Position numbers and translations under genes: made by a program. A DNA stretch of 64,000 nucleotides from an uncultured Actinomycetes bacterium (GTDB taxonomy: Bacteria; Actinomycetota; Thermoleophilia; UBA2241), in contig CAVVVA010000003.1 of the NCBI GenBank assembly GCA_963751565.1, positions 7,836-71,835 on the forward strand. Reading direction: 5' to 3'. Numbering within the stretch: position 1 is the first letter of the stretch; every line of letters starts with the position of its first letter. Below, one piece after another: positions 1 through 64,000 of the stretch. The notes beneath the pieces were generated by a model. The model was not told the DNA's origin. It was given only the letters and a program-made list of their open reading frames with translations, and made no database searches.

Positions 1-108
1 CTCGAAGCCGGCGACGCTGCGGCCACCGCGGCCGGCGGCCCGTTCGCCTCGGGCGGCTCGGTCGCCGCGGGCGGGACCGGCGGCGCGAACGGACGGAGCG
101 CCCTGTGA
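1..108 (+). CDS. 3' end of an upstream CDS (possibly dihydropteroate synthase, from context only)
   Basis: Open frame from base 1 to TGA 106-108, overlapping the folB GTG (GTGA). Ala/Gly-rich tail with no diagnostic motif. Confidence 0.4.
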   Translation, partial: LEAGDAAATAAGGPFASGGSVAAGGTGGANGRSAL

Positions 109-479
109 GCGCGCCGCGACGGTCCCTCGAGATCTCGCTCACGGCCCTCGAGGCGCCCTGTCGCTGCGGGGTGACCGACGAGGAGCGGCGTGAGGCGCAG
201 ACGCTGCTCGTAGACGTGCGCCTCACGCCGCTGCTCGTGACGGACTACGCCGACGACGATCTCGCGGGCACCGTCGACTACGGCCGCGTGGCGGCCGTCG
301 CTGTGGCGACGGCCGCCGAACGGCCCTACCGTCTCCTGGAGCGCCTCGCGACCGAGATCGCCGACCGGCTCTGGGCCGCGCACCCGCTGGCCGAGCTGCA
401 CGTCGCGGTGCGCAAACAGTCTCCGCCGGTCGGTTCGCCGGCGGCGACCGCCGGCGCCGAAGCGATCTACCGCCGATGA
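105..479 (+). CDS. folB: Dihydroneopterin aldolase
   Basis: GVTDEER..Q, DDLAGTVDY, LLERLA, VRKxSPP motifs; next to folK. Confidence 0.9.
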   Translation: MSAPRRSLEISLTALEAPCRCGVTDEERREAQTLLVDVRLTPLLVTDYADDDLAGTVDYGRVAAVAVATAAERPYRLLERLATEIADRLWAAHPLAELHVAVRKQSPPVGSPAATAGAEAIYRR

Positions 480-516
480 GCGCCGCGACGCGCCGTGGCG
501 CGCTGACCGGCCGGCG

Positions 517-1110
517 ATGACCGGGTCCGGCGATGGCGGTGCGGCTCCGGCGAAGCGGCGGGCGTTTCTATCGCTCGGCTCGAACCTCGGCGAGCGCGCG
601 GCGGCGCTGCGCGCCGCCCGCTCCGCGCTCGCCGGCCTGCCGGGCACGACGGTGCTCGCCGCGTCGCACGTCTACGAGACCGAGCCCCAGGACCTGGCCG
701 ACCAGCCGCCGTTTCTCAACCAGGTGGTCTGCCTCGAGACCGCCCTCTCGCCGCGCGAGCTGCTCGCCGCCGCGGGGCGCGTCGAAGACGCCGCCGGCCG
801 CGTCCGCGAAGCGCGGTTTGGTCCGCGCACCCTCGATGTCGATATACTCCTCTTCGAAGGTGTGGATAGCGCGGGGCCCGAGCTCACGCTGCCGCACCCG
901 CGGCTGTGGCAGCGAGCCTTCGTGCTCGTGCCGCTCGCCGAGCTCTGGTCGCTGGCGCGCGGCATGCCGCAGGTCGACGTAGTCCGGCTTGCCGCCGAGC
1001 GCGCCGAGAGCCAGGCCGTCACGATGCACGTCGCGGAGGACCGACCGACGACCACCGACCTCACCCCGGATTCGAGCACAGCGCGGCCGGGCCGGCCGGC
1101 CGCCACGTGA
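517..1110 (+). CDS. folK: 2-amino-4-hydroxy-6-hydroxymethyldihydropteridine diphosphokinase
   Basis: LSLGSNLG, YETEP, FLNQV, FGPRTLDVDIL, LPHPRL..RAFVLVPL motifs. Confidence 0.95.
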   Translation: MTGSGDGGAAPAKRRAFLSLGSNLGERAAALRAARSALAGLPGTTVLAASHVYETEPQDLADQPPFLNQVVCLETALSPRELLAAAGRVEDAAGRVREARFGPRTLDVDILLFEGVDSAGPELTLPHPRLWQRAFVLVPLAELWSLARGMPQVDVVRLAAERAESQAVTMHVAEDRPTTTDLTPDSSTARPGRPAAT

Positions 1111-2741
1111 CCGCCGTGCCGCGCCCCTACATCGCGAGCCTGCCGCCGCGCCCCCTGCTGCGTCGCCAGTTCGACGTCCTGGTGCTCGGCGGCGGCATAG
1201 CCGGCCTGACGGCCGCGATCGCCGCCGCCCGCCGCTGGCGCGTCGGCCTGCTGACCAAGGCGAGCCTGAGCGACACCACCACCTTTCTCGCCCAGGGCGG
1301 CATCGCTGCGGCCCTGGGCGAGTCCGACTCGCCCGAGCTGCACTTCCAGGACACGGTCGACGCCGGCGCGGGGCTGTGCGACCCCGAGGCCGTCCGGGTG
1401 CTCGTCAACGAGGGCCCCGACCGGGTCCGCGAGCTGATCGAGATCTGTCCCCGGTTCGACCGAAAGGACGGCGAGATCGTGCTCGGCCGGGAGGGTGCGC
1501 ACTCGGTCCGCCGCGTGCTCCACGCCGGCGGCGACGCGACCGGTCGCGAGGTCTCGAGTGCCCTGTCCGAAGCGGCTCGCGTCGGCAGCCGCGTGCAGCT
1601 CTACGAGGACGAGTTCGTCATCGACCTTCTCACCATCGACGGCCGCTGCATCGGCGCCCTGTCGCTCAACCTGGCCGACGGTGAGTACACGCTCAACCTG
1701 GCGATGGTGACCATCCTCGCCACCGGCGGAGCGGGGCAGGTCTACGCGCGCACCACCAATCCCGAGGTAGCCACCGGCGACGGGGTGGCCATGGCCTATC
1801 GCGCCGGCGCCTCGATCCGCGACCTCGAGTTCGTCCAGTTCCACCCGACCGGCCTGGCCGCGGGCGGCTCGCCGACGCCGCTGATCACCGAGGCGCTGCG
1901 CGGCGAGGGCGCGCTGCTGCGCAACGCCGCGGGCGAGCGCTTCATGACGACGTTCGACCCCAAGGCCGAGCTCGCGGCGCGCGACGTCGTGGTGCGCGGC
2001 ATGCTGGCCCAGATGCGCAGCGAGGGCTCGTCGCACGTCTACCTCGACGCGACCGGGCTCGACGCCGACATGCTGCGCCGGCGCTTTCCCAGGGTGACCG
2101 AGCTGCTGTCCGAACACGACCTCGACCTGAGCCGCGACCTGATCCCCGTCGCGCCCGTCGCGCACTACTTCGTCGGCGGCGTGGTGACCGACGTATGGGG
2201 GCGCACCACGGTGCCGGGCCTGTATGCGGCCGGCGAGGTCGCCAGCACGGGCGTGCACGGCGCCAACCGGCTCGCCTCGAACTCGCTGCTCGAGGGCCTC
2301 GTCTTCGGTGATCGTGTGGTGCGCCACCTCGACCGCTACATCGGCGGGCTCGGCGAAGACGTGCGCCGGCTGCAGTTCGAGCTGCCGTCGCCGTCGGGGC
2401 AGACGGCGCAGCGCAGCGACATCGCCGCGGTGCGCCGGGCAGTGACCGAGCTCATGTCCGAGAAGGTCGGGTGGGTGCGCGCCGAAGACGGCCTGGTCGA
2501 AGCTCTCGCGCAGCTGCGCACCACCAACTCGGCGCTGCGTCTCGGCGAAGCCGGACCGGCCGAGTTCGAGCTGCTGAACATCCTCACCCTGGCGACGCAG
2601 ATCACCAAGTGCGCCCTGCTGCGCGAGGAGACCCGCGGCGTGCACGTGCGCGACGACCATCCCGAGCGCGACGACTACAACTGGCAGCGCCACATCACCC
2701 TGCGGCTGCCCGCGCCGCAGGCGGCCGGAGGGCGGCCGTGA
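1107..2741 (+). CDS. nadB: L-aspartate oxidase
   Basis: GGGIAG FAD motif, AQGGIAA, REGAHS, QFHPT, LITEALRGEG, GVHGANRLASNSLLEG. GTG start overlaps the folK stop. Confidence 0.95.
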   Translation: MTAVPRPYIASLPPRPLLRRQFDVLVLGGGIAGLTAAIAAARRWRVGLLTKASLSDTTTFLAQGGIAAALGESDSPELHFQDTVDAGAGLCDPEAVRVLVNEGPDRVRELIEICPRFDRKDGEIVLGREGAHSVRRVLHAGGDATGREVSSALSEAARVGSRVQLYEDEFVIDLLTIDGRCIGALSLNLADGEYTLNLAMVTILATGGAGQVYARTTNPEVATGDGVAMAYRAGASIRDLEFVQFHPTGLAAGGSPTPLITEALRGEGALLRNAAGERFMTTFDPKAELAARDVVVRGMLAQMRSEGSSHVYLDATGLDADMLRRRFPRVTELLSEHDLDLSRDLIPVAPVAHYFVGGVVTDVWGRTTVPGLYAAGEVASTGVHGANRLASNSLLEGLVFGDRVVRHLDRYIGGLGEDVRRLQFELPSPSGQTAQRSDIAAVRRAVTELMSEKVGWVRAEDGLVEALAQLRTTNSALRLGEAGPAEFELLNILTLATQITKCALLREETRGVHVRDDHPERDDYNWQRHITLRLPAPQAAGGRP

Positions 2742-3586
2742 CGGCCGGCCTGAGCGACGGGGCGCTGCGCGCCGCGGCCCGCGCCGCGGCCCGCCGGGCG
2801 CTCGCCGAAGACCTCGCCGGCCTGGGCGATCTGGCGGGGCGCGCCTTCACCGCGCCCGGACGGGCGCGGGTCGAGGCGCGCGCCGGCGGCGTCCTGTCGG
2901 GCGTCGCGCCGTTCCTCGAAGCCGCGCGCCTGGTCGACCCCGATCTGCAGGTCGCCTTTGCGTTCGACGCCGGCGCACGCTTCTCCGCCGGCGCCACGCT
3001 GGCTACGCTGGCCGGCCGGCAGTCCGCCATTCTGGCGCTCGAGCGCACGGGTCTGAACTTTCTGGCCCGTCTGTCGGGCGTCGCGACTCTCACGGCGCGC
3101 TACGTGGCCGAAACGGCCGGCACGGCGGCCGTGATCGCCGGCACCCGCAAGACCACGCCCGGGCTGCGCGCCCTCGAAAAACAGGCCATCGTCGACGGCG
3201 GCGGCAGCCCGCACCGCTTCGGGCTCTTCGACGGCGCCATGGTCAAGGACAACCACGTGGCGGCGGCCGGTGGCCTCACCCAGGCCGTCGCGGCCGTGCG
3301 CGCCGGCCTCTCGCACGCTCATCTCCTCGAGGTCGAGGTCGACACGCAGGCGCAGCTCGACGAGGCGCTCGCCGCGGGCGTGCCGGTGATCCTGCTCGAC
3401 AACATGGACGTCGCCGCCGTGCGCGCCGCGGTGGCTCGCGTGGCCGGCCGCGCCGTGCTCGAGGTGTCGGGCGGCGTCACGCTCGAGCTTGTGCGAGAGT
3501 ACGCCGCGACGGGCGTCGACGTCATCTCGGTGGGCGCCCTGACGACCAGCGCGCCCTGGATCGACCTCAGTCTGGCGGTGGAGTGA
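2738..3586 (+). CDS. nadC: Quinolinate phosphoribosyltransferase
   Basis: TRKTTPGLR, HRFGL.D, KDNH, EVEVD, LLDNM, EVSGGV, DVISVGALT. GTG start overlaps the nadB stop. Confidence 0.95.
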   Translation: MTAGLSDGALRAAARAAARRALAEDLAGLGDLAGRAFTAPGRARVEARAGGVLSGVAPFLEAARLVDPDLQVAFAFDAGARFSAGATLATLAGRQSAILALERTGLNFLARLSGVATLTARYVAETAGTAAVIAGTRKTTPGLRALEKQAIVDGGGSPHRFGLFDGAMVKDNHVAAAGGLTQAVAAVRAGLSHAHLLEVEVDTQAQLDEALAAGVPVILLDNMDVAAVRAAVARVAGRAVLEVSGGVTLELVREYAATGVDVISVGALTTSAPWIDLSLAVE

Positions 3587-3587
3587 G

Positions 3588-4361
3588 ATGCTGCTCGTGA
3601 TCGACGTCGGCAACACGCAGACGGTCATCGGCCTGAGCGACGACGGGACGCTGGTGAGCGACTGGCGCATCGCCACCGTGCGGCATCGCACGAGCGACGA
3701 GATGGCCGGCCTGCTGCAGGGCTTCTTCTCGCTGCTCGGGGAGCGCCTCAGGGACGCGGTCGACGAAGTGGCCATCGCCTCGGTGGTGCCGCGTCTTACG
3801 GCGCAGTGGGTCACGATGAGCGAGCAGCACCTCGGCCTCACGCCGTTCGTGCTGGGCCCCGGCGTCCGCACGGGCATCCGCATCCTGCTCAAGAACCCGG
3901 CCGAGGTCGGCGCCGACCGGGTCGCCAACGCGGTGGCCGGCCTCGAGACCTACGGCGCGCCGGTGATCGTCGTCGACTTCGGCACGTCGACCAACTTCGA
4001 CGTGGTGAACCCGGACGGCGACTACGTCGGCGGCGCGATCGCCCCCGGCGTCGAAGTCTCGATGGAGGCCTTGACGACGCGCGCCGCCCGGCTCATCAAG
4101 GTCGACGTCAGCGAGCCTGGCCACGCCATCGGGCGCGATACGACCGAAGCCATGCAGTCCGGCGCGGTCTACGGCTTCGCCGGCCAGGTCGACGGCATCG
4201 CCGAAGCCATCCGCGCCGAGCTCGGCGTCGCGGCGCGGGTCGTGGCCACCGGCGGCCTCGCCGCGCTGATCGCGCCGCACAGCCACACGATCTCCGCGGT
4301 CGACCCTTCACTCACGCTGCGCGGCATCGAGCTCATCCTGCGCCGCCAGCAGACCCGCTGA
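3588..4361 (+). CDS. coaX: Type III pantothenate kinase
   Basis: IDVGNT, EVGADR, VDFGT, GGAIAPG, ATGG motifs. Confidence 0.95.
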   Translation: MLLVIDVGNTQTVIGLSDDGTLVSDWRIATVRHRTSDEMAGLLQGFFSLLGERLRDAVDEVAIASVVPRLTAQWVTMSEQHLGLTPFVLGPGVRTGIRILLKNPAEVGADRVANAVAGLETYGAPVIVVDFGTSTNFDVVNPDGDYVGGAIAPGVEVSMEALTTRAARLIKVDVSEPGHAIGRDTTEAMQSGAVYGFAGQVDGIAEAIRAELGVAARVVATGGLAALIAPHSHTISAVDPSLTLRGIELILRRQQTR

Positions 4362-4407
4362 CGCCGCCGCCGGCGGCGCGACCCGGGCGGACGGATCCAC
4401 GGACGAC

Positions 4408-5493
4408 CTGCACGACAAGCTGCTGCGGCCCCTGGCGATCGGCGGCCTGCGCCTCGACCGGCGGCTGTTCATGGCGCCCATGGCCGGCATCAGCCGGCCG
4501 GCCTTTCGGCGGTCCGTGCGCCGCTTCGGGGCCGGTCTCGTGTTCACCGAGATGATCTCGGCCCAGGGCATCGTCCACGACAACCGCCACACGCTGGCCT
4601 ATCTCGCCTGCGAGGCCGACGAGCACCCGATCGGGTTTCAGCTCTTCGCCGCCGAGCCGGCGGCGCTGGCTCGCGCGGCGCGCGCCTGCGTGGCCGCGGG
4701 CGCCGACCTCGTCGACCTGAACATGGCCTGTCCGGTGCGCAAGGTGATGAAGACCGGCGCGGGGGCGGCCCTGCTCGCCGCGCCCGACCTGGCGGTGGAG
4801 TGCGTGCGGGCCGTGGTCGAAGAGGTGGGCGACGAGACGCCGGTGACCGTGAAGATCCGCGCCGGGGTGCGCAGCGGCGACGAGGCGGGAAGCCGCCTGG
4901 CGCCCCGCCTCGCCGCCGCCGGCGCCGCCGCGATCTGCATCCATCCGCGCTACGCCAGCCAGCTCTACAGGGGCGCCGCCGACCACGCCCTGACGCTCGC
5001 CCTGGCGCGCGAGCTGCCGGTGCCGGTGATCGCCTCGGGCGACATCGCGAGCGTCGGCGCCGACGGCCGCCCCGACCGCGCCGGGAGCGCGGGCCTGCTC
5101 GACGGCGGCGTCGCCGCCGTCGCGGTGGCCCGCGCCGCACTGGGGCGTCCCTGGGTGTTTCGCGAGCTGCTCGAGGGCGAGGGCGCGCCGCCGCTCGACG
5201 AGCGGCGGCGCGCCCTCGCCCTCTTCGTCGACGACGCCGGGGCCGACCTCGGTCGGCGCGCCGTCGGCTACCTGCGCCGCTTCTGGCCGCGCTTTCGCAG
5301 AAGCGGCGTGCTCGACGCCGGGGAGGTCGCGCGCCTCATGGCGGCCACCGACATGGCGACGATCGCCAGGCCTGGTGCGGGCGGGTGGAGGCTGAGCCGG
5401 CCGCCGGCCGCCGCGAGGTGGCATCCGGAAAGGGAAAGACCTATAATCCCTTCCTTGTTCGGGCCTGCGGGTAAGCGGCCCGTTTCGTCGTAG
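4408..5493 (+). CDS. dusB: tRNA-dihydrouridine synthase (DusB-like); start and end uncertain
   Basis: MAPMAG, TEMIS, DLNMACPV.KV...GAGAALL, VTVKIR. The conserved N-terminus extends upstream of ATG 4471. The C-terminal tail runs through the greA promoter, suggesting a 1-nt error near 5371 (true stop about 5395). Confidence 0.8.
   Translation: MHDKLLRPLAIGGLRLDRRLFMAPMAGISRPAFRRSVRRFGAGLVFTEMISAQGIVHDNRHTLAYLACEADEHPIGFQLFAAEPAALARAARACVAAGADLVDLNMACPVRKVMKTGAGAALLAAPDLAVECVRAVVEEVGDETPVTVKIRAGVRSGDEAGSRLAPRLAAAGAAAICIHPRYASQLYRGAADHALTLALARELPVPVIASGDIASVGADGRPDRAGSAGLLDGGVAAVAVARAALGRPWVFRELLEGEGAPPLDERRRALALFVDDAGADLGRRAVGYLRRFWPRFRRSGVLDAGEVARLMAATDMATIARPGAGGWRLSRPPAAARWHPERERPIIPSLFGPAGKRPVSS
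5418..5447 (+). promoter_or_regulatory. Housekeeping sigma promoter for greA-lysS
   Basis: Perfect TATAAT at 5442-5447 with GTGGCA 18 nt upstream, in a GC-rich background. Confidence 0.65.
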
Positions 5494-5507
5494 GAAAGGA
5501 AGCCGAC

Positions 5508-5987
5508 GTGCCGGAACGAGAGATCATCCTCACCCCTGCGGGGTACCGGCGCCTGAAGGACGAGATCGAGTATCTCTCGACCAAGAAGCGCGAAGAGGTC
5601 GCCGACCGCATCAAGGAATCGCGCTACTTCGGCGACATCACCGAGAACTCCGAATACGACGACGCCAAGAACGAGCAGGCGATGCTCGAGCAGCGCATCT
5701 TCGCCCTCGAAGAGAAGCTGCGCTCGGCGATCGTGATCGACGAGAGCGACGTCAAGACCGACGTCGTCGGCGTCGGCACCAAGGTCACGCTCCAGGACGT
5801 CGCGCGCGGCGACGTGGTGCAGTATTCGATCGTCGGTTCGGCCGAAGCCGACCCGACCGACCACAAGCTCTCCAACGAGTCGCCGGTCGGCCACGCCATC
5901 ATGGGGCACAAGCCGGGCGAGGTCATCAAGGTGGCCGCGCCGCGCGGTGAGACCAAGCTCAAGATCATCGACATCGAGCGGGCGTAG
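5508..5987 (+). CDS. greA: Transcription elongation factor GreA
   Basis: GDITENSEYDDAK, VGSAEADP, SNESPVG motifs. Confidence 0.97.
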   Translation: MPEREIILTPAGYRRLKDEIEYLSTKKREEVADRIKESRYFGDITENSEYDDAKNEQAMLEQRIFALEEKLRSAIVIDESDVKTDVVGVGTKVTLQDVARGDVVQYSIVGSAEADPTDHKLSNESPVGHAIMGHKPGEVIKVAAPRGETKLKIIDIERA

Positions 5988-6002
5988 GGCCGCCGGCCGA
6001 TC

Positions 6003-7490
6003 ATGGCCGACGCCGAGCAGCCCGCCGGCAGCGCCGCTGAGCGACGCCGCAAACTCGCGCGGCTGCGCGAGCGGGGCGACGTCGTGTTTCCCACGCGGTT
6101 CGACGACCGCGACGAGATCGCCACGCTGCACGAGCGTTTCGACGCTCTCGAAGCGGGCGCCGAGGCGCCCGGCACCTGCCGGGTGGCCGGCCGCGTCATG
6201 TCGCGCCGCGAGCACGGCAAGCTCGCCTTCCTGACGATCAAGGACGGCTCCGGCCACCTGCAGCTCTTCGCCACCGTCGACGCGCTCGGCGCCGAGGCCT
6301 ACGAGCGCCTGCTCGACGTCGACGTCGGCGACTTCGTCGGCGCCGAGGGCGCGGTGCTCAAGACCCGCCGCGGCGAGCTCTCGCTGCGGCCGACCGCCTG
6401 GCAGTTCCTCTCCAAGGCGCTGCGTCCCCTGCCCGAAAAGTTCCACGGCCTGACCGACGTCGAGACGCGCTACCGCCGGCGCTACCTCGACACGATCGTC
6501 AACGACGACTCGCGGGCCGTCTTCGTCAAGCGCGCCCGCATCGTGGCCGCCGTCCGGCGCTTCCTCGACGAGCGTGGCTTCATCGAAGTCGAGACGCCCA
6601 TCCTGCAGCCGCTCTACGGCGGCGCCATGGCGCGGCCCTTCGTGACGCACCACAACGAGCTCAAGCGCGACCTGTACCTGCGCATCGCCGTCGAGCTGTA
6701 CCTCAAGCGCTGCATCATCGGCGGCTTCGACCGCGTCTACGAGATCGGCCGCAACTTTCGCAACGAGGGCGTCAGCTTCAAGCACAACCCCGAGTTCACG
6801 ATGCTCGAGACCTACGAAGCCTACGTCGACTACAACCACGTCATGACGATGGTCGAGGCGCTCGTGGGCGCGGCCGCCGAAGCCGTGGGCAGCCTGACGA
6901 CCAGCTTCCGCGGCCACGAGATCGACCTGCGGCCGCCGTGGCCGCGGATCACCATGCGCAAGGCCATCCTCGACGCCACCGGCATCGACATCGCCGCCGA
7001 CGAGGCGCGCGACGTGGCCGGCCTGCACGACGCGATCAAGGCGCGCGGCCTCGACGGCGCCGTGCCGCTCGAGCCCACCTGGGGCATGCAGGTCGACGGG
7101 CTCTTCAGCGAGACCGTCGAGCCGCACCTCATCCAGCCGGTGTTCATCACCGAATACCCGCTCGAGCTCAGCCCGTTCGCCAAGAAGACCCCGCACGACC
7201 CGCGCTTCGTCGAGCGCTTCGAAGGCTTCATCGGCGGCATGGAGAACTCCAACGCCTTCAGCGAGTTGAACGACGCCGACGACCAGCGCGAGCGGTTCAT
7301 GACTCAGCTCGCGGCCTTCGACGCCGGCGACGAAGAAGCCCACCAGCTCGACGAGGACTTCCTCGAAGCCATGGAGCACGGCATGCCGCCGACCGGCGGC
7401 ATGGGCATGGGCATCGACCGGCTGATCATGGTGCTCACCGACTCGGCGTCGATCCGCGACGTGATCCTCTTTCCGGCGCTGCGCGGCTAG
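6003..7490 (+). CDS. lysS: Lysyl-tRNA synthetase, class II
   Basis: KALRPLPEK, EVETPIL, GGA.ARPF, FRNEG...HNPEFTMLE, GMPPTGGMGMGIDRL. Confidence 0.97.
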   Translation: MADAEQPAGSAAERRRKLARLRERGDVVFPTRFDDRDEIATLHERFDALEAGAEAPGTCRVAGRVMSRREHGKLAFLTIKDGSGHLQLFATVDALGAEAYERLLDVDVGDFVGAEGAVLKTRRGELSLRPTAWQFLSKALRPLPEKFHGLTDVETRYRRRYLDTIVNDDSRAVFVKRARIVAAVRRFLDERGFIEVETPILQPLYGGAMARPFVTHHNELKRDLYLRIAVELYLKRCIIGGFDRVYEIGRNFRNEGVSFKHNPEFTMLETYEAYVDYNHVMTMVEALVGAAAEAVGSLTTSFRGHEIDLRPPWPRITMRKAILDATGIDIAADEARDVAGLHDAIKARGLDGAVPLEPTWGMQVDGLFSETVEPHLIQPVFITEYPLELSPFAKKTPHDPRFVERFEGFIGGMENSNAFSELNDADDQRERFMTQLAAFDAGDEEAHQLDEDFLEAMEHGMPPTGGMGMGIDRLIMVLTDSASIRDVILFPALRG

Positions 7491-7621
7491 GCGCGAGGCG
7501 CGCCCGCCGGGCGCCCTTCTCGCACCGCTTGCGATCGTCATCCCGGCTCCGGCGGGCGGCGGGTCGCATGGCCGCGGGAATCGGGTAACATACGAGAGAA
7601 CCAATCGAGGAGGAACCGAGC

Positions 7622-10183
<2,562 letters not shown>

Positions 10184-10207
10184 CCCGAGCCGGCGGCCCG
10201 GCGCCAC

Positions 10208-11609
10208 GTGCCCAAGGACCACATCGTCTTCACCTGCGGCCAGTGCGGCCGGCAAGAGGCGCGCTGGCTCGGACGGTGCCCCGACTGCGGAGCCTGGAAC
10301 TCCTTCACCGAAGAGCTCGTAAGGCGCGTGGCGGCGAGCGGGGGCGGCGCTGCCGCCCCCGCCCGCCGCCGCCGCGCGGGGCTGCCAGGCGGCTCCGCCG
10401 CCGTGCGCCCTCTCTCCGAATTCTCCTCGTCGGCCGACGACCGCTTTTCCAGCGGCATCCCCGAGCTCGACCGCGTGCTGGGCGGCGGCATCGTGCCCGG
10501 CTCGCTCGTGCTGGTCGGCGGCGAGCCGGGGATCGGCAAGTCCACCCTGCTGCTCCAGGTGCTCGACGCGGTCGGCGGCAACGGCAGCGATCGCCCGGTC
10601 ATGCTCGTCTGCGGCGAGGAGTCTCCGGCTCAGGTCAAGATGCGGGCCGAGCGGATCTGCGCTGCGCCGGGAGCCATCCAGGTGCTGCCCGAGACCGAGC
10701 TCGAGACGATCCTCGAGGCGCTCGGCGGAAAGCCGTCCCGCGCTGGTCGTGGTCGACTCGGTGCAGACGCTCTACAGCGACGAGTTGTCGTCGGCGCCCG
10801 GCAGCGTGAGCCAGGTGCGCGAGGCGACCTCGCGGTTCCTGCGCCTGGCCAAGGAGAGCGGCACCGCCGTCTTTCTGGTTGGGCACGTCACCAAGGACGG
10901 CGCCATCGCCGGACCGCGGGTGCTCGAGCACATGGTCGACACCGTGCTGCAGTTCGAGGGCGACCGCAACCGGTTCTTCCGCCTGCTGCGCGCCGTCAAG
11001 AACCGCTTCGGCTCCACCAACGAGCTCGGGGTCTTCGAGATGAGTGAACGCGGGCTCCAGGCCGTCGCCGATCCTTCGTCGATCTTTCTCGCGCAGCGCG
11101 GCGCTGCCGGCTCGTGCGTGCACGTCGCCGTCGAAGGCACGCGCTGTTTTCTCGTCGAGGTGCAGGCGCTCGTCAACCCTACCGACCTGGCGCTGCCGCG
11201 CCGTCTGGCGACGGGTTTCGACCGCAACCGTCTGGCCATGATCGTGGCCGTCCTGGGCCGCCACTGCCGCCTCTCTTTGGCAAGTGCCGACGTTTTTGTT
11301 AACATAGTCGGCGGGGTGCGCATCGAAGAACCTGCGGCCGATCTGGCCGTAGCCCTCGCGGTGGCCTCCGCCGAACGCGGCATCGCGCTGGCGCGCAACG
11401 CCGCCGTGTTCGGCGAGATCGGCCTCACCGGAGAGTTGCGGTCGTCCGGGCAACCGGAGCGGCGAGTCGCCGAAGCCACCAAGGTGGGCTTCGAGACCGT
11501 GCTCATGCCGCGGGCCGACGCGGAGCGACTGCGCAACGGAGCCCGGGTGGAGGGGTTCTCCTGTCTCAGGGACGCGATCACCAGGGCCCTGTCGTCGCCC
11601 GACACATAA
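10208..11609 (+). CDS. radA: DNA repair protein RadA/Sms, one frameshift near 10724
   Basis: C4 zinc finger and GEPGIGKST in the first frame; VDSVQ, GHVTKDG, KNRFG and Lon-like tail in the second frame. Removing one G restores LAESRPALVVVDS. Confidence 0.92.
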
Positions 11610-11655
11610 GCGGGGACGCCACCGAGGGAAACGAGCGGCCGGGAGGTGGCTGATC

Positions 11656-12204
11656 TTGTACAGAGTCGGCGATAAGGTCGTCTACCCGCATCACGGCGCG
11701 GGCAAGATCATGAAGATCGAAGACATGGAAGTCCGCGGTCAGCTGCGCGAGTACCTCACCATCCAGATCCTGCACAACGACATGACGGTCATGGTCCCGG
11801 TCGACTCGGCCGACCGCGCGGGCCTGCGCAAGGTCGTTGCTGCGGATGTGGTCGATGATGTGCTGGCGGTGCTGCACGGCCAACCCACCAAGATGCCCAA
11901 GAACTGGAGCCGGCGCTACAAGCACAACCGCGACAAGTTGAAGACGGGCGACATCTTCGAGGTCGCCGAGGTGGTTCGCAACCTTGCCATCCGGCACTGC
12001 GACAAGGGCCTCTCGACCGGCGAGAAGCAGATGTTCTCGAAGGCCAAGAAGATCCTCGCGAGCGAGCTCATGTACGCTCGCGACATGAGCGAGGACGCGG
12101 CCAACGCCTTTCTCGACGCCGTGCTCGACGAAGTCGGCGCGGCCGGTCCGGCGGCGCACATCGACGCCCACGATCTCGCTCACGAGGTCGCCCCGGTCGC
12201 CTGA
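11656..12204 (+). CDS. carD: CarD family RNA polymerase-binding regulator
   Basis: VGDKVVYPHHGAG, NWSRRY, GLSTGEK motifs. Confidence 0.95.
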   Translation: MYRVGDKVVYPHHGAGKIMKIEDMEVRGQLREYLTIQILHNDMTVMVPVDSADRAGLRKVVAADVVDDVLAVLHGQPTKMPKNWSRRYKHNRDKLKTGDIFEVAEVVRNLAIRHCDKGLSTGEKQMFSKAKKILASELMYARDMSEDAANAFLDAVLDEVGAAGPAAHIDAHDLAHEVAPVA

Positions 12205-12237
12205 GTCTCGGGCCCGCCGGCGGCGTTCGGGGCAGCG

Positions 12238-13293
12238 GTGTTCGTCGAGATCGTCCGGTTCGTGTTCACGGTGCTCGGCGCTCTCGCCGGCTACCAGACG
12301 ACCGCCTACCTGCAGCGCGACGACCGTCTCGCCTTCTTGCCGCATGGCTCGGGCTTCGTCGCCTACGCCCTGCTGGCGCTGCTGGGCGGCCTGATCGGCT
12401 TCGTCTTAGGGGGGGTGGTCGGCCGTCTCTTCGTGCGGCTCCTGGAGCGCATGGAGCACTTTCTGTCCAAGCGCACCGCCGCCGAGGTCATGGTGGGCAC
12501 GATCGGCCTCGTCGTCGGTCTGGGGATCGCGGCTCTCTCGAGTCTCGCGGTCGTGCGTCTGCCCCATGGGGAGTACCTGCTCGTACCGCTGTTCGTCATT
12601 CTCGGCTACGCCTTTGCCTACCTGGCCGCGCGCAAGGACATCGAGCTCCTGAGGCTGGTCGGCCTCGATCCGGCGCGGCGCGACGAATCGGCCGGCGCCC
12701 GCCCGCGTCACGTCGTCGACACCAGCGTGATCATCGACGGACGCATCATCGGCATAGTCGAGAGCGGCTTTCTCGGCGGCGATCTCGTCGTGCCGGGCTT
12801 CGTCCTGGCCGAGCTGCAGCGGGTCGCCGACTCGGCCGACCCCGAGAAACGCATCCGCGGCCGGCGCGGCCTGGACATGGTGCGCAAGCTGATGGCGGTG
12901 AGCGACGACGTCGAGATCGCCGACGACGACTACGACGACCTCCACGATGTCGACAGCAAGCTCGTGCGGCTTGGCCAGGAACGCGCCGCCAGCATCCTGA
13001 CGACCGACTTCAACCTCGCCAAGGTGGCCGAGATCAAGGGCGTGCCGGTGCTGAACATCAACGTGCTCGCCGGCGCCGTGAAGACCGCCGTGCTGCCCGG
13101 TGAGGAGATCGAGGTGAAGGTGCTGCGCGAAGGGCGTGAACCCGGCCAGGGTGTAGGCTATTTAGACGACGGCACGATGATCGTCGTCGAAGACGGACGG
13201 CCGATGGTGGGCGTCGTCGTCACGGCCCAGGTGACGAGCGTCCTGCAGAACCCGGCGGGCAAGATGATCTTCGCGAAGGTGGTGAGGGCGTGA
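12238..13293 (+). CDS. Membrane PIN/TRAM domain protein (YacL-like)
   Basis: Four TM segments, DTSVIIDGRI PIN motif, GVGYLDDGTMIVVE TRAM motif; usual carD-yacL-ispD context. Confidence 0.92.
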   Translation: MFVEIVRFVFTVLGALAGYQTTAYLQRDDRLAFLPHGSGFVAYALLALLGGLIGFVLGGVVGRLFVRLLERMEHFLSKRTAAEVMVGTIGLVVGLGIAALSSLAVVRLPHGEYLLVPLFVILGYAFAYLAARKDIELLRLVGLDPARRDESAGARPRHVVDTSVIIDGRIIGIVESGFLGGDLVVPGFVLAELQRVADSADPEKRIRGRRGLDMVRKLMAVSDDVEIADDDYDDLHDVDSKLVRLGQERAASILTTDFNLAKVAEIKGVPVLNINVLAGAVKTAVLPGEEIEVKVLREGREPGQGVGYLDDGTMIVVEDGRPMVGVVVTAQVTSVLQNPAGKMIFAKVVRA

Positions 13294-14033
13294 GCCCGAC
13301 CCCGAAAGGCAGGAGCGTGGCGCCCGGCCCGGGCGCCGGAGCATGGGTGATCGTCGCGGCCGCCGGCGAGAGCCGGCGCATGGGGCTGCCCGAGGGCGAG
13401 TCCAAGCAGTTCCTGCTGCTCGCCGGCGAGCCGATCATCTGCCACTCCGTACGCCGCCTGTCGGCCATCGACGAGGTGGCCGGCGTCGTCGTCGTGCTGC
13501 ACCCGTCGCACGTCGTGCGGTTCGCCGGCCTGTCGGTCGTGGCCGAGCAGGGCAAGCCGGTGCTGATCGCCGAGGGCGGCCTCGAGCGCAGCGACTCGGT
13601 GCGCGCCGGCCTGTCGGTGGTGCCGGCCGAGGCCGACGTGATCGCCGTACACGACGGAGCGCGGCCGCTGTTCAGCCGGCACGTCTTTCTCGACTGTCTT
13701 GCGGCGCTCGACCACGCCGACGGCGCCGTGCCGGCCGCGGCGGTGGTCGACACCCTCAAACGGGCCGACGGCGACGGTCGCGTGCTGCGCACCGTCGACC
13801 GTCGCGCGCTGTGGGCCGTGCAGACCCCTCAGGTGTTCAGGGCGGCGGCCCTGCGGGCCGCCTACGCGCGCCCCGACGTGAGCGGCTCGACCGACGACGC
13901 CGGCGTGCTCGAACGCGCCGGCGCCGCCGTGGTGGTGGTGCCCTCCACGCCGGCCAACGTCAAGGTGACGACGCCGGCCGACCTGCCGCTCGCCGGCGCC
14001 CTGCTGTCGTGGGAGGCCGAAGCTGACGTCTAG
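13290..14033 (+). CDS. ispD: 2-C-methyl-D-erythritol 4-phosphate cytidylyltransferase
   Basis: AAGESRRMG, KQFL, HDGARP, QTPQ, TDD, NVKVTTP.DL. Confidence 0.95.
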   Translation: MSPTPKGRSVAPGPGAGAWVIVAAAGESRRMGLPEGESKQFLLLAGEPIICHSVRRLSAIDEVAGVVVVLHPSHVVRFAGLSVVAEQGKPVLIAEGGLERSDSVRAGLSVVPAEADVIAVHDGARPLFSRHVFLDCLAALDHADGAVPAAAVVDTLKRADGDGRVLRTVDRRALWAVQTPQVFRAAALRAAYARPDVSGSTDDAGVLERAGAAVVVVPSTPANVKVTTPADLPLAGALLSWEAEADV

Positions 14034-14502
14034 GGTCGGCATCGGCTGCGACGCTCACCGGTTTGCCGCCGGCCGCCGCCTCGTGCTCTGCGGCCTCGAG
14101 ATCGCCGGTGACGAGGGCCTGAGCGGCCATTCCGACGCCGACGTCGCCACTCACGCCGTCATCGACGCGATCCTCGGGGCCGCCGGCATGGGCGACATCG
14201 GCGCTCTGTTTCCCGACACCGATCCCGCCTACGTGGGCGCCTCGAGCCTCGCGCTGCTGCGCGACGTCGTGGCGCGCGTCGCGGCGGCGGGCTGGCGGGT
14301 CGTCAACGTCGACCTCGTGATCGTCGCCGAGCGGCCCAGGCTGGCGGCGCATCGCGCCGAGATGGCCGGTCTGCTGGCGGCGGCGCTGAGCGTAGGCGGC
14401 GACGCCGTGGGGGTCAAGGCGACGACCACCGAGGGCATGGGTTTCGAGGGCCGCGGCGAGGGCGTCTCGGCGACGGCCGTCTGCCTGCTGGAGCGGGCCT
14501 AG
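14023..14502 (+). CDS. ispF: 2-C-methyl-D-erythritol 2,4-cyclodiphosphate synthase; probable CTG start
   Basis: RVGIGCDAH, GHSDADV..HA..DA, GDIG..FPD, KATTTE.MGF.GRGEG. GGGAGG lies 6 nt before the in-frame CTG at 14023. Confidence 0.9.
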   Translation: MTSRVGIGCDAHRFAAGRRLVLCGLEIAGDEGLSGHSDADVATHAVIDAILGAAGMGDIGALFPDTDPAYVGASSLALLRDVVARVAAAGWRVVNVDLVIVAERPRLAAHRAEMAGLLAAALSVGGDAVGVKATTTEGMGFEGRGEGVSATAVCLLERA

Positions 14503-14538
14503 GGAGTCAGGAGGCCGGCGCGGGCCTGGGGAGTCAGG
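14493..14538. repeat. 19-bp direct repeat, offset 27 nt, duplicating the ispF and tatA stop regions
   Basis: GCGGGCCTAGGGAGTCAGG at 14493 and GCGGGCCTGGGGAGTCAGG at 14520. Confidence 0.8.
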
Positions 14539-14785
14539 CGGTCGGCGGCGTCGAGCTCGGCGGCGTCGGGCTCGGCGGCGGGGGCGTGTCGTCGGGCGGC
14601 TTGCTCTCGAGCTCCTTGGGTTTCTCTTCGTCTTCGCCGCTCAGGCCCGTCCTGAAGCCGCGGATGCTCTGCCCGATCGACTTGCCGAGCCCGGGGATGC
14701 GCGACCCCCCGAACAGCAGCACGATGATGGCGAGGATGATGACCCAGACGATGGGGTCGAAGAGCATGGCGACTGTCGGTGGCAT
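14534..14785 (-). CDS. tatA: Twin-arginine translocase TatA/E subunit
   Basis: Single TM followed by LLFGGSRIPGLGKSIGQSIRGF amphipathic helix and a Pro-rich tail. Confidence 0.9.
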   Translation of the reverse strand: MPPTVAMLFDPIVWVIILAIIVLLFGGSRIPGLGKSIGQSIRGFRTGLSGEDEEKPKELESKPPDDTPPPPSPTPPSSTPPTA

Positions 14786-14898
14786 CGCATCTCTCTCGTC
14801 GACTGCAGGAGCATGACTGCGCGCCCGGCGCAGGCGCCGCCGTGAGCGGTGTGCGCTGCGCGCCGGCGCTTGCGTCACTGTACGGTCTCGAGCGGCGA

Positions 14899-14943
14899 CA
14901 ATCAAGATTGGCGCGCCCGCTTTGCAAGCAAAGCGGGCGCGCC
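14899..14943. repeat. Perfect 16-bp inverted repeat plus adjacent short palindrome in a divergent intergenic region
   Basis: GGCGCGCCCGCTTTGC-AA-GCAAAGCGGGCGCGCC (14910-14943) and CAATC-AA-GATTG (14899-14910). Confidence 0.85.
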
Positions 14944-15021
14944 GTTTCGCCGGGCCGCTCCAGGCGGTAGACTCTCGGTTCCCGTCCCGTCCAGCTCGAA
15001 CCCGCGGAGGCCACGCCAGGC

Positions 15022-15618
15022 ATGGAGCTCAACGCCGATCAGCCCGAGAAGCCCGTGGTCGTGGCCGTCGTCGGCAGCCCGCGGGCCGCCGGCAACACGT
15101 CGTATCTCGTCGACGTCGCCCTCGACGAGCTCGCCCGTCGCGGCCTCACCGCAGAGAAGATCATGCTGAGTGAGCACCGGGTGCTGCCCTGCGAGGGCCA
15201 CGACGAGTGCGAAGACCTCGCCGCCTGCCCGCTCGACGACGACGCCGGCGCGATCCTCGAGCGCATGTACGCGGCCGACGGCCTGATCCTGGCCACGCCG
15301 GTCTACTACGAGAACGTCTCCGGCCAGCTGAAGATCCTCATCGACCGCAACTGCTTCAACAACTCCCACGAGATCTGGCTGCGGGCGCGTTCGGTGGGGC
15401 TGATCGCGGTCGCCGACAGCACCGGACTCGACGAGACCATCGACGCCCTCAGGCGCTTCGTCGCGCTGTCGTCCGACAAGAAGGTCAAGCCGCTGTCGGC
15501 GGCGGGCCTCGCCTACCACGAAGGCGACGCCGCCGGCAACGCGGCGCTGGTCGCCGCGGTGCGCGAGATGGCGCGCGCCATGGCGGCGGCGCTGGGTCCC
15601 GAGGCCGTGCGCGGCTAG
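15022..15618 (+). CDS. Flavodoxin-like / iron-sulfur flavoprotein family (FMN_red)
   Basis: GSPR..GNT, C-x2-H-x2-C-x5-C, ADGLILATPVYY..VSGQLK..IDR. Confidence 0.85.
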   Translation: MELNADQPEKPVVVAVVGSPRAAGNTSYLVDVALDELARRGLTAEKIMLSEHRVLPCEGHDECEDLAACPLDDDAGAILERMYAADGLILATPVYYENVSGQLKILIDRNCFNNSHEIWLRARSVGLIAVADSTGLDETIDALRRFVALSSDKKVKPLSAAGLAYHEGDAAGNAALVAAVREMARAMAAALGPEAVRG

Positions 15619-15634
15619 CAGCCGGACTCTGCGG

Positions 15635-16741
15635 CTACTCCTCGCCCAGAGCGAGCCGCACCAGACGGTCCAGCAGAGCTCCGAAGGGCATTCCGGCCGC
15701 GCGCGCGGCCTTGGGGAACAGGCTGTTGATCGTCATGCCCGGAAGCGTGTTGACCTCGAGAACGACCGCGCCCCGATCCGCCGTGAGGATCATGTCGGCC
15801 CGCGAGTACCCCCGGCAATCGAGGGCGCGGTGTGCGCGCAGCGCGAGGTCCTGAGCCTGCTCGACCTCGTCGGGGGCGAGATCGGCGGGGCAGATCTCCT
15901 GGCAGAGCTCGGGATCGTACTTGGCGCGGTAGTCGAAGAACTCCCGCTTGGGCACGATCTCGACCACCGGCAGGGCGGTGAGCCGCCGGTTGCCGATGAC
16001 GCCCACGGTGATCTCACGACCGTCGAGCCGCTCTTCGACCAGGACGCGGCTGTCGTACTGGAAGGCCGTCTCGAGCGCCGGCCGCAGCTCCTCCGGGCGG
16101 CACACCGGGCTCATCCCTACGCTCGAGCCCTGCCGTGACGGTTTGACGAACGCCGGGATGAGAGCGGCGGCACGGCGCAGCGCTTCGTCGTCGAGCTCTT
16201 CCCGCTCGATCACGACCGCCTGCGGGATCGGGATGCCCTCCGCGGCCAGCATCTTGCCGGCCATCGCCTTGTCCATGGCCAGGGCCGACGCGAGCACTCC
16301 CGAACCGACGTACGGGATTCCCACGATCTCGAGCATGCCCTGGAGCGTGCCGTCCTCGCCGTAGGGTCCGTGCAAGCCGATGAAGGCCACGTCGATCTGC
16401 CGCTTGCCCTCGACGATCTGCACGGCCTCGGTGGCCGGCGCCGCCGCCGCCGCGGCGCTCTGGATCTGCTCCTGGAAGGCGGCGGGCAGCTCGCGGTCCC
16501 TGTCGGCGAGCTTCTCGGGCCCGCCGGCGTGAGCCAGCAGGGCCCGCGCTTTCTCTGCGAGATCGGCCGACAGCGAGGGGTTGCCCGCCATCAGGGCGAG
16601 AGAATCGAACAGGACGACCTCGTAACGGTCGCGCGGGAGATGTTCGGCGATCATGCGGCCCGAGGCGAGCGAGATCTCGCGCTCGGCGGAGGCGCCCCCC
16701 AGAAGGACACCCACCCGGATGCGTCGACCGGTGTCGCTCAC
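15635..16741 (-). CDS. ddl: D-alanine--D-alanine ligase
   Basis: GGASAEREISL.SG, LHGPYGEDGTLQG, SALAMDK, GSSVG, FFDY.AKY, EVNTLPGMT. GGAG before GTG 16741. Confidence 0.95.
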   Translation of the reverse strand: MSDTGRRIRVGVLLGGASAEREISLASGRMIAEHLPRDRYEVVLFDSLALMAGNPSLSADLAEKARALLAHAGGPEKLADRDRELPAAFQEQIQSAAAAAAPATEAVQIVEGKRQIDVAFIGLHGPYGEDGTLQGMLEIVGIPYVGSGVLASALAMDKAMAGKMLAAEGIPIPQAVVIEREELDDEALRRAAALIPAFVKPSRQGSSVGMSPVCRPEELRPALETAFQYDSRVLVEERLDGREITVGVIGNRRLTALPVVEIVPKREFFDYRAKYDPELCQEICPADLAPDEVEQAQDLALRAHRALDCRGYSRADMILTADRGAVVLEVNTLPGMTINSLFPKAARAAGMPFGALLDRLVRLALGEE

Positions 16742-16910
16742 GCGGGACTCCTTCGGACTCGGATTGCCGGCTCTCGTTGCTGCGTCGCCGCGGCAGTCAC
16801 GGCAGTGAGACACGCCATGCCCGTCTTGGCTGGCACGACACGCAGTATACAGTCCGGGCGGGACGCTCGGCGCGGCGGATTTCCGTTGCCGCCGAAGAGG
16901 CGGACGCGCC

Positions 16911-16992
16911 CGGCGCCGGCGCGGCCCTACGACTCGGCGCCGGCGCGGTCCTGCGTCTCGGCGCCGGCGCGGCCCTACGTCTCGGCGCCGGC
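16911..16992. repeat. 24-bp tandem repeat, about 3.4 copies, covering the stop codon of the cyclo-ligase gene
   Basis: Unit CGGCGCCGGCGCGGCCCTACGTCT with 1-2 mismatches at 16911, 16935 and 16959; partial copy at 16983. Confidence 0.9.
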
Positions 16993-17619
16993 TGGTTGGC
17001 CGGTCTCGATCGCGCGCCGCTCGGTGACGACGAGATCGACGCCCAGGTCGTGCGCCTCGCGGGGCACGCGCTCGACCACCTGGAGGTCGAAGCCGATGCC
17101 GATGCGCCGGGCGTCGGGGCGCAGGCGCGCAAGGAACGTGTCGTAAAAGCCTCCGCCGTACCCCATGCGCCCGCCGCTCGCATCGAACGCCGCTCCGGGC
17201 ACGATGACGACGTCGATCGCGGCGGGGTCGACGAGCGGCAGTCCCGGTCGCGGCTCGGCAATGCCGTAGCGGCCGGCGATCAGGTCACGCTGGGGATCGG
17301 TCACCGCGAAGGCCTCCATGTGGTGTGGACCGACGATCCGTGGCAGCGCGACCGCGGCGCTGCGGCCAAGACACCAGGTGATCAAGGGGGCCGTGTCGAC
17401 CTCGCTGCGAAACGAGGCGAAGCACAGGATGGTCCGGGCGCCGGCGACGACCGGCAGGGCGGTGAGGCGGGCGCGCAGCGCCTCGCCTGCGGCGAGGCGC
17501 TGCGCGCCCGAAAGCGCGTCGCGGCGCCCGAGCACGAGATCGCGCAGCGCCCGCTTGGCGCCGGCGGGATCGCCGTCGCCAGGTCCGACAACGCCGCGGC
17601 CGTCGCTTCGTCTCCTCAT
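16975..17619 (-). CDS. 5-formyltetrahydrofolate cyclo-ligase
   Basis: K..LR, SEVDT, LPRI, YGIAEP, VPGAAFD..G.RMGYGGGFYD, E.HD..VD..VTE. Confidence 0.93.
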   Translation of the reverse strand: MRRRSDGRGVVGPGDGDPAGAKRALRDLVLGRRDALSGAQRLAAGEALRARLTALPVVAGARTILCFASFRSEVDTAPLITWCLGRSAAVALPRIVGPHHMEAFAVTDPQRDLIAGRYGIAEPRPGLPLVDPAAIDVVIVPGAAFDASGGRMGYGGGFYDTFLARLRPDARRIGIGFDLQVVERVPREAHDLGVDLVVTERRAIETGQPAGAET

Positions 17620-17747
17620 CGGTCGCAGGTCCCTACTTGTGTCGTATACTCGAGTCCAGGCAAAGTATACCCGGGCGGCATCTGCGGCCCGGCCGACGGC
17701 AGGCAAGGCAACGGCCGTGAGGGCCCGTTGCGGAGGGGGCGCCGACG

Positions 17748-18923
17748 ATGGCCATACGCTCTCGCGAAGAGCTCACACTCGCCGAGCTGTTCGCGCACAC
17801 GCTCGGCAATCTGATCGCCCTCACCGGCCCCGAACAGCCACGCGTCGTGCCCACGACTGCGCAGATCCTGAGTGCGCCCGACAGCGAGGTGTGCATCCCG
17901 CCGGCGTTGTTCCGGCTCGTCCAGCTCGTCCTGCTGCCCGAGGCGCTCGGCGGCAACTCGGGCGCGGTCCTGTACGTCGCCGCCAAGCGCTTCAGCCGCA
18001 GCCTCGAGCTGCAGTCGATCCAGGACCTGAAGTCGTGGTTTGCCGCGATGATGCTCGGCGAGCTCGAGGTCGAGCTCGACGAAGAGAAGGTGCTGGTCAA
18101 GCTCTCCAAGTGCATGACCTGCTACCGGCTGCCGGCCACCGGCAGCGCGCTGTGCGACTTCGAGCGCGGCCTCGTCGACGGCGTGCTCGAGCGCATCACC
18201 GGCGCCGAGGTCATCACCAAGGAGACCCTGTGCTGGGGCCTGGGCGACACCGTGTGCCAGTTCGAGGCATACAACGCCGACGCCGACGGCTACGTCTACG
18301 CCGAGGACGGCTCCCAGCGCGAGGTGCAGCGCCGTCTGCTGGCCGGCATCGCCGACCAGTCCGACATCGCCCTCGAGAACCTGCTCCTGGTCAGCGACCA
18401 TCGCTACGCCGAGACGCGCGACTCGCTGACGGGCATGTACAACTTCCGCCACCTGCGTGAGCACGCGGCGCTCGAGCTCGCCCGGGCGCGCCGGCACGAG
18501 CGCACGGTCGCCTTCGTCATGCTCGACATCGACGGCTTCGCCAAGGTCAACGAGGCGGTCGGCGAGGCCGGCGGCGACGCGGTGCTGCGCCAGTGGGCCG
18601 AGCAGTTGCGCGACCTGCTGCGCGAGTGCGACCTCACCTGCCGCTACGGCGCCGACGAGTTCCTGCTGGTGCTCCCCGAGACCGGCGACTCGCAGGCCGA
18701 CCTCGTCCTGGGGCGCCTGCACGCGGCGCTCGGCGAGATGGTCTGCCAAGCCGACGGACGCAGCTTCACCTTGAGCGCCAGCGCCGGGATCGCGACCTTC
18801 CCCGAAGACGGCGCCATAGTCGAAGAGCTGGTCGCCAAGGCGACGACGACCATGTACGTGGCCAAGTCGCGCGGCGAGGGCCAGATCGGCTTCTACTCGC
18901 CGCCCGCGCAGCAACCCGAGTGA
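17748..18923 (+). CDS. V4R-domain diguanylate cyclase (GADEF variant)
   Basis: V4R motifs CMTC, LCDFERG, ETLCWGLGDTVCQF; DSLTG, DIDGF..VN, RECD I-site, RYGADEF. Confidence 0.85.
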   Translation: MAIRSREELTLAELFAHTLGNLIALTGPEQPRVVPTTAQILSAPDSEVCIPPALFRLVQLVLLPEALGGNSGAVLYVAAKRFSRSLELQSIQDLKSWFAAMMLGELEVELDEEKVLVKLSKCMTCYRLPATGSALCDFERGLVDGVLERITGAEVITKETLCWGLGDTVCQFEAYNADADGYVYAEDGSQREVQRRLLAGIADQSDIALENLLLVSDHRYAETRDSLTGMYNFRHLREHAALELARARRHERTVAFVMLDIDGFAKVNEAVGEAGGDAVLRQWAEQLRDLLRECDLTCRYGADEFLLVLPETGDSQADLVLGRLHAALGEMVCQADGRSFTLSASAGIATFPEDGAIVEELVAKATTTMYVAKSRGEGQIGFYSPPAQQPE

Positions 18924-18924
18924 A

Positions 18925-18970
18925 GCGGCGGGGGCGGGCCTGTGAGGCCCGCCCCCGCCGCCCCTTCGTT
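18925..18970 (+). terminator. GC-rich hairpin after the GGDEF gene
   Basis: CGGCGGGGGCGGGCCT-GTG-AGGCCCGCCCCCGCCG followed by a weak T run. Confidence 0.6.
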
Positions 18971-19006
18971 GCCGGAACCGCGAGCCTCGTGGTAGCGTTG
19001 CCTGCC

Positions 19007-19471
19007 GTGCCCGAGCGTCTCGAGATCTTAGCCGTCGGCCGCCTCGACGCCGACCTGCGGCCGGCCTTCGCGCACTACGAACGGCTGATCGCCGGGCTCT
19101 GCCGGCTCTCTGTCCGCGAGGTGCGCGAGGTCCCGCTGCGCGGTCGCGCGGTCGCCGAGGTGCTGCGCGACGAAGGCCGGCGGCTGCTGTCGGGTCTGCC
19201 GCCGGACGGCACGATCGTGGCGCTCGACGCCGCCGGCCGCAGCTACGACAGCGCGGCCTTCGCGGCGCGCCTGCGGAGCTGGTCCGAAGCCGGACCGGCG
19301 ACGTTCGTGGTGGGCGGCTCGCTGGGCATGGCCGACGAGGTCAAGGCCGCGGCGCACGAGCTGCTGTCGCTGTCGCCGCTCACGCTGCCGCACCAGCTCG
19401 CCCGGGTGGTGCTGGCCGAACAGCTCTTCCGCGGGCTCAAGATCGCCCGCGGCGAGACATACCATCACTAG
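19007..19471 (+). CDS. rlmH: 23S rRNA (pseudouridine1915-N3)-methyltransferase
   Basis: ILAVGR, ALD..G, FVVGGSLG, LSLSPLTLPHQLARVVLAEQLFRG..I..G..YH. Confidence 0.95.
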   Translation: MPERLEILAVGRLDADLRPAFAHYERLIAGLCRLSVREVREVPLRGRAVAEVLRDEGRRLLSGLPPDGTIVALDAAGRSYDSAAFAARLRSWSEAGPATFVVGGSLGMADEVKAAAHELLSLSPLTLPHQLARVVLAEQLFRGLKIARGETYHH

Positions 19472-19520
19472 GAGGGCGCGCCGGGCGGCGCGGCCCGAGG
19501 CCAGGCAAAGGGACGGCGAG

Positions 19521-21296
19521 ATGAGCGATCGCGACGAGCACGAGGAGCTCTACGGGCTGACCGGCCTGGGACGGTCGCTCGCGCGAACGCTCGCCGAGAT
19601 CGTCCCCGGCGGTCCGGCGGCGGCCGAGGTGACGCTGCCGCCCAAGCCCGAGTTCGGCGACGTGTCGACGCCGACCGCCCTGGCGGTCGCGCGCCGGGCC
19701 GGCCGCGACCCGCGCGAGCTGGCCGGCGAGCTGGGCGCTCGCTGGTGCGCCGGACCGGGAGCCGGCGTCTGCGCACGCTACGAGGTCGCCGGACCGGGAT
19801 TTCTCAACCTCTTCCTGAACGACGCCTGGTACCGCGGTGCGACCCGCCGCATGCTGGCGCTCGGCGACGACCACGGCCGCGACGTGCTGCCGGCCGACCG
19901 CCGGCAGAAGGTCAACATCGAGTTCGTCAGCGTCAACCCGACGGGGCCGCTGCACGTCGGCCACGCTCGCTATGCGTCGATGGGCGACGCGCTCTGCCGT
20001 CTGTTCGCCTTTGCCGGCCACGACGTGACCCGCGAGTTCTACGTCAACGACTTCGGCAGCCAGATGGTCAAGTTCGGCCAGTCGCTGGCCGCGCGCTACG
20101 CGCAGCGCCTCGGCATCGAGATGCCGGTGCCCGACGACGGCTATCTGGGCGACTACCTGCTCGAGGTCGCCGACCGGCTGATCGACGAGGTCGGCGATCG
20201 CTACCGCGCGGCCGTCGCGGCGGCGGCGCCCGACGCGACGCGGGTGCCGTCCGACGTGGCCGACGAGCTCAAGTCGTGGGGCCGCGACGCCATCCTCGGC
20301 CGCTTTCGCGACACCCTCGAGCGCCTGCGCGTGCCGTTCGACGTGTGGACGAGCGAGGCCTCGCTCTACGAGGGCGGTACGGCCCATCGCGGCTTTGCCG
20401 GCGAGGTCGGCAAGGCGCTGCGCGAGCTCGACGGCGACGGCGAGCTGTTCGATGCCGACGGCGCCGTGTGGCTGCGCACCACCGACTACGGCGACGACAA
20501 GGACCGCGTGCTGATCCGCCAGACCGGCGCGCCGACGTACTTTCTCTCCGACATCGCCTATCACCGCGACAAGATGGACCGCGGCTTCGGGCACCTGATC
20601 GACATCTGGGGCGCCGATCACCACGGCTACGTGCCGCGCATGAAGGCGATGTTCAGCGCGCTGCCGCCGCACGACCCCGAGCGCCTCGAGCTGATCATCG
20701 GGCAGATGGTGAACCTGCTCGAAAGCGGGGTGGCGCGGCGCATGTCGAAGCGCCGCGGCGACATCGTCACCGTCGACGACCTGGTCGACGCCATCGGCGT
20801 CGACGCCGTGCGCTTCTTCATGGTCGCGCGCAGCCACGACTCGACCCTCGACCTCGACCTCGACCTCGCGGTCGAACAGTCGGGCAAGAACCCGGTCTAC
20901 TACGTGCAGTACGCCCACGCGCGCATCTGCAGCGTGCTGCGCAACCTCGCCCGGCAGCAGGGCGGCGAGACGCCGCCGCCCGGCGAGACGTTGGCGCCGC
21001 GCGTGGGGCAGTCGTTCGGCGACGTCGCAGTCGGCCCCTTCGAGCGCAGCCTGGTGCGCACGATCGCGAGATTCCCGCTCGTGGTGCTCGAGGCGGTGGA
21101 GCGTCGCGGCCCGCACCGCGTGCACGCCTACCTCGGCGAGCTCGCCGCGGAGTTCCACGTCTTCTACCGCAACTGCCGGGTGCTGACCGACGACCCCGAG
21201 GTCGCGGCCTTCCGCACGGGCCTGTGCGTGGCTACGCGCACGACGCTGGCCAAGGGCCTGGAGCTGCTCGGCGTGAGCGCGCCGCAGAGCATGTAA
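19521..21296 (+). CDS. argS: Arginyl-tRNA synthetase
   Basis: AGPGFLN, EFVSVNPTGPLHVGH, WGADHHGY, MSKRRG, NPVYYVQYAHAR. Confidence 0.97.
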   Translation: MSDRDEHEELYGLTGLGRSLARTLAEIVPGGPAAAEVTLPPKPEFGDVSTPTALAVARRAGRDPRELAGELGARWCAGPGAGVCARYEVAGPGFLNLFLNDAWYRGATRRMLALGDDHGRDVLPADRRQKVNIEFVSVNPTGPLHVGHARYASMGDALCRLFAFAGHDVTREFYVNDFGSQMVKFGQSLAARYAQRLGIEMPVPDDGYLGDYLLEVADRLIDEVGDRYRAAVAAAAPDATRVPSDVADELKSWGRDAILGRFRDTLERLRVPFDVWTSEASLYEGGTAHRGFAGEVGKALRELDGDGELFDADGAVWLRTTDYGDDKDRVLIRQTGAPTYFLSDIAYHRDKMDRGFGHLIDIWGADHHGYVPRMKAMFSALPPHDPERLELIIGQMVNLLESGVARRMSKRRGDIVTVDDLVDAIGVDAVRFFMVARSHDSTLDLDLDLAVEQSGKNPVYYVQYAHARICSVLRNLARQQGGETPPPGETLAPRVGQSFGDVAVGPFERSLVRTIARFPLVVLEAVERRGPHRVHAYLGELAAEFHVFYRNCRVLTDDPEVAAFRTGLCVATRTTLAKGLELLGVSAPQSM

Positions 21297-21357
21297 CGCC
21301 GCGGCGCTCGCCGCCGCCCGCGTCATACGAGAGCCGCGGCCGCCGGGCCGCTCGCGG

Positions 21358-21777
21358 TCAGGTCAGGAGATGTTCCTCGGCGTACTTGCGCAGCTCCTCG
21401 GCCTGCCCGGGGTTGAGGTCGCGCTCGAGCCCGAGAAGGTGCGAGAGCGCGACGTTGGCCCGGCCGCGAAACAGCCGCTCGACGACACTGTCCAGGATCG
21501 TGCCGGCCACCTCGTTGCCGGGGATGGCCGGCGTGTAGAGGTAGGCGATGCTCGAGCGGTCCTGGGTGAGCAGCTCCTTCTTGACCAGGTTGTTCATGAC
21601 GGTCATGACGGTCGTGTAGGCGATCTGGCGCCGCTCGCGCAACGTCTCGTAGACATCGCGCACCGTCGCCTGTTGACACTCCCAGATGATCGCGAGGATG
21701 TCGGCCTCGAGCGAGCCGATCCCCGTGAACGGAGCGCCCTTCGTGCTCTTGAGCCATTTCGGTCTGATGCTTTCCAT
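21358..21777 (-). CDS. BlaI/MecI/CopY family transcriptional repressor
   Basis: LE..I..IIW, TVRDV, IAYTTVMTVM..L..K, Y.Y.P motifs. ATG 21777 follows AAAGGGGGCG. Confidence 0.9.
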   Translation of the reverse strand: MESIRPKWLKSTKGAPFTGIGSLEADILAIIWECQQATVRDVYETLRERRQIAYTTVMTVMNNLVKKELLTQDRSSIAYLYTPAIPGNEVAGTILDSVVERLFRGRANVALSHLLGLERDLNPGQAEELRKYAEEHLLT

Positions 21778-22116
21778 ACACCCGCCCCCTTTCGTAGCCT
21801 CATGTCGCCACATGACGGCTGCTCCCACATAAGCAGCCCGAAACACCTAGTAGTCGATACCTACCATAGCCACCAAACGAGTGCAATAAACCGTTGGTGT
21901 CAGGGCCGCGCGCCGGTGTCGTTCCCCGCTGCGGCGGGGTCGCAGAAGCACGGCTGGACTACGCTCCGATCGGGCGCCCGGCGCAGTCGATGTCAATGGT
22001 GCGGTCTGTGCGGACCATCCCGAACGCCCCGGCAGGCGTTGGGCCGGCCGGCCGGCGAGCGGCGCGCCGCTCGGCGGTTTGGTAGGATGGTGCGGGCACG
22101 AGACGAGGAGGAAGGT

Positions 22117-23190
22117 GTGATGACGGCCGACAGCGGGTTCCTGCGCGATCTGGTCACAGCATCGGGGCCGAGCGGGTTTGAGCAACCCGTGCAGGAGGTG
22201 GTGCGCGGGCGCGTCGCCGCCGTCGCTGCCCCCGACACCGACCTGCTCGGCAACGTCACCGCCACGGTCAACCCGGGTGGCGCGCCGCACGTCGTCGTGG
22301 CCGCTCACGCCGACCAGATCGGCCTGCAGGTGACCTGGGTCGACGAGCAGGGCTTCGTCTACTTCGACAAGCTGGGCAGCGTCGATCCGCTGCTGCTGCC
22401 GGGCCGCGCGGTCGTCGTCCAGGGGCGCCTGGGCGCCGTCGACGGCGTCGTCGGCAAGCGGCCGACCCATCTGATCCCCGAAGCCGAACGCGGCAAGGCC
22501 GCCGACGTCTGCGACCAGTGGATCGACATCGGTGCGCCCGACCGCGCCGCCGCCCTCGCGCGCGTCGCCTGTGGCGACCCGGTCATCTTCAGCCCGCACT
22601 TCGTCGAGCTCGGCGGCGGCATCGTCGCCGGCCGGGCGCTCGACGACCGCTGCGGCCTGTACATCGCCGTACGGGCGCTCGAGCTGTACGCCGCCGCGCC
22701 GGGAGCCGCGGCGCTCACGGCGCTCTCGACCGTGCAGGAGGAGACGCGCTACATGGGAGCGCAGGTCCAGGCCCGCCGACTGCAGCCCGACTGCATGATC
22801 GTGGTCGACGCCGACTTCGCCACCGACCAGCCCGAAGTCGAACCACGGCGGGCCGGCGGGGCGGTCGTCCTGGGCGGCGGCCCGGCGCTCGGCCGCGGCG
22901 GCGGCAGCAACCCCGGACTGATGGCCGTGTTCGAAGAGGTGGCGGCCGCCGAGGGCATCGCCGTGCAGATCAAGGCCTTTCCCGGCGACACGCAGACCGA
23001 CAACGAGTTCCTCCAGACCGCCGGCGGCGGCACGGCCGCCCTCAACGTCGGCGTGCCGGTGCGCTACATGCACTCGCCCCACGAGGTCGCGCACCTCGAC
23101 GACCTCGAGGCGTCGGCCCTTCTCGTGGCGGCCGTCGCGCGCCGCCTCGGCGAGGTGTTCAAGCCGGGTTGCTTCACGCCGCGGGTCTGA
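22117..23190 (+). CDS. M42 family metallopeptidase (TET-like aminopeptidase)
   Basis: GPSGFE, AHADQIG, IDIGA, ALDDRCG, VQEE, RYMHSP.E. GAGGAGG before the start. Confidence 0.9.
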   Translation: MMTADSGFLRDLVTASGPSGFEQPVQEVVRGRVAAVAAPDTDLLGNVTATVNPGGAPHVVVAAHADQIGLQVTWVDEQGFVYFDKLGSVDPLLLPGRAVVVQGRLGAVDGVVGKRPTHLIPEAERGKAADVCDQWIDIGAPDRAAALARVACGDPVIFSPHFVELGGGIVAGRALDDRCGLYIAVRALELYAAAPGAAALTALSTVQEETRYMGAQVQARRLQPDCMIVVDADFATDQPEVEPRRAGGAVVLGGGPALGRGGGSNPGLMAVFEEVAAAEGIAVQIKAFPGDTQTDNEFLQTAGGGTAALNVGVPVRYMHSPHEVAHLDDLEASALLVAAVARRLGEVFKPGCFTPRV

Positions 23191-23242
23191 GCCGCGCCGC
23201 GACGGTCGCCGTCGTTCAGGCGTCTCGAGCGGGGGGAGAGCC

Positions 23243-24061
23243 GTGAAGCTGTTCGTGAGCATCGACCTCGAAGGCTGCACCGGGGTCGTCGCCGAGGATC
23301 AGATCGAATCCGGCCGTCCGGCCTACGAGGGCGCTCGCCGGCTCATGCAGGGCGACCTCGACGCCGTGATCGAGGGCTGCCTTGCCGGCGGAGCCGACGA
23401 GATCGTCGTCTGCGACGGCCACGATCGCGGCGCCAACCTGTCCCCGGCGCAGCTGCCGCCCACCGTGCGCCTCGTGGGCGGCTCGCCGCGCCCCCTGGGC
23501 ATGATGGCCGGCATCGATGAGAGCTTCGACGCGGCCCTGCTGGTCGGCTATCACGCCCGCGCCGGCACGACCGCAGGGGTGCTCGACCACACCTACGCCT
23601 ACAAGGTCTTTCGCGTACGGGTCGACGACATGATCGAGGCCGGCGAGCTCGCTCTGAACGCCGCCGTGGCCGGCTGCTTCGGCGTGCCGGTGGTGTTCGT
23701 CTCCGGCGACGAAGCCACGGTCGCCGAGGCGCGCGAGGTGCTGCCGGCGGTCACGGGGGTGGCCGTCAAGGTGGGCCGCACCCGAACGAGCGCCCAGCTG
23801 CTCGCTCCCGAGGCGACCAGGATCCTGCTGCGCGACGGGGCGCAGCGAGCGCTGCGGGCCGCGCAGCGGCCCGCAGCGCTCGCCTGGAACGAACGCTCCC
23901 TGCGCGTGGTGTTCACGCGCAGCGACTACTGCGACGCGGCCGCGGCCTGCCCCGGAGTCGAGCGCGTCGACGCGCGCACGATCCGCATCGAGAGCCCTGG
24001 GTTCCTCGACACGTTCGCCACGTTTCTTGCGGCGCTGCGCCTCGCGGCCACGGTGGACTGA
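23243..24061 (+). CDS. M55 family D-aminopeptidase (DppA-like)
   Basis: SIDLEG, DGH, MMAG, GYHARAG, LDHT, GE..LN, SGD motifs. Confidence 0.92.
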   Translation: MKLFVSIDLEGCTGVVAEDQIESGRPAYEGARRLMQGDLDAVIEGCLAGGADEIVVCDGHDRGANLSPAQLPPTVRLVGGSPRPLGMMAGIDESFDAALLVGYHARAGTTAGVLDHTYAYKVFRVRVDDMIEAGELALNAAVAGCFGVPVVFVSGDEATVAEAREVLPAVTGVAVKVGRTRTSAQLLAPEATRILLRDGAQRALRAAQRPAALAWNERSLRVVFTRSDYCDAAAACPGVERVDARTIRIESPGFLDTFATFLAALRLAATVD

Positions 24062-24197
24062 CCGGCCTGGCCTGCGCGCCGCGTGCCCGGCCTGTGCGCC
24101 GCGCACCGCGGACCCGGGTCCGGGCCGTGCGCCGCGCACCGCAGGCCCGGCCAATCTTGAAGGGACGGCGCCGGGTGTGGTGTACTGTGAGCCCGGT

Positions 24198-24273
24198 GCG
24201 GATGTAGCGTAGCTGGTAACGCGTCAGCTTCCCAAGCTGAAGACCGCGGGTTCGAGTCCCGTCATCCGCTCCA
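24198..24273 (+). tRNA. tRNA-Gly (anticodon CCC)
   Basis: Acceptor GCGGATG/CATCCGC, anticodon arm TCAGC-TTCCCAA-GCTGA, T loop GGTTCGAGTCCC, encoded CCA; 76 nt. Confidence 0.97.
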
Positions 24274-24378
24274 CTCCACCCGGGCGGTCCGCCTTCTCGC
24301 ACACCTGGTCGTCGACGACGCGCGACCGATCCGCGCCGCACACCGTCGCGGCGGCCGGGCGAAGCCCGCCGCGCGACG

Positions 24379-25974
24379 CTAGGGCAACAGGATGGCGCCG
24401 AGCTGCAGGCGCTTGATGAGCAGCGCTCCGGCGGTGTTGACCACGAGCAGCGCCGCGCCGGCCAGACCGAGCGGGCCGCCGTGACCCGGCGCCTGCCGCG
24501 CGCCGCTGGTGATGCCGGCCTGCAGGGCGGCGAAGCCGTCGGCCGCCTGCTGCACGGCCGCGTCGATGGCCGGGTCGTCGGCGGAGGGCGACGGCGACGG
24601 CGACGCGCTGGCGACCTGCTGTTCGCTCGGGCTCGTGGTCACCAGGTGGCCGGCCGCTCGCCAGGCGTCGAGGTAGGCGGTGGGATCGACGGCCGGGCCG
24701 CCGTCGGGGTGGATCTCGAAATGCAGGTGCGGTGGCGTCCCCTTGGCGTCACCGGTGTCGCCCACGTAGCCGATCGTCTGTCCGGCGACCACGAGCCGGC
24801 CTTGGGCGAGCCCCGTGGCAAAACGCGACAGGTGGGCGTAGTAGAAGTAGTCGCCGCGGCTCGTCGTCAGGTGGATGTTGTTGCCGCCGATCGGCGTGGT
24901 GCTGACGCCGGTGATGGTGCCGTCCTGCACGGCCACGACCGGAGTGCCGTAGGCGGCGAAGATGTCGTCGCCCTGGTGGCCGCCCGGCGTGTCGGCCCGG
25001 TAGGCGCCGAAGGTGTCGGTGTAGGTGTAGGCGCCGACGACCGGGAACACGGCGCCGGGGAACCGGGCGAGGATCTCGGGCGACGGCGTAGCCGGCGCCG
25101 GCATCGTGGTGTAGCTCGTGGCCGGGTACGACGAGCCCGACGCCGTGGTCGGCGTCGGTCGCGGAGTGGGAGTGCTCGTGGGCCGGGGAGTGCTGGTCGC
25201 CGTGTGTGTCGGCGTCGGCCGGGGCGTGGGCGTGGGGGTCGCCGTGTGGGTCGGCGTCGGGGTCGGCGTCGGGGTCGGCGTGGGAAGGAGTGCGTCGAGG
25301 GTCGCCTGGTCGGCGCGCACCGCAAGCGAGCCGACGACGATCGTGGCGCCGGCCGGCAGACCGTCGGTGGCCGTGGTGAGGTCGAGCCGCAACCCGACGA
25401 GCTGAGCGCTCGCGGAGCCTCCGCCGGCCTCGGAGCTTTCGGCGAGGATCGTGAGCGTGCCCACGCCGGGGACCGCCACGCTGCCCTGGGGCGGGATCGA
25501 GGCGTCGTCGACGCCGGTGATGTGCAGGCCGGACACCGCGCTGTCGCCGAGGGTCGCCTGGGCGGCGCCGTCGAGAACGCTCGCGGTCGCGGTGAGGTGG
25601 ACGCTCGCGGCGGTCACCACGCCGTCGAGCAGCGTGACGCCGCTCGCGGTGACGTCGGCCTTGGAGACGAGCGTCCGGTCGACGACAAACGAGGAGCAGG
25701 TTGCCGTGCCGGCCGCGAGGCCAATTCCCGGGGGCAGCGAACCGGCCACGGCCGTGGCCGTGTTGTCGGTGGCGGCGGCGTTCACCGCCACCCCACCGCA
25801 GGTCTGGCTCGCGTCGACCGTGGCGATCGCCGCCTGGGCACCCGCATCCGAGGAGCCGGCCGTGGCGGGCGCTGCGGCGAATGCGCTCAGCAGCGCCGCC
25901 ACGGCGGCGACTGCGAGCGCTGCGCCACGCACGCGCCCGCGTGCTCGAACCGGCTGTCGCCTGGGACTGGCCAT
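24379..25974 (-). CDS. Secreted, membrane-anchored M23 peptidase with N-terminal beta-rich domain and Pro/Thr linker
   Basis: Signal peptide, (PT)n linker, HQGDDIFA, YYAHL, HLHFEIH, C-terminal TM. Confidence 0.9.
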   Translation of the reverse strand: MASPRRQPVRARGRVRGAALAVAAVAALLSAFAAAPATAGSSDAGAQAAIATVDASQTCGGVAVNAAATDNTATAVAGSLPPGIGLAAGTATCSSFVVDRTLVSKADVTASGVTLLDGVVTAASVHLTATASVLDGAAQATLGDSAVSGLHITGVDDASIPPQGSVAVPGVGTLTILAESSEAGGGSASAQLVGLRLDLTTATDGLPAGATIVVGSLAVRADQATLDALLPTPTPTPTPTPTHTATPTPTPRPTPTHTATSTPRPTSTPTPRPTPTTASGSSYPATSYTTMPAPATPSPEILARFPGAVFPVVGAYTYTDTFGAYRADTPGGHQGDDIFAAYGTPVVAVQDGTITGVSTTPIGGNNIHLTTSRGDYFYYAHLSRFATGLAQGRLVVAGQTIGYVGDTGDAKGTPPHLHFEIHPDGGPAVDPTAYLDAWRAAGHLVTTSPSEQQVASASPSPSPSADDPAIDAAVQQAADGFAALQAGITSGARQAPGHGGPLGLAGAALLVVNTAGALLIKRLQLGAILLP

Positions 25975-26159
25975 CGCTTGCGGTGAGTATAGCATCGCGG
26001 TAGGAGACGGCGGCGGCGAACCGAAGGTTCGCCGCCGCCGTCGGCGCGCCGCCGGCGGCCAACGGCAAGGTGGCTCTTGCGGGGCCCCCGGGCGCTGCTA
26101 CCATGTGAGCCGGGGGCGCCGTCCCCGAAGACTCCCATCCCGAGTCCGAGGTCCTTGCG

Positions 26160-26681
26160 TTGAACCGATCGACCGAAGCCATCCGCCGCGAGGCGGAGGG
26201 GCTGCTGAAAGCCGCCGGCGCGACGCGCGCGCCGATCTCGCTGCGCGACGTGGTGAGCTTTCTGAATCTCTCGCTGGTCGAGCGGCGCCGCGAGCCGTTC
26301 GGCTCCGAGGCGGCGCTCGTGCCCCTCGGAGACGGTCAGGCCATCGAGCTGCGCGGGGCGTCCGGCGAGCGGCGCCTGCGATTCACGATCGCCCACGAGA
26401 TCGGCCATTTTCTGCTCCATCAGGGCCGCGCCGTGACCGAGCGCGGCGGCGCGGTGAGCCAAGCGACGGCGAGGCTCGAACGCGAGGCCGACCAGTTCGC
26501 CGCCGAGCTCCTCATGCCCGAGCGCCTCGTGCGTCAGGCGGCGCTCGAAGACGGCGCCGACGCTCGTCGCCTGGCCGACCGCTTCGACGTGAGCGTCCAG
26601 GCGATGAGCCTGCGCCTGCGCCGTCTCGGACTGGCCGAGCGCGACGGCGACTTTCCACCGCCTTCGCGCGGCATCGGCTAG
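26160..26681 (+). CDS. ImmA/IrrE family metallo-endopeptidase
   Basis: RLRFTIAHEIGH (HExxH), EREADQFAAELLMP, LA..F.VS..A...RL. Confidence 0.9.
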   Translation: MNRSTEAIRREAEGLLKAAGATRAPISLRDVVSFLNLSLVERRREPFGSEAALVPLGDGQAIELRGASGERRLRFTIAHEIGHFLLHQGRAVTERGGAVSQATARLEREADQFAAELLMPERLVRQAALEDGADARRLADRFDVSVQAMSLRLRRLGLAERDGDFPPPSRGIG

Positions 26682-26864
26682 GCTCGTCGGCGGCCACCTC
26701 GCTCTGGGGTTCGCGGCGTAACGCGCCGGGGGCGCGAAGGCGCAGGTGCGCGCCGCGGGCGCGGTGGGAACACAAGGTGTGCCGCGAGCGTAGGCGCCGC
26801 GGCCGCGGCTGACGCGGGTGCCCGCGATGTGATGTACTACGGAGCCGTCGACCCGGAGGCGCGC

Positions 26865-28112
26865 GTGCGCGACGTCAACGTCGGCCACAAGTTCCTGGCC
26901 GACTACCAGAGCATCATCTTGAAGGAGCTCCTGGCCGAGATCAGGGAGCTCGCGGCGCCGCTCCAGGGCAGGCGCGTCCTGCACGTCAACGCCACGTCGT
27001 TCGGCGGGGGGGTCGCCGAGATCCTCTACACCCTGCTGCCCCTGATGAACGACGTGGGCCTGCGGGCCGAGTGGCAGGTCATGACGGCCGACAACGAGTT
27101 CTTCAACGTTACCAAGAGCTTTCACAACGGCCTGCAGGGGGCGGCGGTCGAGCTGACCGACGAGGTCCGCTCGCTCTACGAAGACGTCAACCGCCGCAAC
27201 GCCGCGCATCTGACGCGCCACTACGACTTCGTCGTGGTCCACGATCCGCAGCCGTGCGCCCTGCGGGCCTGGGCGGCCGCCGACGGCGCCGGCGAGACGC
27301 ACTGGATCTGGCGCTGCCACATCGACACCTCGACGCCCGACCGGACGCTCTACGACTACCTGCTGCCGTTCATCCGCCGCTACGACCGGGCGATCTACAC
27401 GATGGCCGCCTACGCTCCCGACGGCCTGGGCATTCCGCTCGAGGTCGTGCCTCCGGCCATCGACCCGCTGGCCCCCAAGAACATGACACTGGTGCCCGAC
27501 GACGCCCACTACATCGTGCGCCAGTTCGGCATCGACGTGGACCGTCCGCTGCTGCTGCAGGTCTCGCGCTTCGATCCGTGGAAGGACCCGCTGGGCGTGG
27601 TCGACGCCTACCGGCGGGTCAAGGCGAGCTGGCCCGACGTGCAGCTCGCGCTGATCGGCTCGATGGCCTCCGACGACCCCGAGGGCTGGGACTACCTCGA
27701 CAAGCTTCACGCCTACGTCGCCGGCGACCCCGACGTGTACGTGCTCTCCAACCTCGACAACATCGGCAGCGTCGAGGTCAACGCCTTCCAGTCGCACGCC
27801 GCCGTCGTGCTGCAGAAGTCGATCCGCGAGGGCTTCGGTCTCACCGTCAGCGAGGGACTCTGGAAAGCGCGGCCGGTGGTCGGGGGAGCCGTGGGCGGCA
27901 TTCCCCTGCAGATCGAGGACGGCGTCACGGGCTTTCTCGTCGATTCGAGCGCGGCCTGCGCCGACCGGTGTCTCGAGATCCTCGACCGGCCCGAACGGGC
28001 GCAGGCGATGGCGCGCAAGGGCAAGGAGCACGTGCGCGAGCACTTTCTGACGCCGCGCCTGCTGCGCGACTACCTGCGCATCTTCAACGAGCTGCTGGCC
28101 GACCGCGCCTAG
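26865..28112 (+). CDS. treT: Trehalose glycosyltransferring synthase (TreT-like, GT4)
   Basis: HVNAT..GGGVAEIL, HDPQP, WRCHID, QVSRFDPWKDP, QKSIREGFGLTVSE.LWK. GGAGG before GTG 26865. Confidence 0.88.
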   Translation: MRDVNVGHKFLADYQSIILKELLAEIRELAAPLQGRRVLHVNATSFGGGVAEILYTLLPLMNDVGLRAEWQVMTADNEFFNVTKSFHNGLQGAAVELTDEVRSLYEDVNRRNAAHLTRHYDFVVVHDPQPCALRAWAAADGAGETHWIWRCHIDTSTPDRTLYDYLLPFIRRYDRAIYTMAAYAPDGLGIPLEVVPPAIDPLAPKNMTLVPDDAHYIVRQFGIDVDRPLLLQVSRFDPWKDPLGVVDAYRRVKASWPDVQLALIGSMASDDPEGWDYLDKLHAYVAGDPDVYVLSNLDNIGSVEVNAFQSHAAVVLQKSIREGFGLTVSEGLWKARPVVGGAVGGIPLQIEDGVTGFLVDSSAACADRCLEILDRPERAQAMARKGKEHVREHFLTPRLLRDYLRIFNELLADRA

Positions 28113-28171
28113 CGCGGCGCTCGGCCTCGAGTCACACGGCGCCGGCTCGAGACCGGCGAAAGGGGAGGGTT

Positions 28172-29662
28172 ATGAACTCGGCAGAGGCAGCGCCTGAACG
28201 CCCCGACCTGATCGTGGCCGCCAACCGCGGTCCCGTGTCGTTTCACAGCGACCCGTCCGGCGAGCCGGCGGTCACGCGCGGCGCCGGCGGCCTGGTGACC
28301 GTGCTCAGCGCCATGCTGCGGCGCCGTCCGGGTGTGTGGATCGCGGCGGCGGCGAGCGACGAAGAAGAGAAGCTCGCCGCCGCCGCGAAGTCGCTGCGCG
28401 TCGATCTGGACGGCGAGACCTACCAGGTGCGCTACGTCGCTCCCGAGCGCGAAGCCTACCGCCTCTTCTACACCATCGCCGCCAACCCCATGCTCTGGTT
28501 CATCCAGCACTACCTCTGGGACCTCGCCCGTCACCCCGACATCCGCCAGAACGAGCTCGACGCCTGGCGCAACGGCTATCTGCCGGTCAACCGGCTGTTC
28601 GGCGAAGCGATCCTCGACGAGCTGGGCGACGACGGCGAAGGCCGGGTGGTGATCGTCCACGACTACCACCTGTACGCCGTCGCCCCGGTCGTGCGCGCCG
28701 GGGCGCCGCGGGCGTTCCTGCAGCAGTTCGTGCACATCCCCTGGGCCCAGTCCGACTACTGGCGGGTGCTGCCCCGCGACATCCGCGAGCAGATCTTCCG
28801 CAGCCTGCTGGCCAACGACGTGGTCGCCTTTCACACCCAGCACTACGTCGACAACTTCCTGCAGGGCTGCGTCGACGTGCTCGACGCCGCCATCGACTCC
28901 GACGAGAAGGCGGTGCTCGTGGGCGACAGGACGGTATGGGTGCGCGCCTATCCCGTCTCGATCGACCCCGAGGTGCTCGACCGCGCCATGCGCTCGGCGC
29001 GGGTGGCGACAGCCGAGGCCGAGCTGCTCGAACGGCGCCGCGAGTACCTGCTGGTGCGCGTCGACCGGCTCGACCTGTCGAAGAACATCCTGCGCGGCTT
29101 TCTGGCCTTCGACCGCTTCCTCGAGCTGCATCCCGAGTTCAAGGGCCACATCACCTTCCTGGCCCGCCTGCAGCCCTCGCGCGAGGACGTCGAGGAGTAT
29201 GTCGACTACCGCGAGCGCGTCATGCACCTCGTGGCCGAGATCAACACGCGCCACGGCAACACCGACTGGATGCCGATCGACGTGCGCATCGAAGACAACT
29301 TCCCGGCCACCCTGGCGGCCTACCGGCACTACGACGCGCTCATGGTCAACGCGATCTTCGACGGCATGAACCTGGTCGCCAAGGAAGGGGCGCTGGTCAA
29401 CACCGCGGACGGCGTGCTGATCCTCTCCGAGAACACCGGCGCCTTCGAGGAGATCGGCCGGCTGGCGGTGTCGGTCAACCCGTTCGACATCGAAGAGCAG
29501 GCCGACGCCATCTACCGGGCGCTCACCATGCCCAAGGCCGAGAAGGCGGCGCGCGCCGGGGCCATCCGCGACGTGATCCTGGGCAACAGCGTCGAAAAGT
29601 GGGTGGCCGCGCAGTGGCGCGACATCGAGCGCAAGCGCACGCTCGAGGCGGGTCCCGGCTGA
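28172..29662 (+). CDS. otsA: Trehalose-6-phosphate synthase (GT20)
   Basis: ANRGP, AGGLV, HDYHL, HIPW, VDRLDLSKNI, DGMNLVAKE, LILSE.TGA. Confidence 0.92.
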   Translation: MNSAEAAPERPDLIVAANRGPVSFHSDPSGEPAVTRGAGGLVTVLSAMLRRRPGVWIAAAASDEEEKLAAAAKSLRVDLDGETYQVRYVAPEREAYRLFYTIAANPMLWFIQHYLWDLARHPDIRQNELDAWRNGYLPVNRLFGEAILDELGDDGEGRVVIVHDYHLYAVAPVVRAGAPRAFLQQFVHIPWAQSDYWRVLPRDIREQIFRSLLANDVVAFHTQHYVDNFLQGCVDVLDAAIDSDEKAVLVGDRTVWVRAYPVSIDPEVLDRAMRSARVATAEAELLERRREYLLVRVDRLDLSKNILRGFLAFDRFLELHPEFKGHITFLARLQPSREDVEEYVDYRERVMHLVAEINTRHGNTDWMPIDVRIEDNFPATLAAYRHYDALMVNAIFDGMNLVAKEGALVNTADGVLILSENTGAFEEIGRLAVSVNPFDIEEQADAIYRALTMPKAEKAARAGAIRDVILGNSVEKWVAAQWRDIERKRTLEAGPG

Positions 29663-29732
29663 GCCGCCGCGGGCCCGGCTTGAGCGCACGAGCCCGCCGG
29701 TCAGCGCGCCGGCCGGCGCATGAGTCCGCAGG

Positions 29733-30773
29733 TCAGCCCAGGAGCCCGCGGTAGAGAGCTTCGTAGCCGGCGGTCATCGCGGCCACGCTGAAGCGCTCCT
29801 CGACCGTGCGGCGGCAGGCGCTTGGGTCGATCTCGCCGAGGCGCGCCACCGCGGCCACCATCTGCTCCACGTCGTCGCAGACAAAGCCCGTCACGCCGTC
29901 GTCGACGACCTCGTCGACCGAGCCGTTGCGCAGCGCGATCACCGGCGTGCCGGTCGCCATCGCTTCGACCATCACCAGGCCGAACGGCTCGGGCCACAGG
30001 ATCGGAAAGAGAAAACCCCTGGCGTGGGCGAACAGCTCGCGCTTGTGCTCGTCTGAGACCTCCGCTTCGAAGACGACGCTGTCGCCGTCGATCTCGGGGA
30101 CGATGCGCTCCTCGAAGTAGTCGCGATACCAGTCCTGCACGACGCCGGCCATGACGAGCCGGTGTCCGCTGCGCCGGGCGACGTCGATGGCGAGGTGAAA
30201 GCCCTTGTCCTCGCACACCCGCCCGAAGGCCAGCAGGTAGTCGTCCTTGTCGGGAACGAGCGGCCAGCCCGCGACCGGCAGGGCGTTGTGGACCGTGCCG
30301 GCCCAGGCCATGCCGGGCGGCCCGAGGGTGCGCTGGAAGTCGCTGATCGAGGCGTAGGCGACGACCTCGCGGAACTGCTGGTAGAAGGGATAGGCGTGCG
30401 TGTCGAAGGCGCAGTGCACGGTGTGCAGCACGGGCGGCAGATCGAGGAACCGACGCAGAGCGACCAGCAGGAATCCCGAGTGGTCGTGGACGACGTCGAA
30501 GTCGCCGTCGGCCTGGATCTGCCCGACCGCATACGAGACGTGGCGGGCGTCGTAGGAGGTCATCGCCGAGGGCAGCGCCATCATCGCGGTCTGGGGCTCG
30601 GGAAACAACGCGCGCAGCTCGGCCGGCGTCTGGGAGTCGCCCGAGGCGAACAGCACGACCTCGTGCCCGGCCGCGGTCAGCCCGTCGCAGAGATGCTTGA
30701 CGACCCACTCGGTGCCGCCGTAGCCGGCCGGCGGCACGGTGATCCAGGGCGGGGCGATCTGGGCGATCTTCAT
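29733..30773 (-). CDS. GT4 family glycosyltransferase
   Basis: MKIAQIAP...VPP..YGGTE, GR...KG, W.EPFGLVMVEAMA.GTPVI. Confidence 0.92.
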   Translation of the reverse strand: MKIAQIAPPWITVPPAGYGGTEWVVKHLCDGLTAAGHEVVLFASGDSQTPAELRALFPEPQTAMMALPSAMTSYDARHVSYAVGQIQADGDFDVVHDHSGFLLVALRRFLDLPPVLHTVHCAFDTHAYPFYQQFREVVAYASISDFQRTLGPPGMAWAGTVHNALPVAGWPLVPDKDDYLLAFGRVCEDKGFHLAIDVARRSGHRLVMAGVVQDWYRDYFEERIVPEIDGDSVVFEAEVSDEHKRELFAHARGFLFPILWPEPFGLVMVEAMATGTPVIALRNGSVDEVVDDGVTGFVCDDVEQMVAAVARLGEIDPSACRRTVEERFSVAAMTAGYEALYRGLLG

Positions 30774-30872
30774 GGGCGGATTGTATCCGACGAACGGCAG
30801 CGGCGCGGCGCGTGCCGTCGCGATGCTAGGATGCGGCCTGTCGGATCACAAGTCCTCCGCGAAAGGCCGCGC

Positions 30873-32229
30873 ATGCGCTCTCACCCACCGTTGTCCGCGA
30901 CGCTCTACCTCGAGTGCGCGAGCGGGGTGAGCGGCGACATGCTGGCCGCGGCGCTGCTCGCGCTGTGCGCGCAGAGCGCCGCGAGCGGCGTCGCCGAGGA
31001 CGCGACGAGCCCCGCGCAAGACGCGACGAGCGCGCGACGCGAAGAGCGCCGCGGGAGACGCGACAGGCACGGAAGACGCGACCGGCGCCGCGGGAGACGC
31101 CGCCGAGCCGCTCGCCCGCGTCGTCGCGCCGGCGCTCGCGGCGGCCGGCATCGACCCGGCGGTCGCGCACGTCGAGACCGTCGTGCGCGGCGGCCTGTCG
31201 GCGCTGCGGTTCACCGTCGACGATCGACCCGGCTTCGAAACGTTCGCCGAGCTCATCGCCGCGGTGCGGCGCTCGGCGCTCGACGACGCCGTCGCAGACG
31301 GCGTCGTCGCCGTCGCCGAGCGCATGGCCGCGGCCGAACGCGCCGTCCACGGCGACGCCGGCGAGCACCTGCACGAGCTCGCGAGCCTCGACACCGCAGT
31401 CGATCTGATCGGTGTGCTCGCCCTGGTCGCCGAGCTGGCGCCGGCGCTCGTGGTCGCTTCGCCGCCGGCGCTGGGCGGCGGCACGGTCCACACGGCCCAC
31501 GGCGAGCTGGCCGTGCCGGCTCCCGCCGTGATCGAGCTGCTGCGCGGCCTGCCGACGGGCGGCAGCGGCGCCGTCTCTGAGGCCGGTGAGCTGACCACTC
31601 CCACCGGCGCCGCGCTGCTCGCCCACCTGGCCCAGGAGTTCGGGGCGCTGCCGGCCGGCCGGATGAGCGGGTCGGGGCTGGGCGCCGGCCGGCGCGAGCT
31701 CGCCGGCCGGCCCAACGTGCTGCGCGCTCTGCTGGTCGAGCCGCTCGACCGCTCGCCGGGTCACGACGCCGGCTTGTGGTCCGAAGACGACGTCGAGCTG
31801 CTCGAGACGACCATCGACGACCTGCCCGCCGAGCTGCTGGCCGAGGCCGCCGAACGGCTGCTCGCGGCCGGAGCCCTCGATGTGTGGTCGACCCCCGCGA
31901 CCATGAAGAAGAGCCGGCCGGGGACCGTGCTGCACGTGCTGGCGCGGCCCGCGGCGCGGGCCGCGCTCGCCGAGATCGTCTTCCGCGAGACCTCGACGTT
32001 CGGCCTGCGCGTGACGCCCGTGCGGCGCCTGCTGCTCGACGAGCGTCACGCCACCGTCGAGGTCGCCGGCGAAACGGTGCGTGTCCGCCTCGGGTATCTC
32101 GGTGAGCGGCTCGTCACCGCCTCGCCCGAGTACGAGGACTGCCGCCGGGCGGCGGCCCGCGCCGGACGGCCGGCGAAGGACCTCTACGACGAGGCGCGGG
32201 CCGCCGCCCGGCGTCTCGGCATCGACTGA
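30873..32229 (+). CDS. larC: LarC family nickel insertion protein, frameshifted within a low-complexity insert near 31030-31060
   Basis: YLECASGVSGDML N-terminus; AE..VHG, H.HE, HG.L.VPAPA, ELTTPTGAA, TIDD, MKKSRPG, ETSTFGLR, PEYED in the second frame. Confidence 0.85.
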
Positions 32230-32250
32230 GGGTGGGGTCGGCGCCCCGGT

Positions 32251-32279
32251 TTGCCCCCCAATTTCGGGCCTTGTAGAAT
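32251..32279 (+). promoter_or_regulatory. Housekeeping sigma promoter for the fhs cluster
   Basis: TTGCCC-N17-TAGAAT. Confidence 0.75.
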
Positions 32280-32364
32280 CTGTCACAAGAGGAATGGCCC
32301 CGCCCAGGGGTCGTGAGCCTCACATCCTGAACGCGTGGAACGTGGATCTACAGAGGAGGGCGCG

Positions 32365-34083
32365 TTGAGTTCTGCCGCAAGACCTGTCCGCAAGTCCCCC
32401 GTCCCCAAGGACATCGAGATCGCCCAGGCGGCGACCATGCAGCCGATCCAGGCGATCGCCGAGAAGGCCGGGATCCTCGACGAAGAGCTCGAGCTCTACG
32501 GCCGCTACAAGGCCAAGATCGACTACATGGCGGTCCTCAGGCGGCTCAAAGACAAACCCGACGGCAAGATCATCGACGTCACCGCCATCACGCCGACGCC
32601 GCTGGGCGAGGGCAAGACCGTCACCGCCATCGGCCTGACCGAGTCGATGAACGCCCTTGGCTACGAGACCATGCTCGCGATCCGCGAGCCCTCACTCGGG
32701 CCGGTGTTCGGCATCAAGGGCGGCGCCGCCGGCGGCGGCTACTCGCAGGTCATCCCCATGGAGGATCTGAATCTTCATTTCACCGGCGACATTCACGCCG
32801 TCGGCACCGCCAACAACCTGCTCGCCGCCATGGTCGAGACGCACCTCATGCACGGCAACGAGCTCAGGATCGATCCGCTCACCATCTCATGGCGGCGCGT
32901 GGTCGACCTGAACGACCGCGCGCTGCGTCACATCGTGGTCGGCCTGGGCGGCAAGCTCAACGGCATCCCGCGCGAGACGGGTTACGACATCACGGTCGCC
33001 AGCGAGGTCATGGCCATCCTCGGTCTCGCCACCTCACTCAAGGACCTGCGGGAGCGCCTCGGCCGCATCACCTTCGGCTACAGCACCGAGGGCAAACCGC
33101 TCACGGCCGAGGACATCAAGGCCGCCGGCAGCATGGCGGTCCTCCTCAAGGACGCGCTCAAGCCGAACATCATGCAGACCCTCGAGGGCAACCCGGCGCT
33201 CGTCCACGCCGGTCCGTTCGCCAACATCGCCCAGGGCAACAACTCGATCATCGCCGACAAGGTCGGCCTGAAGCTCGCGGACTACCTCGTCACCGAGAGC
33301 GGCTTCGGCGCCGACCTGGGTTCCGAGAAGTTCATGGACATCATCTGCCGCTACGCCGGTTTCGCGCCGAGCTGCGTCGTCATCACCTGCACCATGCGCG
33401 CCCTCAAGATGCACGGCGGCCTGCCGGTCGATCCCGAGCTGCTCAAGGCCGAGAACAACGCCGCCCTCGAGAAGGGCTGCGAGAACCTCACCAAGCAGGT
33501 CGAGAACATGAAGCTGTTCGGCATCCCGGTCGTGGTGACCATCAACCGCTTCGCCTTCGACCGCGACGGCGAGGTCGAGATCGTGCGCAAGGCGGCCGTG
33601 GCGGCGGGCGCCGAGGACGCCGTGCCGATCAACGTGCACGCGCTGGGCGGCGACGGCGGCCGGGAGGCGGCCGAGGCCGTCAGGGCGGCGGCCGATCGCG
33701 GCGGCGCCTTTAAGTTCCTCTACCCGCTCGAGGCCTCGATCAAGGAGAAGATCGAGACCATCGCCACCAGGATCTACGGCGCCGACGGTGTCGACTACCT
33801 GCCCGAGGCCGAGGCCAAGGTCAAGCTCTTCACCGAGCAGGGTCTCGACAAGCTGCCGCTCTGCATGGCCAAGACGCACCTCTCGCTGTCGCACGACCCG
33901 GCGCTCAAGGGCCGGCCGCGCGGCTTCCGGGTGCCGATCCGCGACATCCGGCCGGCGACCGGCGCGGGCTACCTCTACCCGCTGCTCGGCGAGATGCGCA
34001 CCATGCCCGGCCTGGCCAAGCGCCCGGCGGCCGTCGACGTCGACATCGACACCGAGACCGGCGTCATCAAGGGCCTGTTCTAG
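32365..34083 (+). CDS. fhs: Formate--tetrahydrofolate ligase
   Basis: TPTPLGEGKT, GIKGGAAGGGYSQV, NLHFTGD, HAGPFANIA, CMAKT, TMPGL. GAGGAGG before TTG 32365. Confidence 0.97.
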   Translation: MSSAARPVRKSPVPKDIEIAQAATMQPIQAIAEKAGILDEELELYGRYKAKIDYMAVLRRLKDKPDGKIIDVTAITPTPLGEGKTVTAIGLTESMNALGYETMLAIREPSLGPVFGIKGGAAGGGYSQVIPMEDLNLHFTGDIHAVGTANNLLAAMVETHLMHGNELRIDPLTISWRRVVDLNDRALRHIVVGLGGKLNGIPRETGYDITVASEVMAILGLATSLKDLRERLGRITFGYSTEGKPLTAEDIKAAGSMAVLLKDALKPNIMQTLEGNPALVHAGPFANIAQGNNSIIADKVGLKLADYLVTESGFGADLGSEKFMDIICRYAGFAPSCVVITCTMRALKMHGGLPVDPELLKAENNAALEKGCENLTKQVENMKLFGIPVVVTINRFAFDRDGEVEIVRKAAVAAGAEDAVPINVHALGGDGGREAAEAVRAAADRGGAFKFLYPLEASIKEKIETIATRIYGADGVDYLPEAEAKVKLFTEQGLDKLPLCMAKTHLSLSHDPALKGRPRGFRVPIRDIRPATGAGYLYPLLGEMRTMPGLAKRPAAVDVDIDTETGVIKGLF

Positions 34084-34232
34084 AGAACGAAGCGAAGGAC
34101 ACGATCCGGGGCGGCGGCGCTGGCAAAGCGCCGCCGCCCCGCGCCGCGGCCGGCCGGCGGCCGGCCGCGGCGCGGCCGCCGGTCCGCCGGCGGCCGGGCC
34201 GGGCCCGTCATCAGTGACCGGGAGGTTGAGCG

Positions 34233-34875
34233 GTGAGCGACGAGGCCACCATCTATCGCGACGAAGCGCTGCAGACCTACGTCGACGCCGCCGCGTCGGG
34301 CAAGCCGGCGCCCGGCGGCGGCAGCGTGTCGGCCTGCGCCGGCGCGCTGGGCGCAGCGCTCGTGTCGATGGTCTGCAACCTGACGATCGGCAAGGAGAAG
34401 TTCGCCGCCGTCGAGTCCCGGGTCGGCGACGTCGTGGCGCGCTCCGAAGCCTGCCGCGACCGAGCTCGAGCGACTCCTGCAGGACGACACCACCGCCTAC
34501 AACGGGGTGATCGAGGGCTACCGCATGCCCAAAGACACGGCCGGGCAGCAGGCCGCCCGCGCGGCCCACATCCAGGCCGCGCTCAAGGTGGCCGCGGGCG
34601 TGCCGCTCGAGATCGCCCGCGTGGCGCTCGACGTCTGCCGTCTGGCCAGGACGGCCGCCGAGCTCGGCAATCCGGCCGCCGTCACCGACGCGGCGATCGG
34701 CGCCATACTCGGCGAGGCCGCCGCTCAGGGCGGCGCCCTGAACGTGCAGATCAACCTGGGCTCGATCAACGACAAGGTCTACGTGGCCGCATGTCGTGCC
34801 GAGCTCGAGGGCATCCTGAGCGAGGCCGTGAGGCTGCGTGCCGAGGTCATGGCCGTCACGCTCGAAAAACTGTGA
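34233..34875 (+). CDS. fchA: FTCD-C family methenyl-THF cyclohydrolase (FchA-like), frameshift near 34460
   Basis: AS..PAPGGGSVSA, MV.NLT.GK, D..AY, VPL, GNP.AVTDA, LNV.INL; lies between fhs and folD. Confidence 0.82.
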
Positions 34876-34930
34876 CGCAAGCGCGCCGGCGGCCTGCCGG
34901 CGCGGCGGCGGGGAAGGACGAAAGATAGAG

Positions 34931-35785
34931 ATGACAGCGCAACTCATCGACGGCAAGGCGATCGCCGAACAGGTGCGCGCCGAGATCGTCGCCGAGGTCG
35001 GCAAGCTCGCCGCCCGGAACATCACTCCGGGTGTGGCGACGATCCTCGTCGGCGACGACGGCGGCGCGCAGTTCTACCGCGGCCAGATCGAGAAGAACAC
35101 CGGCACCGTGGGCTTCGCCTATGCGAACCACACGCTGCCGGCCGGCACGAGCCAGGCCGAGGTCGTCGAGCTGATCGCGCGGCTCAACGCCGACCCCGCC
35201 GTGCACGGCATCCTGGCCCTCATGCCGATGGCCGGCGAGATCGACCAGAACGCCGTGTTCAACGCCATCGCGCCGCTCAAGGACCTAGACTGCGTGAACC
35301 CGGCCAACATCGGTCACGTGCTGCTCGGCGACTTCCTGTTCGCGCCGGCCACGCCGTCGGCCTGCATCGAGATCCTCGATCGCGAGGGCGTGGAGCTGGA
35401 GGGTCTCGACGTGACGATCGTCAACCACTCGAACATCGTCGGCAAGCCGGCGGCGCTGCTGTGTCTCAACCGCAACGCCTCGGTGCACGTGGTGCACGTC
35501 TTCAGCAAGGACGTGCCCTCCGCCTGCCGCGAGGCCGACGTGCTGATCTGCGCCGCGCCGGTGCAGAACCTGATCAAGCGGGACATGGTCAAGCCGGGCG
35601 CGATCGTCGTCGACGTGACGACCATCCGCATCGACGGCAAGCAGGTCGGCAGCCTCGAGTTCGAGGGCGTCTGCGAGGTCGCCTCGAAGGTCACGCCGGT
35701 GCCCGGCGGCGTCGGCCCTGTGACCAACGTGATCCTGCTGCAGAACGCGCTCAAGGCCTGCAAGGCGCAGACGAACGTCTCGTAA
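34931..35785 (+). CDS. folD: Methylene-THF dehydrogenase (FolD family, divergent)
   Basis: LIDGK, ILVGDD, PATP, SNIVGKP, TPVPGGVGP.T; cyclohydrolase motifs altered. Confidence 0.9.
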   Translation: MTAQLIDGKAIAEQVRAEIVAEVGKLAARNITPGVATILVGDDGGAQFYRGQIEKNTGTVGFAYANHTLPAGTSQAEVVELIARLNADPAVHGILALMPMAGEIDQNAVFNAIAPLKDLDCVNPANIGHVLLGDFLFAPATPSACIEILDREGVELEGLDVTIVNHSNIVGKPAALLCLNRNASVHVVHVFSKDVPSACREADVLICAAPVQNLIKRDMVKPGAIVVDVTTIRIDGKQVGSLEFEGVCEVASKVTPVPGGVGPVTNVILLQNALKACKAQTNVS

Positions 35786-35923
35786 CGGGCGGCGGACCGG
35801 ACGGCCCGTCGCCGGAGGGCAACGATGCAGCGGATGCACAGAGGGTCCGGAGAGGTGTACGCTCGACAGGTCGGCTATTATGGAGTGCAGAGATACACTT
35901 AACTTGCCGTCTGCGGCCGTCTG

Positions 35924-36547
35924 GTGGAGCTGGAGAATGCGTGGGAGACACGCCATGGTGACGAGTTCGAGCGCTGGAGTGACGGCGAAACGCCGCGAGA
36001 CGCGGTCGTGCCGCGGCGGCCGATGACGCCGCACCGCGAGCCCGACCGCGGCGAGGACGGCGACCAGATCGACCTCGCGTCGCTGCCCGAGATCATCGGC
36101 TGCGAGCGGCCGTCGCCAAGCGACCTCATTCCGATCCTGCAGCGAGTGCAGCACGCCTGCGGGTACCTTCCGGAACCCGTGGTCGACGAGATCGCGCGCC
36201 TCACCGGCATTCCCGCTTCGCGCATCTACGGCGTGGTCACCTTCTACGCCCAGTTCTCGACGGTTCCCAGCGGCCGTCACAAGGTGTGCGTCTGCCAGGG
36301 GACGGCCTGTCACGTGCGCGGCGGCGACGAGGTGTTGCGGGCGGTCCGCAAGGACCTGTCGATCGCGCCGGGTGAGACGACGCCCGACCTCGACTTCACG
36401 CTCGACACGGTCGCCTGCCTCGGCGCCTGCTCGTTCGCGCCGGTCATGACGGTGGACGGGCAGTACTTCGGCAAGATGAAGGGCTCGCGCGTCGCTCCCA
36501 TCCTGGACGAGTCGCGAAGCGCGTCGCGCGAGGAGGGGACGGCGTAA
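35924..36547 (+). CDS. NuoE/HydC-like [2Fe-2S] subunit (start uncertain, possibly 36023)
   Basis: LIPILQ..Q...GYLP, YGVVTFY.QF, CQGTACHVRG, CLGACSFAPV. Confidence 0.9.
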   Translation: MELENAWETRHGDEFERWSDGETPRDAVVPRRPMTPHREPDRGEDGDQIDLASLPEIIGCERPSPSDLIPILQRVQHACGYLPEPVVDEIARLTGIPASRIYGVVTFYAQFSTVPSGRHKVCVCQGTACHVRGGDEVLRAVRKDLSIAPGETTPDLDFTLDTVACLGACSFAPVMTVDGQYFGKMKGSRVAPILDESRSASREEGTA

Positions 36548-36548
36548 G

Positions 36549-39500
36549 GTGGCGACCGTCGCGTCCCCCCGCCTCACCTCGCTTCCCGCCCTCTCCGAGT
36601 ACCGGCGGCAGCTCCTCGCCCGGCCGCGGGCGGCGACCGTCGTGCAGGTCTGCGGCGACACGGGCTGCCGCGCCGGGGGCGGCGCCGCCGTCCACGAGGC
36701 GCTCGAACGAGCGGTGCGCGAGCGCGGCCTGAGCGACGTCGAGGTGCGCAGGACCGGCTGCCACGGCTTCTGTTCACGCGGACCGGTGGTGGTCGTCGAG
36801 AAGACCTCCAGCGGTGAGGAGCCGGAGACGGTCTTCTATCAGAGGGTGGAGCCCGGCGACGTGCCCGACATCGTCGCGCACACGCTGCTGCGCGGCGATG
36901 TCGTCGAGCGCCTCACCTACGTGGGCGACGACGGGAAGCACGTCGCCCGGCTCGACCAGATCCCCTTCTTCACCCGGCAGAAGCTGGTCGTCCTGCGCAA
37001 CTGCGGCACGATCGACCCGACCGACATCGACGCCTTCGTGGCGCGCGACGGCTACGTGGCGCTCGCCAGGGCGCTCGGCGAGATGGCGCCGCAGAAGGTG
37101 ATCGACGAGATCGTCGCCAGCGGGCTGCGGGGCCGTGGCGGCGGTGGTTTTTCGACAGGAGTCAAGTGGGGGCTCACCGCGCGCCAGCCCGGCGACAAGA
37201 AATACATCGTCTGCAATGCCGACGAAGGCGACCCCGGGGCGTTCATGGATCGCGGCGTGCTCGAAGGCGACACGCACGCCGTGCTCGAGGGCATGATCAT
37301 CGGCGCCTACGCGATGGGCGCCGACGAGGGCTACGTCTACTGCCGCGCGGAGTATCCGACGGCGATCAGGCATCTGCACATCGCCATCGCCCAGGCCGAG
37401 GCGCTCGGCCTGCTGGGCGACGACATCCTGGGCAGCGGCTTCAACTTTCACGTCAATGTCAAAGAGGGCGCCGGCGCGTTCGTGTGCGGCGAGGAGACGG
37501 CGCTCATGGCGAGCATCGAGGGCAAGCGCGGCATGCCGCACCCGCGGCCCCCCTTCCCGGCCGTCTCGGGCCTCTGGGGCAAACCGACGAACATCAACAA
37601 CGTGGAGACCTGGGCGAACGTGGCGCCGATCATCCTGAAGGGCGCGGCCTGGTTCGCCTCGATGGGGACCGACGGCAGCAAAGGCACCAAGGTCTTCTCG
37701 CTGGCCGGCAAGGTCAACAACACCGGCCTCGTCGAAGTGCCGATGGGCGTCACGCTGCGCGAGCTGATCTTCGACGTCGGCGGGGGGATCACGCGCAACC
37801 GGCACTTCAAGGCGGTGCAGATGGGTGGCCCCTCGGGCGGCTGTCTGAGCGAGAAGCACCTCGACCTGCCGGTCGACTACGACTCGCTCAAGCTCGCCGG
37901 CGCGATCATGGGCTCGGGCGGTGTGATCGTCACCGACGAGACGACCTGCATGGTCGATTTCGCCAGGTTCTTCGTGAACTTCACGCAGGCCGAGTCGTGC
38001 GGCAAGTGCGTGCCGTGCCGCCTGGGCACCAAGCGCATGCTCGAGATCCTCGAGAAGATCACGCGGGGCGAGGGCGAGCTGGCCGACATCGACCGCCTCG
38101 AGCGGCTCGCCAACATGGTCAGGACGACGAGCCTGTGCGGCCTCGGGCAGACCGCGCCCAACCCCGTGCTCTCCACGATCAAGTACTTTCGCCACGAGTA
38201 CGAGGAGCACATTCTCGAGAAGAAGTGCTCGGCCTGCCAGTGCGAGGAGCTGGTCAAGGCGCCCTGCACGCACACCTGTCCGGCCGGTGTCGACACGCCG
38301 AGCTACCTCGCGCTCGTCGCCGCCGGCCAGTTCGAGGATGCCGTGGCGGTCCACATGGAGCGCAACCCCTTCCCGAGCATCTGCGGACGCGTCTGCAACC
38401 ACCCCTGCGAGGCGATGTGCAAGCGGGCCGAGATCGACGACCCCGTGTCGGTGACCGCGGTCAAGCGCTTCATGGCCGACGCCGTTCCCTCGACCGAGGT
38501 CGTAAAGCCGGTGGCGCCGCTGCAATCTGCGAAGGTCGCGGTCGTCGGCGCCGGTCCCGGTGGGCTGTCGTGCGCCTACCAGCTCGCCCTCTCCGGGTTC
38601 CCGGTCACCGTGTTCGAAGCGCTGCCCGTGGCCGGCGGCATGCTTCAGGTCGGCCTGCCCGACTTCAGGATGCCGAAGGACGTGGTGGCTCGCGAGGTCC
38701 GGGCGATCCTCCACGTCGGTGTCGAGCTGCGGACGGGCCAGAGGCTGGGCCGCGACTTCACCATCGGCTCCCTCCTCGACGACGGCTACGCCGCCGTCTT
38801 CCTGGCGATCGGCGCGCACGAGACCAAGCCGCTCGGCGTGGACGGCGAGGACGCCGAAGGCGTGCTGCCGGGCGTCGAGTTCCTGCGCGACGTCAACCTG
38901 GGCGGTCGTCCGGCGGTCGGCCGCAAGGTGGCGGTGGTGGGCGGCGGCTCTGTCGCCATGGACGCGGCGCGCACCGCGCTGCGCCTGCAGGAGATGGCCG
39001 GAATCACTCGCGACGTGACCCTCGTCTACCGCCGGTCGCAGGCGGAGATGCCCGCCTACGCCTGGGAGGTCCTCGAGGGTGATGAAGAAGGGCTCAGGTT
39101 CGAGTACCTGGTCGCCCCGCGTCGCGTGCTCAAGGACGACCACGGGCATGTCCGCGGTCTCGAAGGCGCGCGGATGGTGCTCGGCGAGCCCGACGACAGC
39201 GGACGCCGTCGTCCGGTCCCCGTTCCGGGCTCCGAGTTCGTGATCGACTGCGACACGGTGATCCCGGCGATCGGTCAGTCCGTCGACCTGTCCTGGCGCG
39301 ACGGCGAGGGCATCGCCGTGAGCGAGTGGGGGACGATCGTCGCCGATCCGTTCGACTACCGGACGGCCAATCCCAAGGTGTTCGCCGGCGGCGACGTCGT
39401 GAGGGGCCCGGCGACGCTCGTCGAGGCGATCGGCGACGGTCAGCGCGCCGCCTTTGCCATCGAGCGGTTTCTGACCGGGCGCTCCTCCCGGCAGGACGCG

Positions 39501-39698
39501 CTCGACGAGCTGCGCCGGCGGCGAGTGCCGCGTGCGGCGGGAGCCGCGCCCGACGATGCCGAGCTGCCGCGGGTGCAGCCGGAGCGTGTGCCCGCGCAGG
39601 AGCGCGTGAGAAGCTTCGTCGAAGTCGTCTGCAACATCACCGACGAGCAGGCTCGTTGCGAAGCTTCGCGCTGTCTGCGATGCGACCTGGAGCACTAG
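36549..39698 (+). CDS. NuoF/HydB-like NADH-binding flavoprotein fused to a GltD/NfnB-like FAD/NAD(P)H module
   Basis: N-terminal 2Fe-2S (CGDTGC, GCHGFC), SGLRGRGGGGF, CNADEGDPGA, FVCGEETAL, SCGKCVPCR; then PCTHTCP, CGRVCNHPCE, GAGPGG, GGGSVAMDAAR, YRR, FAGGD, EASRCLRC. Confidence 0.92.
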   Translation: MATVASPRLTSLPALSEYRRQLLARPRAATVVQVCGDTGCRAGGGAAVHEALERAVRERGLSDVEVRRTGCHGFCSRGPVVVVEKTSSGEEPETVFYQRVEPGDVPDIVAHTLLRGDVVERLTYVGDDGKHVARLDQIPFFTRQKLVVLRNCGTIDPTDIDAFVARDGYVALARALGEMAPQKVIDEIVASGLRGRGGGGFSTGVKWGLTARQPGDKKYIVCNADEGDPGAFMDRGVLEGDTHAVLEGMIIGAYAMGADEGYVYCRAEYPTAIRHLHIAIAQAEALGLLGDDILGSGFNFHVNVKEGAGAFVCGEETALMASIEGKRGMPHPRPPFPAVSGLWGKPTNINNVETWANVAPIILKGAAWFASMGTDGSKGTKVFSLAGKVNNTGLVEVPMGVTLRELIFDVGGGITRNRHFKAVQMGGPSGGCLSEKHLDLPVDYDSLKLAGAIMGSGGVIVTDETTCMVDFARFFVNFTQAESCGKCVPCRLGTKRMLEILEKITRGEGELADIDRLERLANMVRTTSLCGLGQTAPNPVLSTIKYFRHEYEEHILEKKCSACQCEELVKAPCTHTCPAGVDTPSYLALVAAGQFEDAVAVHMERNPFPSICGRVCNHPCEAMCKRAEIDDPVSVTAVKRFMADAVPSTEVVKPVAPLQSAKVAVVGAGPGGLSCAYQLALSGFPVTVFEALPVAGGMLQVGLPDFRMPKDVVAREVRAILHVGVELRTGQRLGRDFTIGSLLDDGYAAVFLAIGAHETKPLGVDGEDAEGVLPGVEFLRDVNLGGRPAVGRKVAVVGGGSVAMDAARTALRLQEMAGITRDVTLVYRRSQAEMPAYAWEVLEGDEEGLRFEYLVAPRRVLKDDHGHVRGLEGARMVLGEPDDSGRRRPVPVPGSEFVIDCDTVIPAIGQSVDLSWRDGEGIAVSEWGTIVADPFDYRTANPKVFAGGDVVRGPATLVEAIGDGQRAAFAIERFLTGRSSRQDALDELRRRRVPRAAGAAPDDAELPRVQPERVPAQERVRSFVEVVCNITDEQARCEASRCLRCDLEH

Positions 39699-39969
39699 CC
39701 GCAAGGCGGTTCGACCGACGCGACAGGCCGGCCTGACGCGCACGTAGGCCCCGCACCACTCGCATTGGCGGGGCAGGTGCGATATCCTGCGCGCCGTGGG
39801 GGGTGTCCGTGGGTCTGCGTGGCCGCCGCTAGCCTGTGGTGCCGACTGTCAGAAACCGACGCATGGTCGCAGCCGGGTGTGCGAAACCTACGAGGCTCCG
39901 CGGCAGGTTGACATTTTCCGACGGTTGGATTGAAGTACATCAGATTGCACAGGCGATGAGGGGTCTGGG

Positions 39970-40461
39970 GTGATATTCAGTCTCGACGCGATCGATCGTC
40001 AGATCGCCGCGCTTCTTTCGGAGGACGGCCGCATCTCGTCGGCCGAAATGACGCGGCGCATCGGTCACGTGTCCGAACGGGCCGTGCGGTACCGCATCGA
40101 GCGGCTCGTGCGGACCGGGGTGGTCAAGGTCACCGCCGTCGTCAATCCCCAGGCCGTCGGCTACAGGGTCACCGGCGACGTGATCATCGAGGTCGCGCCC
40201 GGCATGCTGCAGGCGGTGGCCGAGCAGCTCTGCGGCCTCGACAACATCAGCTACGTCGCCGGATCGGTCGGCGACGGCGACTTGAGCGCGCAGGTCTACG
40301 CGCGCGACACCGAAGACCTGCTGCGCTTCGTCGACGAGGTGATCGGCAAGGTCCGGGGAGTCTCGCGGACACGGACCGTCGTGGTCCCCTGGAAGCTCAA
40401 GGACGTCTATCAGTGGCGCATTCCCGAGGCGGTCGGGGAGAAGGGAGGCGGCGGACTCTAG
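39970..40461 (+). CDS. Lrp/AsnC family transcriptional regulator
   Basis: LD.IDRQI...L..DGR.S HTH, V..RI.RL...GV, C-terminal RAM domain. TTGACA at 39908. Confidence 0.9.
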   Translation: MIFSLDAIDRQIAALLSEDGRISSAEMTRRIGHVSERAVRYRIERLVRTGVVKVTAVVNPQAVGYRVTGDVIIEVAPGMLQAVAEQLCGLDNISYVAGSVGDGDLSAQVYARDTEDLLRFVDEVIGKVRGVSRTRTVVVPWKLKDVYQWRIPEAVGEKGGGGL

Positions 40462-40546
40462 ATACGTCAGGAGTGTTTGGATGTCCGTCCGCGTGTCTCT
40501 CAGCTTGATCGCCGGGCGGTCGTTGAAGGGATCCAAGGGGGCGATA

Positions 40547-42190
40547 GTGTCTGACGAACTAGCTTATGCACGCAAGGCAAGCGGCCTCGTGCGCGGTCTG
40601 TCCATGATGGACGCGTTCGCGGTCGGCTTCATGAACCAGGGCCTCACGCCCAGCATCTGGGTGACCATCAGCCTCGGTCTCGGGCGTCTTCCTGGGCGGC
40701 AACCTGATCATCGCCGCCATCATCTCGGCGGTGCTGGCCGGCATCGGCTTCCCGCTCGTCTGGGGCATCCTCGGCGGCTCCATGCCGCGGTCGGGCGGCG
40801 AGTATGTCTACAACTCGCGCATCATCCACCCGGTCTACGGCATCGCGCAGAGCTTCGGCGACGCCGCCATCTGGCTGATGTGGCTCTACGTGCTGGCGCC
40901 GCTGGCGGTCGACCCCGGACTCACCATGTCGTTCAACTACGTGGGCTGGACCGGCGCCGCCAACTGGCTGGTCAGCGCCACGTGGCACACGTTCCTCATC
41001 GCGTACTATTCTCAATGTCATCGGCTTTCTGTTCGTCGTCTTCGGCATCAAGATCTTCGCCCGGGTGCAGAAGATCGTCATGTTCTTCGGCATCGGCGGC
41101 TGCGCCGTGATCGGCGTCGTCCTGACCTTCACGTCACGGTCCCTTTTCATGAGCAAGTGGAACGCGGCCGCCGCGGCAAACCACGGGCCCACCTACCACG
41201 CCTTCATCAATCAGGTCGGCACGGCCGCCGGGCAGGTCATGCCCACGCACACGGAACTGGTGCGCCACGCTGGGCACCATGGTCGCCATGTCGTGGCTGT
41301 TCGCCTACGCCTACTCGATCGCCTTCATCGCCGGCGAGGTCAAGCGCCCCGACAAGTCGATCATCTGGGCCAACATCTTCGCCATCGCGGTGCCGTTCGT
41401 CTTCATGATGTGGTTCGCGATCATCCTGTACCACACGGTGGGCTTCCAGTTCCTGAACGCCTCGGCCTGGAACGACCAGAACGGCGCCGGTCGCCTCGAT
41501 GGCCCACATGCCCTACGGCAGCAACTTCATCGACCTGGCCGTCTACGTCATAGGCACGTCGGCCTGGTACACGAAGCTCGCCGCGTTCATCATGGGCTTC
41601 TCGTATGTGGCCTTCACCGTCTGGTGGCTGGCGCTTTCGTACCTGGCCTTCCCGCGCATCCTGTTCGCCTGGGGCATGGATCGCATGGGCCCCAAGTGGT
41701 TCACCGACATCAACCCGCGCTTCGCCTCGCCGGTCAAGAACCACATCCTCTGCCTCGTCCTGGGCCAGGGGCTGCTGCTGATCGTCTACTACGCTCTGGC
41801 TGCACGAACACGATGCAGAACATCGTGCTCACCGGCATGCAGGTGACCTCGGTGTTCATCCCGACGGCGATCGCCGCCCTTCTGGTTCCCCTACATCACG
41901 CGGGCCAAGGGCGTGTGGGATTCGTCGCCGTACAAGAAGTGGACCTTCCTCGGCCTGCCCGTGGTCGTCTGGGGCGCCTCGGTCGACATGGTCTACCTCT
42001 GCATCCTGCTCTACTACTTCATCGTCCACAACGCGGCGACCGGCCACGTTCACCTGGCCATCGCGTCATTCTGTTCGTGGCAGTCTGGGTCGCCGGCATC
42101 ATCTGGTACTACGCCTGGAGCGCCTACAACAAGTCCAAGTCCGGCATGGACATCTCGGCCGTCACCTACGGCGAGCTGCCTCCGGAGTGA
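40547..42190 (+). pseudogene. APC family amino acid/polyamine permease with multiple frameshifts (pseudogene or assembly errors)
   Basis: YARKASGLVR, MPRSGGEYVYNSR, AGEVK, RILFAWGMDR, YGELPPE spread over all three frames with at least six frame changes. Confidence 0.8.
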
Positions 42191-42205
42191 CCTGACAAGC
42201 GGCGT

Positions 42206-42240
42206 GGGGGGCGGGAGTCCCAACTCCCGCCCCCCAGTTT
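42206..42240 (+). terminator. Hairpin with short T tract between the permease and the phosphoesterase
   Basis: TGGGGGCGGGAGT-CCCA-ACTCCCGCCCCCA then GTTT. Confidence 0.6.
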
Positions 42241-42260
42241 CATCACAGGGAGCGTGATAG

Positions 42261-43193
42261 ATGATCAAACTGTTCTACGTCACCGACATCCACGGCTCGA
42301 ACGTCTGCTACCGCAAGTTCTTGAACGCCCTGCCGATCTACGGCGTCGATGTCGCCGTCTTGAACGGCGACCTGCTCGGCAAGGTGCTGATCCCCATGGT
42401 CGAAAAGCCCGGCGGCGGCTGGGAGTGCCACCTCATGGGCATGTACACCGAGATGAACACCGAAGCCGAGCTCGCCGACGTCAAGAAGATCATCGAGAAC
42501 GCGGGCTACTACTGGGTGCACCAGACGCGCGAGGAGTTCGACGCCACCAAGGCCGATCCCAAGGAGATCGACAAGCTCTTCAAGCACGCCGCCTACATGC
42601 GCATCCAGGAGTGGCTCGAGCTCGCCGACGAACGTCTCGAGGGCAAGAGCCACGAGATGTACATCTGCCCGGGCAACGACGACTGGTGGGAGGTCGACGA
42701 CATGATCTCCTGCATGAAGGTCATCAAGCCCTGCGACAACCTGGTCGTCGACATCGACGGACACGAGATGGTGTCGTGCTCGCGCAGCAACCCGACGCCG
42801 TGGGACACGCCCCGTGAGGAGTCCGAGGAAGAGCTCTCCGTCCATCTCGACGAGCTCGTCAAGCGCGTCACCAACTACGAGAGCGCGATCTTCAACTTCC
42901 ACGTGCCGCCCTACGGCTACTCGCTCGACCTGTGCCCGAAGCTCGACGAGAACATGAAGATGGCCGCCGAAGAGAAGATCCACGCCGGCAGCCAGGGCGC
43001 CAAGATGGTCATCGAGAAGTACCAGCCGCTGCTGGGCCTCCACGGCCACATCCACGAGTCGCGCGGCGCCCAGAAGGCCGGCCGCACGCTCATGATCAAC
43101 CCGGGCAGCGAGTACTCCGAGGGCATCCTCAAGGGCGTCATCATCATGCTCGACAAGAAGAAGGTGAAGGACTACGTATTCACCCAGGGTTGA
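42261..43193 (+). CDS. Calcineurin-like metallophosphoesterase
   Basis: DIHG, GD, PGNDD, H.PPY, HGHIHE, NPGS motifs. Confidence 0.92.
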   Translation: MIKLFYVTDIHGSNVCYRKFLNALPIYGVDVAVLNGDLLGKVLIPMVEKPGGGWECHLMGMYTEMNTEAELADVKKIIENAGYYWVHQTREEFDATKADPKEIDKLFKHAAYMRIQEWLELADERLEGKSHEMYICPGNDDWWEVDDMISCMKVIKPCDNLVVDIDGHEMVSCSRSNPTPWDTPREESEEELSVHLDELVKRVTNYESAIFNFHVPPYGYSLDLCPKLDENMKMAAEEKIHAGSQGAKMVIEKYQPLLGLHGHIHESRGAQKAGRTLMINPGSEYSEGILKGVIIMLDKKKVKDYVFTQG

Positions 43194-43251
43194 TCTCCGG
43201 GGCACACCGCCGGAGTCTTGTGTCGTGGTCCAAAGGAGGCGATAGCAGGCG

Positions 43252-44064
43252 ATGAGCACCAAGCCCTTCATCTTGCCGAAGGACATCCCGCTCGACCGGT
43301 ACCCCAAGCCCGAGGCGTTTCTGGCCGAGGGCAAAAGGATCGTCGACGCCGCACGCCAGGTCGACATCGCCATGCGGGTCATGGGCCCGCTCGCGCTGCA
43401 CTACTACTTCCCCGAGCAGATCGAGCTCTACGCCAGGCTCGAGCGCCTGGGCGACCGCTACTTCACCGACATCGACTGCGCCGCCTACGGCAAGACCAGC
43501 GGCAAGATGCCCAAGTTCATGGAGACGCTCGGGTATGAGTGCGACCTGCAGACGATGATGTCGTCGGGCAAGACCCGCCACATCTACTACGGCGGTCCCG
43601 TCCCCATGATCGACGTCTTCTTCGACAAGCTCGACTACTGTCACGAGGTGAGCTACAAGGACCGTCTCGAGCTCGATCCCTACAGCGTCTCGCTCTCCGA
43701 CATCATGCTGCAGAAGCTGCAGATCTGGGAGATCAACGACAAGGACCTGAAAGACATCGAGTACCTGCTCACGACCGCCGAGATCGGCGACGACGATACG
43801 CAGAAGATCAATCAGACCTACATCGCGCGGCGCTTCGCCGACGACTGGGGCTTCTGGTACACGGCCACCACCAACTTCGGCCGGGTCAAGGAGCACGTCG
43901 ACAACGTGGCCGCCTTCACCGACGAGCAGCGGCAGCACATCAAGGACCGCTGCGACCAGTTCCTGGCGCGCATCGAGGCCGAACCCAAGACCAAGGCCTG
44001 GAACAAGCGCGCCAAGAAGGGCACAAGCAAGCTCTGGTACAACACGGGCTTCTCGGACTGGTGA
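43252..44064 (+). CDS. Conserved hypothetical protein with a nucleotidyltransferase-like signature
   Basis: hG-x-x-A (VMGPLAL), TDID, IDVF, KLQI...N.KD..D. AAAGGAGG upstream. Confidence 0.75.
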   Translation: MSTKPFILPKDIPLDRYPKPEAFLAEGKRIVDAARQVDIAMRVMGPLALHYYFPEQIELYARLERLGDRYFTDIDCAAYGKTSGKMPKFMETLGYECDLQTMMSSGKTRHIYYGGPVPMIDVFFDKLDYCHEVSYKDRLELDPYSVSLSDIMLQKLQIWEINDKDLKDIEYLLTTAEIGDDDTQKINQTYIARRFADDWGFWYTATTNFGRVKEHVDNVAAFTDEQRQHIKDRCDQFLARIEAEPKTKAWNKRAKKGTSKLWYNTGFSDW

Positions 44065-44070
44065 GCCACG

Positions 44071-44155
44071 CGGGGCGCCGCGGCCGGCAGGCCGCGGCGC
44101 CCCGCGTCGGGGGCGGGCGGCTGCCGTACGGCAGCCGCCCGCCCCCTTCTGTTCT
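44071..44155. terminator. Two strong hairpins between convergent genes
   Basis: GGGGCGCCGCGGCC..GGCCGCGGCGCCCC and GGGGGCGGGCGGCTGCC-GTAC-GGCAGCCGCCCGCCCCC followed by TTCTGTT. Confidence 0.7.
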
Positions 44156-44170
44156 GGCTTTGGGAGCGCC

Positions 44171-45563
44171 TCAGTGGGCGACGAGCGCGCCGCCGCTCAC
44201 CTTGTCGCGCACGTCCGACAGGACGGGCTCGAGCCGGTCGAGCACCTCGTCCAACTGCTCCCGCGAGATCACCGCCGGCGGCTCGAGGCGCAGCGTCTTG
44301 GCGTTGTTCAAGCGTGCCGCCGACGAGCACGCCCCTGCCGAACAGGCCCGTCGACACCGCGTAGCCGATCTCGGGGCTCTTGAACTCCATGCCGATCAGC
44401 AGACCGAGGCCGCGGACCTCGTCGAACAGGTCGGGGTACTGGGCGGCGAGCACCTCGACCTCGGCCTTGAGGTAGGCGCCCTTCTCGGCCGCCTGTCCGG
44501 GGATGTCTTCTTCGAGGGTGGCGTGCAGGGCGCCGATCGCGGCCGCCGTGGCCAGGGGGTTGCCGCCGAAGGTCGTGGTGTGCAGATAGGGGTTGGCGAA
44601 CATGGCGTGGAAGACGTGTTCGGTCACCACGATGTTGCCGCAGGGGATCACCGCGCCGCCGAAGGCCTTGCCCATGGTCATGATGTCGGGCGCGACGTCC
44701 CAGTTGTCGACGCCCCAAAGCTTGCCGGTGCGCCCCATGCCGGTCTGCACCTCGTCGGCGATGAAGACGACGTCCCACTCGGTGCAGATCTCGCGCACCC
44801 GGGGCAGGTAGTCGTCGGGCGGCACGATGGCGCCCGCCTCGCCCTGCACGGGCTCGCAGATGAAGGCGGCGATGTCGAAGCCGATCATGTCGCACACCCT
44901 CAGCTCCTGCTCGAGGGCGTCGGCGTCGCCGTAGGGCACGAAGCGCGAACCGGGCATGAGCGGCTGGAAGGGCACGCGGAACTCGCGCTTGCCGCTCACG
45001 CTCAGGCTGCCCATCGACTTGCCGTGGAAGGCGCGGGTGGTGGAGATCACGCCCAGCATGTGGTCGGGCTTCTTCTCGTAGGCGTAGACCTTGGCGAACT
45101 TGAGCGCTCCCTCGGTGGCCTCGGTGCCCGAGTTGACGAGGAACGAGTACTGCAGGTCGCCGGGGGTGACCATGGCGACCAGCTCGCAGAGATAGCCGCG
45201 CATGGGGTCGAGCAGCTCCTGGGAGTGCAGCGCCTGATGCTGGATCTGGGCGAGCACGGCCTTCATGACCGTCGGGTGGCGGTGGCCGAGCATGTAGATG
45301 CCGAAGCCGCCCAGGCAGTCGATGAACTCGCGGCCGCGGATGTCCTTGAAGGTCGCGCCGCCGTCACTCCACTCGACGGCCGTGTAGTCGGTCGAGACCG
45401 ACTTGCGGTACTCGAGAATGCCGGGGTTGACGTAGCGGCCGAAGTTCTCGACGCAGTCGGCGATGACCGCGTCCTGCTCCTCGCGGCTGAGCTCGTTCTT
45501 CTGCATGAGCTCGAGGGCCTTGCGCGATTCGTGCAGGACACGCTCGCGCAGCTGATCGTCCAT
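44171..45563 (-). CDS. patA: Putrescine/cadaverine aminotransferase (class III PLP), frameshift near 44311
   Basis: YVNPGILEYRKSV, IDCLGGFG, SQELLDP, EPVQGEAG, DEVQTGMGRTG, HTTTFGGNP; C-terminal NNAKTLRLEPP after a 1-nt shift. Confidence 0.9.
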
Positions 45564-45736
45564 CCTCTCTCTCCTATGCAGCGTGGTTCTGACCAGTGCC
45601 GGCCTGTAGCACTGCGGCCTGAGAGCGAGGGAACGAACCACTCTCCCGGCCTGGTCACGCGGGAGTGGGTCACGCTCTGACGGCCTGCTGGCGCGACCCC
45701 GCCGCGATGCGAAGGGAGAGGTCTCCCTTCAGCATC

Positions 45737-45765
45737 ACTCTACCGGGCGGCCCGGCCGGTGCCAA
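45737..45765 (-). promoter_or_regulatory. Housekeeping sigma promoter for patA
   Basis: Minus strand TTGGCA-N17-TAGAGT, implying a 5' leader of about 170 nt. Confidence 0.7.
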
Positions 45766-45923
45766 GCGTCGCGAGCCGGCGGTCGCTACGAGAGTCCTAC
45801 TATGTGTTTACAGCCGCGGCTCGTGGTGGTGTAGGTTTTCGGCGTCGTAGAACGGTCGCCGGCCATCGGCGACCCCGGGGGGTGCCGCACGGCATACCGC
45901 GGCAGGTAGCAGGAGGGAACGCG

Positions 45924-46127
45924 TTGGCCCGAGGAACAGTCAAGTGGTTCAGCAATGAGAAGGGGTACGGCTTCATCGAGCGCGAAGAGGGTGAAGACCT
46001 GTTCGTCCACTTCTCGGAGATCCAGGTCGACGGCTACAAGACCCTGAACCAGGGTCAGGCCGTCGAGTTTGAGATCGCCCAGAGCGACAAGGGCCTGCAG
46101 GCCTCCAAGGTCGTGCCCGTCGGCTAG
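45924..46127 (+). CDS. cspA: Cold-shock protein
   Basis: GTVKWF..EKGYGFI, DLFVHFS, GYKTL..GQ.VEF. AGGAGG before TTG. Confidence 0.95.
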
Positions 46128-46157
46128 TTCCCACGCCGCGCCGATCTACGCCGCTCC

Positions 46158-46199
46158 GCGGCCCCGCCGGCATCGTGCCGGCGGGGCCGCTCTTTTGTT
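46158..46199 (+). terminator. Intrinsic terminator after the cold-shock gene
   Basis: 15-bp stem GCGGCCCCGCCGGCA/TGCCGGCGGGGCCGC followed by TCTTTTGTT. Confidence 0.85.
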
Positions 46200-46368
46200 C
46201 CGCCCGACCGGCGGCCTCGCCCGACCGGCAGCCTCGCCCGGCCGGCGGCCGCTCCCGGCGGGGCGTCGCAAGGGCGCCGCCCACCACCGCCCGGCCGGCC
46301 TCCCGCGCACCGTTGCTGTGGTAGGATTGCAGGCCCGCGCGAGCGGGGTGTGTGAGGAGGACCCGCTG

Positions 46369-46649
46369 ATGATCAACGGAGACGATGTCCGTCACGTCGC
46401 GCGCCTGGCGCGGCTGCGCCTCGAGACCGCCGAAGCCGAGCGCATGACCGCCGAGCTCGCCAAGATCCTCGACCACATCGACAAGATCGGCGAGCTCGAT
46501 CTGGCCGCCGTCGAACCAACCGCTCACGTGCTCGCGGTCACCGACGTGGTGCGCCCCGACAAGCCGCGGCCCAGCCTGCCGCGTGACGAGGCGCTGCGCA
46601 ACGCGCCGGCGGTCGCCGACGACTGCTTCCGCGTGCCCAGGATGCAGTC

Positions 46650-46653
<4 letters not shown>
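46369..46653 (+). CDS. gatC: Asp/Glu-tRNA amidotransferase subunit C
   Basis: [31 protein letters not shown] upstream. Confidence 0.95.
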
Positions 46654-48175
<1,522 letters not shown>

Positions 48176-48179
<4 letters not shown>

Positions 48180-49630
48180 GCGCCTGGGAACCCGTCATCG
48201 GGCTCGAGGTGCACGTCGAGCTCGACACCGAGACCAAGATGTTCTGCGCCTGCGCGGTGACCAAGGGCGACCCGCCCAACACCCACACCTGCCCGGTCTG
48301 CCTGGCTCATCCCGGCGCGCTGCCTGTGGTGAACGAACGCGCCGTCGAGTACGCCGCGCGCATCGCGCTGGCCCTGGGCTGCACCGTGCGGCCGCGCAGC
48401 GTCTTTCACCGCAAGAACTACTTCTATCCCGACTCGCCCAAGGCCTACCAGATCAGCCAGTACGACGAGCCGCTGGCCGTCGCCGGCTCGTTCGACTACT
48501 GGGTCGGCGACCAGAAGCTGTCGTGCCGCATCAACCGCGTGCACATCGAAGAAGACGCGGCCAAGCTGATCCACGCCGGCGGCGAGGCCGGGCGGATCGC
48601 CGGCTCCGAGTACTCGATGGTCGACTTCAACCGCGGCGGCACGCCGCTGATCGAGATCGTCGGCGAGCCCGACATTCCCTCGCCCGAAGCGGCCCGCGAG
48701 TTCCTTCAGCAGCTGCGCAGCCTGGTGCTCGGCCTGGGCGTGAGCGCCTGCAACATGGAGGAGGGCCAGATCCGCTGGGACGCCAACATCAGCGTCCGGC
48801 CAGCCGGCAGCGAGCTCCTGGGCACGCGCACCGAGCTGAAGAACATGAACAGCTTCCGGTTCCTGCAGCAGGCCCTGGAGTCGGAGCTGCCGCGCCAGAT
48901 CGCCGTTCTCGAGGCGGGCGGCACGATCGAGCAGGAGACGCTGCATTTCGACCCCGAGACCGGCGTAACGACGCCGCTGCGCTCCAAGGAAGAGGCCCAC
49001 GACTACCGCTACTTCCCCGAGCCCGACCTCGTGCCGCTGACCACCAGCGAGGCCTGGGTCGACGAGGTGCGGCGCACGCTGCCCGAGCTGCCGGCGGCCC
49101 GCGTCGAGCGCTTCATGGCCCGGTACGGGCTGTCGCGCTACGACGCCACGGTGCTCGGCGGCGGAGCCGGCATGGCGCGCTTCTACGAGGAGCTCGCCGC
49201 CGAGGGCATCGACGCCAAGCTGGCCGCCAACTGGGCGATGGGCGAGTACTCGGCCCACCTGAACGCGGCCGGGCTCGAGCCCGGCCACGGCCACGTGACC
49301 GCGCCGCGCCTGGCCGCGCTGCTGCGCCTCGTGGCCGCCGGCGAGGTGTCGGGCACGGCGGCCAAGCAGGTGTTCGCGCTCATGGTCGAGGAACGCGGCG
49401 AACCGCTCGACATCGTCCGCCGGCACGATCTCGGCCAGGTCTCCGACTCGAGCGAGCTCGCCGCCGTCGTCGCGGCGGTGCTGGCCGCGCATCCGGCTCA
49501 GGTCGAGCAGTTCCGGGCCGGCAAGGAACAGCTCGCCGGCTTCTTCGTCGGCCAGGTCATGAAGGCCACGCAGGGCAAGGCGAACCCCCAGCTCGTGAGC
49601 GAGCTCGTGAGGGCGGCGCTATGCGGGTGA
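48176..49630 (+). CDS. gatB: Asp/Glu-tRNA amidotransferase subunit B
   Basis: [65 protein letters not shown]. Confidence 0.97.
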
Positions 49631-49798
49631 CGGTGTTTGCCAGACGTGACCGCCCTGTGGAACAATGATGCAGACTTCTGCTCACGCGCACGGTGCAAGC
49701 GTGCGTGGAGCGGCTTGTCGCATTCCCACCGCTTGCATATTGGTGCGGTCCCGGTGACGGCGCCGGGGCCCGTCACACGGTGATCCGGGAGTACGGGC

Positions 49799-51043
49799 AT
49801 GGCTGACTTCAAACCGGCTGACCTCTCGAGCTTCGTCATCGTCGAAGAAGCGCCCGCCGAAGGCCCCCCGGTGCGCATCGACGACACCACGCTGCGCGAC
49901 GGCGAGCAGACGGCCGGCGTGGTCTTCTCCAACCACGAGAAGATCCGCATCGCCAAGCTGCTGAACGAGGTCGGCGTGCACCAGATCGAAGTCGGCATCC
50001 CCGCCATGCTCGGCGACGAGAAGCAGGTCATCGCGCAGATCGTCGAGCTCGGCCTCAAGCCCTCGATCCTCGCCTGGAACCGGGCGGTCGTCGCCGACAT
50101 CCAGCACTCCCTCGACTGCGGCGTCGACGCCGTCGCGATCTCCATGTCGGCGAGCGACATCCACATCGAGCACAAGCTGGCCAAGTCGCGCCAGTGGGTG
50201 CTCGACCAGATCCGCGCCTGCGTGGCCTTTGCCAAGGAGCACGGCAAGTACGTCTCGGTCAACGCCGAGGACGCCTCGCGCGCCGACCTCGAGTTCCTGC
50301 TGCGCTTCGGCCAGGCGGCCAAGGACGAAGGCGCCGACCGCCTGCGCTTCTGCGACACGCTGGGCATCCTCGACCCGTTCGACACCTACAACGTGATCAG
50401 CTTCCTGGCGCGCCAGGGTCTCGAGATCGAGATGCACACGCACGACGACTTCGGCATGGCCACGGCCAACGCGCTGGCCGGCATCAAGGCGGGCGCGACC
50501 TACGTCAACACCACAGTCAACGGACTCGGCGAGCGGGCCGGCAACGCGGCCCTCGAAGAGGTCGTCATGGCTCTCAAGTTCATCGGCCACGTCGAGCTCG
50601 GCCTGCACACCTCGCGCTTTCGCGAGCTGTGCGAGTACGTGGCCGCCGCCTCGGCGCGCACCATCCCCGCCTGGAAGAGCATCGTCGGCACCAACGTCTT
50701 CGCCCACGAGTCCGGCATCCACGCCGACGGCGTCATCAAGAACCCGCTCAACTACGAGGCCTACGCGCCCGAGGACGTCGGCCTCGAACGGCAGATCGTG
50801 GTCGGCAAGCACTCGGGATCGCGCACGATCTACCGCAAGTTCCAGGAGTTCGGCATCGAGCTCTCCGACCGCGACGCCGACGAGATCCTGAAGATGGTGC
50901 GCCAGACGGCGGTCGAGCTCAAGCGGGCCCTGTTTTCCAAGGAGATCATGTACATCTACCAGGACTACATCGCGCGGCTCGGCGACGAGCTGCCCCTGCC
51001 GAGCGCCGCCGCGGCCCCGGCTGCGCCGGGCCGCGGGGCCTGA
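49799..51043 (+). CDS. nifV: NifV-like homocitrate synthase / Re-citrate synthase family (DRE-TIM)
   Basis: DTTLRDGEQTAGV, H.HDDFGMATAN, GLGERAGNA, FAHESGIH.DG, GKHSG; no LeuA regulatory domain. Confidence 0.8.
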   Translation: MADFKPADLSSFVIVEEAPAEGPPVRIDDTTLRDGEQTAGVVFSNHEKIRIAKLLNEVGVHQIEVGIPAMLGDEKQVIAQIVELGLKPSILAWNRAVVADIQHSLDCGVDAVAISMSASDIHIEHKLAKSRQWVLDQIRACVAFAKEHGKYVSVNAEDASRADLEFLLRFGQAAKDEGADRLRFCDTLGILDPFDTYNVISFLARQGLEIEMHTHDDFGMATANALAGIKAGATYVNTTVNGLGERAGNAALEEVVMALKFIGHVELGLHTSRFRELCEYVAAASARTIPAWKSIVGTNVFAHESGIHADGVIKNPLNYEAYAPEDVGLERQIVVGKHSGSRTIYRKFQEFGIELSDRDADEILKMVRQTAVELKRALFSKEIMYIYQDYIARLGDELPLPSAAAAPAAPGRGA

Positions 51044-51045
51044 CC

Positions 51046-52338
51046 GTGCCCGCCACCATCGCCGAGAAGATCATCGCCGCCCACGCGGGCGTCGAGTCGG
51101 TGGCGGCCGGGCAGATCGTGGTCGCGCTGGTCGACGTCGCCATCGCCCAGGACGGCACCGGACCGCTGGCCATCCAGCAGCTGCGCGACCTCGGGCAGGT
51201 GCGCGTCAAGGTGCCGACCGCGGTGTTCTTCATCGACCACGCGGCGCCGTCGCCGCGCGTCGAGCTCTCCAACGCCCATCAGCTCGTGCGCCGCTTCTGC
51301 GACGAGACGGGAGCGACGCTCTCCGACGTCGAGATGGGCGTCTGCCACCAGCGCGTGGCCGAATCGTACGCCAGACCGGGCGACCTCGTGATCGGCGCCG
51401 ACTCGCACACCTGCACCGCCGGCGCCCTGGCCGCCTTCGCCACCGGCATGGGCTCGACCGACGTCGCCATCGGCATGGCGACGGGGCAGACCTGGCTGCG
51501 CGTGCCCGCGACGCTGCGCATCGAGGTCGGCGGACGGTTTCCCGACGGCGTCACCGCCAAAGACCTCATCCTCACGATCATCGGCCGGCTCGGCGCCGAC
51601 GGCGCCACCTACGAGGCGCTCGAGTTCGGCGGTCCGGCCGTCGAGGCGCTGCCCATGCCCGAGCGGCTCACGCTGACCAACATGGCCGTCGAAGCGGGCG
51701 CCAAGGCCGGCCTCGTGGCAAGCGACGAGGTCACCAGGTCGTTCCTGGCCGCGCAGGGCCGCGAAGCCGACTACCGCACGGTGGCGCCCGACCCCGGCGC
51801 CGCCTACGAGCGCTCGCTGTCGTACATCGCCGACGAGCTCGTGCCGGTCGTCGCGGCGCCGCACACGGTCGACAACGTGCACCCGGCCGCGGAGCTCGCC
51901 GGCACGAAGGTCGATCAGGTCCTGATCGGCACCTGCACCAACGGCCGCCTCGACGACCTGCGCGCCGCGGCCCGGCTGCTGCGCGGCCGCCGCCGCGCGG
52001 CGCGCACCCGCCTGATCGTCACGCCGGCCTCGCGGGCCGTGTGGCGGGCCGCCGCCGACGAAGGGCTGCTGCAGGACTTCGTCGACGCGGGCGCCGTGGT
52101 CACCAATCCCGGCTGCGGCGCCTGTGTGGGGGTTCACCAGGGCATCCTCGCCGACGGCGAGGTCTGCGTGAGCACCGCCAACCGCAACTTCAAGGGCCGC
52201 ATGGGCAACGCCCAGGCCGCCATCTACCTCGCTTCGCCGCTCACGGCCGCCGCGGCGGCCGTCGCCGGCGAGATCGTCGACCCGCGCGAGCTGCTCGTCC
52301 CGGGCGAGCCGCCCACGGAAGGAGAGCAGCATGGCTAA
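51046..52338 (+). CDS. leuC: Isopropylmalate/homoaconitate dehydratase large subunit (LeuC/HacA type)
   Basis: [46 protein letters not shown]. Confidence 0.85.
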
Positions 52339-52846
52339 GCAGTACGACGCAGCGCCGCCGATGGTCATCGACCCGGCCAAGCGCTATGCCGCCACCATCT
52401 CGACCGGGCGCGGCGACATCGTCGTCGAGCTCTACGCCGACAAGGTGCCGGTCACGGTCAACAACTTCGTCGTGCTGGCCCGCGACGGCTACTACGACGG
52501 CGTCACGTTCCACCGCGTCATCGCGAACTTCATGGCCCAGACCGGCGACCCGACGGGTACCGGCCGCGGCGGCCCCGGCTACCGGTTCGCCGACGAGTTC
52601 GACCCGAGCCTGCGTCACGACGGCCCGGGCGTGCTCTCCATGGCCAACGCCGGGCCCGACACCAACGGTTCGCAGTTCTTCATCACCCACCGGGCCACGC
52701 CGCATCTCGACGGCAAGCACGCGGTGTTCGGCCGCGTCACCTCCGGCATGGACGTCGTCTTCTCGATCCCCGAGCGCGACCCCACGAGCGCCCGCGAGCC
52801 GGGCGTCGCGATGACCAGCGTGACCATCACCGAAAGCGACGCCTGA
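52331..52846 (+). CDS. Cyclophilin-type peptidyl-prolyl isomerase
   Basis: [54 protein letters not shown]. Confidence 0.95.
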
Positions 52847-52849
52847 CCG

Positions 52850-53380
52850 ATGCCCGTTCCCGGCGGCACAAGCGGTGTCCTGCGCGGGCGCGCCTGGACG
52901 TTCGGGAACGACATCTCGACCGACCAGATCGCCCCGGGCCGGCTGTTCCACCTGCGCACCGACCTGCCCGAGCTGGCCAAGCACGTCCTCGAAGACGAGA
53001 ACCCCGAGTTCGCCAAGCGCCTCAAGCCCGGCGACTTCGTGGTCGGCGGACGCAACTTCGGCCTCGGCTCGAGCCGCGAGCACGCGCCGCGCATCCTGAG
53101 GATCGCCGGCGCCGGCGCCGTGCTGGCCCAGTCGTTCGCGCGCATCTTCTTTCGCAACGCGATCAACGTGGGTCTGCCGGCGCTGACCTGCGACACCAGC
53201 GCCATCGAGCAGTGGGACGACCTCGAGGTCGATCTCGGCTCAGGCGAGGTGCGCGACCTGACCAGGGGCACCGTGGTGCCGTTCGCGCCGCTGCCGCCCG
53301 TGATGCTCAAGATCCTGTCCGACGGCGGCCTCGTCGAGCACTTTCGCAAGTACGGCGAGTTCCATCTGCCCGAGGGCTGA
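52850..53380 (+). CDS. leuD: Isopropylmalate/homoaconitate dehydratase small subunit (LeuD/HacB type)
   Basis: FGNDISTD.I.P, NFGLGSSREHA, SFARIFFRNAINVGLP. Confidence 0.85.
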   Translation: MPVPGGTSGVLRGRAWTFGNDISTDQIAPGRLFHLRTDLPELAKHVLEDENPEFAKRLKPGDFVVGGRNFGLGSSREHAPRILRIAGAGAVLAQSFARIFFRNAINVGLPALTCDTSAIEQWDDLEVDLGSGEVRDLTRGTVVPFAPLPPVMLKILSDGGLVEHFRKYGEFHLPEG

Positions 53381-53383
53381 CCT

Positions 53384-54382
53384 GTGACCTACCGCGTAAC
53401 GCTCATCCCCGGCGACGGCACAGGTCCCGAACTGACCGCCGCCCTCGAGACGGTGATCGCCGCCAGTGGCGTGCCGATCGCCTGGGAGCGCCACGACGCC
53501 GGCGCCGCGGTGATGGAGCGCCGCGGCACGCCGCTGCCCGACGAGGTCATCGCCTCGGTCAAGGCGACGAAGGTGGCCATGAAGGGGCCGGTCACGACGC
53601 CGGTGGGCGCGGGCTTTCGCTCCGTCAACGTGGCGCTGCGCAAGGCGCTCGACCTCTACGCCTGCGTGCGGCCGGCGAAGTCGCTCACCGGGGTGCCCAG
53701 CCGCTACACGGGCATCGATCTCGTGGTCGTGCGCGAGAACACCGAAGACCTGTACGCCGGCATCGAGCACCAGGTCACCCCCGACGCCGCCGAGTCCATC
53801 AAGATCATCACCAGGCGCGCCAGCGAGCGCATCGTGCGCTACGCCTTCGAGTACGCCCGCGCTCACGGCCGCCACAAGGTCACGGCCGTGCACAAGGCCA
53901 ACATCATGAAGCTCACCGACGGCCTGTTCCTGCGCACCGCGCGCGAGGTCGCCGAGTCCTACCCCGACATCGACTTCGAGGATCGCATCGTCGACAACCT
54001 GTGCCTGCAGCTCGTGCAGACGCCCGAGCTCTACGACGTGCTCGTTCTGCCCAACCTCTACGGCGACATCGTGAGCGACCTCTGCGCCGGTCTGATCGGC
54101 GGCCCCGGCGTCGCGCCGGGGGCGAACGTCGGCGCCGACGCCGCCGTGTTCGAGGCCGTGCACGGCAGCGGTTCCGACATCGCGGGGCGCGACATCGTCA
54201 ATCCCACCGCCTTCCTGCTGTCGGGCGTGCTCATGCTCGAGCACCTGGGCGAGGGCGCCGCGGCCGGGCGCGTCTACAACGCCGTGGCCGCGGTGATCGC
54301 CGACCGCCGGCAGGTGACCCGCGACCTGGGCGGCACGGCCGGCACGCAGGAGTTCGCCCGGGCGGTGGCCGCCCGGCTGTAG
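53384..54382 (+). CDS. Isocitrate/homoisocitrate/isopropylmalate dehydrogenase family protein
   Basis: [54 protein letters not shown] (Asp suggests NAD use). Confidence 0.92.
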
Positions 54383-54415
54383 CGTAGCCCACGCCACCTC
54401 GCAAAGGAGGCCCTT

Positions 54416-54712
54416 GTGCCCGCGTACCCTGAAGATCGCCGCTTCAACATTCACGCCACCCCCGAGATGATGGCCGGCGTCTATGCGAACTTCGCCAACG
54501 TCAGTCACTCCGACTACGAGTTCTCGCTCACCTTCATGCGGCTCGACCACGAGAACGAAAGCGACGAAGAGGTGAACGGCGTCGTGGTCTCGCGGGTCAA
54601 CATGTCGGCGCGTTTCATGAAGGAGCTGACCGAGGCGATGAACGACAACCTCGGCAAGTGGCAGGCCGGCGAGAACATCCGCAACCTGCCCGAGGCGCCC
54701 GACCACGGCTGA
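54416..54712 (+). CDS. DUF3467-like small protein
   Basis: GVYANFA.V.HS..EF.L.F and V.SRV.MS pattern; strong AAGGAGG. Confidence 0.7.
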   Translation: MPAYPEDRRFNIHATPEMMAGVYANFANVSHSDYEFSLTFMRLDHENESDEEVNGVVVSRVNMSARFMKELTEAMNDNLGKWQAGENIRNLPEAPDHG

Positions 54713-54800
54713 AAAGTCCGGCCGACACCGGCCCCGTTATTCTCGCGCAAAGAGAACGCATTCTCGAATGGGAGCGGGGGTTTTCGGCCGACCGAAGCGA

Positions 54801-54829
54801 TTGCCCGGACCAGTTCGCTTGGCTAGAAT
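54801..54829 (+). promoter_or_regulatory. Housekeeping sigma promoter for aor
   Basis: TTGCCC-N17-TAGAAT, flanked by short palindromes (GAGAA-CGCA-TTCTC upstream; GGTGCACC and AATCGATT downstream). Confidence 0.72.
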
Positions 54830-54924
54830 GGGGTGCACCAATCGATTCATCCGGGCCGCGCGGCACGCCATCCGGCGCGGCGCTCCCGCGAAGCGCGGGC
54901 ATGGCAACCTAGAGGGAGGGCGAT

Positions 54925-56703
54925 TTGGACTTCTACACGGGGAACGTGCTCAGGATCGACCTGAGTGCGGGTACCACTGAAGTCGAGCCGCTGAACATGG
55001 AGTGGGCGCGACTCTACGTCGGCGGCAAGGGTCTGATGCTGCGCTACTTGTGGGAGCTCACCGAGGCCGGCATGGACCCCTGGTCGCCCGAGAATCCGTT
55101 GATCGTCGCGCCGGGTCCGTTCGCCGGCACCAACGTCAGCACCTGCTCGCGCGTGGTCCTGGGTGGCAAGAGCCCGGCCAACGGCACCATCCTCGACAGC
55201 TACTGCGGCGGTTCGTTCGGCTCCACCCTCAAGTTCGCCGGCTACGACATGCTCATCGTCCAGGGCCGCGCGGCCGAGCTCACGGCCGTGCTTATCTCAG
55301 ACGGCGACGTGAGCCTGGTGCCGGCCGCCAAGTACGCAGGCATGCTGACGGCCGACATCGAAGCCGCGCTGCGCGCCGACTTCAACCCGCACATGACCTC
55401 GCTGTCGATCGGTCCCGCCGGTGAGCACAAGCTTCCCTGGGCCTGCGTGTCGAACGATCAGTATCACAAGGCCGGACGCGGCGGCACGGGCGCCCTGATG
55501 GGCTCCAAGAACTTGAAGGCGATCGCCGTGGCCGGCACCGGCCGCGTCGACGTCGGCGACGCCCGGGCGTTCCTCAAGGACATCGAACGCATCGACACCG
55601 ACTACATTCTCACCGACGCCAACTACTGGGTCCACGAAGAGGGCACCCCGATCCTCGTCGACGTCACCGACGGCGGCGGCTGCCAGCCCACCCGCAACTA
55701 CGCCGAAGGCACCTTCGAGGGAGCCGGCAAGATCAACTCGGAGTCGTTCCAGAAGATCCGCGTCAAGAAGCGCGCCTGCTACCAGTGCACGCTCGCCTGC
55801 CGCAACTTCCACCGCATCAACGACGTCGAGGGCGAAGGTCCCGAGTACGAGACGATCGCACTCTGCGGCTCCAACTGCGGGGTCGACGACATCGCCGCCC
55901 TCATGGAGTTCAATCACCTCTGCGACGAGTTCGGCCTCGACACCATCTCCACGGGCAACGTGCTCGCTCTGGCGATGGACATGACCGAGAAGGGCATCCA
56001 CGACTTCGGCGTGCGCTTCGGCGACGTCGACTCGTACCTCAAGATCCCCGAGCAGCTCGCCCTGCGCACCGGCATCGGCGCCGAGCTGGCCCTGGGCACG
56101 CGCGCCCTGGCCGCGAAGTACGGCCACCCCGAGCTCGGCATGCAGGTCAAAGGCCTCGAGGCGCCCGGCTACGACCCACGAGGCTCGTTCGGCATGAGCA
56201 TCGCCTACGCCACCTCCGACCGCGGCGCGTGCCACATGCGTTCGTTCCCGGTCGGCGTCGAGGTCGTCGAAGGCACCATGCCGGCCGACACGCTCGACGA
56301 AAGCAAGGCCACGTTCAACATCGACTTCCAGAACCACTACGCCTTCAAGTTCTGCGGCATCTGGTGCGACTTCTGGGCGATCGACTACGAGCAGATGGGC
56401 CTGCTCATGAAACACCTCTGGAAGCGTGAGGTCTCCGAAGCCGAGCTCACGCAGGTCGGCGAGCGCGTCTGGAACCTGGGACGCCTCTTCAACCTGCGCG
56501 AGGGGTACAGCCGGGCCGACGACAACGTGCCCGAAGCCTGGCTCGAGAAGCCGTTCACCAAGGGCGTCTCGGCCGGCAAGACGATCGGCACCGCGCGGTT
56601 CAACGAGGTCCTGTCCCAGTACTACGCCCTGCGTGGCTGGGACGAGAACGGTGTCCCTACCGAGGCCAAGCTCACCGAGCTCGGCATCGACGTGCGGCTC
56701 TAG
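54925..56703 (+). CDS. aor: Tungsten-type aldehyde:ferredoxin oxidoreductase
   Basis: LRIDLS, KSP, LKFAGYD, IGPAGE, AGRGG.GA.MGSKNLKAI, C..C..AC, GPEYET, GLDTISTG, DRGACH, YY..RGWD..GVP. Confidence 0.95.
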   Translation: MDFYTGNVLRIDLSAGTTEVEPLNMEWARLYVGGKGLMLRYLWELTEAGMDPWSPENPLIVAPGPFAGTNVSTCSRVVLGGKSPANGTILDSYCGGSFGSTLKFAGYDMLIVQGRAAELTAVLISDGDVSLVPAAKYAGMLTADIEAALRADFNPHMTSLSIGPAGEHKLPWACVSNDQYHKAGRGGTGALMGSKNLKAIAVAGTGRVDVGDARAFLKDIERIDTDYILTDANYWVHEEGTPILVDVTDGGGCQPTRNYAEGTFEGAGKINSESFQKIRVKKRACYQCTLACRNFHRINDVEGEGPEYETIALCGSNCGVDDIAALMEFNHLCDEFGLDTISTGNVLALAMDMTEKGIHDFGVRFGDVDSYLKIPEQLALRTGIGAELALGTRALAAKYGHPELGMQVKGLEAPGYDPRGSFGMSIAYATSDRGACHMRSFPVGVEVVEGTMPADTLDESKATFNIDFQNHYAFKFCGIWCDFWAIDYEQMGLLMKHLWKREVSEAELTQVGERVWNLGRLFNLREGYSRADDNVPEAWLEKPFTKGVSAGKTIGTARFNEVLSQYYALRGWDENGVPTEAKLTELGIDVRL

Positions 56704-56735
56704 CGGCTGACACGCGGCCAGAAAGGGAAACTCAC

Positions 56736-57239
56736 ATGCCCCACGTGATGATCAGCAGCAAGAAGTGCACCGGCTGCCACATGTGCGAACTCGGCTGTTC
56801 GGCGTGGCACGAAGGCGGCTTTCAACCGTCGCGCGCTCGCCTGTTCGCCGACGTCAACCCGACCACGGCGGTGATCAAGGGCCACACCTGCCTGCAGACC
56901 GGCTGCGCCAAGTGCCAGGAGGCCTGCCCCAACGACGCCATCGTGACGCGCCAGATCACGGTCACGCCCGCCGGTGTGTTCCCGAGCAAGGAGAAGGTCG
57001 GCGAGTCGGTCACCGGCGTCGTGCTCGTCGTCGACGAAGAGCTGTGCACCAACTGCGGCGACTGCTACGACGTCTGCCCGTACGGCGTGATCCACGAGCA
57101 TCCCGAGCGCAAGGTGGCCTTCAAGTGCGACCTGTGCGACGGCGACCCGCAGTGCATCGCCTTCTGTCAGAATCAGTACGTCCTGGCGGTCGACCTCAAG
57201 GTCGACAAGGCCGACAAGGCGCTGACGGCGAAGGCCTGA
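56736..57239 (+). CDS. 4Fe-4S dicluster electron-transfer subunit (AOR partner)
   Basis: CTGCHMCELGC, CLQ..C..C..ACP, CTNCGDCYDVCP, KCDLC.GDPQC...C. Confidence 0.92.
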   Translation: MPHVMISSKKCTGCHMCELGCSAWHEGGFQPSRARLFADVNPTTAVIKGHTCLQTGCAKCQEACPNDAIVTRQITVTPAGVFPSKEKVGESVTGVVLVVDEELCTNCGDCYDVCPYGVIHEHPERKVAFKCDLCDGDPQCIAFCQNQYVLAVDLKVDKADKALTAKA

Positions 57240-57388
57240 CCAACCCTGTGCGCCGAGCGAAGGGGGGGCGGCAGACGCCGCTCCGCCTTCGCCTGCCGGT
57301 CGGCTTCACCTCGTTTCTCATATGTCCGTGGCGGATCGGCCCACTTCCTCAAAGGAACCCTCCCTCTCTGCTCTGGTACCATGTGAAG

Positions 57389-58081
57389 GTGATGATTCGC
57401 CGCCTCCCGCCCGAAGCCCTTCCCGCGTTCGTGGCCGTCGTCGAAGGCCGTCACAGCGTGCGCCGCTTTACGAGCGACCCTGTGCCGCGCGGCGAGGTGC
57501 GCGAGATGGTGCGTCTGGCCACCCTGGCGGCCAACGCCGGCAACGCCCAGCCCTGGCGCTTCGTGGCGGTCGACGACGTCCGGCTGCTCGCCGACCTGCG
57601 GCGCGCCGTCGACGAGCGCATCGACGAGATCGCGCGCTGGCCCGAGGTCGAGGCGGCCGGTCTCGCGGGCGAGACCGGCCGCCTGCACGGCTACTCCAGC
57701 TTCTTCGCCGACGCGCCGCTTTCGATCGCCGTCTGCGCGCTGCCCTACGAGTCGCTCGCCGACCGGCTGCTCGCGCTGCGGGGCGTGTCGCTCGAGGAGC
57801 ACGACCGGCTGCGCGCGCGGCCCGACCTGCAGAGCGTCGGCGCCGCCGTGCAGCTGCTCATCACCGCGGCCCACGCCATGGGCTACGGCGCCTGCTGGCT
57901 GAGCGCGCCGGTGATCGCCGCGCCCCGGCTCGAAGAGCTGCTCGGCATCGAAGAGCCGGCGCACCTGGTGGCGATCGTCGCCGTCGGCGTTCCGGCAAGC
58001 CCTCCGCGGGGCACCGGGCGGCAGCCGCTCGACGAGATCCTGCGATTCGTGCCCGGCGACCCCGTCGCCGGAGAGCCCTGA
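57389..58081 (+). CDS. Nitroreductase family flavoprotein, first gene of the pyl operon
   Basis: RHSVRRF, A..AGNAQPWRFV, QSVGAAVQ.L..AAHAMGYGACW. Extended -10 TGGTACCAT ends 6 nt before the GTG; 3-nt gap to pylB. Confidence 0.9.
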   Translation: MMIRRLPPEALPAFVAVVEGRHSVRRFTSDPVPRGEVREMVRLATLAANAGNAQPWRFVAVDDVRLLADLRRAVDERIDEIARWPEVEAAGLAGETGRLHGYSSFFADAPLSIAVCALPYESLADRLLALRGVSLEEHDRLRARPDLQSVGAAVQLLITAAHAMGYGACWLSAPVIAAPRLEELLGIEEPAHLVAIVAVGVPASPPRGTGRQPLDEILRFVPGDPVAGEP

Positions 58082-58084
58082 CCG

Positions 58085-59164
58085 GTGAACCCCGCGCCGC
58101 ACAGCATCGCGACCATCGTGGAGCAGGCTCTGGCCGGGCGTCCGCCATCGCTCGGCGAGATCCGCGCGCTGCTTGCCATCGAGCGGCGCGACGAGGCCGC
58201 TCTGCTGTTCGACGCCGCCTCCGAGCTGCGCCGCCGGCGGTTCGGCGACGCCGTGTTCCTCTACGGCTTCGTCTACTTCTCGACCTGGTGTCGCAACGAC
58301 TGCACGTTCTGCCTGTACCGCCGGGCCAATCCGCAGAGCCCGCGCTACCGCAAGTCGCTCGACGAGGTCGTCGACATAGCGAGCGGCCTCGCCGCCTCGG
58401 GCGTGCACCTGATCGATCTGACCATGGGCGAGGACCCGCTCTACTTCGCCCGCGGCGAGTTCGACGGGCTCGTCGCGCTCGTGCGGGCCGTCAAGCAGGC
58501 GACGGGTCTGCCGGTGATGATCTCGCCCGGCGTGGTGTCGGCTCAGGTGCTCGAGGCGCTGCGCGACGCCGGCGCCGAGTGGTATGCCTGCTACCAGGAG
58601 ACGCACGCGCCCGACAGGTATGCCGGGCTGCGCATGGGGCAGAGTTTCGCGGAGCGCGCCGCGGCGCGCAGCGCCGCGGCGCGCCTCGGCATGCTGGTGG
58701 AGGACGGCATGCTGCTCGGCGTGGGGGAGACCCTCGACGAGCGCGCGCTGACCGTGGCGGCCATGCGCGACGAGCCGGTCGAGCAGGTCCGGGTGATGAC
58801 CTTCGTGCCGCAACGCGGCACGCCGCTCGCCGACCTGCCGCCTGCCGACCGCCTGGGCGAGCTCGTCACGATCGCCACCATGCGTCTCGCCATGCCCGAA
58901 CGGCTGATCCCGGCCTCGCTCGACGTCGACGGCATCGCCGGCCTCGAGCCGCGCATCGCGGCCGGCGCCAACGTCGTCACGTCGCTCGTGCCGCCCTCGC
59001 TCGGGCTGGCCGGCGTGTCGCAGTCCGAGCTCGACATAGACGAGGGACTGCGCACCGCGGCCGAGGTGACCACCAGGCTGTCGACGATGGGGCTGCGCGC
59101 CGCGACCGCCGCCGAGTACTCGGCCTGGGTCACGGCCGCCCGGGCGGAACCGGCGCCGGCGTGA
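58085..59164 (+). CDS. pylB: Methylornithine synthase PylB (radical SAM)
   Basis: VFLYGFVYFSTWCRNDCTFC (CxxxCxxC), HLIDLTMGEDP, WYACYQETH, QVRVMTFVPQ.GTP, LIPASLDVDG, GANVVTS..PP..GLAGV. Confidence 0.95.
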   Translation: MNPAPHSIATIVEQALAGRPPSLGEIRALLAIERRDEAALLFDAASELRRRRFGDAVFLYGFVYFSTWCRNDCTFCLYRRANPQSPRYRKSLDEVVDIASGLAASGVHLIDLTMGEDPLYFARGEFDGLVALVRAVKQATGLPVMISPGVVSAQVLEALRDAGAEWYACYQETHAPDRYAGLRMGQSFAERAAARSAAARLGMLVEDGMLLGVGETLDERALTVAAMRDEPVEQVRVMTFVPQRGTPLADLPPADRLGELVTIATMRLAMPERLIPASLDVDGIAGLEPRIAAGANVVTSLVPPSLGLAGVSQSELDIDEGLRTAAEVTTRLSTMGLRAATAAEYSAWVTAARAEPAPA

Positions 59165-59168
59165 CGCC

Positions 59169-61292
59169 ATGAGGCTGGCCGTCGTCGGGGGCAAGCTGCA
59201 AGGCACCGAGGCCGCCTACCTGGCCGGCGAGGCCGGCTACGAAGTCGTCCTGATCGACCGGCGGCCCGACCGCCCGGCGGCCGGCCTGGCCGCCGAGGTC
59301 CACGTGTTCGACGTCACCACCGACCCGGCGCGCGCCCGCGAGGTGCTCATGACCTGCGACGCCGTCCTGCCGGCCTGCGAGGACCAGCGCGCGCTCGAGT
59401 TCCTGACCGCGTTCGTGCCCAGGATGGGCCTGCCGCTGCTCTTCGACCTCGACGCCTACGCGGTGACTTCGTCGAAACTGCGTTCGAACGCGCTGTTCGA
59501 GCGGCTCGACGTGCCGCGCCCGCTGCCCTGGCCGCGCTGCGGCTTTCCGGCGGTGGTCAAGCCGAGCGTCGGCAGCGGCAGCGCGGGCGTGCGGCTCGTG
59601 TCGTCCGAGCCCGGCCTTGCCCTGGCGCGCGCCGCGCTTGCCGCCCAGGGCGCCCAGGCCGTGGTCGAGGAGTTCGTCGCCGGGCCGTCGCTGTCGGTCG
59701 AGGTGATCGCTCTCGGCGGCGAGGTGCTGACGTTGCTGCCGACCTGGCTCGAGTTCGACGCCGCCTACGACTGCAAGCGCGTGGTCGCGCCGGTCGACGG
59801 AGCTGAGGGCGCGACGGTGAACGGAGCTGAGGGCGAGGCGGCTGGCCGAGCCGGAGCCGGCGGACTGACGGCGAGCCCCGGCCGCTCAGCGCCGCCCACG
59901 GCGGTGAACGTCGCGACGCTGGCGGCGCTCGACGCGGCCGCCCGGCGCCTGGCCGAGGGCGTCGCGCTCGCCGGGGTGATGGACGTCGAGGTGATGGTCT
60001 CGGCCGACGGCACGCCCAAGGTGATCGAGATCGACGCGCGGCTGCCGAGCCAGACACCCGCCGCCGTGTTCCACGCAAGCGACGTGAACATCGTCGCGCT
60101 GCTCGCCGAGACGTTCGCCGGCGGCAGCCCGCCGGCCGTCGCCGCCGGGGCCCGGCGCGGCGCGGTGTACGAGCACGTGCTGGTCGAGGACGGCAGGGTC
60201 GAGGTGCTCGGCGAGCACATCGTCGGCGCGGCGGGTCCGCTGCGGCGCTGCGACGGCCTGTTCGGCGCCGACGTGGTGCTCACCGATCGTCCCGAGTCCG
60301 GCGCCTCGCGGGAGCGCTGGGTCGCGGTGCTCATGACGCGCGGCGCGACGGCGGCGGCGGCCCGCTCGCGGGCCGCCGCCGCCGTCGCACGCCTCGCCGA
60401 CGAGCACGGTCTCGAGCTCGTGCCCGAGTCGGAGCCCGGGCTCGCGTCCGATCGCCAGCCGGGGCGCGCCGTGACGCGTCTCGTCGAAAGCGACGTGCGC
60501 GCCCTGACCGCGCAGCTCGACGAGGTCGAGCGGGCGCTCGTGGCGCTCACGGGCTGCGACTTCGTGGCGCTGGCGGCCAGGGCCTGCGGCGTGGGCGAGG
60601 GCGTCGCGCGCGACGCCCTCGCCCACGCCGCCGTCGCCGTCGTGCCGATCACCAGCGGTGAAGGTCTCATCCCGGGCTTCGTCGACTGCGTGGCGGCGAT
60701 CTGCGGCCGCCTCGGCTGCCGGGCGGCGCGCGTGACCGGCGCCACCGACGTCGCCGGGTTCGCCGAAGCGCTTCTCGGCGGTGACGACCTCGTCTTTGCC
60801 GCCGACGACCGCACGTTCCTGGCTTTCGAGCTCGCCCGTCACGCGGTGGCCGACGACGATCCCTGCACCGCGCACGCCTACGTGGCGGCGCTCGACGCCG
60901 CCGCGGGCAATGGCGGCGTCGCCGGCAAGCCGGTCCTGGTCATCGGCCTCGGTCCGGTCGGCCGGGCGGCGGCGGCGCGCCTGGTCGAGCTGGGCGCCAC
61001 GGTGCTCGTTTGCGAGCTCGACGAGGCGCGGCTCGCCGCGGTCGCGGGCGCGCTGCCGGTCACGCCCGTCGCCTTGGCCGACGGCCTCTCGCGCTGCCGG
61101 CTCGTGCTCGACGCCACGCCGGCGCCCGATCTCATCGACGCCGGCTGGGTCGGCTCCGACGGCGTCGTCTGCTCTCCCGGCCTGCCGCCCGGCGTCACGG
61201 CGGCGGCCGCCCGGGCGCTGGGCGAGCGGCTCGTGCACGAGCCGCTCGCCCTCGGCGTCGCCGTCATGGCCGTGCGCGCCCTGCTCGGCTGA
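59169..61292 (+). CDS. pylC: PylC (3-methylornithine--L-lysine ligase, ATP-grasp) continuing in frame into PylD
   Basis: VVGGKLQGTEAAYLA, D..AY..TSSKL.S, KP..GSGS, GPSLSVEV, YDCKRV, IEIDARLPSQTP, GEHI; no in-frame stop before the PylD region. Confidence 0.92.
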   Translation: MRLAVVGGKLQGTEAAYLAGEAGYEVVLIDRRPDRPAAGLAAEVHVFDVTTDPARAREVLMTCDAVLPACEDQRALEFLTAFVPRMGLPLLFDLDAYAVTSSKLRSNALFERLDVPRPLPWPRCGFPAVVKPSVGSGSAGVRLVSSEPGLALARAALAAQGAQAVVEEFVAGPSLSVEVIALGGEVLTLLPTWLEFDAAYDCKRVVAPVDGAEGATVNGAEGEAAGRAGAGGLTASPGRSAPPTAVNVATLAALDAAARRLAEGVALAGVMDVEVMVSADGTPKVIEIDARLPSQTPAAVFHASDVNIVALLAETFAGGSPPAVAAGARRGAVYEHVLVEDGRVEVLGEHIVGAAGPLRRCDGLFGADVVLTDRPESGASRERWVAVLMTRGATAAAARSRAAAAVARLADEHGLELVPESEPGLASDRQPGRAVTRLVESDVRALTAQLDEVERALVALTGCDFVALAARACGVGEGVARDALAHAAVAVVPITSGEGLIPGFVDCVAAICGRLGCRAARVTGATDVAGFAEALLGGDDLVFAADDRTFLAFELARHAVADDDPCTAHAYVAALDAAAGNGGVAGKPVLVIGLGPVGRAAAARLVELGATVLVCELDEARLAAVAGALPVTPVALADGLSRCRLVLDATPAPDLIDAGWVGSDGVVCSPGLPPGVTAAAARALGERLVHEPLALGVAVMAVRALLG
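60471..61292 (+). CDS. pylD: PylD (3-methylornithyl-N6-L-lysine dehydrogenase), either the C-terminal domain of a fusion or a separate gene from GTG 60471
   Basis: (M)TRL...D N-terminus, VVPITSGEGLI.GF, DVAGF, ADD..F, VIGLGPVG, DATP, PG.P.G, HEPL.LGVAVM. Confidence 0.9.
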   Translation: MTRLVESDVRALTAQLDEVERALVALTGCDFVALAARACGVGEGVARDALAHAAVAVVPITSGEGLIPGFVDCVAAICGRLGCRAARVTGATDVAGFAEALLGGDDLVFAADDRTFLAFELARHAVADDDPCTAHAYVAALDAAAGNGGVAGKPVLVIGLGPVGRAAAARLVELGATVLVCELDEARLAAVAGALPVTPVALADGLSRCRLVLDATPAPDLIDAGWVGSDGVVCSPGLPPGVTAAAARALGERLVHEPLALGVAVMAVRALLG

Positions 61293-61392
61293 TCCGCCTC
61301 AGCTTCTGCCGCCGTTGGCCGGTGCTAGGCTTTCGTCCCTGGCGCACCGGTGCGGCTGGTCCTGAAGTGTGTCTTCCGAGGAGGGCGGGCGT

Positions 61393-61686
61393 ATGGTGAC
61401 CTACATCCTGCTGATGAACCTCACCGACAAGGGCATCGTCGACGTGAAGAACTCGCCGAACCGCGTCGCCGACGCCATGAAGCTCTGGGAGTCGATGGGC
61501 GGCAAGACGATCGGCGTGTACATGACCATGGGCGAGTACGACTTCGTGGCCATCGGCGAAGGCCCCGACGATCAGGCGGCGGCGGCATTCGGGCTCGCGC
61601 TGGGCGCCACCGGCACGGTCCGCACGACGTCACTCAAGGCTTTCAGCGTTGAGGAGGCCAAGCGGATCGTCGCGTCTCTGCCGTAG
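61393..61686 (+). CDS. GYD domain protein
   Basis: Y..L.N.T.KG, P.R, GGK, Y.TMGEYDFV, G.VRT.SL.AF. GAGGAGGG upstream. Confidence 0.88.
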   Translation: MVTYILLMNLTDKGIVDVKNSPNRVADAMKLWESMGGKTIGVYMTMGEYDFVAIGEGPDDQAAAAFGLALGATGTVRTTSLKAFSVEEAKRIVASLP

Positions 61687-61744
61687 GCCGCCGCCATCGC
61701 AGCCTGACAACCCCGCGGCCGGTGCGCCACGCCCCGCGGACGCT

Positions 61745-61773
61745 TTGCCGCTCGCGCTCAGATGCGCTAGCCT
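61745..61773 (+). promoter_or_regulatory. Promoter for pylT
   Basis: TTGCCG-N17-TAGCCT, ending 12 nt before the tRNA 5' end. Confidence 0.65.
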
Positions 61774-61785
61774 TGGGACCGGCGC

Positions 61786-61858
61786 GGGGGGTCGATCGGA
61801 AGGATCAGCGCGGACTCTAAATCCGCGTAGAGGGGTGTAACTCCCCTACTCCCCGCCA
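61786..61858 (+). tRNA. pylT: tRNA-Pyl (anticodon CUA, amber decoding)
   Basis: Acceptor GGGGGGT/ACTCCCC, G discriminator and CCA; 1-nt spacer; D arm GATC-GGAAG-GATC; 6-bp anticodon stem CGCGGA/TCCGCG with loop CTCTAAA; 3-nt variable loop; T arm AGGGG-TGTAACT-CCCCT lacking TTC. Confidence 0.96.
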
Positions 61859-61944
61859 GCACTCCCGGCCGCCACCCTTCTCCGCCGCAACCCTTCTCCG
61901 CCACCCCCCGCCACGAAGAGCAGCCGGCAGGGCGGGCGCCGTCT

Positions 61945-64000
61945 TCAGCTCCAGCGCTTGATGGCCGCGTCCGACAGGCGGTCGGCGGCCTCGTTCAAGC
62001 GCAGGCCGACGACGTCGAGCCGGCGCAGCAGCTCGCGAGACTTCATGACCTCCATGGTGAGCTTGCCGCGAAAGAGCCGGCCGAGCTCGACGTCGTACTG
62101 GCGTCGTATCTCGTTGGCGAACTTCTTCGACGCCAGAACGGTCCTCAGGTCCGTGGGGTCTTTCGCGATGGCCTGCACGGCCAGCTGCAGGTCGTCGACA
62201 CCGCTCGCGGTGGCGTCGAGAAGGCCGATGTAGGCAGTGGTGGCCTCGATGTCGTACAGGTCCCACTCGCGCACGAAGTCGCGCAGATTGTCGAGCACGT
62301 CGTCGATCGAGCGCGACAGGCGAAAGAGGTCCTCGCGGTCGATGGGCGCGACGAGCACCCCCGAGAGCCGGGTCACGAGCTCGGCTCTCATCGTGTCGCC
62401 GCGATGCTCGATTTGTGCGATCCGCTGGTGAGCTTCGCCTGAGGCGATCTTGCCCTTTGCCACTGAGCGCGCCAGCCGGCAGGCGGCGGCGACCTCGGCA
62501 AGCTGGGCCTCGAGGGTGACGACGACGGCCAGGCGGCTGTGCAGACAGTCCTGGACGGCGCTGTCCACGGTCAGGAAGAGATGGTCTTCGCCGAGCAGTT
62601 CGAGGAGCCCGCTGCGCCGGAACACGTCGAGCACCGAGGAGCCCACGCGGGCAAAGACGACGTCGCGGCCGCTGTCGCGCAGGTTGTGGACCAGCCGCAG
62701 GAGCGTCTCGGCCGCGGTCACATCGAGGTCGGTGGTCGACTCCATGTTCCAGACCACGACGCGCGGCGTGGGCTGTGTGACGCTCAGAAGCTGGTTCAAG
62801 CGGTCGACGGCGAATCCGGCGTTGGCGAAGAAGAGCTGTCCGTCCAGGCGAAAGATGAGCAGGCCGGGGAAGGTCTCGTTCTGCGGGTGGCGGCCCATGT
62901 CGCTGTACGTGTGCTCGTTGGGCACGCGGCCCAGCACCGCGGTGTGCGGCCGGCTCGAGCGATAGATCAGGATGGCGAGCGAGAGACCCACCGCGATGCC
63001 CAGACCGGGCAGCACGCCGAGCACCAGTACTCCGAGCAGAGCGGCCAGCGCCGGCACGGCGTCGCCGGCGCGGACGCTCGCAAAGCGCCGCAGCACCTTC
63101 ACGTCGATCAGCCCCCACACGGCGCGCACCACGACGGCTCCCAGGATCGCTTCGGGGAGATCGTGGCCGACGCGCGTGACCGAGAGCACCACCAGAAGCA
63201 TGACCGCGGCGCCGATCAGGCCGGTGACCTGCGACCGGGCGCCGCTCGTGTCGCTCAGCGCCGAGCCCGACAGGCCTCCGCTGACCACGATGCCGCCGAA
63301 CGCCCCGGAGCCGATGTTGGAGAGGCCGAGGGCGATCAGCTCCTGGTTGGCGTCGATCTCGTAGCTGTGCCGGACGGCGAAGGTCCGGGCGCCGCTCAAG
63401 GCCTCGGCGTAGACCACGATGGCGATGCCGGCGGCGCTCGGCAGCAGGCCGAGCACGTCGGCGGCGTGGATGTCGGGCAGGCGAGGCACCGGAAGGCCGC
63501 TCGGGATCGTGCCGACCATGGTGACCCCGTGTGCGCCAAGGTGGAAGGCGGCGGCGACGACGATGCCGAGCACGAGCACCGTCAGCGCCGCCGGGATCCT
63601 CGACCAACGCCGCACGGCAAACAGAGAGACGAGCGCGACGGCGCTCACGAGGGCGGTAGCGAGGCTCGTCTCGTCGAGGTGGGTGAGGTCCGTCCAGACG
63701 AGCTGGAAGAAGTTGGCCGATGTCGGCACGCGCAGGCCGAGGAGCTTGGGCACCTGGCGGGCGATGATCGTGAGGGCCAGGCCGATGACGTAGCCGGTGA
63801 TCACCGGACGGGCGAGGAACTCCGAGATGAAGCCGAGCCGGGCGATGCCGGCGATCAGCATGAACAGACCGACGAGGACGGCGACCATGGCCACCAGCGC
63901 GAGATCCTTCGTCGGGCTGGTCGCGCCGTGGGCGGCCACGACCGCCGCCGCCATGATGGCGGCGGTCGAGGTGGGCGAGCAGATGAGCTGACGCGACGTG
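61945..64000 (-). CDS. SulP family anion transporter with STAS domain and C-terminal DUF47/PhoU-like domain (5' end outside the window)
   Basis: RLGFI..FL..PVI.G, DANQELIALG..N, GARSQ, LFFANA STAS; then EHRGD..R, PIDREDLF.LS..IDDV.D. Confidence 0.9.
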   Translation of the reverse strand, partial: TSRQLICSPTSTAAIMAAAVVAAHGATSPTKDLALVAMVAVLVGLFMLIAGIARLGFISEFLARPVITGYVIGLALTIIARQVPKLLGLRVPTSANFFQLVWTDLTHLDETSLATALVSAVALVSLFAVRRWSRIPAALTVLVLGIVVAAAFHLGAHGVTMVGTIPSGLPVPRLPDIHAADVLGLLPSAAGIAIVVYAEALSGARTFAVRHSYEIDANQELIALGLSNIGSGAFGGIVVSGGLSGSALSDTSGARSQVTGLIGAAVMLLVVLSVTRVGHDLPEAILGAVVVRAVWGLIDVKVLRRFASVRAGDAVPALAALLGVLVLGVLPGLGIAVGLSLAILIYRSSRPHTAVLGRVPNEHTYSDMGRHPQNETFPGLLIFRLDGQLFFANAGFAVDRLNQLLSVTQPTPRVVVWNMESTTDLDVTAAETLLRLVHNLRDSGRDVVFARVGSSVLDVFRRSGLLELLGEDHLFLTVDSAVQDCLHSRLAVVVTLEAQLAEVAAACRLARSVAKGKIASGEAHQRIAQIEHRGDTMRAELVTRLSGVLVAPIDREDLFRLSRSIDDVLDNLRDFVREWDLYDIEATTAYIGLLDATASGVDDLQLAVQAIAKDPTDLRTVLASKKFANEIRRQYDVELGRLFRGKLTMEVMKSRELLRRLDVVGLRLNEAADRLSDAAIKRWS

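Follow-up and report, generated by a model that had tools for sequence, protein, structure and literature searches.

Pyrrolysine biosynthesis and tRNA-Pyl genes in a probable peat-dwelling Thermoleophilia bacterium

The stretch of DNA analysed here (64,000 nucleotides, hereafter the window) very probably carries one half, the biosynthesis genes and the tRNA, of a complete pyrrolysine (Pyl) system that is inherited vertically and belongs to a peat-dwelling bacterium of the Thermoleophilia. Judged from its sequence, the Pyl gene set is apparently both complete and working. A sequence-only reading had described positions 57389-61858 as a Pyl genetic-code expansion locus. The genes pylB, pylC, pylD and pylT are indeed found there, from position 58085 onwards, but the synthetase genes lie outside this range and its first part, 57389-58081, is a nitroreductase gene rather than a pyl gene.

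PylB converts lysine to 3-methyl-D-ornithine, PylC joins this compound to another lysine at its epsilon-amine, and PylD oxidises the PylC product, which cyclises to give pyrrolysine. Synthesis in this host would follow the same PylB, PylC, PylD sequence as the established pathway. A split synthetase, composed of PylSn and PylSc, would then charge tRNA-Pyl(CUA), and the charged tRNA would read the single in-frame UAG of each of one mttB and five mtbB genes. The resulting trimethylamine (MttB) and dimethylamine (MtbB) methyltransferases are predicted to hand methyl groups to corrinoid proteins.

Biosynthesis genes, tRNA-Pyl and the surrounding locus

The identity of the three biosynthetic proteins was judged by the NCBI curated equivalog cut-offs, which all three exceed. 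The pylB gene (58085-59164, forward strand) encodes a radical SAM lysine mutase (methylornithine synthase) of 359 amino acids, which scores 447.9 bits against TIGR03910 (cut-off 348.2) and covers profile positions 5-347 of 347. Scores against the generic alternatives are far lower, at 91 bits for biotin synthase (BioB) and 102 bits for HydE. In a PylB tree, the window sequence clusters with PylB genes from pyl loci, and the actinobacterial PylB rows, 32 in all, come together as a single clan (SH-aLRT 95). On the same strand, the part of the sequence corresponding to pylC (59169-60470), encoding the ATP-grasp 3-methylornithine--lysine ligase, scores 319.7 bits against TIGR03909 (cut-off 248.3) in a match split over two stretches; it includes a Gly/Ala-rich insert of about 40 amino acids near residues 210-250. 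The dehydrogenase part, pylD (60471-61292, forward strand), reaches 181.9 bits against TIGR03911 (cut-off 150.05) over residues 436-701 of a fused reading frame, and 83 bits against the PylD_N domain (PF21455). These are Pyl enzymes rather than radical SAM, ATP-grasp or dehydrogenase paralogues. The operon order proposed from the letters alone holds, except that pylC and pylD are here a single uninterrupted ORF of 707 amino acids (59169-61292).

A 693 nt gene for a nitroreductase-family, BluB-like flavoprotein (57389-58081, forward strand; PF00881, 115 bits) ends 3 nt ahead of pylB. Its nearest solved relative is 3eo8, a 'BluB-like flavoprotein' (68.6 bits); assignment to BluB itself (5,6-dimethylbenzimidazole synthase), to which the resemblance is distant, was rejected at 60 bits against a TIGR02476 cut-off of 150. 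Of 18 actinobacterial loci, 15 have this gene ahead of pylB, against none of 46 loci from other phyla. In a sample of the class, 64 of the host family's 79 genomes carry it and no genome of any other family does. As an operon partner of pylB it is specific to the family, and it is not a known pyl gene. Further upstream (49799-57239, forward strand), family scans reveal a conserved core comprising genes for homocitrate synthase, the large and small subunits of a homoaconitase-family enzyme with a cyclophilin gene in between, an isocitrate/homoisocitrate dehydrogenase-family protein, DUF3467, an aldehyde:ferredoxin oxidoreductase and a 4Fe-4S ferredoxin. These genes precede pylB, with their order kept, in the loci of 16 relatives, as far as the flanks extend.

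Between pylD and pylT is a gene for a GYD-domain protein of 97 amino acids (61393-61686, forward strand; PF08734, 95.8 bits), whose presence at this place is variable (3 of 18 relatives' loci). Beyond pylT, on the reverse strand, Pfam identifies a gene for a SulP-STAS-DUF47 transporter (61945-64000), not a pyl gene, which continues past the window. The interval between pylT and pylSn also varies among relatives, containing a beta-lactamase-family gene, a SulP gene, both, or nothing detected with the queries used. The layout, nitroreductase-pylB-pylC-pylD-[GYD]-pylT-variable stretch-pylSn-corrinoid protein gene-pylSc (the last on the opposite strand), is specific to this actinobacterial clade. 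Scanning 56600-62100 for promoters and terminators gave no sigma-70-like site and one terminator-like site, no more than in shuffled sequence, a scan that is uninformative for an actinobacterium; pylT is presumably co-transcribed with pylBCD.

ARAGORN detects two tRNAs in the window, one of which is a 73 nt tRNA-Pyl with anticodon cta (pylT, 61786-61858, forward strand; 70 nt plus an encoded CCA), an identification shared by fold and covariation. The cloverleaf has a folding energy of -35 kcal/mol (z = -3.44), and an equally good fold arises in 1 of 200 shuffles. It consists of a 7 bp acceptor stem, a single nucleotide (C8) ahead of the D arm, a 4 bp D stem with a 5 nt D loop, a 6 bp anticodon stem bearing the loop CUCUAAA, and a T loop, UGUAACU, that does not contain TTC. 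A seventh anticodon-stem pair (G23-U43) is possible, leaving a variable loop of either 3 or 2 nt, and the sequence-only description of this tRNA stands with that ambiguity. The CUA anticodon, short D loop, 1 nt spacer, long anticodon stem and short variable loop are those of tRNA-Pyl, as is the lack of T-psi-C and of G18G19. Both the discriminator G and G1:C72, which we take to be tRNA-Pyl identity elements, are present. In an alignment of 26 tRNA-Pyl genes (17 distinct), 99% of cells are paired and compensatory changes occur in 10 of 23 pairs, values reached by 0 to 1 of 500 shuffles. No Rfam family, the general tRNA model included, matches pylT at its gathering score or at E <= 10; this is expected for a tRNA-Pyl and is no evidence against its identity.

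Synthetase, substrates and the use of UAG

Both parts of the pyrrolysyl-tRNA synthetase are encoded on the contig's continuation outside the window. The pylSn gene lies 2.4 kb past the window end, 4.6 kb downstream of pylT, and its product scores 124.1 bits against TIGR03912 (cut-off 51.15). The pylSc gene is about 6.5 kb past the window end, on an overlapping contig and the opposite strand, 8.7 kb downstream of pylT; its product scores 295.4 to 295.6 bits against TIGR02367 (cut-off 178.15). Positions 1-6661 of the overlapping contig (C16) correspond to 69693-76336 of the contig containing the window (C3) at 98.7% identity, which implies that both contigs continue one locus.

The in-frame TAG codons sought in methylamine methyltransferase genes are present in mttB and mtbB. 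Among 25 MttB-family matches in the genome, one has an in-frame TAG; it scores 676.5 bits against TIGR02369 (cut-off 525), and its TAG aligns with the non-standard residue X334 of 7xcl_A, a trimethylamine methyltransferase. Five mtbB genes each have one TAG in the same conserved motif, and the two that were scored against TIGR02368 give 518.5 and 430.5 bits (cut-off 369.1). In both gene types, the UAG is at the catalytic position. The exception is an MtmB-like gene, which has neither a TAG nor an NCBIfam match at E <= 1e-10, making the use of monomethylamine doubtful. A RamA-like corrinoid activase is present in the genome. Acetogenesis was considered as a sink for the methyl groups and dropped, because acetyl-CoA synthase (PF03598) is not found in this 92%-complete genome. 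A crude search of the whole genome for TAG codons flanked on either side by coding-like sequence returned 100 candidates. The mttB gene and all five mtbB genes are among them, but the others are mostly adjacent genes in one frame, and the set cannot define a pyrroproteome.

Release factor 1 (RF1) is retained (491.6 bits, cut-off 423.25). Among 1528 genes identified by a crude GC3-filter gene caller covering 61% of the genome, 584 (about 38%) have TAG as their stop, 865 have TGA and 79 have TAA. UAG is therefore ambiguous rather than reassigned; the genome-wide reassignment of UAG to Pyl reported for some archaea, as cited in PMC13695967, with RF1 lost and TAG dropped as a stop, is not observed. 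Several genes of the Pyl system itself, namely pylSc, the GYD gene, mtbB1 and mtbB3, end in TAG. After TAG-ending genes, the next in-frame stop follows at a median of 45 codons, compared with 35 after those ending in TGA; as no closer back-up stop is provided, uncontrolled suppression would be costly. We infer that regulation, or competition from RF1, must keep Pyl insertion within bounds.

Host, residence and alternative explanations

The proposal that the host is a Thermoleophilia-like actinobacterium agrees with two lines of evidence. Among the best 120 homologues listed for the LysRS gene in the window, both that are named belong to Thermoleophilia (90% and 74% identity), and the closest PylB loci (59-80% identity) are all on Actinomycetota, Actinomycetes or Thermoleophilia records. 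Matching sequence was found in 20 sequencing runs, 19 labelled as peat and one as an anaerobic digester; the runs are represented by contigs, and no RNA run is among those listed, which bears on expression in neither direction. The window encodes an aldehyde:ferredoxin oxidoreductase, and no haem-copper oxidase is found in the 92%-complete genome, although it does have a cytochrome bd oxidase; an anaerobic or microaerobic lifestyle is plausible from this gene content.

The long residence suggested from sequence alone is likewise supported, and more strongly than the letters by themselves could show. PylB is present in 72 of 79 genomes of the host's own family, and PylSc in 80 of 88. One sister family has PylB in 9 of its 61 genomes, and the other families sampled lack it. 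Gene order and chromosomal position are conserved, which argues for long residence, and at 0.94 the GC3 of pylB is on a par with that of neighbouring genes.

It is scarcely credible that the pyl contig was binned wrongly and comes from one of the lineages known to use Pyl (Firmicutes or Desulfobacterota), or that the locus was recently acquired on a mobile element. The nearest tree neighbours of the actinobacterial PylB clan are Firmicutes (Thermincola and one MAG; SH-aLRT 89), but this fits an old transfer between phyla, and non-actinobacterial loci share at most 55% PylB identity with the window, below the range of the actinobacterial ones. The 64 kb that contain the pyl genes also hold housekeeping genes (LysRS, ArgRS, a ClpB-like gene and Ddl), the named LysRS homologues being from Thermoleophilia, and GC is uniform, at 0.69-0.72, on all 21 contigs of the genome. 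The pyl locus occupies the same chromosomal place in the 16 relatives sharing its flanking core genes, and, as the sequence-only reading had it, no mobile element flanks the locus: neither integrase nor transposase is seen among the genes scanned around it. The fusion of pylC and pylD might reflect an error of assembly or, alternatively, a first step of decay. On balance, it is slightly more likely than not that it arose in assembly or consensus building, an indel of one base having joined genes that are really separate and overlapping, as in relatives. No fused ORF is found in 67 relatives: all 18 genome loci, and all 49 metagenome loci covering the junction, keep the two genes apart (16 of the 65 metagenome loci surveyed being uninformative). 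The GTG at 60471, which is the pylD start in relatives, is here in frame with pylC. The nearest PylC (P0001; 96% identical to that of the window) is unfused and stops at 432 amino acids in the TGA of a GTGA motif, just upstream of which the window has one extra base. In addition, the assembly contains near-identical alternative contigs (98.7% identity), a setting in which a mixed consensus arises, and the exact 40 nt junction string has no match among metagenome contigs. Contigs from four runs compared with 58000-62000 show no indel among the listed pieces, none of which spans 60290-60620, so that this counts neither way. Against an error, the stretch before the junction also differs from P0001 by several substitutions, as in a fast-evolving tail rather than a simple homopolymer slip, and in 3 relatives pylC stops at a TAG in frame with pylD, so that a read-through fusion may be tolerated. 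One JGI protein (P0123, 766 amino acids) is fused as well, with a linker that looks out of frame.

If genuine, the fusion would be one sign that the cluster is a decaying relic, its genes kept after Pyl insertion was lost. The great frequency of TAG stops would also fit, as would the joint loss of PylB, PylSc and the nitroreductase from a few members of the family (G002, G014 and G110, 93-98% complete). This is nevertheless very unlikely for the organism studied here. All five protein genes are intact and above their curated cut-offs, and pylT is identical in sequence to that in the loci of four relatives. In each of the six methyltransferase genes, a single TAG marks the catalytic position and the frames on either side of it are intact; without Pyl all six would be dead. 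A functional Pyl system is the preferred interpretation.

Significance and comparison with known Pyl systems

Such a system would bring a well-understood natural expansion of the genetic code to Gram-positive bacteria of high GC, as a family-wide and chromosomally fixed trait rather than a stray transfer. Peat bacteria using Pyl may compete for methylamines with methylotrophic methanogens, in a methane-emitting habitat. The clade also offers a natural test case for the tolerance of UAG ambiguity where TAG is among the commonest stops, and its divergent PylSn, PylSc and tRNA-Pyl, with an extra nucleotide in the tRNA core, could interest builders of orthogonal translation pairs. A further suggestion, that the family's system is a distinct architectural variant in which pylT is transcribed only with Pyl synthesis and the BluB-like flavoprotein is a new accessory factor, is improbable. 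Were it correct, the position of pylT at the end of a nitroreductase-pylB-pylC-pylD operon would hold UAG ambiguity in check, with RF1 kept, and the flavoprotein, translationally coupled to pylB, might for example reduce the PylB iron-sulphur cluster or supply a corrinoid cofactor.

The sequence-only reading knew of no characterised Pyl system in Thermoleophilia, which is literally true but overstates the novelty, as passages of two earlier papers report Pyl genes in Actinobacteria. Guo et al. 2022 (PMC9630628) describe PylRS genes in two genomes of this phylum, and Ellenbogen et al. 2023 (PMC10805028) describe peat Actinobacteriota MAGs, some of which express Pyl-encoding mttB and mtbB. The latter genes are presented as truncated at amber codons, and that paper's main text nowhere uses the words pylS, pylB or pylT; the present locus may supply a genomic basis for the expression of these tri- and dimethylamine methyltransferases. 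Among the closest PylB loci, two (77-79% identity) are on peat MAG records titled Actinomycetota bacterium, one with an isolate name matching a genus named in PMC10805028. The Actinobacteria of these papers belong to the same phylum as this bacterium, and very probably to the same lineage; peat is a habitat in common with those of PMC10805028. The locus layout, pylT, family-wide spread and TAG usage are not described in the relevant main-text passages of PMC9630628 or PMC10805028. In NCBI annotation, proteins from MAGs of Actinomycetota and Thermoleophilia already bear the name PylC. The Thermoleophilia Pyl system is accordingly a solid find with a clade-specific locus layout, and not the first of its kind.

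The type examples of bacterial pyl clusters are those of Desulfitobacterium hafniense and Acetohalobium arabaticum; the loci of other phyla compared here include those of Thermincola, Sporomusa, Syntrophaceticus and Desulfobacteraceae. The system described here has its five proteins in common with Firmicutes and Desulfobacterota, PylS being divided into PylSn and PylSc, and likewise the odd tRNA-Pyl cloverleaf, the Pyl-type mttB and mtbB targets, and the retention of RF1 with TAG still a common stop. By contrast, the usual order in other phyla is pylT-pylSc-pylB-pylC-pylD-pylSn on one strand, whereas in the present locus pylT follows pylD, the synthetase genes are displaced beyond it with pylSc on the other strand, and a nitroreductase gene precedes pylB. 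The Gly/Ala-rich insert in PylC is a further difference from Firmicutes and Desulfobacterota, and pylT has one nucleotide more between the D and anticodon stems than the aligned Firmicutes tRNA-Pyl. In archaea, PylS is fused or occurs without PylSn, and genes rarely end in TAG. Relative to the archaeal pylTSBCD systems (Methanosarcina, Methanomassiliicoccales), the Thermoleophilia bacterium is distinguished by its split PylS, by its frequent TAG stops and by having no methanogenesis. The pathway and the type of tRNA are nevertheless the same, and the Pyl position of the archaeal MttB 7xcl is identical to that of this genome's mttB.

Gene content of the pyrrolysine locus

ARAGORN finds two tRNA genes in the window, one of which, pylT (61786-61858, + strand, anticodon CTA), encodes tRNA-Pyl. 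Four closely packed ORFs lie upstream on the same strand: a nitroreductase-family gene (57389-58081; PF00881, 115 bits), pylB (58085-59164; TIGR03910, 447.9 bits against a curated cut-off of 348.2), a 707 aa ORF, pylCD (59169-61292), matching PylC over residues 3 to approximately 420 (TIGR03909, 319.7 against 248.3) and PylD over residues 436-701 (TIGR03911, 181.9 against 150.05), and a gene for a GYD-domain protein (61393-61686), recognised by a profile match. BioB and HydE, the rival families raised for PylB when the locus was first recognised, score far lower on this protein, at 91 and 102 bits, and the assignment of all three proteins to Pyl-specific families is upheld. That sequence-only reading had also suggested searching the genome for pylSn and pylSc, and both are detected above cut-off on the continuation of the locus. 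PylSc is encoded on contig C16 (295.6 bits against 178.15), while PylSn is detected at two places with equal score (124.1 bits against 51.15), on the window's own contig, C3, just beyond the window, and on C16, because C16:1-6661 duplicates C3:69693-76336 at 98.7% identity. Here C3 and C16 represent one and the same region assembled in two versions, and the locus continues on C16. Its full order is nitroreductase gene, pylB, pylCD, GYD gene, pylT, SulP-type transporter gene (-), beta-lactamase-family gene, pylSn, GrpB (-), radical SAM gene (-), corrinoid protein gene, MarR (-), YceI-like gene and pylSc (-). The conclusion that this genome holds a real and complete Pyl system is well supported. 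For these families, the reactions catalysed by PylB, PylC and PylD and the charging role of PylS are established; the same activities would be expected here from family membership, which is what was tested.

The tRNA folds largely as originally described, with a single nucleotide separating the acceptor stem from the D stem, a D loop of 5 nt, a T loop of UGUAACU and an encoded CCA end, and departs from that description in small respects, such as a possible seventh pair in addition to the six of the anticodon stem. In an alignment of 26 genes, comprising that of the window, those of 18 actinobacterial loci and those of 7 loci of other phyla (a 75-nt call at locus L114 and an archaeal call at L095 being omitted), 99% of cells are paired and both sides change in 10 of the 23 pairs, values matched in 0 to 1 of 500 shuffles. 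The ARAGORN call, the cloverleaf fold and this covariation together confirm the identity of the tRNA. The general tRNA model of Rfam, which usually misses tRNA-Pyl, gives no match to pylT.

Some variation is observed around this gene. The stretch adjoining its 3' end (61858-61945) differs: the final base of pylT is precisely where the alternative contig C16 begins, 1011 different letters stand between 61858 and 61884 in one peat run, and the genes between pylT and pylSn differ among relatives. This flank of the tRNA gene is possibly a hot spot of insertion. At 61758, 28 nt upstream of pylT, one base is missing in the contigs of all four peat runs compared; either the strains differ here or the window's consensus is wrong at this base.

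The joining of pylC and pylD into a single ORF is slightly more likely than not to be an assembly error. The genes are separate in 18/18 relatives represented by genome contigs and in all 49 metagenome loci covering the junction (the other 16 of 65 being uninformative), and each of the best 120 homologues of the 707 aa protein covers just 45-62% of it. The closest PylC (P0001, 96% identical) is 432 aa long and stops at the TGA within a GTGA motif, the GTG of which is the start of pylD; the window is one base longer just before this motif, and consequently the GTG falls in frame with pylC. Against an error stands one JGI protein of 766 aa that is likewise fused, although its linker appears to be out of frame. 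In the loci of three relatives (L056, L057 and L060), pylC ends in a TAG sharing its frame with pylD, at which read-through by Pyl-tRNA might generate a PylC-PylD fusion.

UAG codons in methyltransferases and elsewhere

Among 25 MttB-family matches in the genome, one has an in-frame TAG, as does each of five mtbB genes, with one apiece. When TAG is read as Pyl, the mttB product reaches 676.5 bits on TIGR02369, a Pyl-type model (cut-off 525), and two of the mtbB genes reach 518.5 and 430.5 bits on TIGR02368 (cut-off 369.1). In an alignment with 7xcl, a trimethylamine methyltransferase of solved structure, the TAG of mttB coincides exactly with position 334, which is occupied there by the non-standard residue X; the TAGs of all five mtbB genes fall within one conserved motif. 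The expectation of in-frame TAG codons in methylamine methyltransferase genes is therefore borne out for mttB and mtbB; the MtmB-like gene of this genome lacks a TAG and is matched by no NCBIfam model. A RamA-like corrinoid activase is encoded at C2:346746. Approximately twenty further MttB-superfamily genes (at C2:332-344 kb, on C5, C7 and others) are without TAG and make up an extensive set of non-Pyl methyltransferases, a type known for quaternary amines.

The genome also encodes RF1, and TAG is the stop codon of 584 of its 1528 called genes, and of 17 of the 40 within the window, as called with a crude GC3 filter. It terminates pylSc, the GYD gene and two mtbB genes as well. Together, these features are direct genomic evidence that UAG remains ambiguous. 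Read-through would be contained by regulated expression, to which the position of pylT behind the biosynthetic operon possibly contributes. The two mtbB genes (C5:434732-436132 and C9:8176-9588) have an internal Pyl TAG plus the terminal one, beyond which the next in-frame stop lies 263 and 78 codons away respectively. Elsewhere, repeated gene copies with pairwise identical context (C1:~10800 and C9:~38075; C12:~2857 and C13:~7333) appear coding on both sides of a TAG; they may belong to mobile elements in which a TAG separates two ORFs, or represent more Pyl candidates.

Host and spread of the trait

The assembly (2.79 Mb in 21 contigs, 92.4% complete, 4.46% contaminated; the window being C3:7836-71835) has a GC content of 69-72% on every contig, and the window itself contains genes of housekeeping type (LysRS, ArgRS, a ClpB-like gene, Ddl, NadB and formate-THF ligase). 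Only two of the best 120 homologues of its LysRS bear an organism name, both Thermoleophilia bacterium (90% and 74% identity), in agreement with the host originally proposed. Among one-genome-per-species contigs, the 23 records that carry the closest PylB loci (59-80% identity) have the titles Actinomycetota, Actinomycetes or Thermoleophilia bacterium, and all non-actinobacterial loci have at most 55% identity to the PylB of the window. The class-level sample of 400 genomes comprises only 12 families, consistent with a class as small as Thermoleophilia. Among public runs, this DNA occurs in 19 metagenomes from peat and in one from a digester. Cytochrome bd oxidase is found in the 92.4% complete assembly, in which neither haem-copper oxidase nor acetyl-CoA synthase was detected; an anaerobic or microaerobic life is plausible.

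At a threshold of E <= 1e-60, PylB is present in 72/79 genomes of the host's family in this sample and in 9/61 of a second, sister family (f4), and absent from the class's ten remaining families (0/260); within the host's genus it is present in 10/10 genomes. A phylum-wide sample of 400 genomes contained it in just one genome other than the window's own. PylSc is found in 80/88 genomes of the host's family, and three nearly complete genomes of the family lack PylB, PylSc and the nitroreductase all together. In a quick maximum-likelihood tree of PylB (79 rows, unrooted, excluding a duplicate row of the window and six loci whose matches were shorter than 300 aa), from which no donor is claimed, all 32 rows from Actinobacteria group in a single clan (SH-aLRT 95). 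Adjacent to this clan are three rows of Firmicutes, Thermincola and one MAG (SH-aLRT 89), followed by two archaeal rows and one Acutalibacteraceae row (SH-aLRT 98).

The presence of Pyl in this phylum is already known, and the novelty first attributed to the lineage is overstated. In the census of Guo et al. 2022 (PMC9630628), 'two Actinobacteria' are included in the 81 bacterial genomes with PylRS genes, a figure repeated in a 2025 review, and Ellenbogen et al. 2023 (PMC10805028) describe expression of Pyl-encoding mttB and mtbB by some Actinobacteriota MAGs in thawing peatland, the words pylS, pylB and pylT being absent from the main text. Literature, exclusive of supplements, on pyrrolysine with Thermoleophilia, Actinobacteriota, Actinomycetota, or Actinobacteria and mttB yielded nothing further on the lineage, and NCBI proteins of Actinomycetota and Thermoleophilia MAGs already carry the PylC name. 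What is new is the clade-specific locus layout and the fixation of the trait throughout the family.

Locus layout compared with other phyla

As far as flanks extend, the core genes upstream of pylB (homocitrate synthase, homoaconitase-like subunits, dehydrogenase, DUF3467, aldehyde:ferredoxin oxidoreductase and ferredoxin) retain the same order in 16 relatives. Just upstream of the locus in the window, at 49799-54379, are the homocitrate synthase gene (TIGR02660, 521 bits against 463), homoaconitase-family subunits and a homoisocitrate/isocitrate dehydrogenase-like gene, also conserved in relatives. If these make 2-oxoadipate for lysine, the pathway to the precursor of Pyl adjoins the pyl operon, but they could equally serve another 2-oxoacid elongation.

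The nitroreductase gene, which is BluB-like and ends 3 nt before pylB, has orthologues in 64/79 genomes of the host's family and in no other family of the class-level sample; comparing listed positions places 58 of the 64 directly upstream of pylB, and 11 genomes have PylB without it. Its product might act in the supply of Pyl or of corrinoid.

Across actinobacterial loci, a nitroreductase gene precedes pylB in 15/18, pylSn lies downstream in 17/18, and pylSc is on the opposite strand in all 11 with a long enough flank. Of 21 loci searched for tRNA genes, 19 have pylT after pylD, the two exceptions being short contigs. This conserved layout, unlike that of other phyla, implies that the trait is old and vertically inherited in the host's family; the long residence proposed from the sequence is likewise substantiated by the prevalence of PylB in the family and by the conserved gene order and upstream core genes. 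The actinobacterial tRNA-Pyl genes are 73 nt long, in contrast to 72 nt in the aligned Firmicutes and Dehalococcoidales genes, having an extra base between the D and anticodon stems. Whereas the 46 loci of other phyla usually have the order pylSc-pylB-pylC-pylD-pylSn on a single strand, the actinobacterial loci are arranged differently, and the nitroreductase gene so frequent in them is present in none of the 46.
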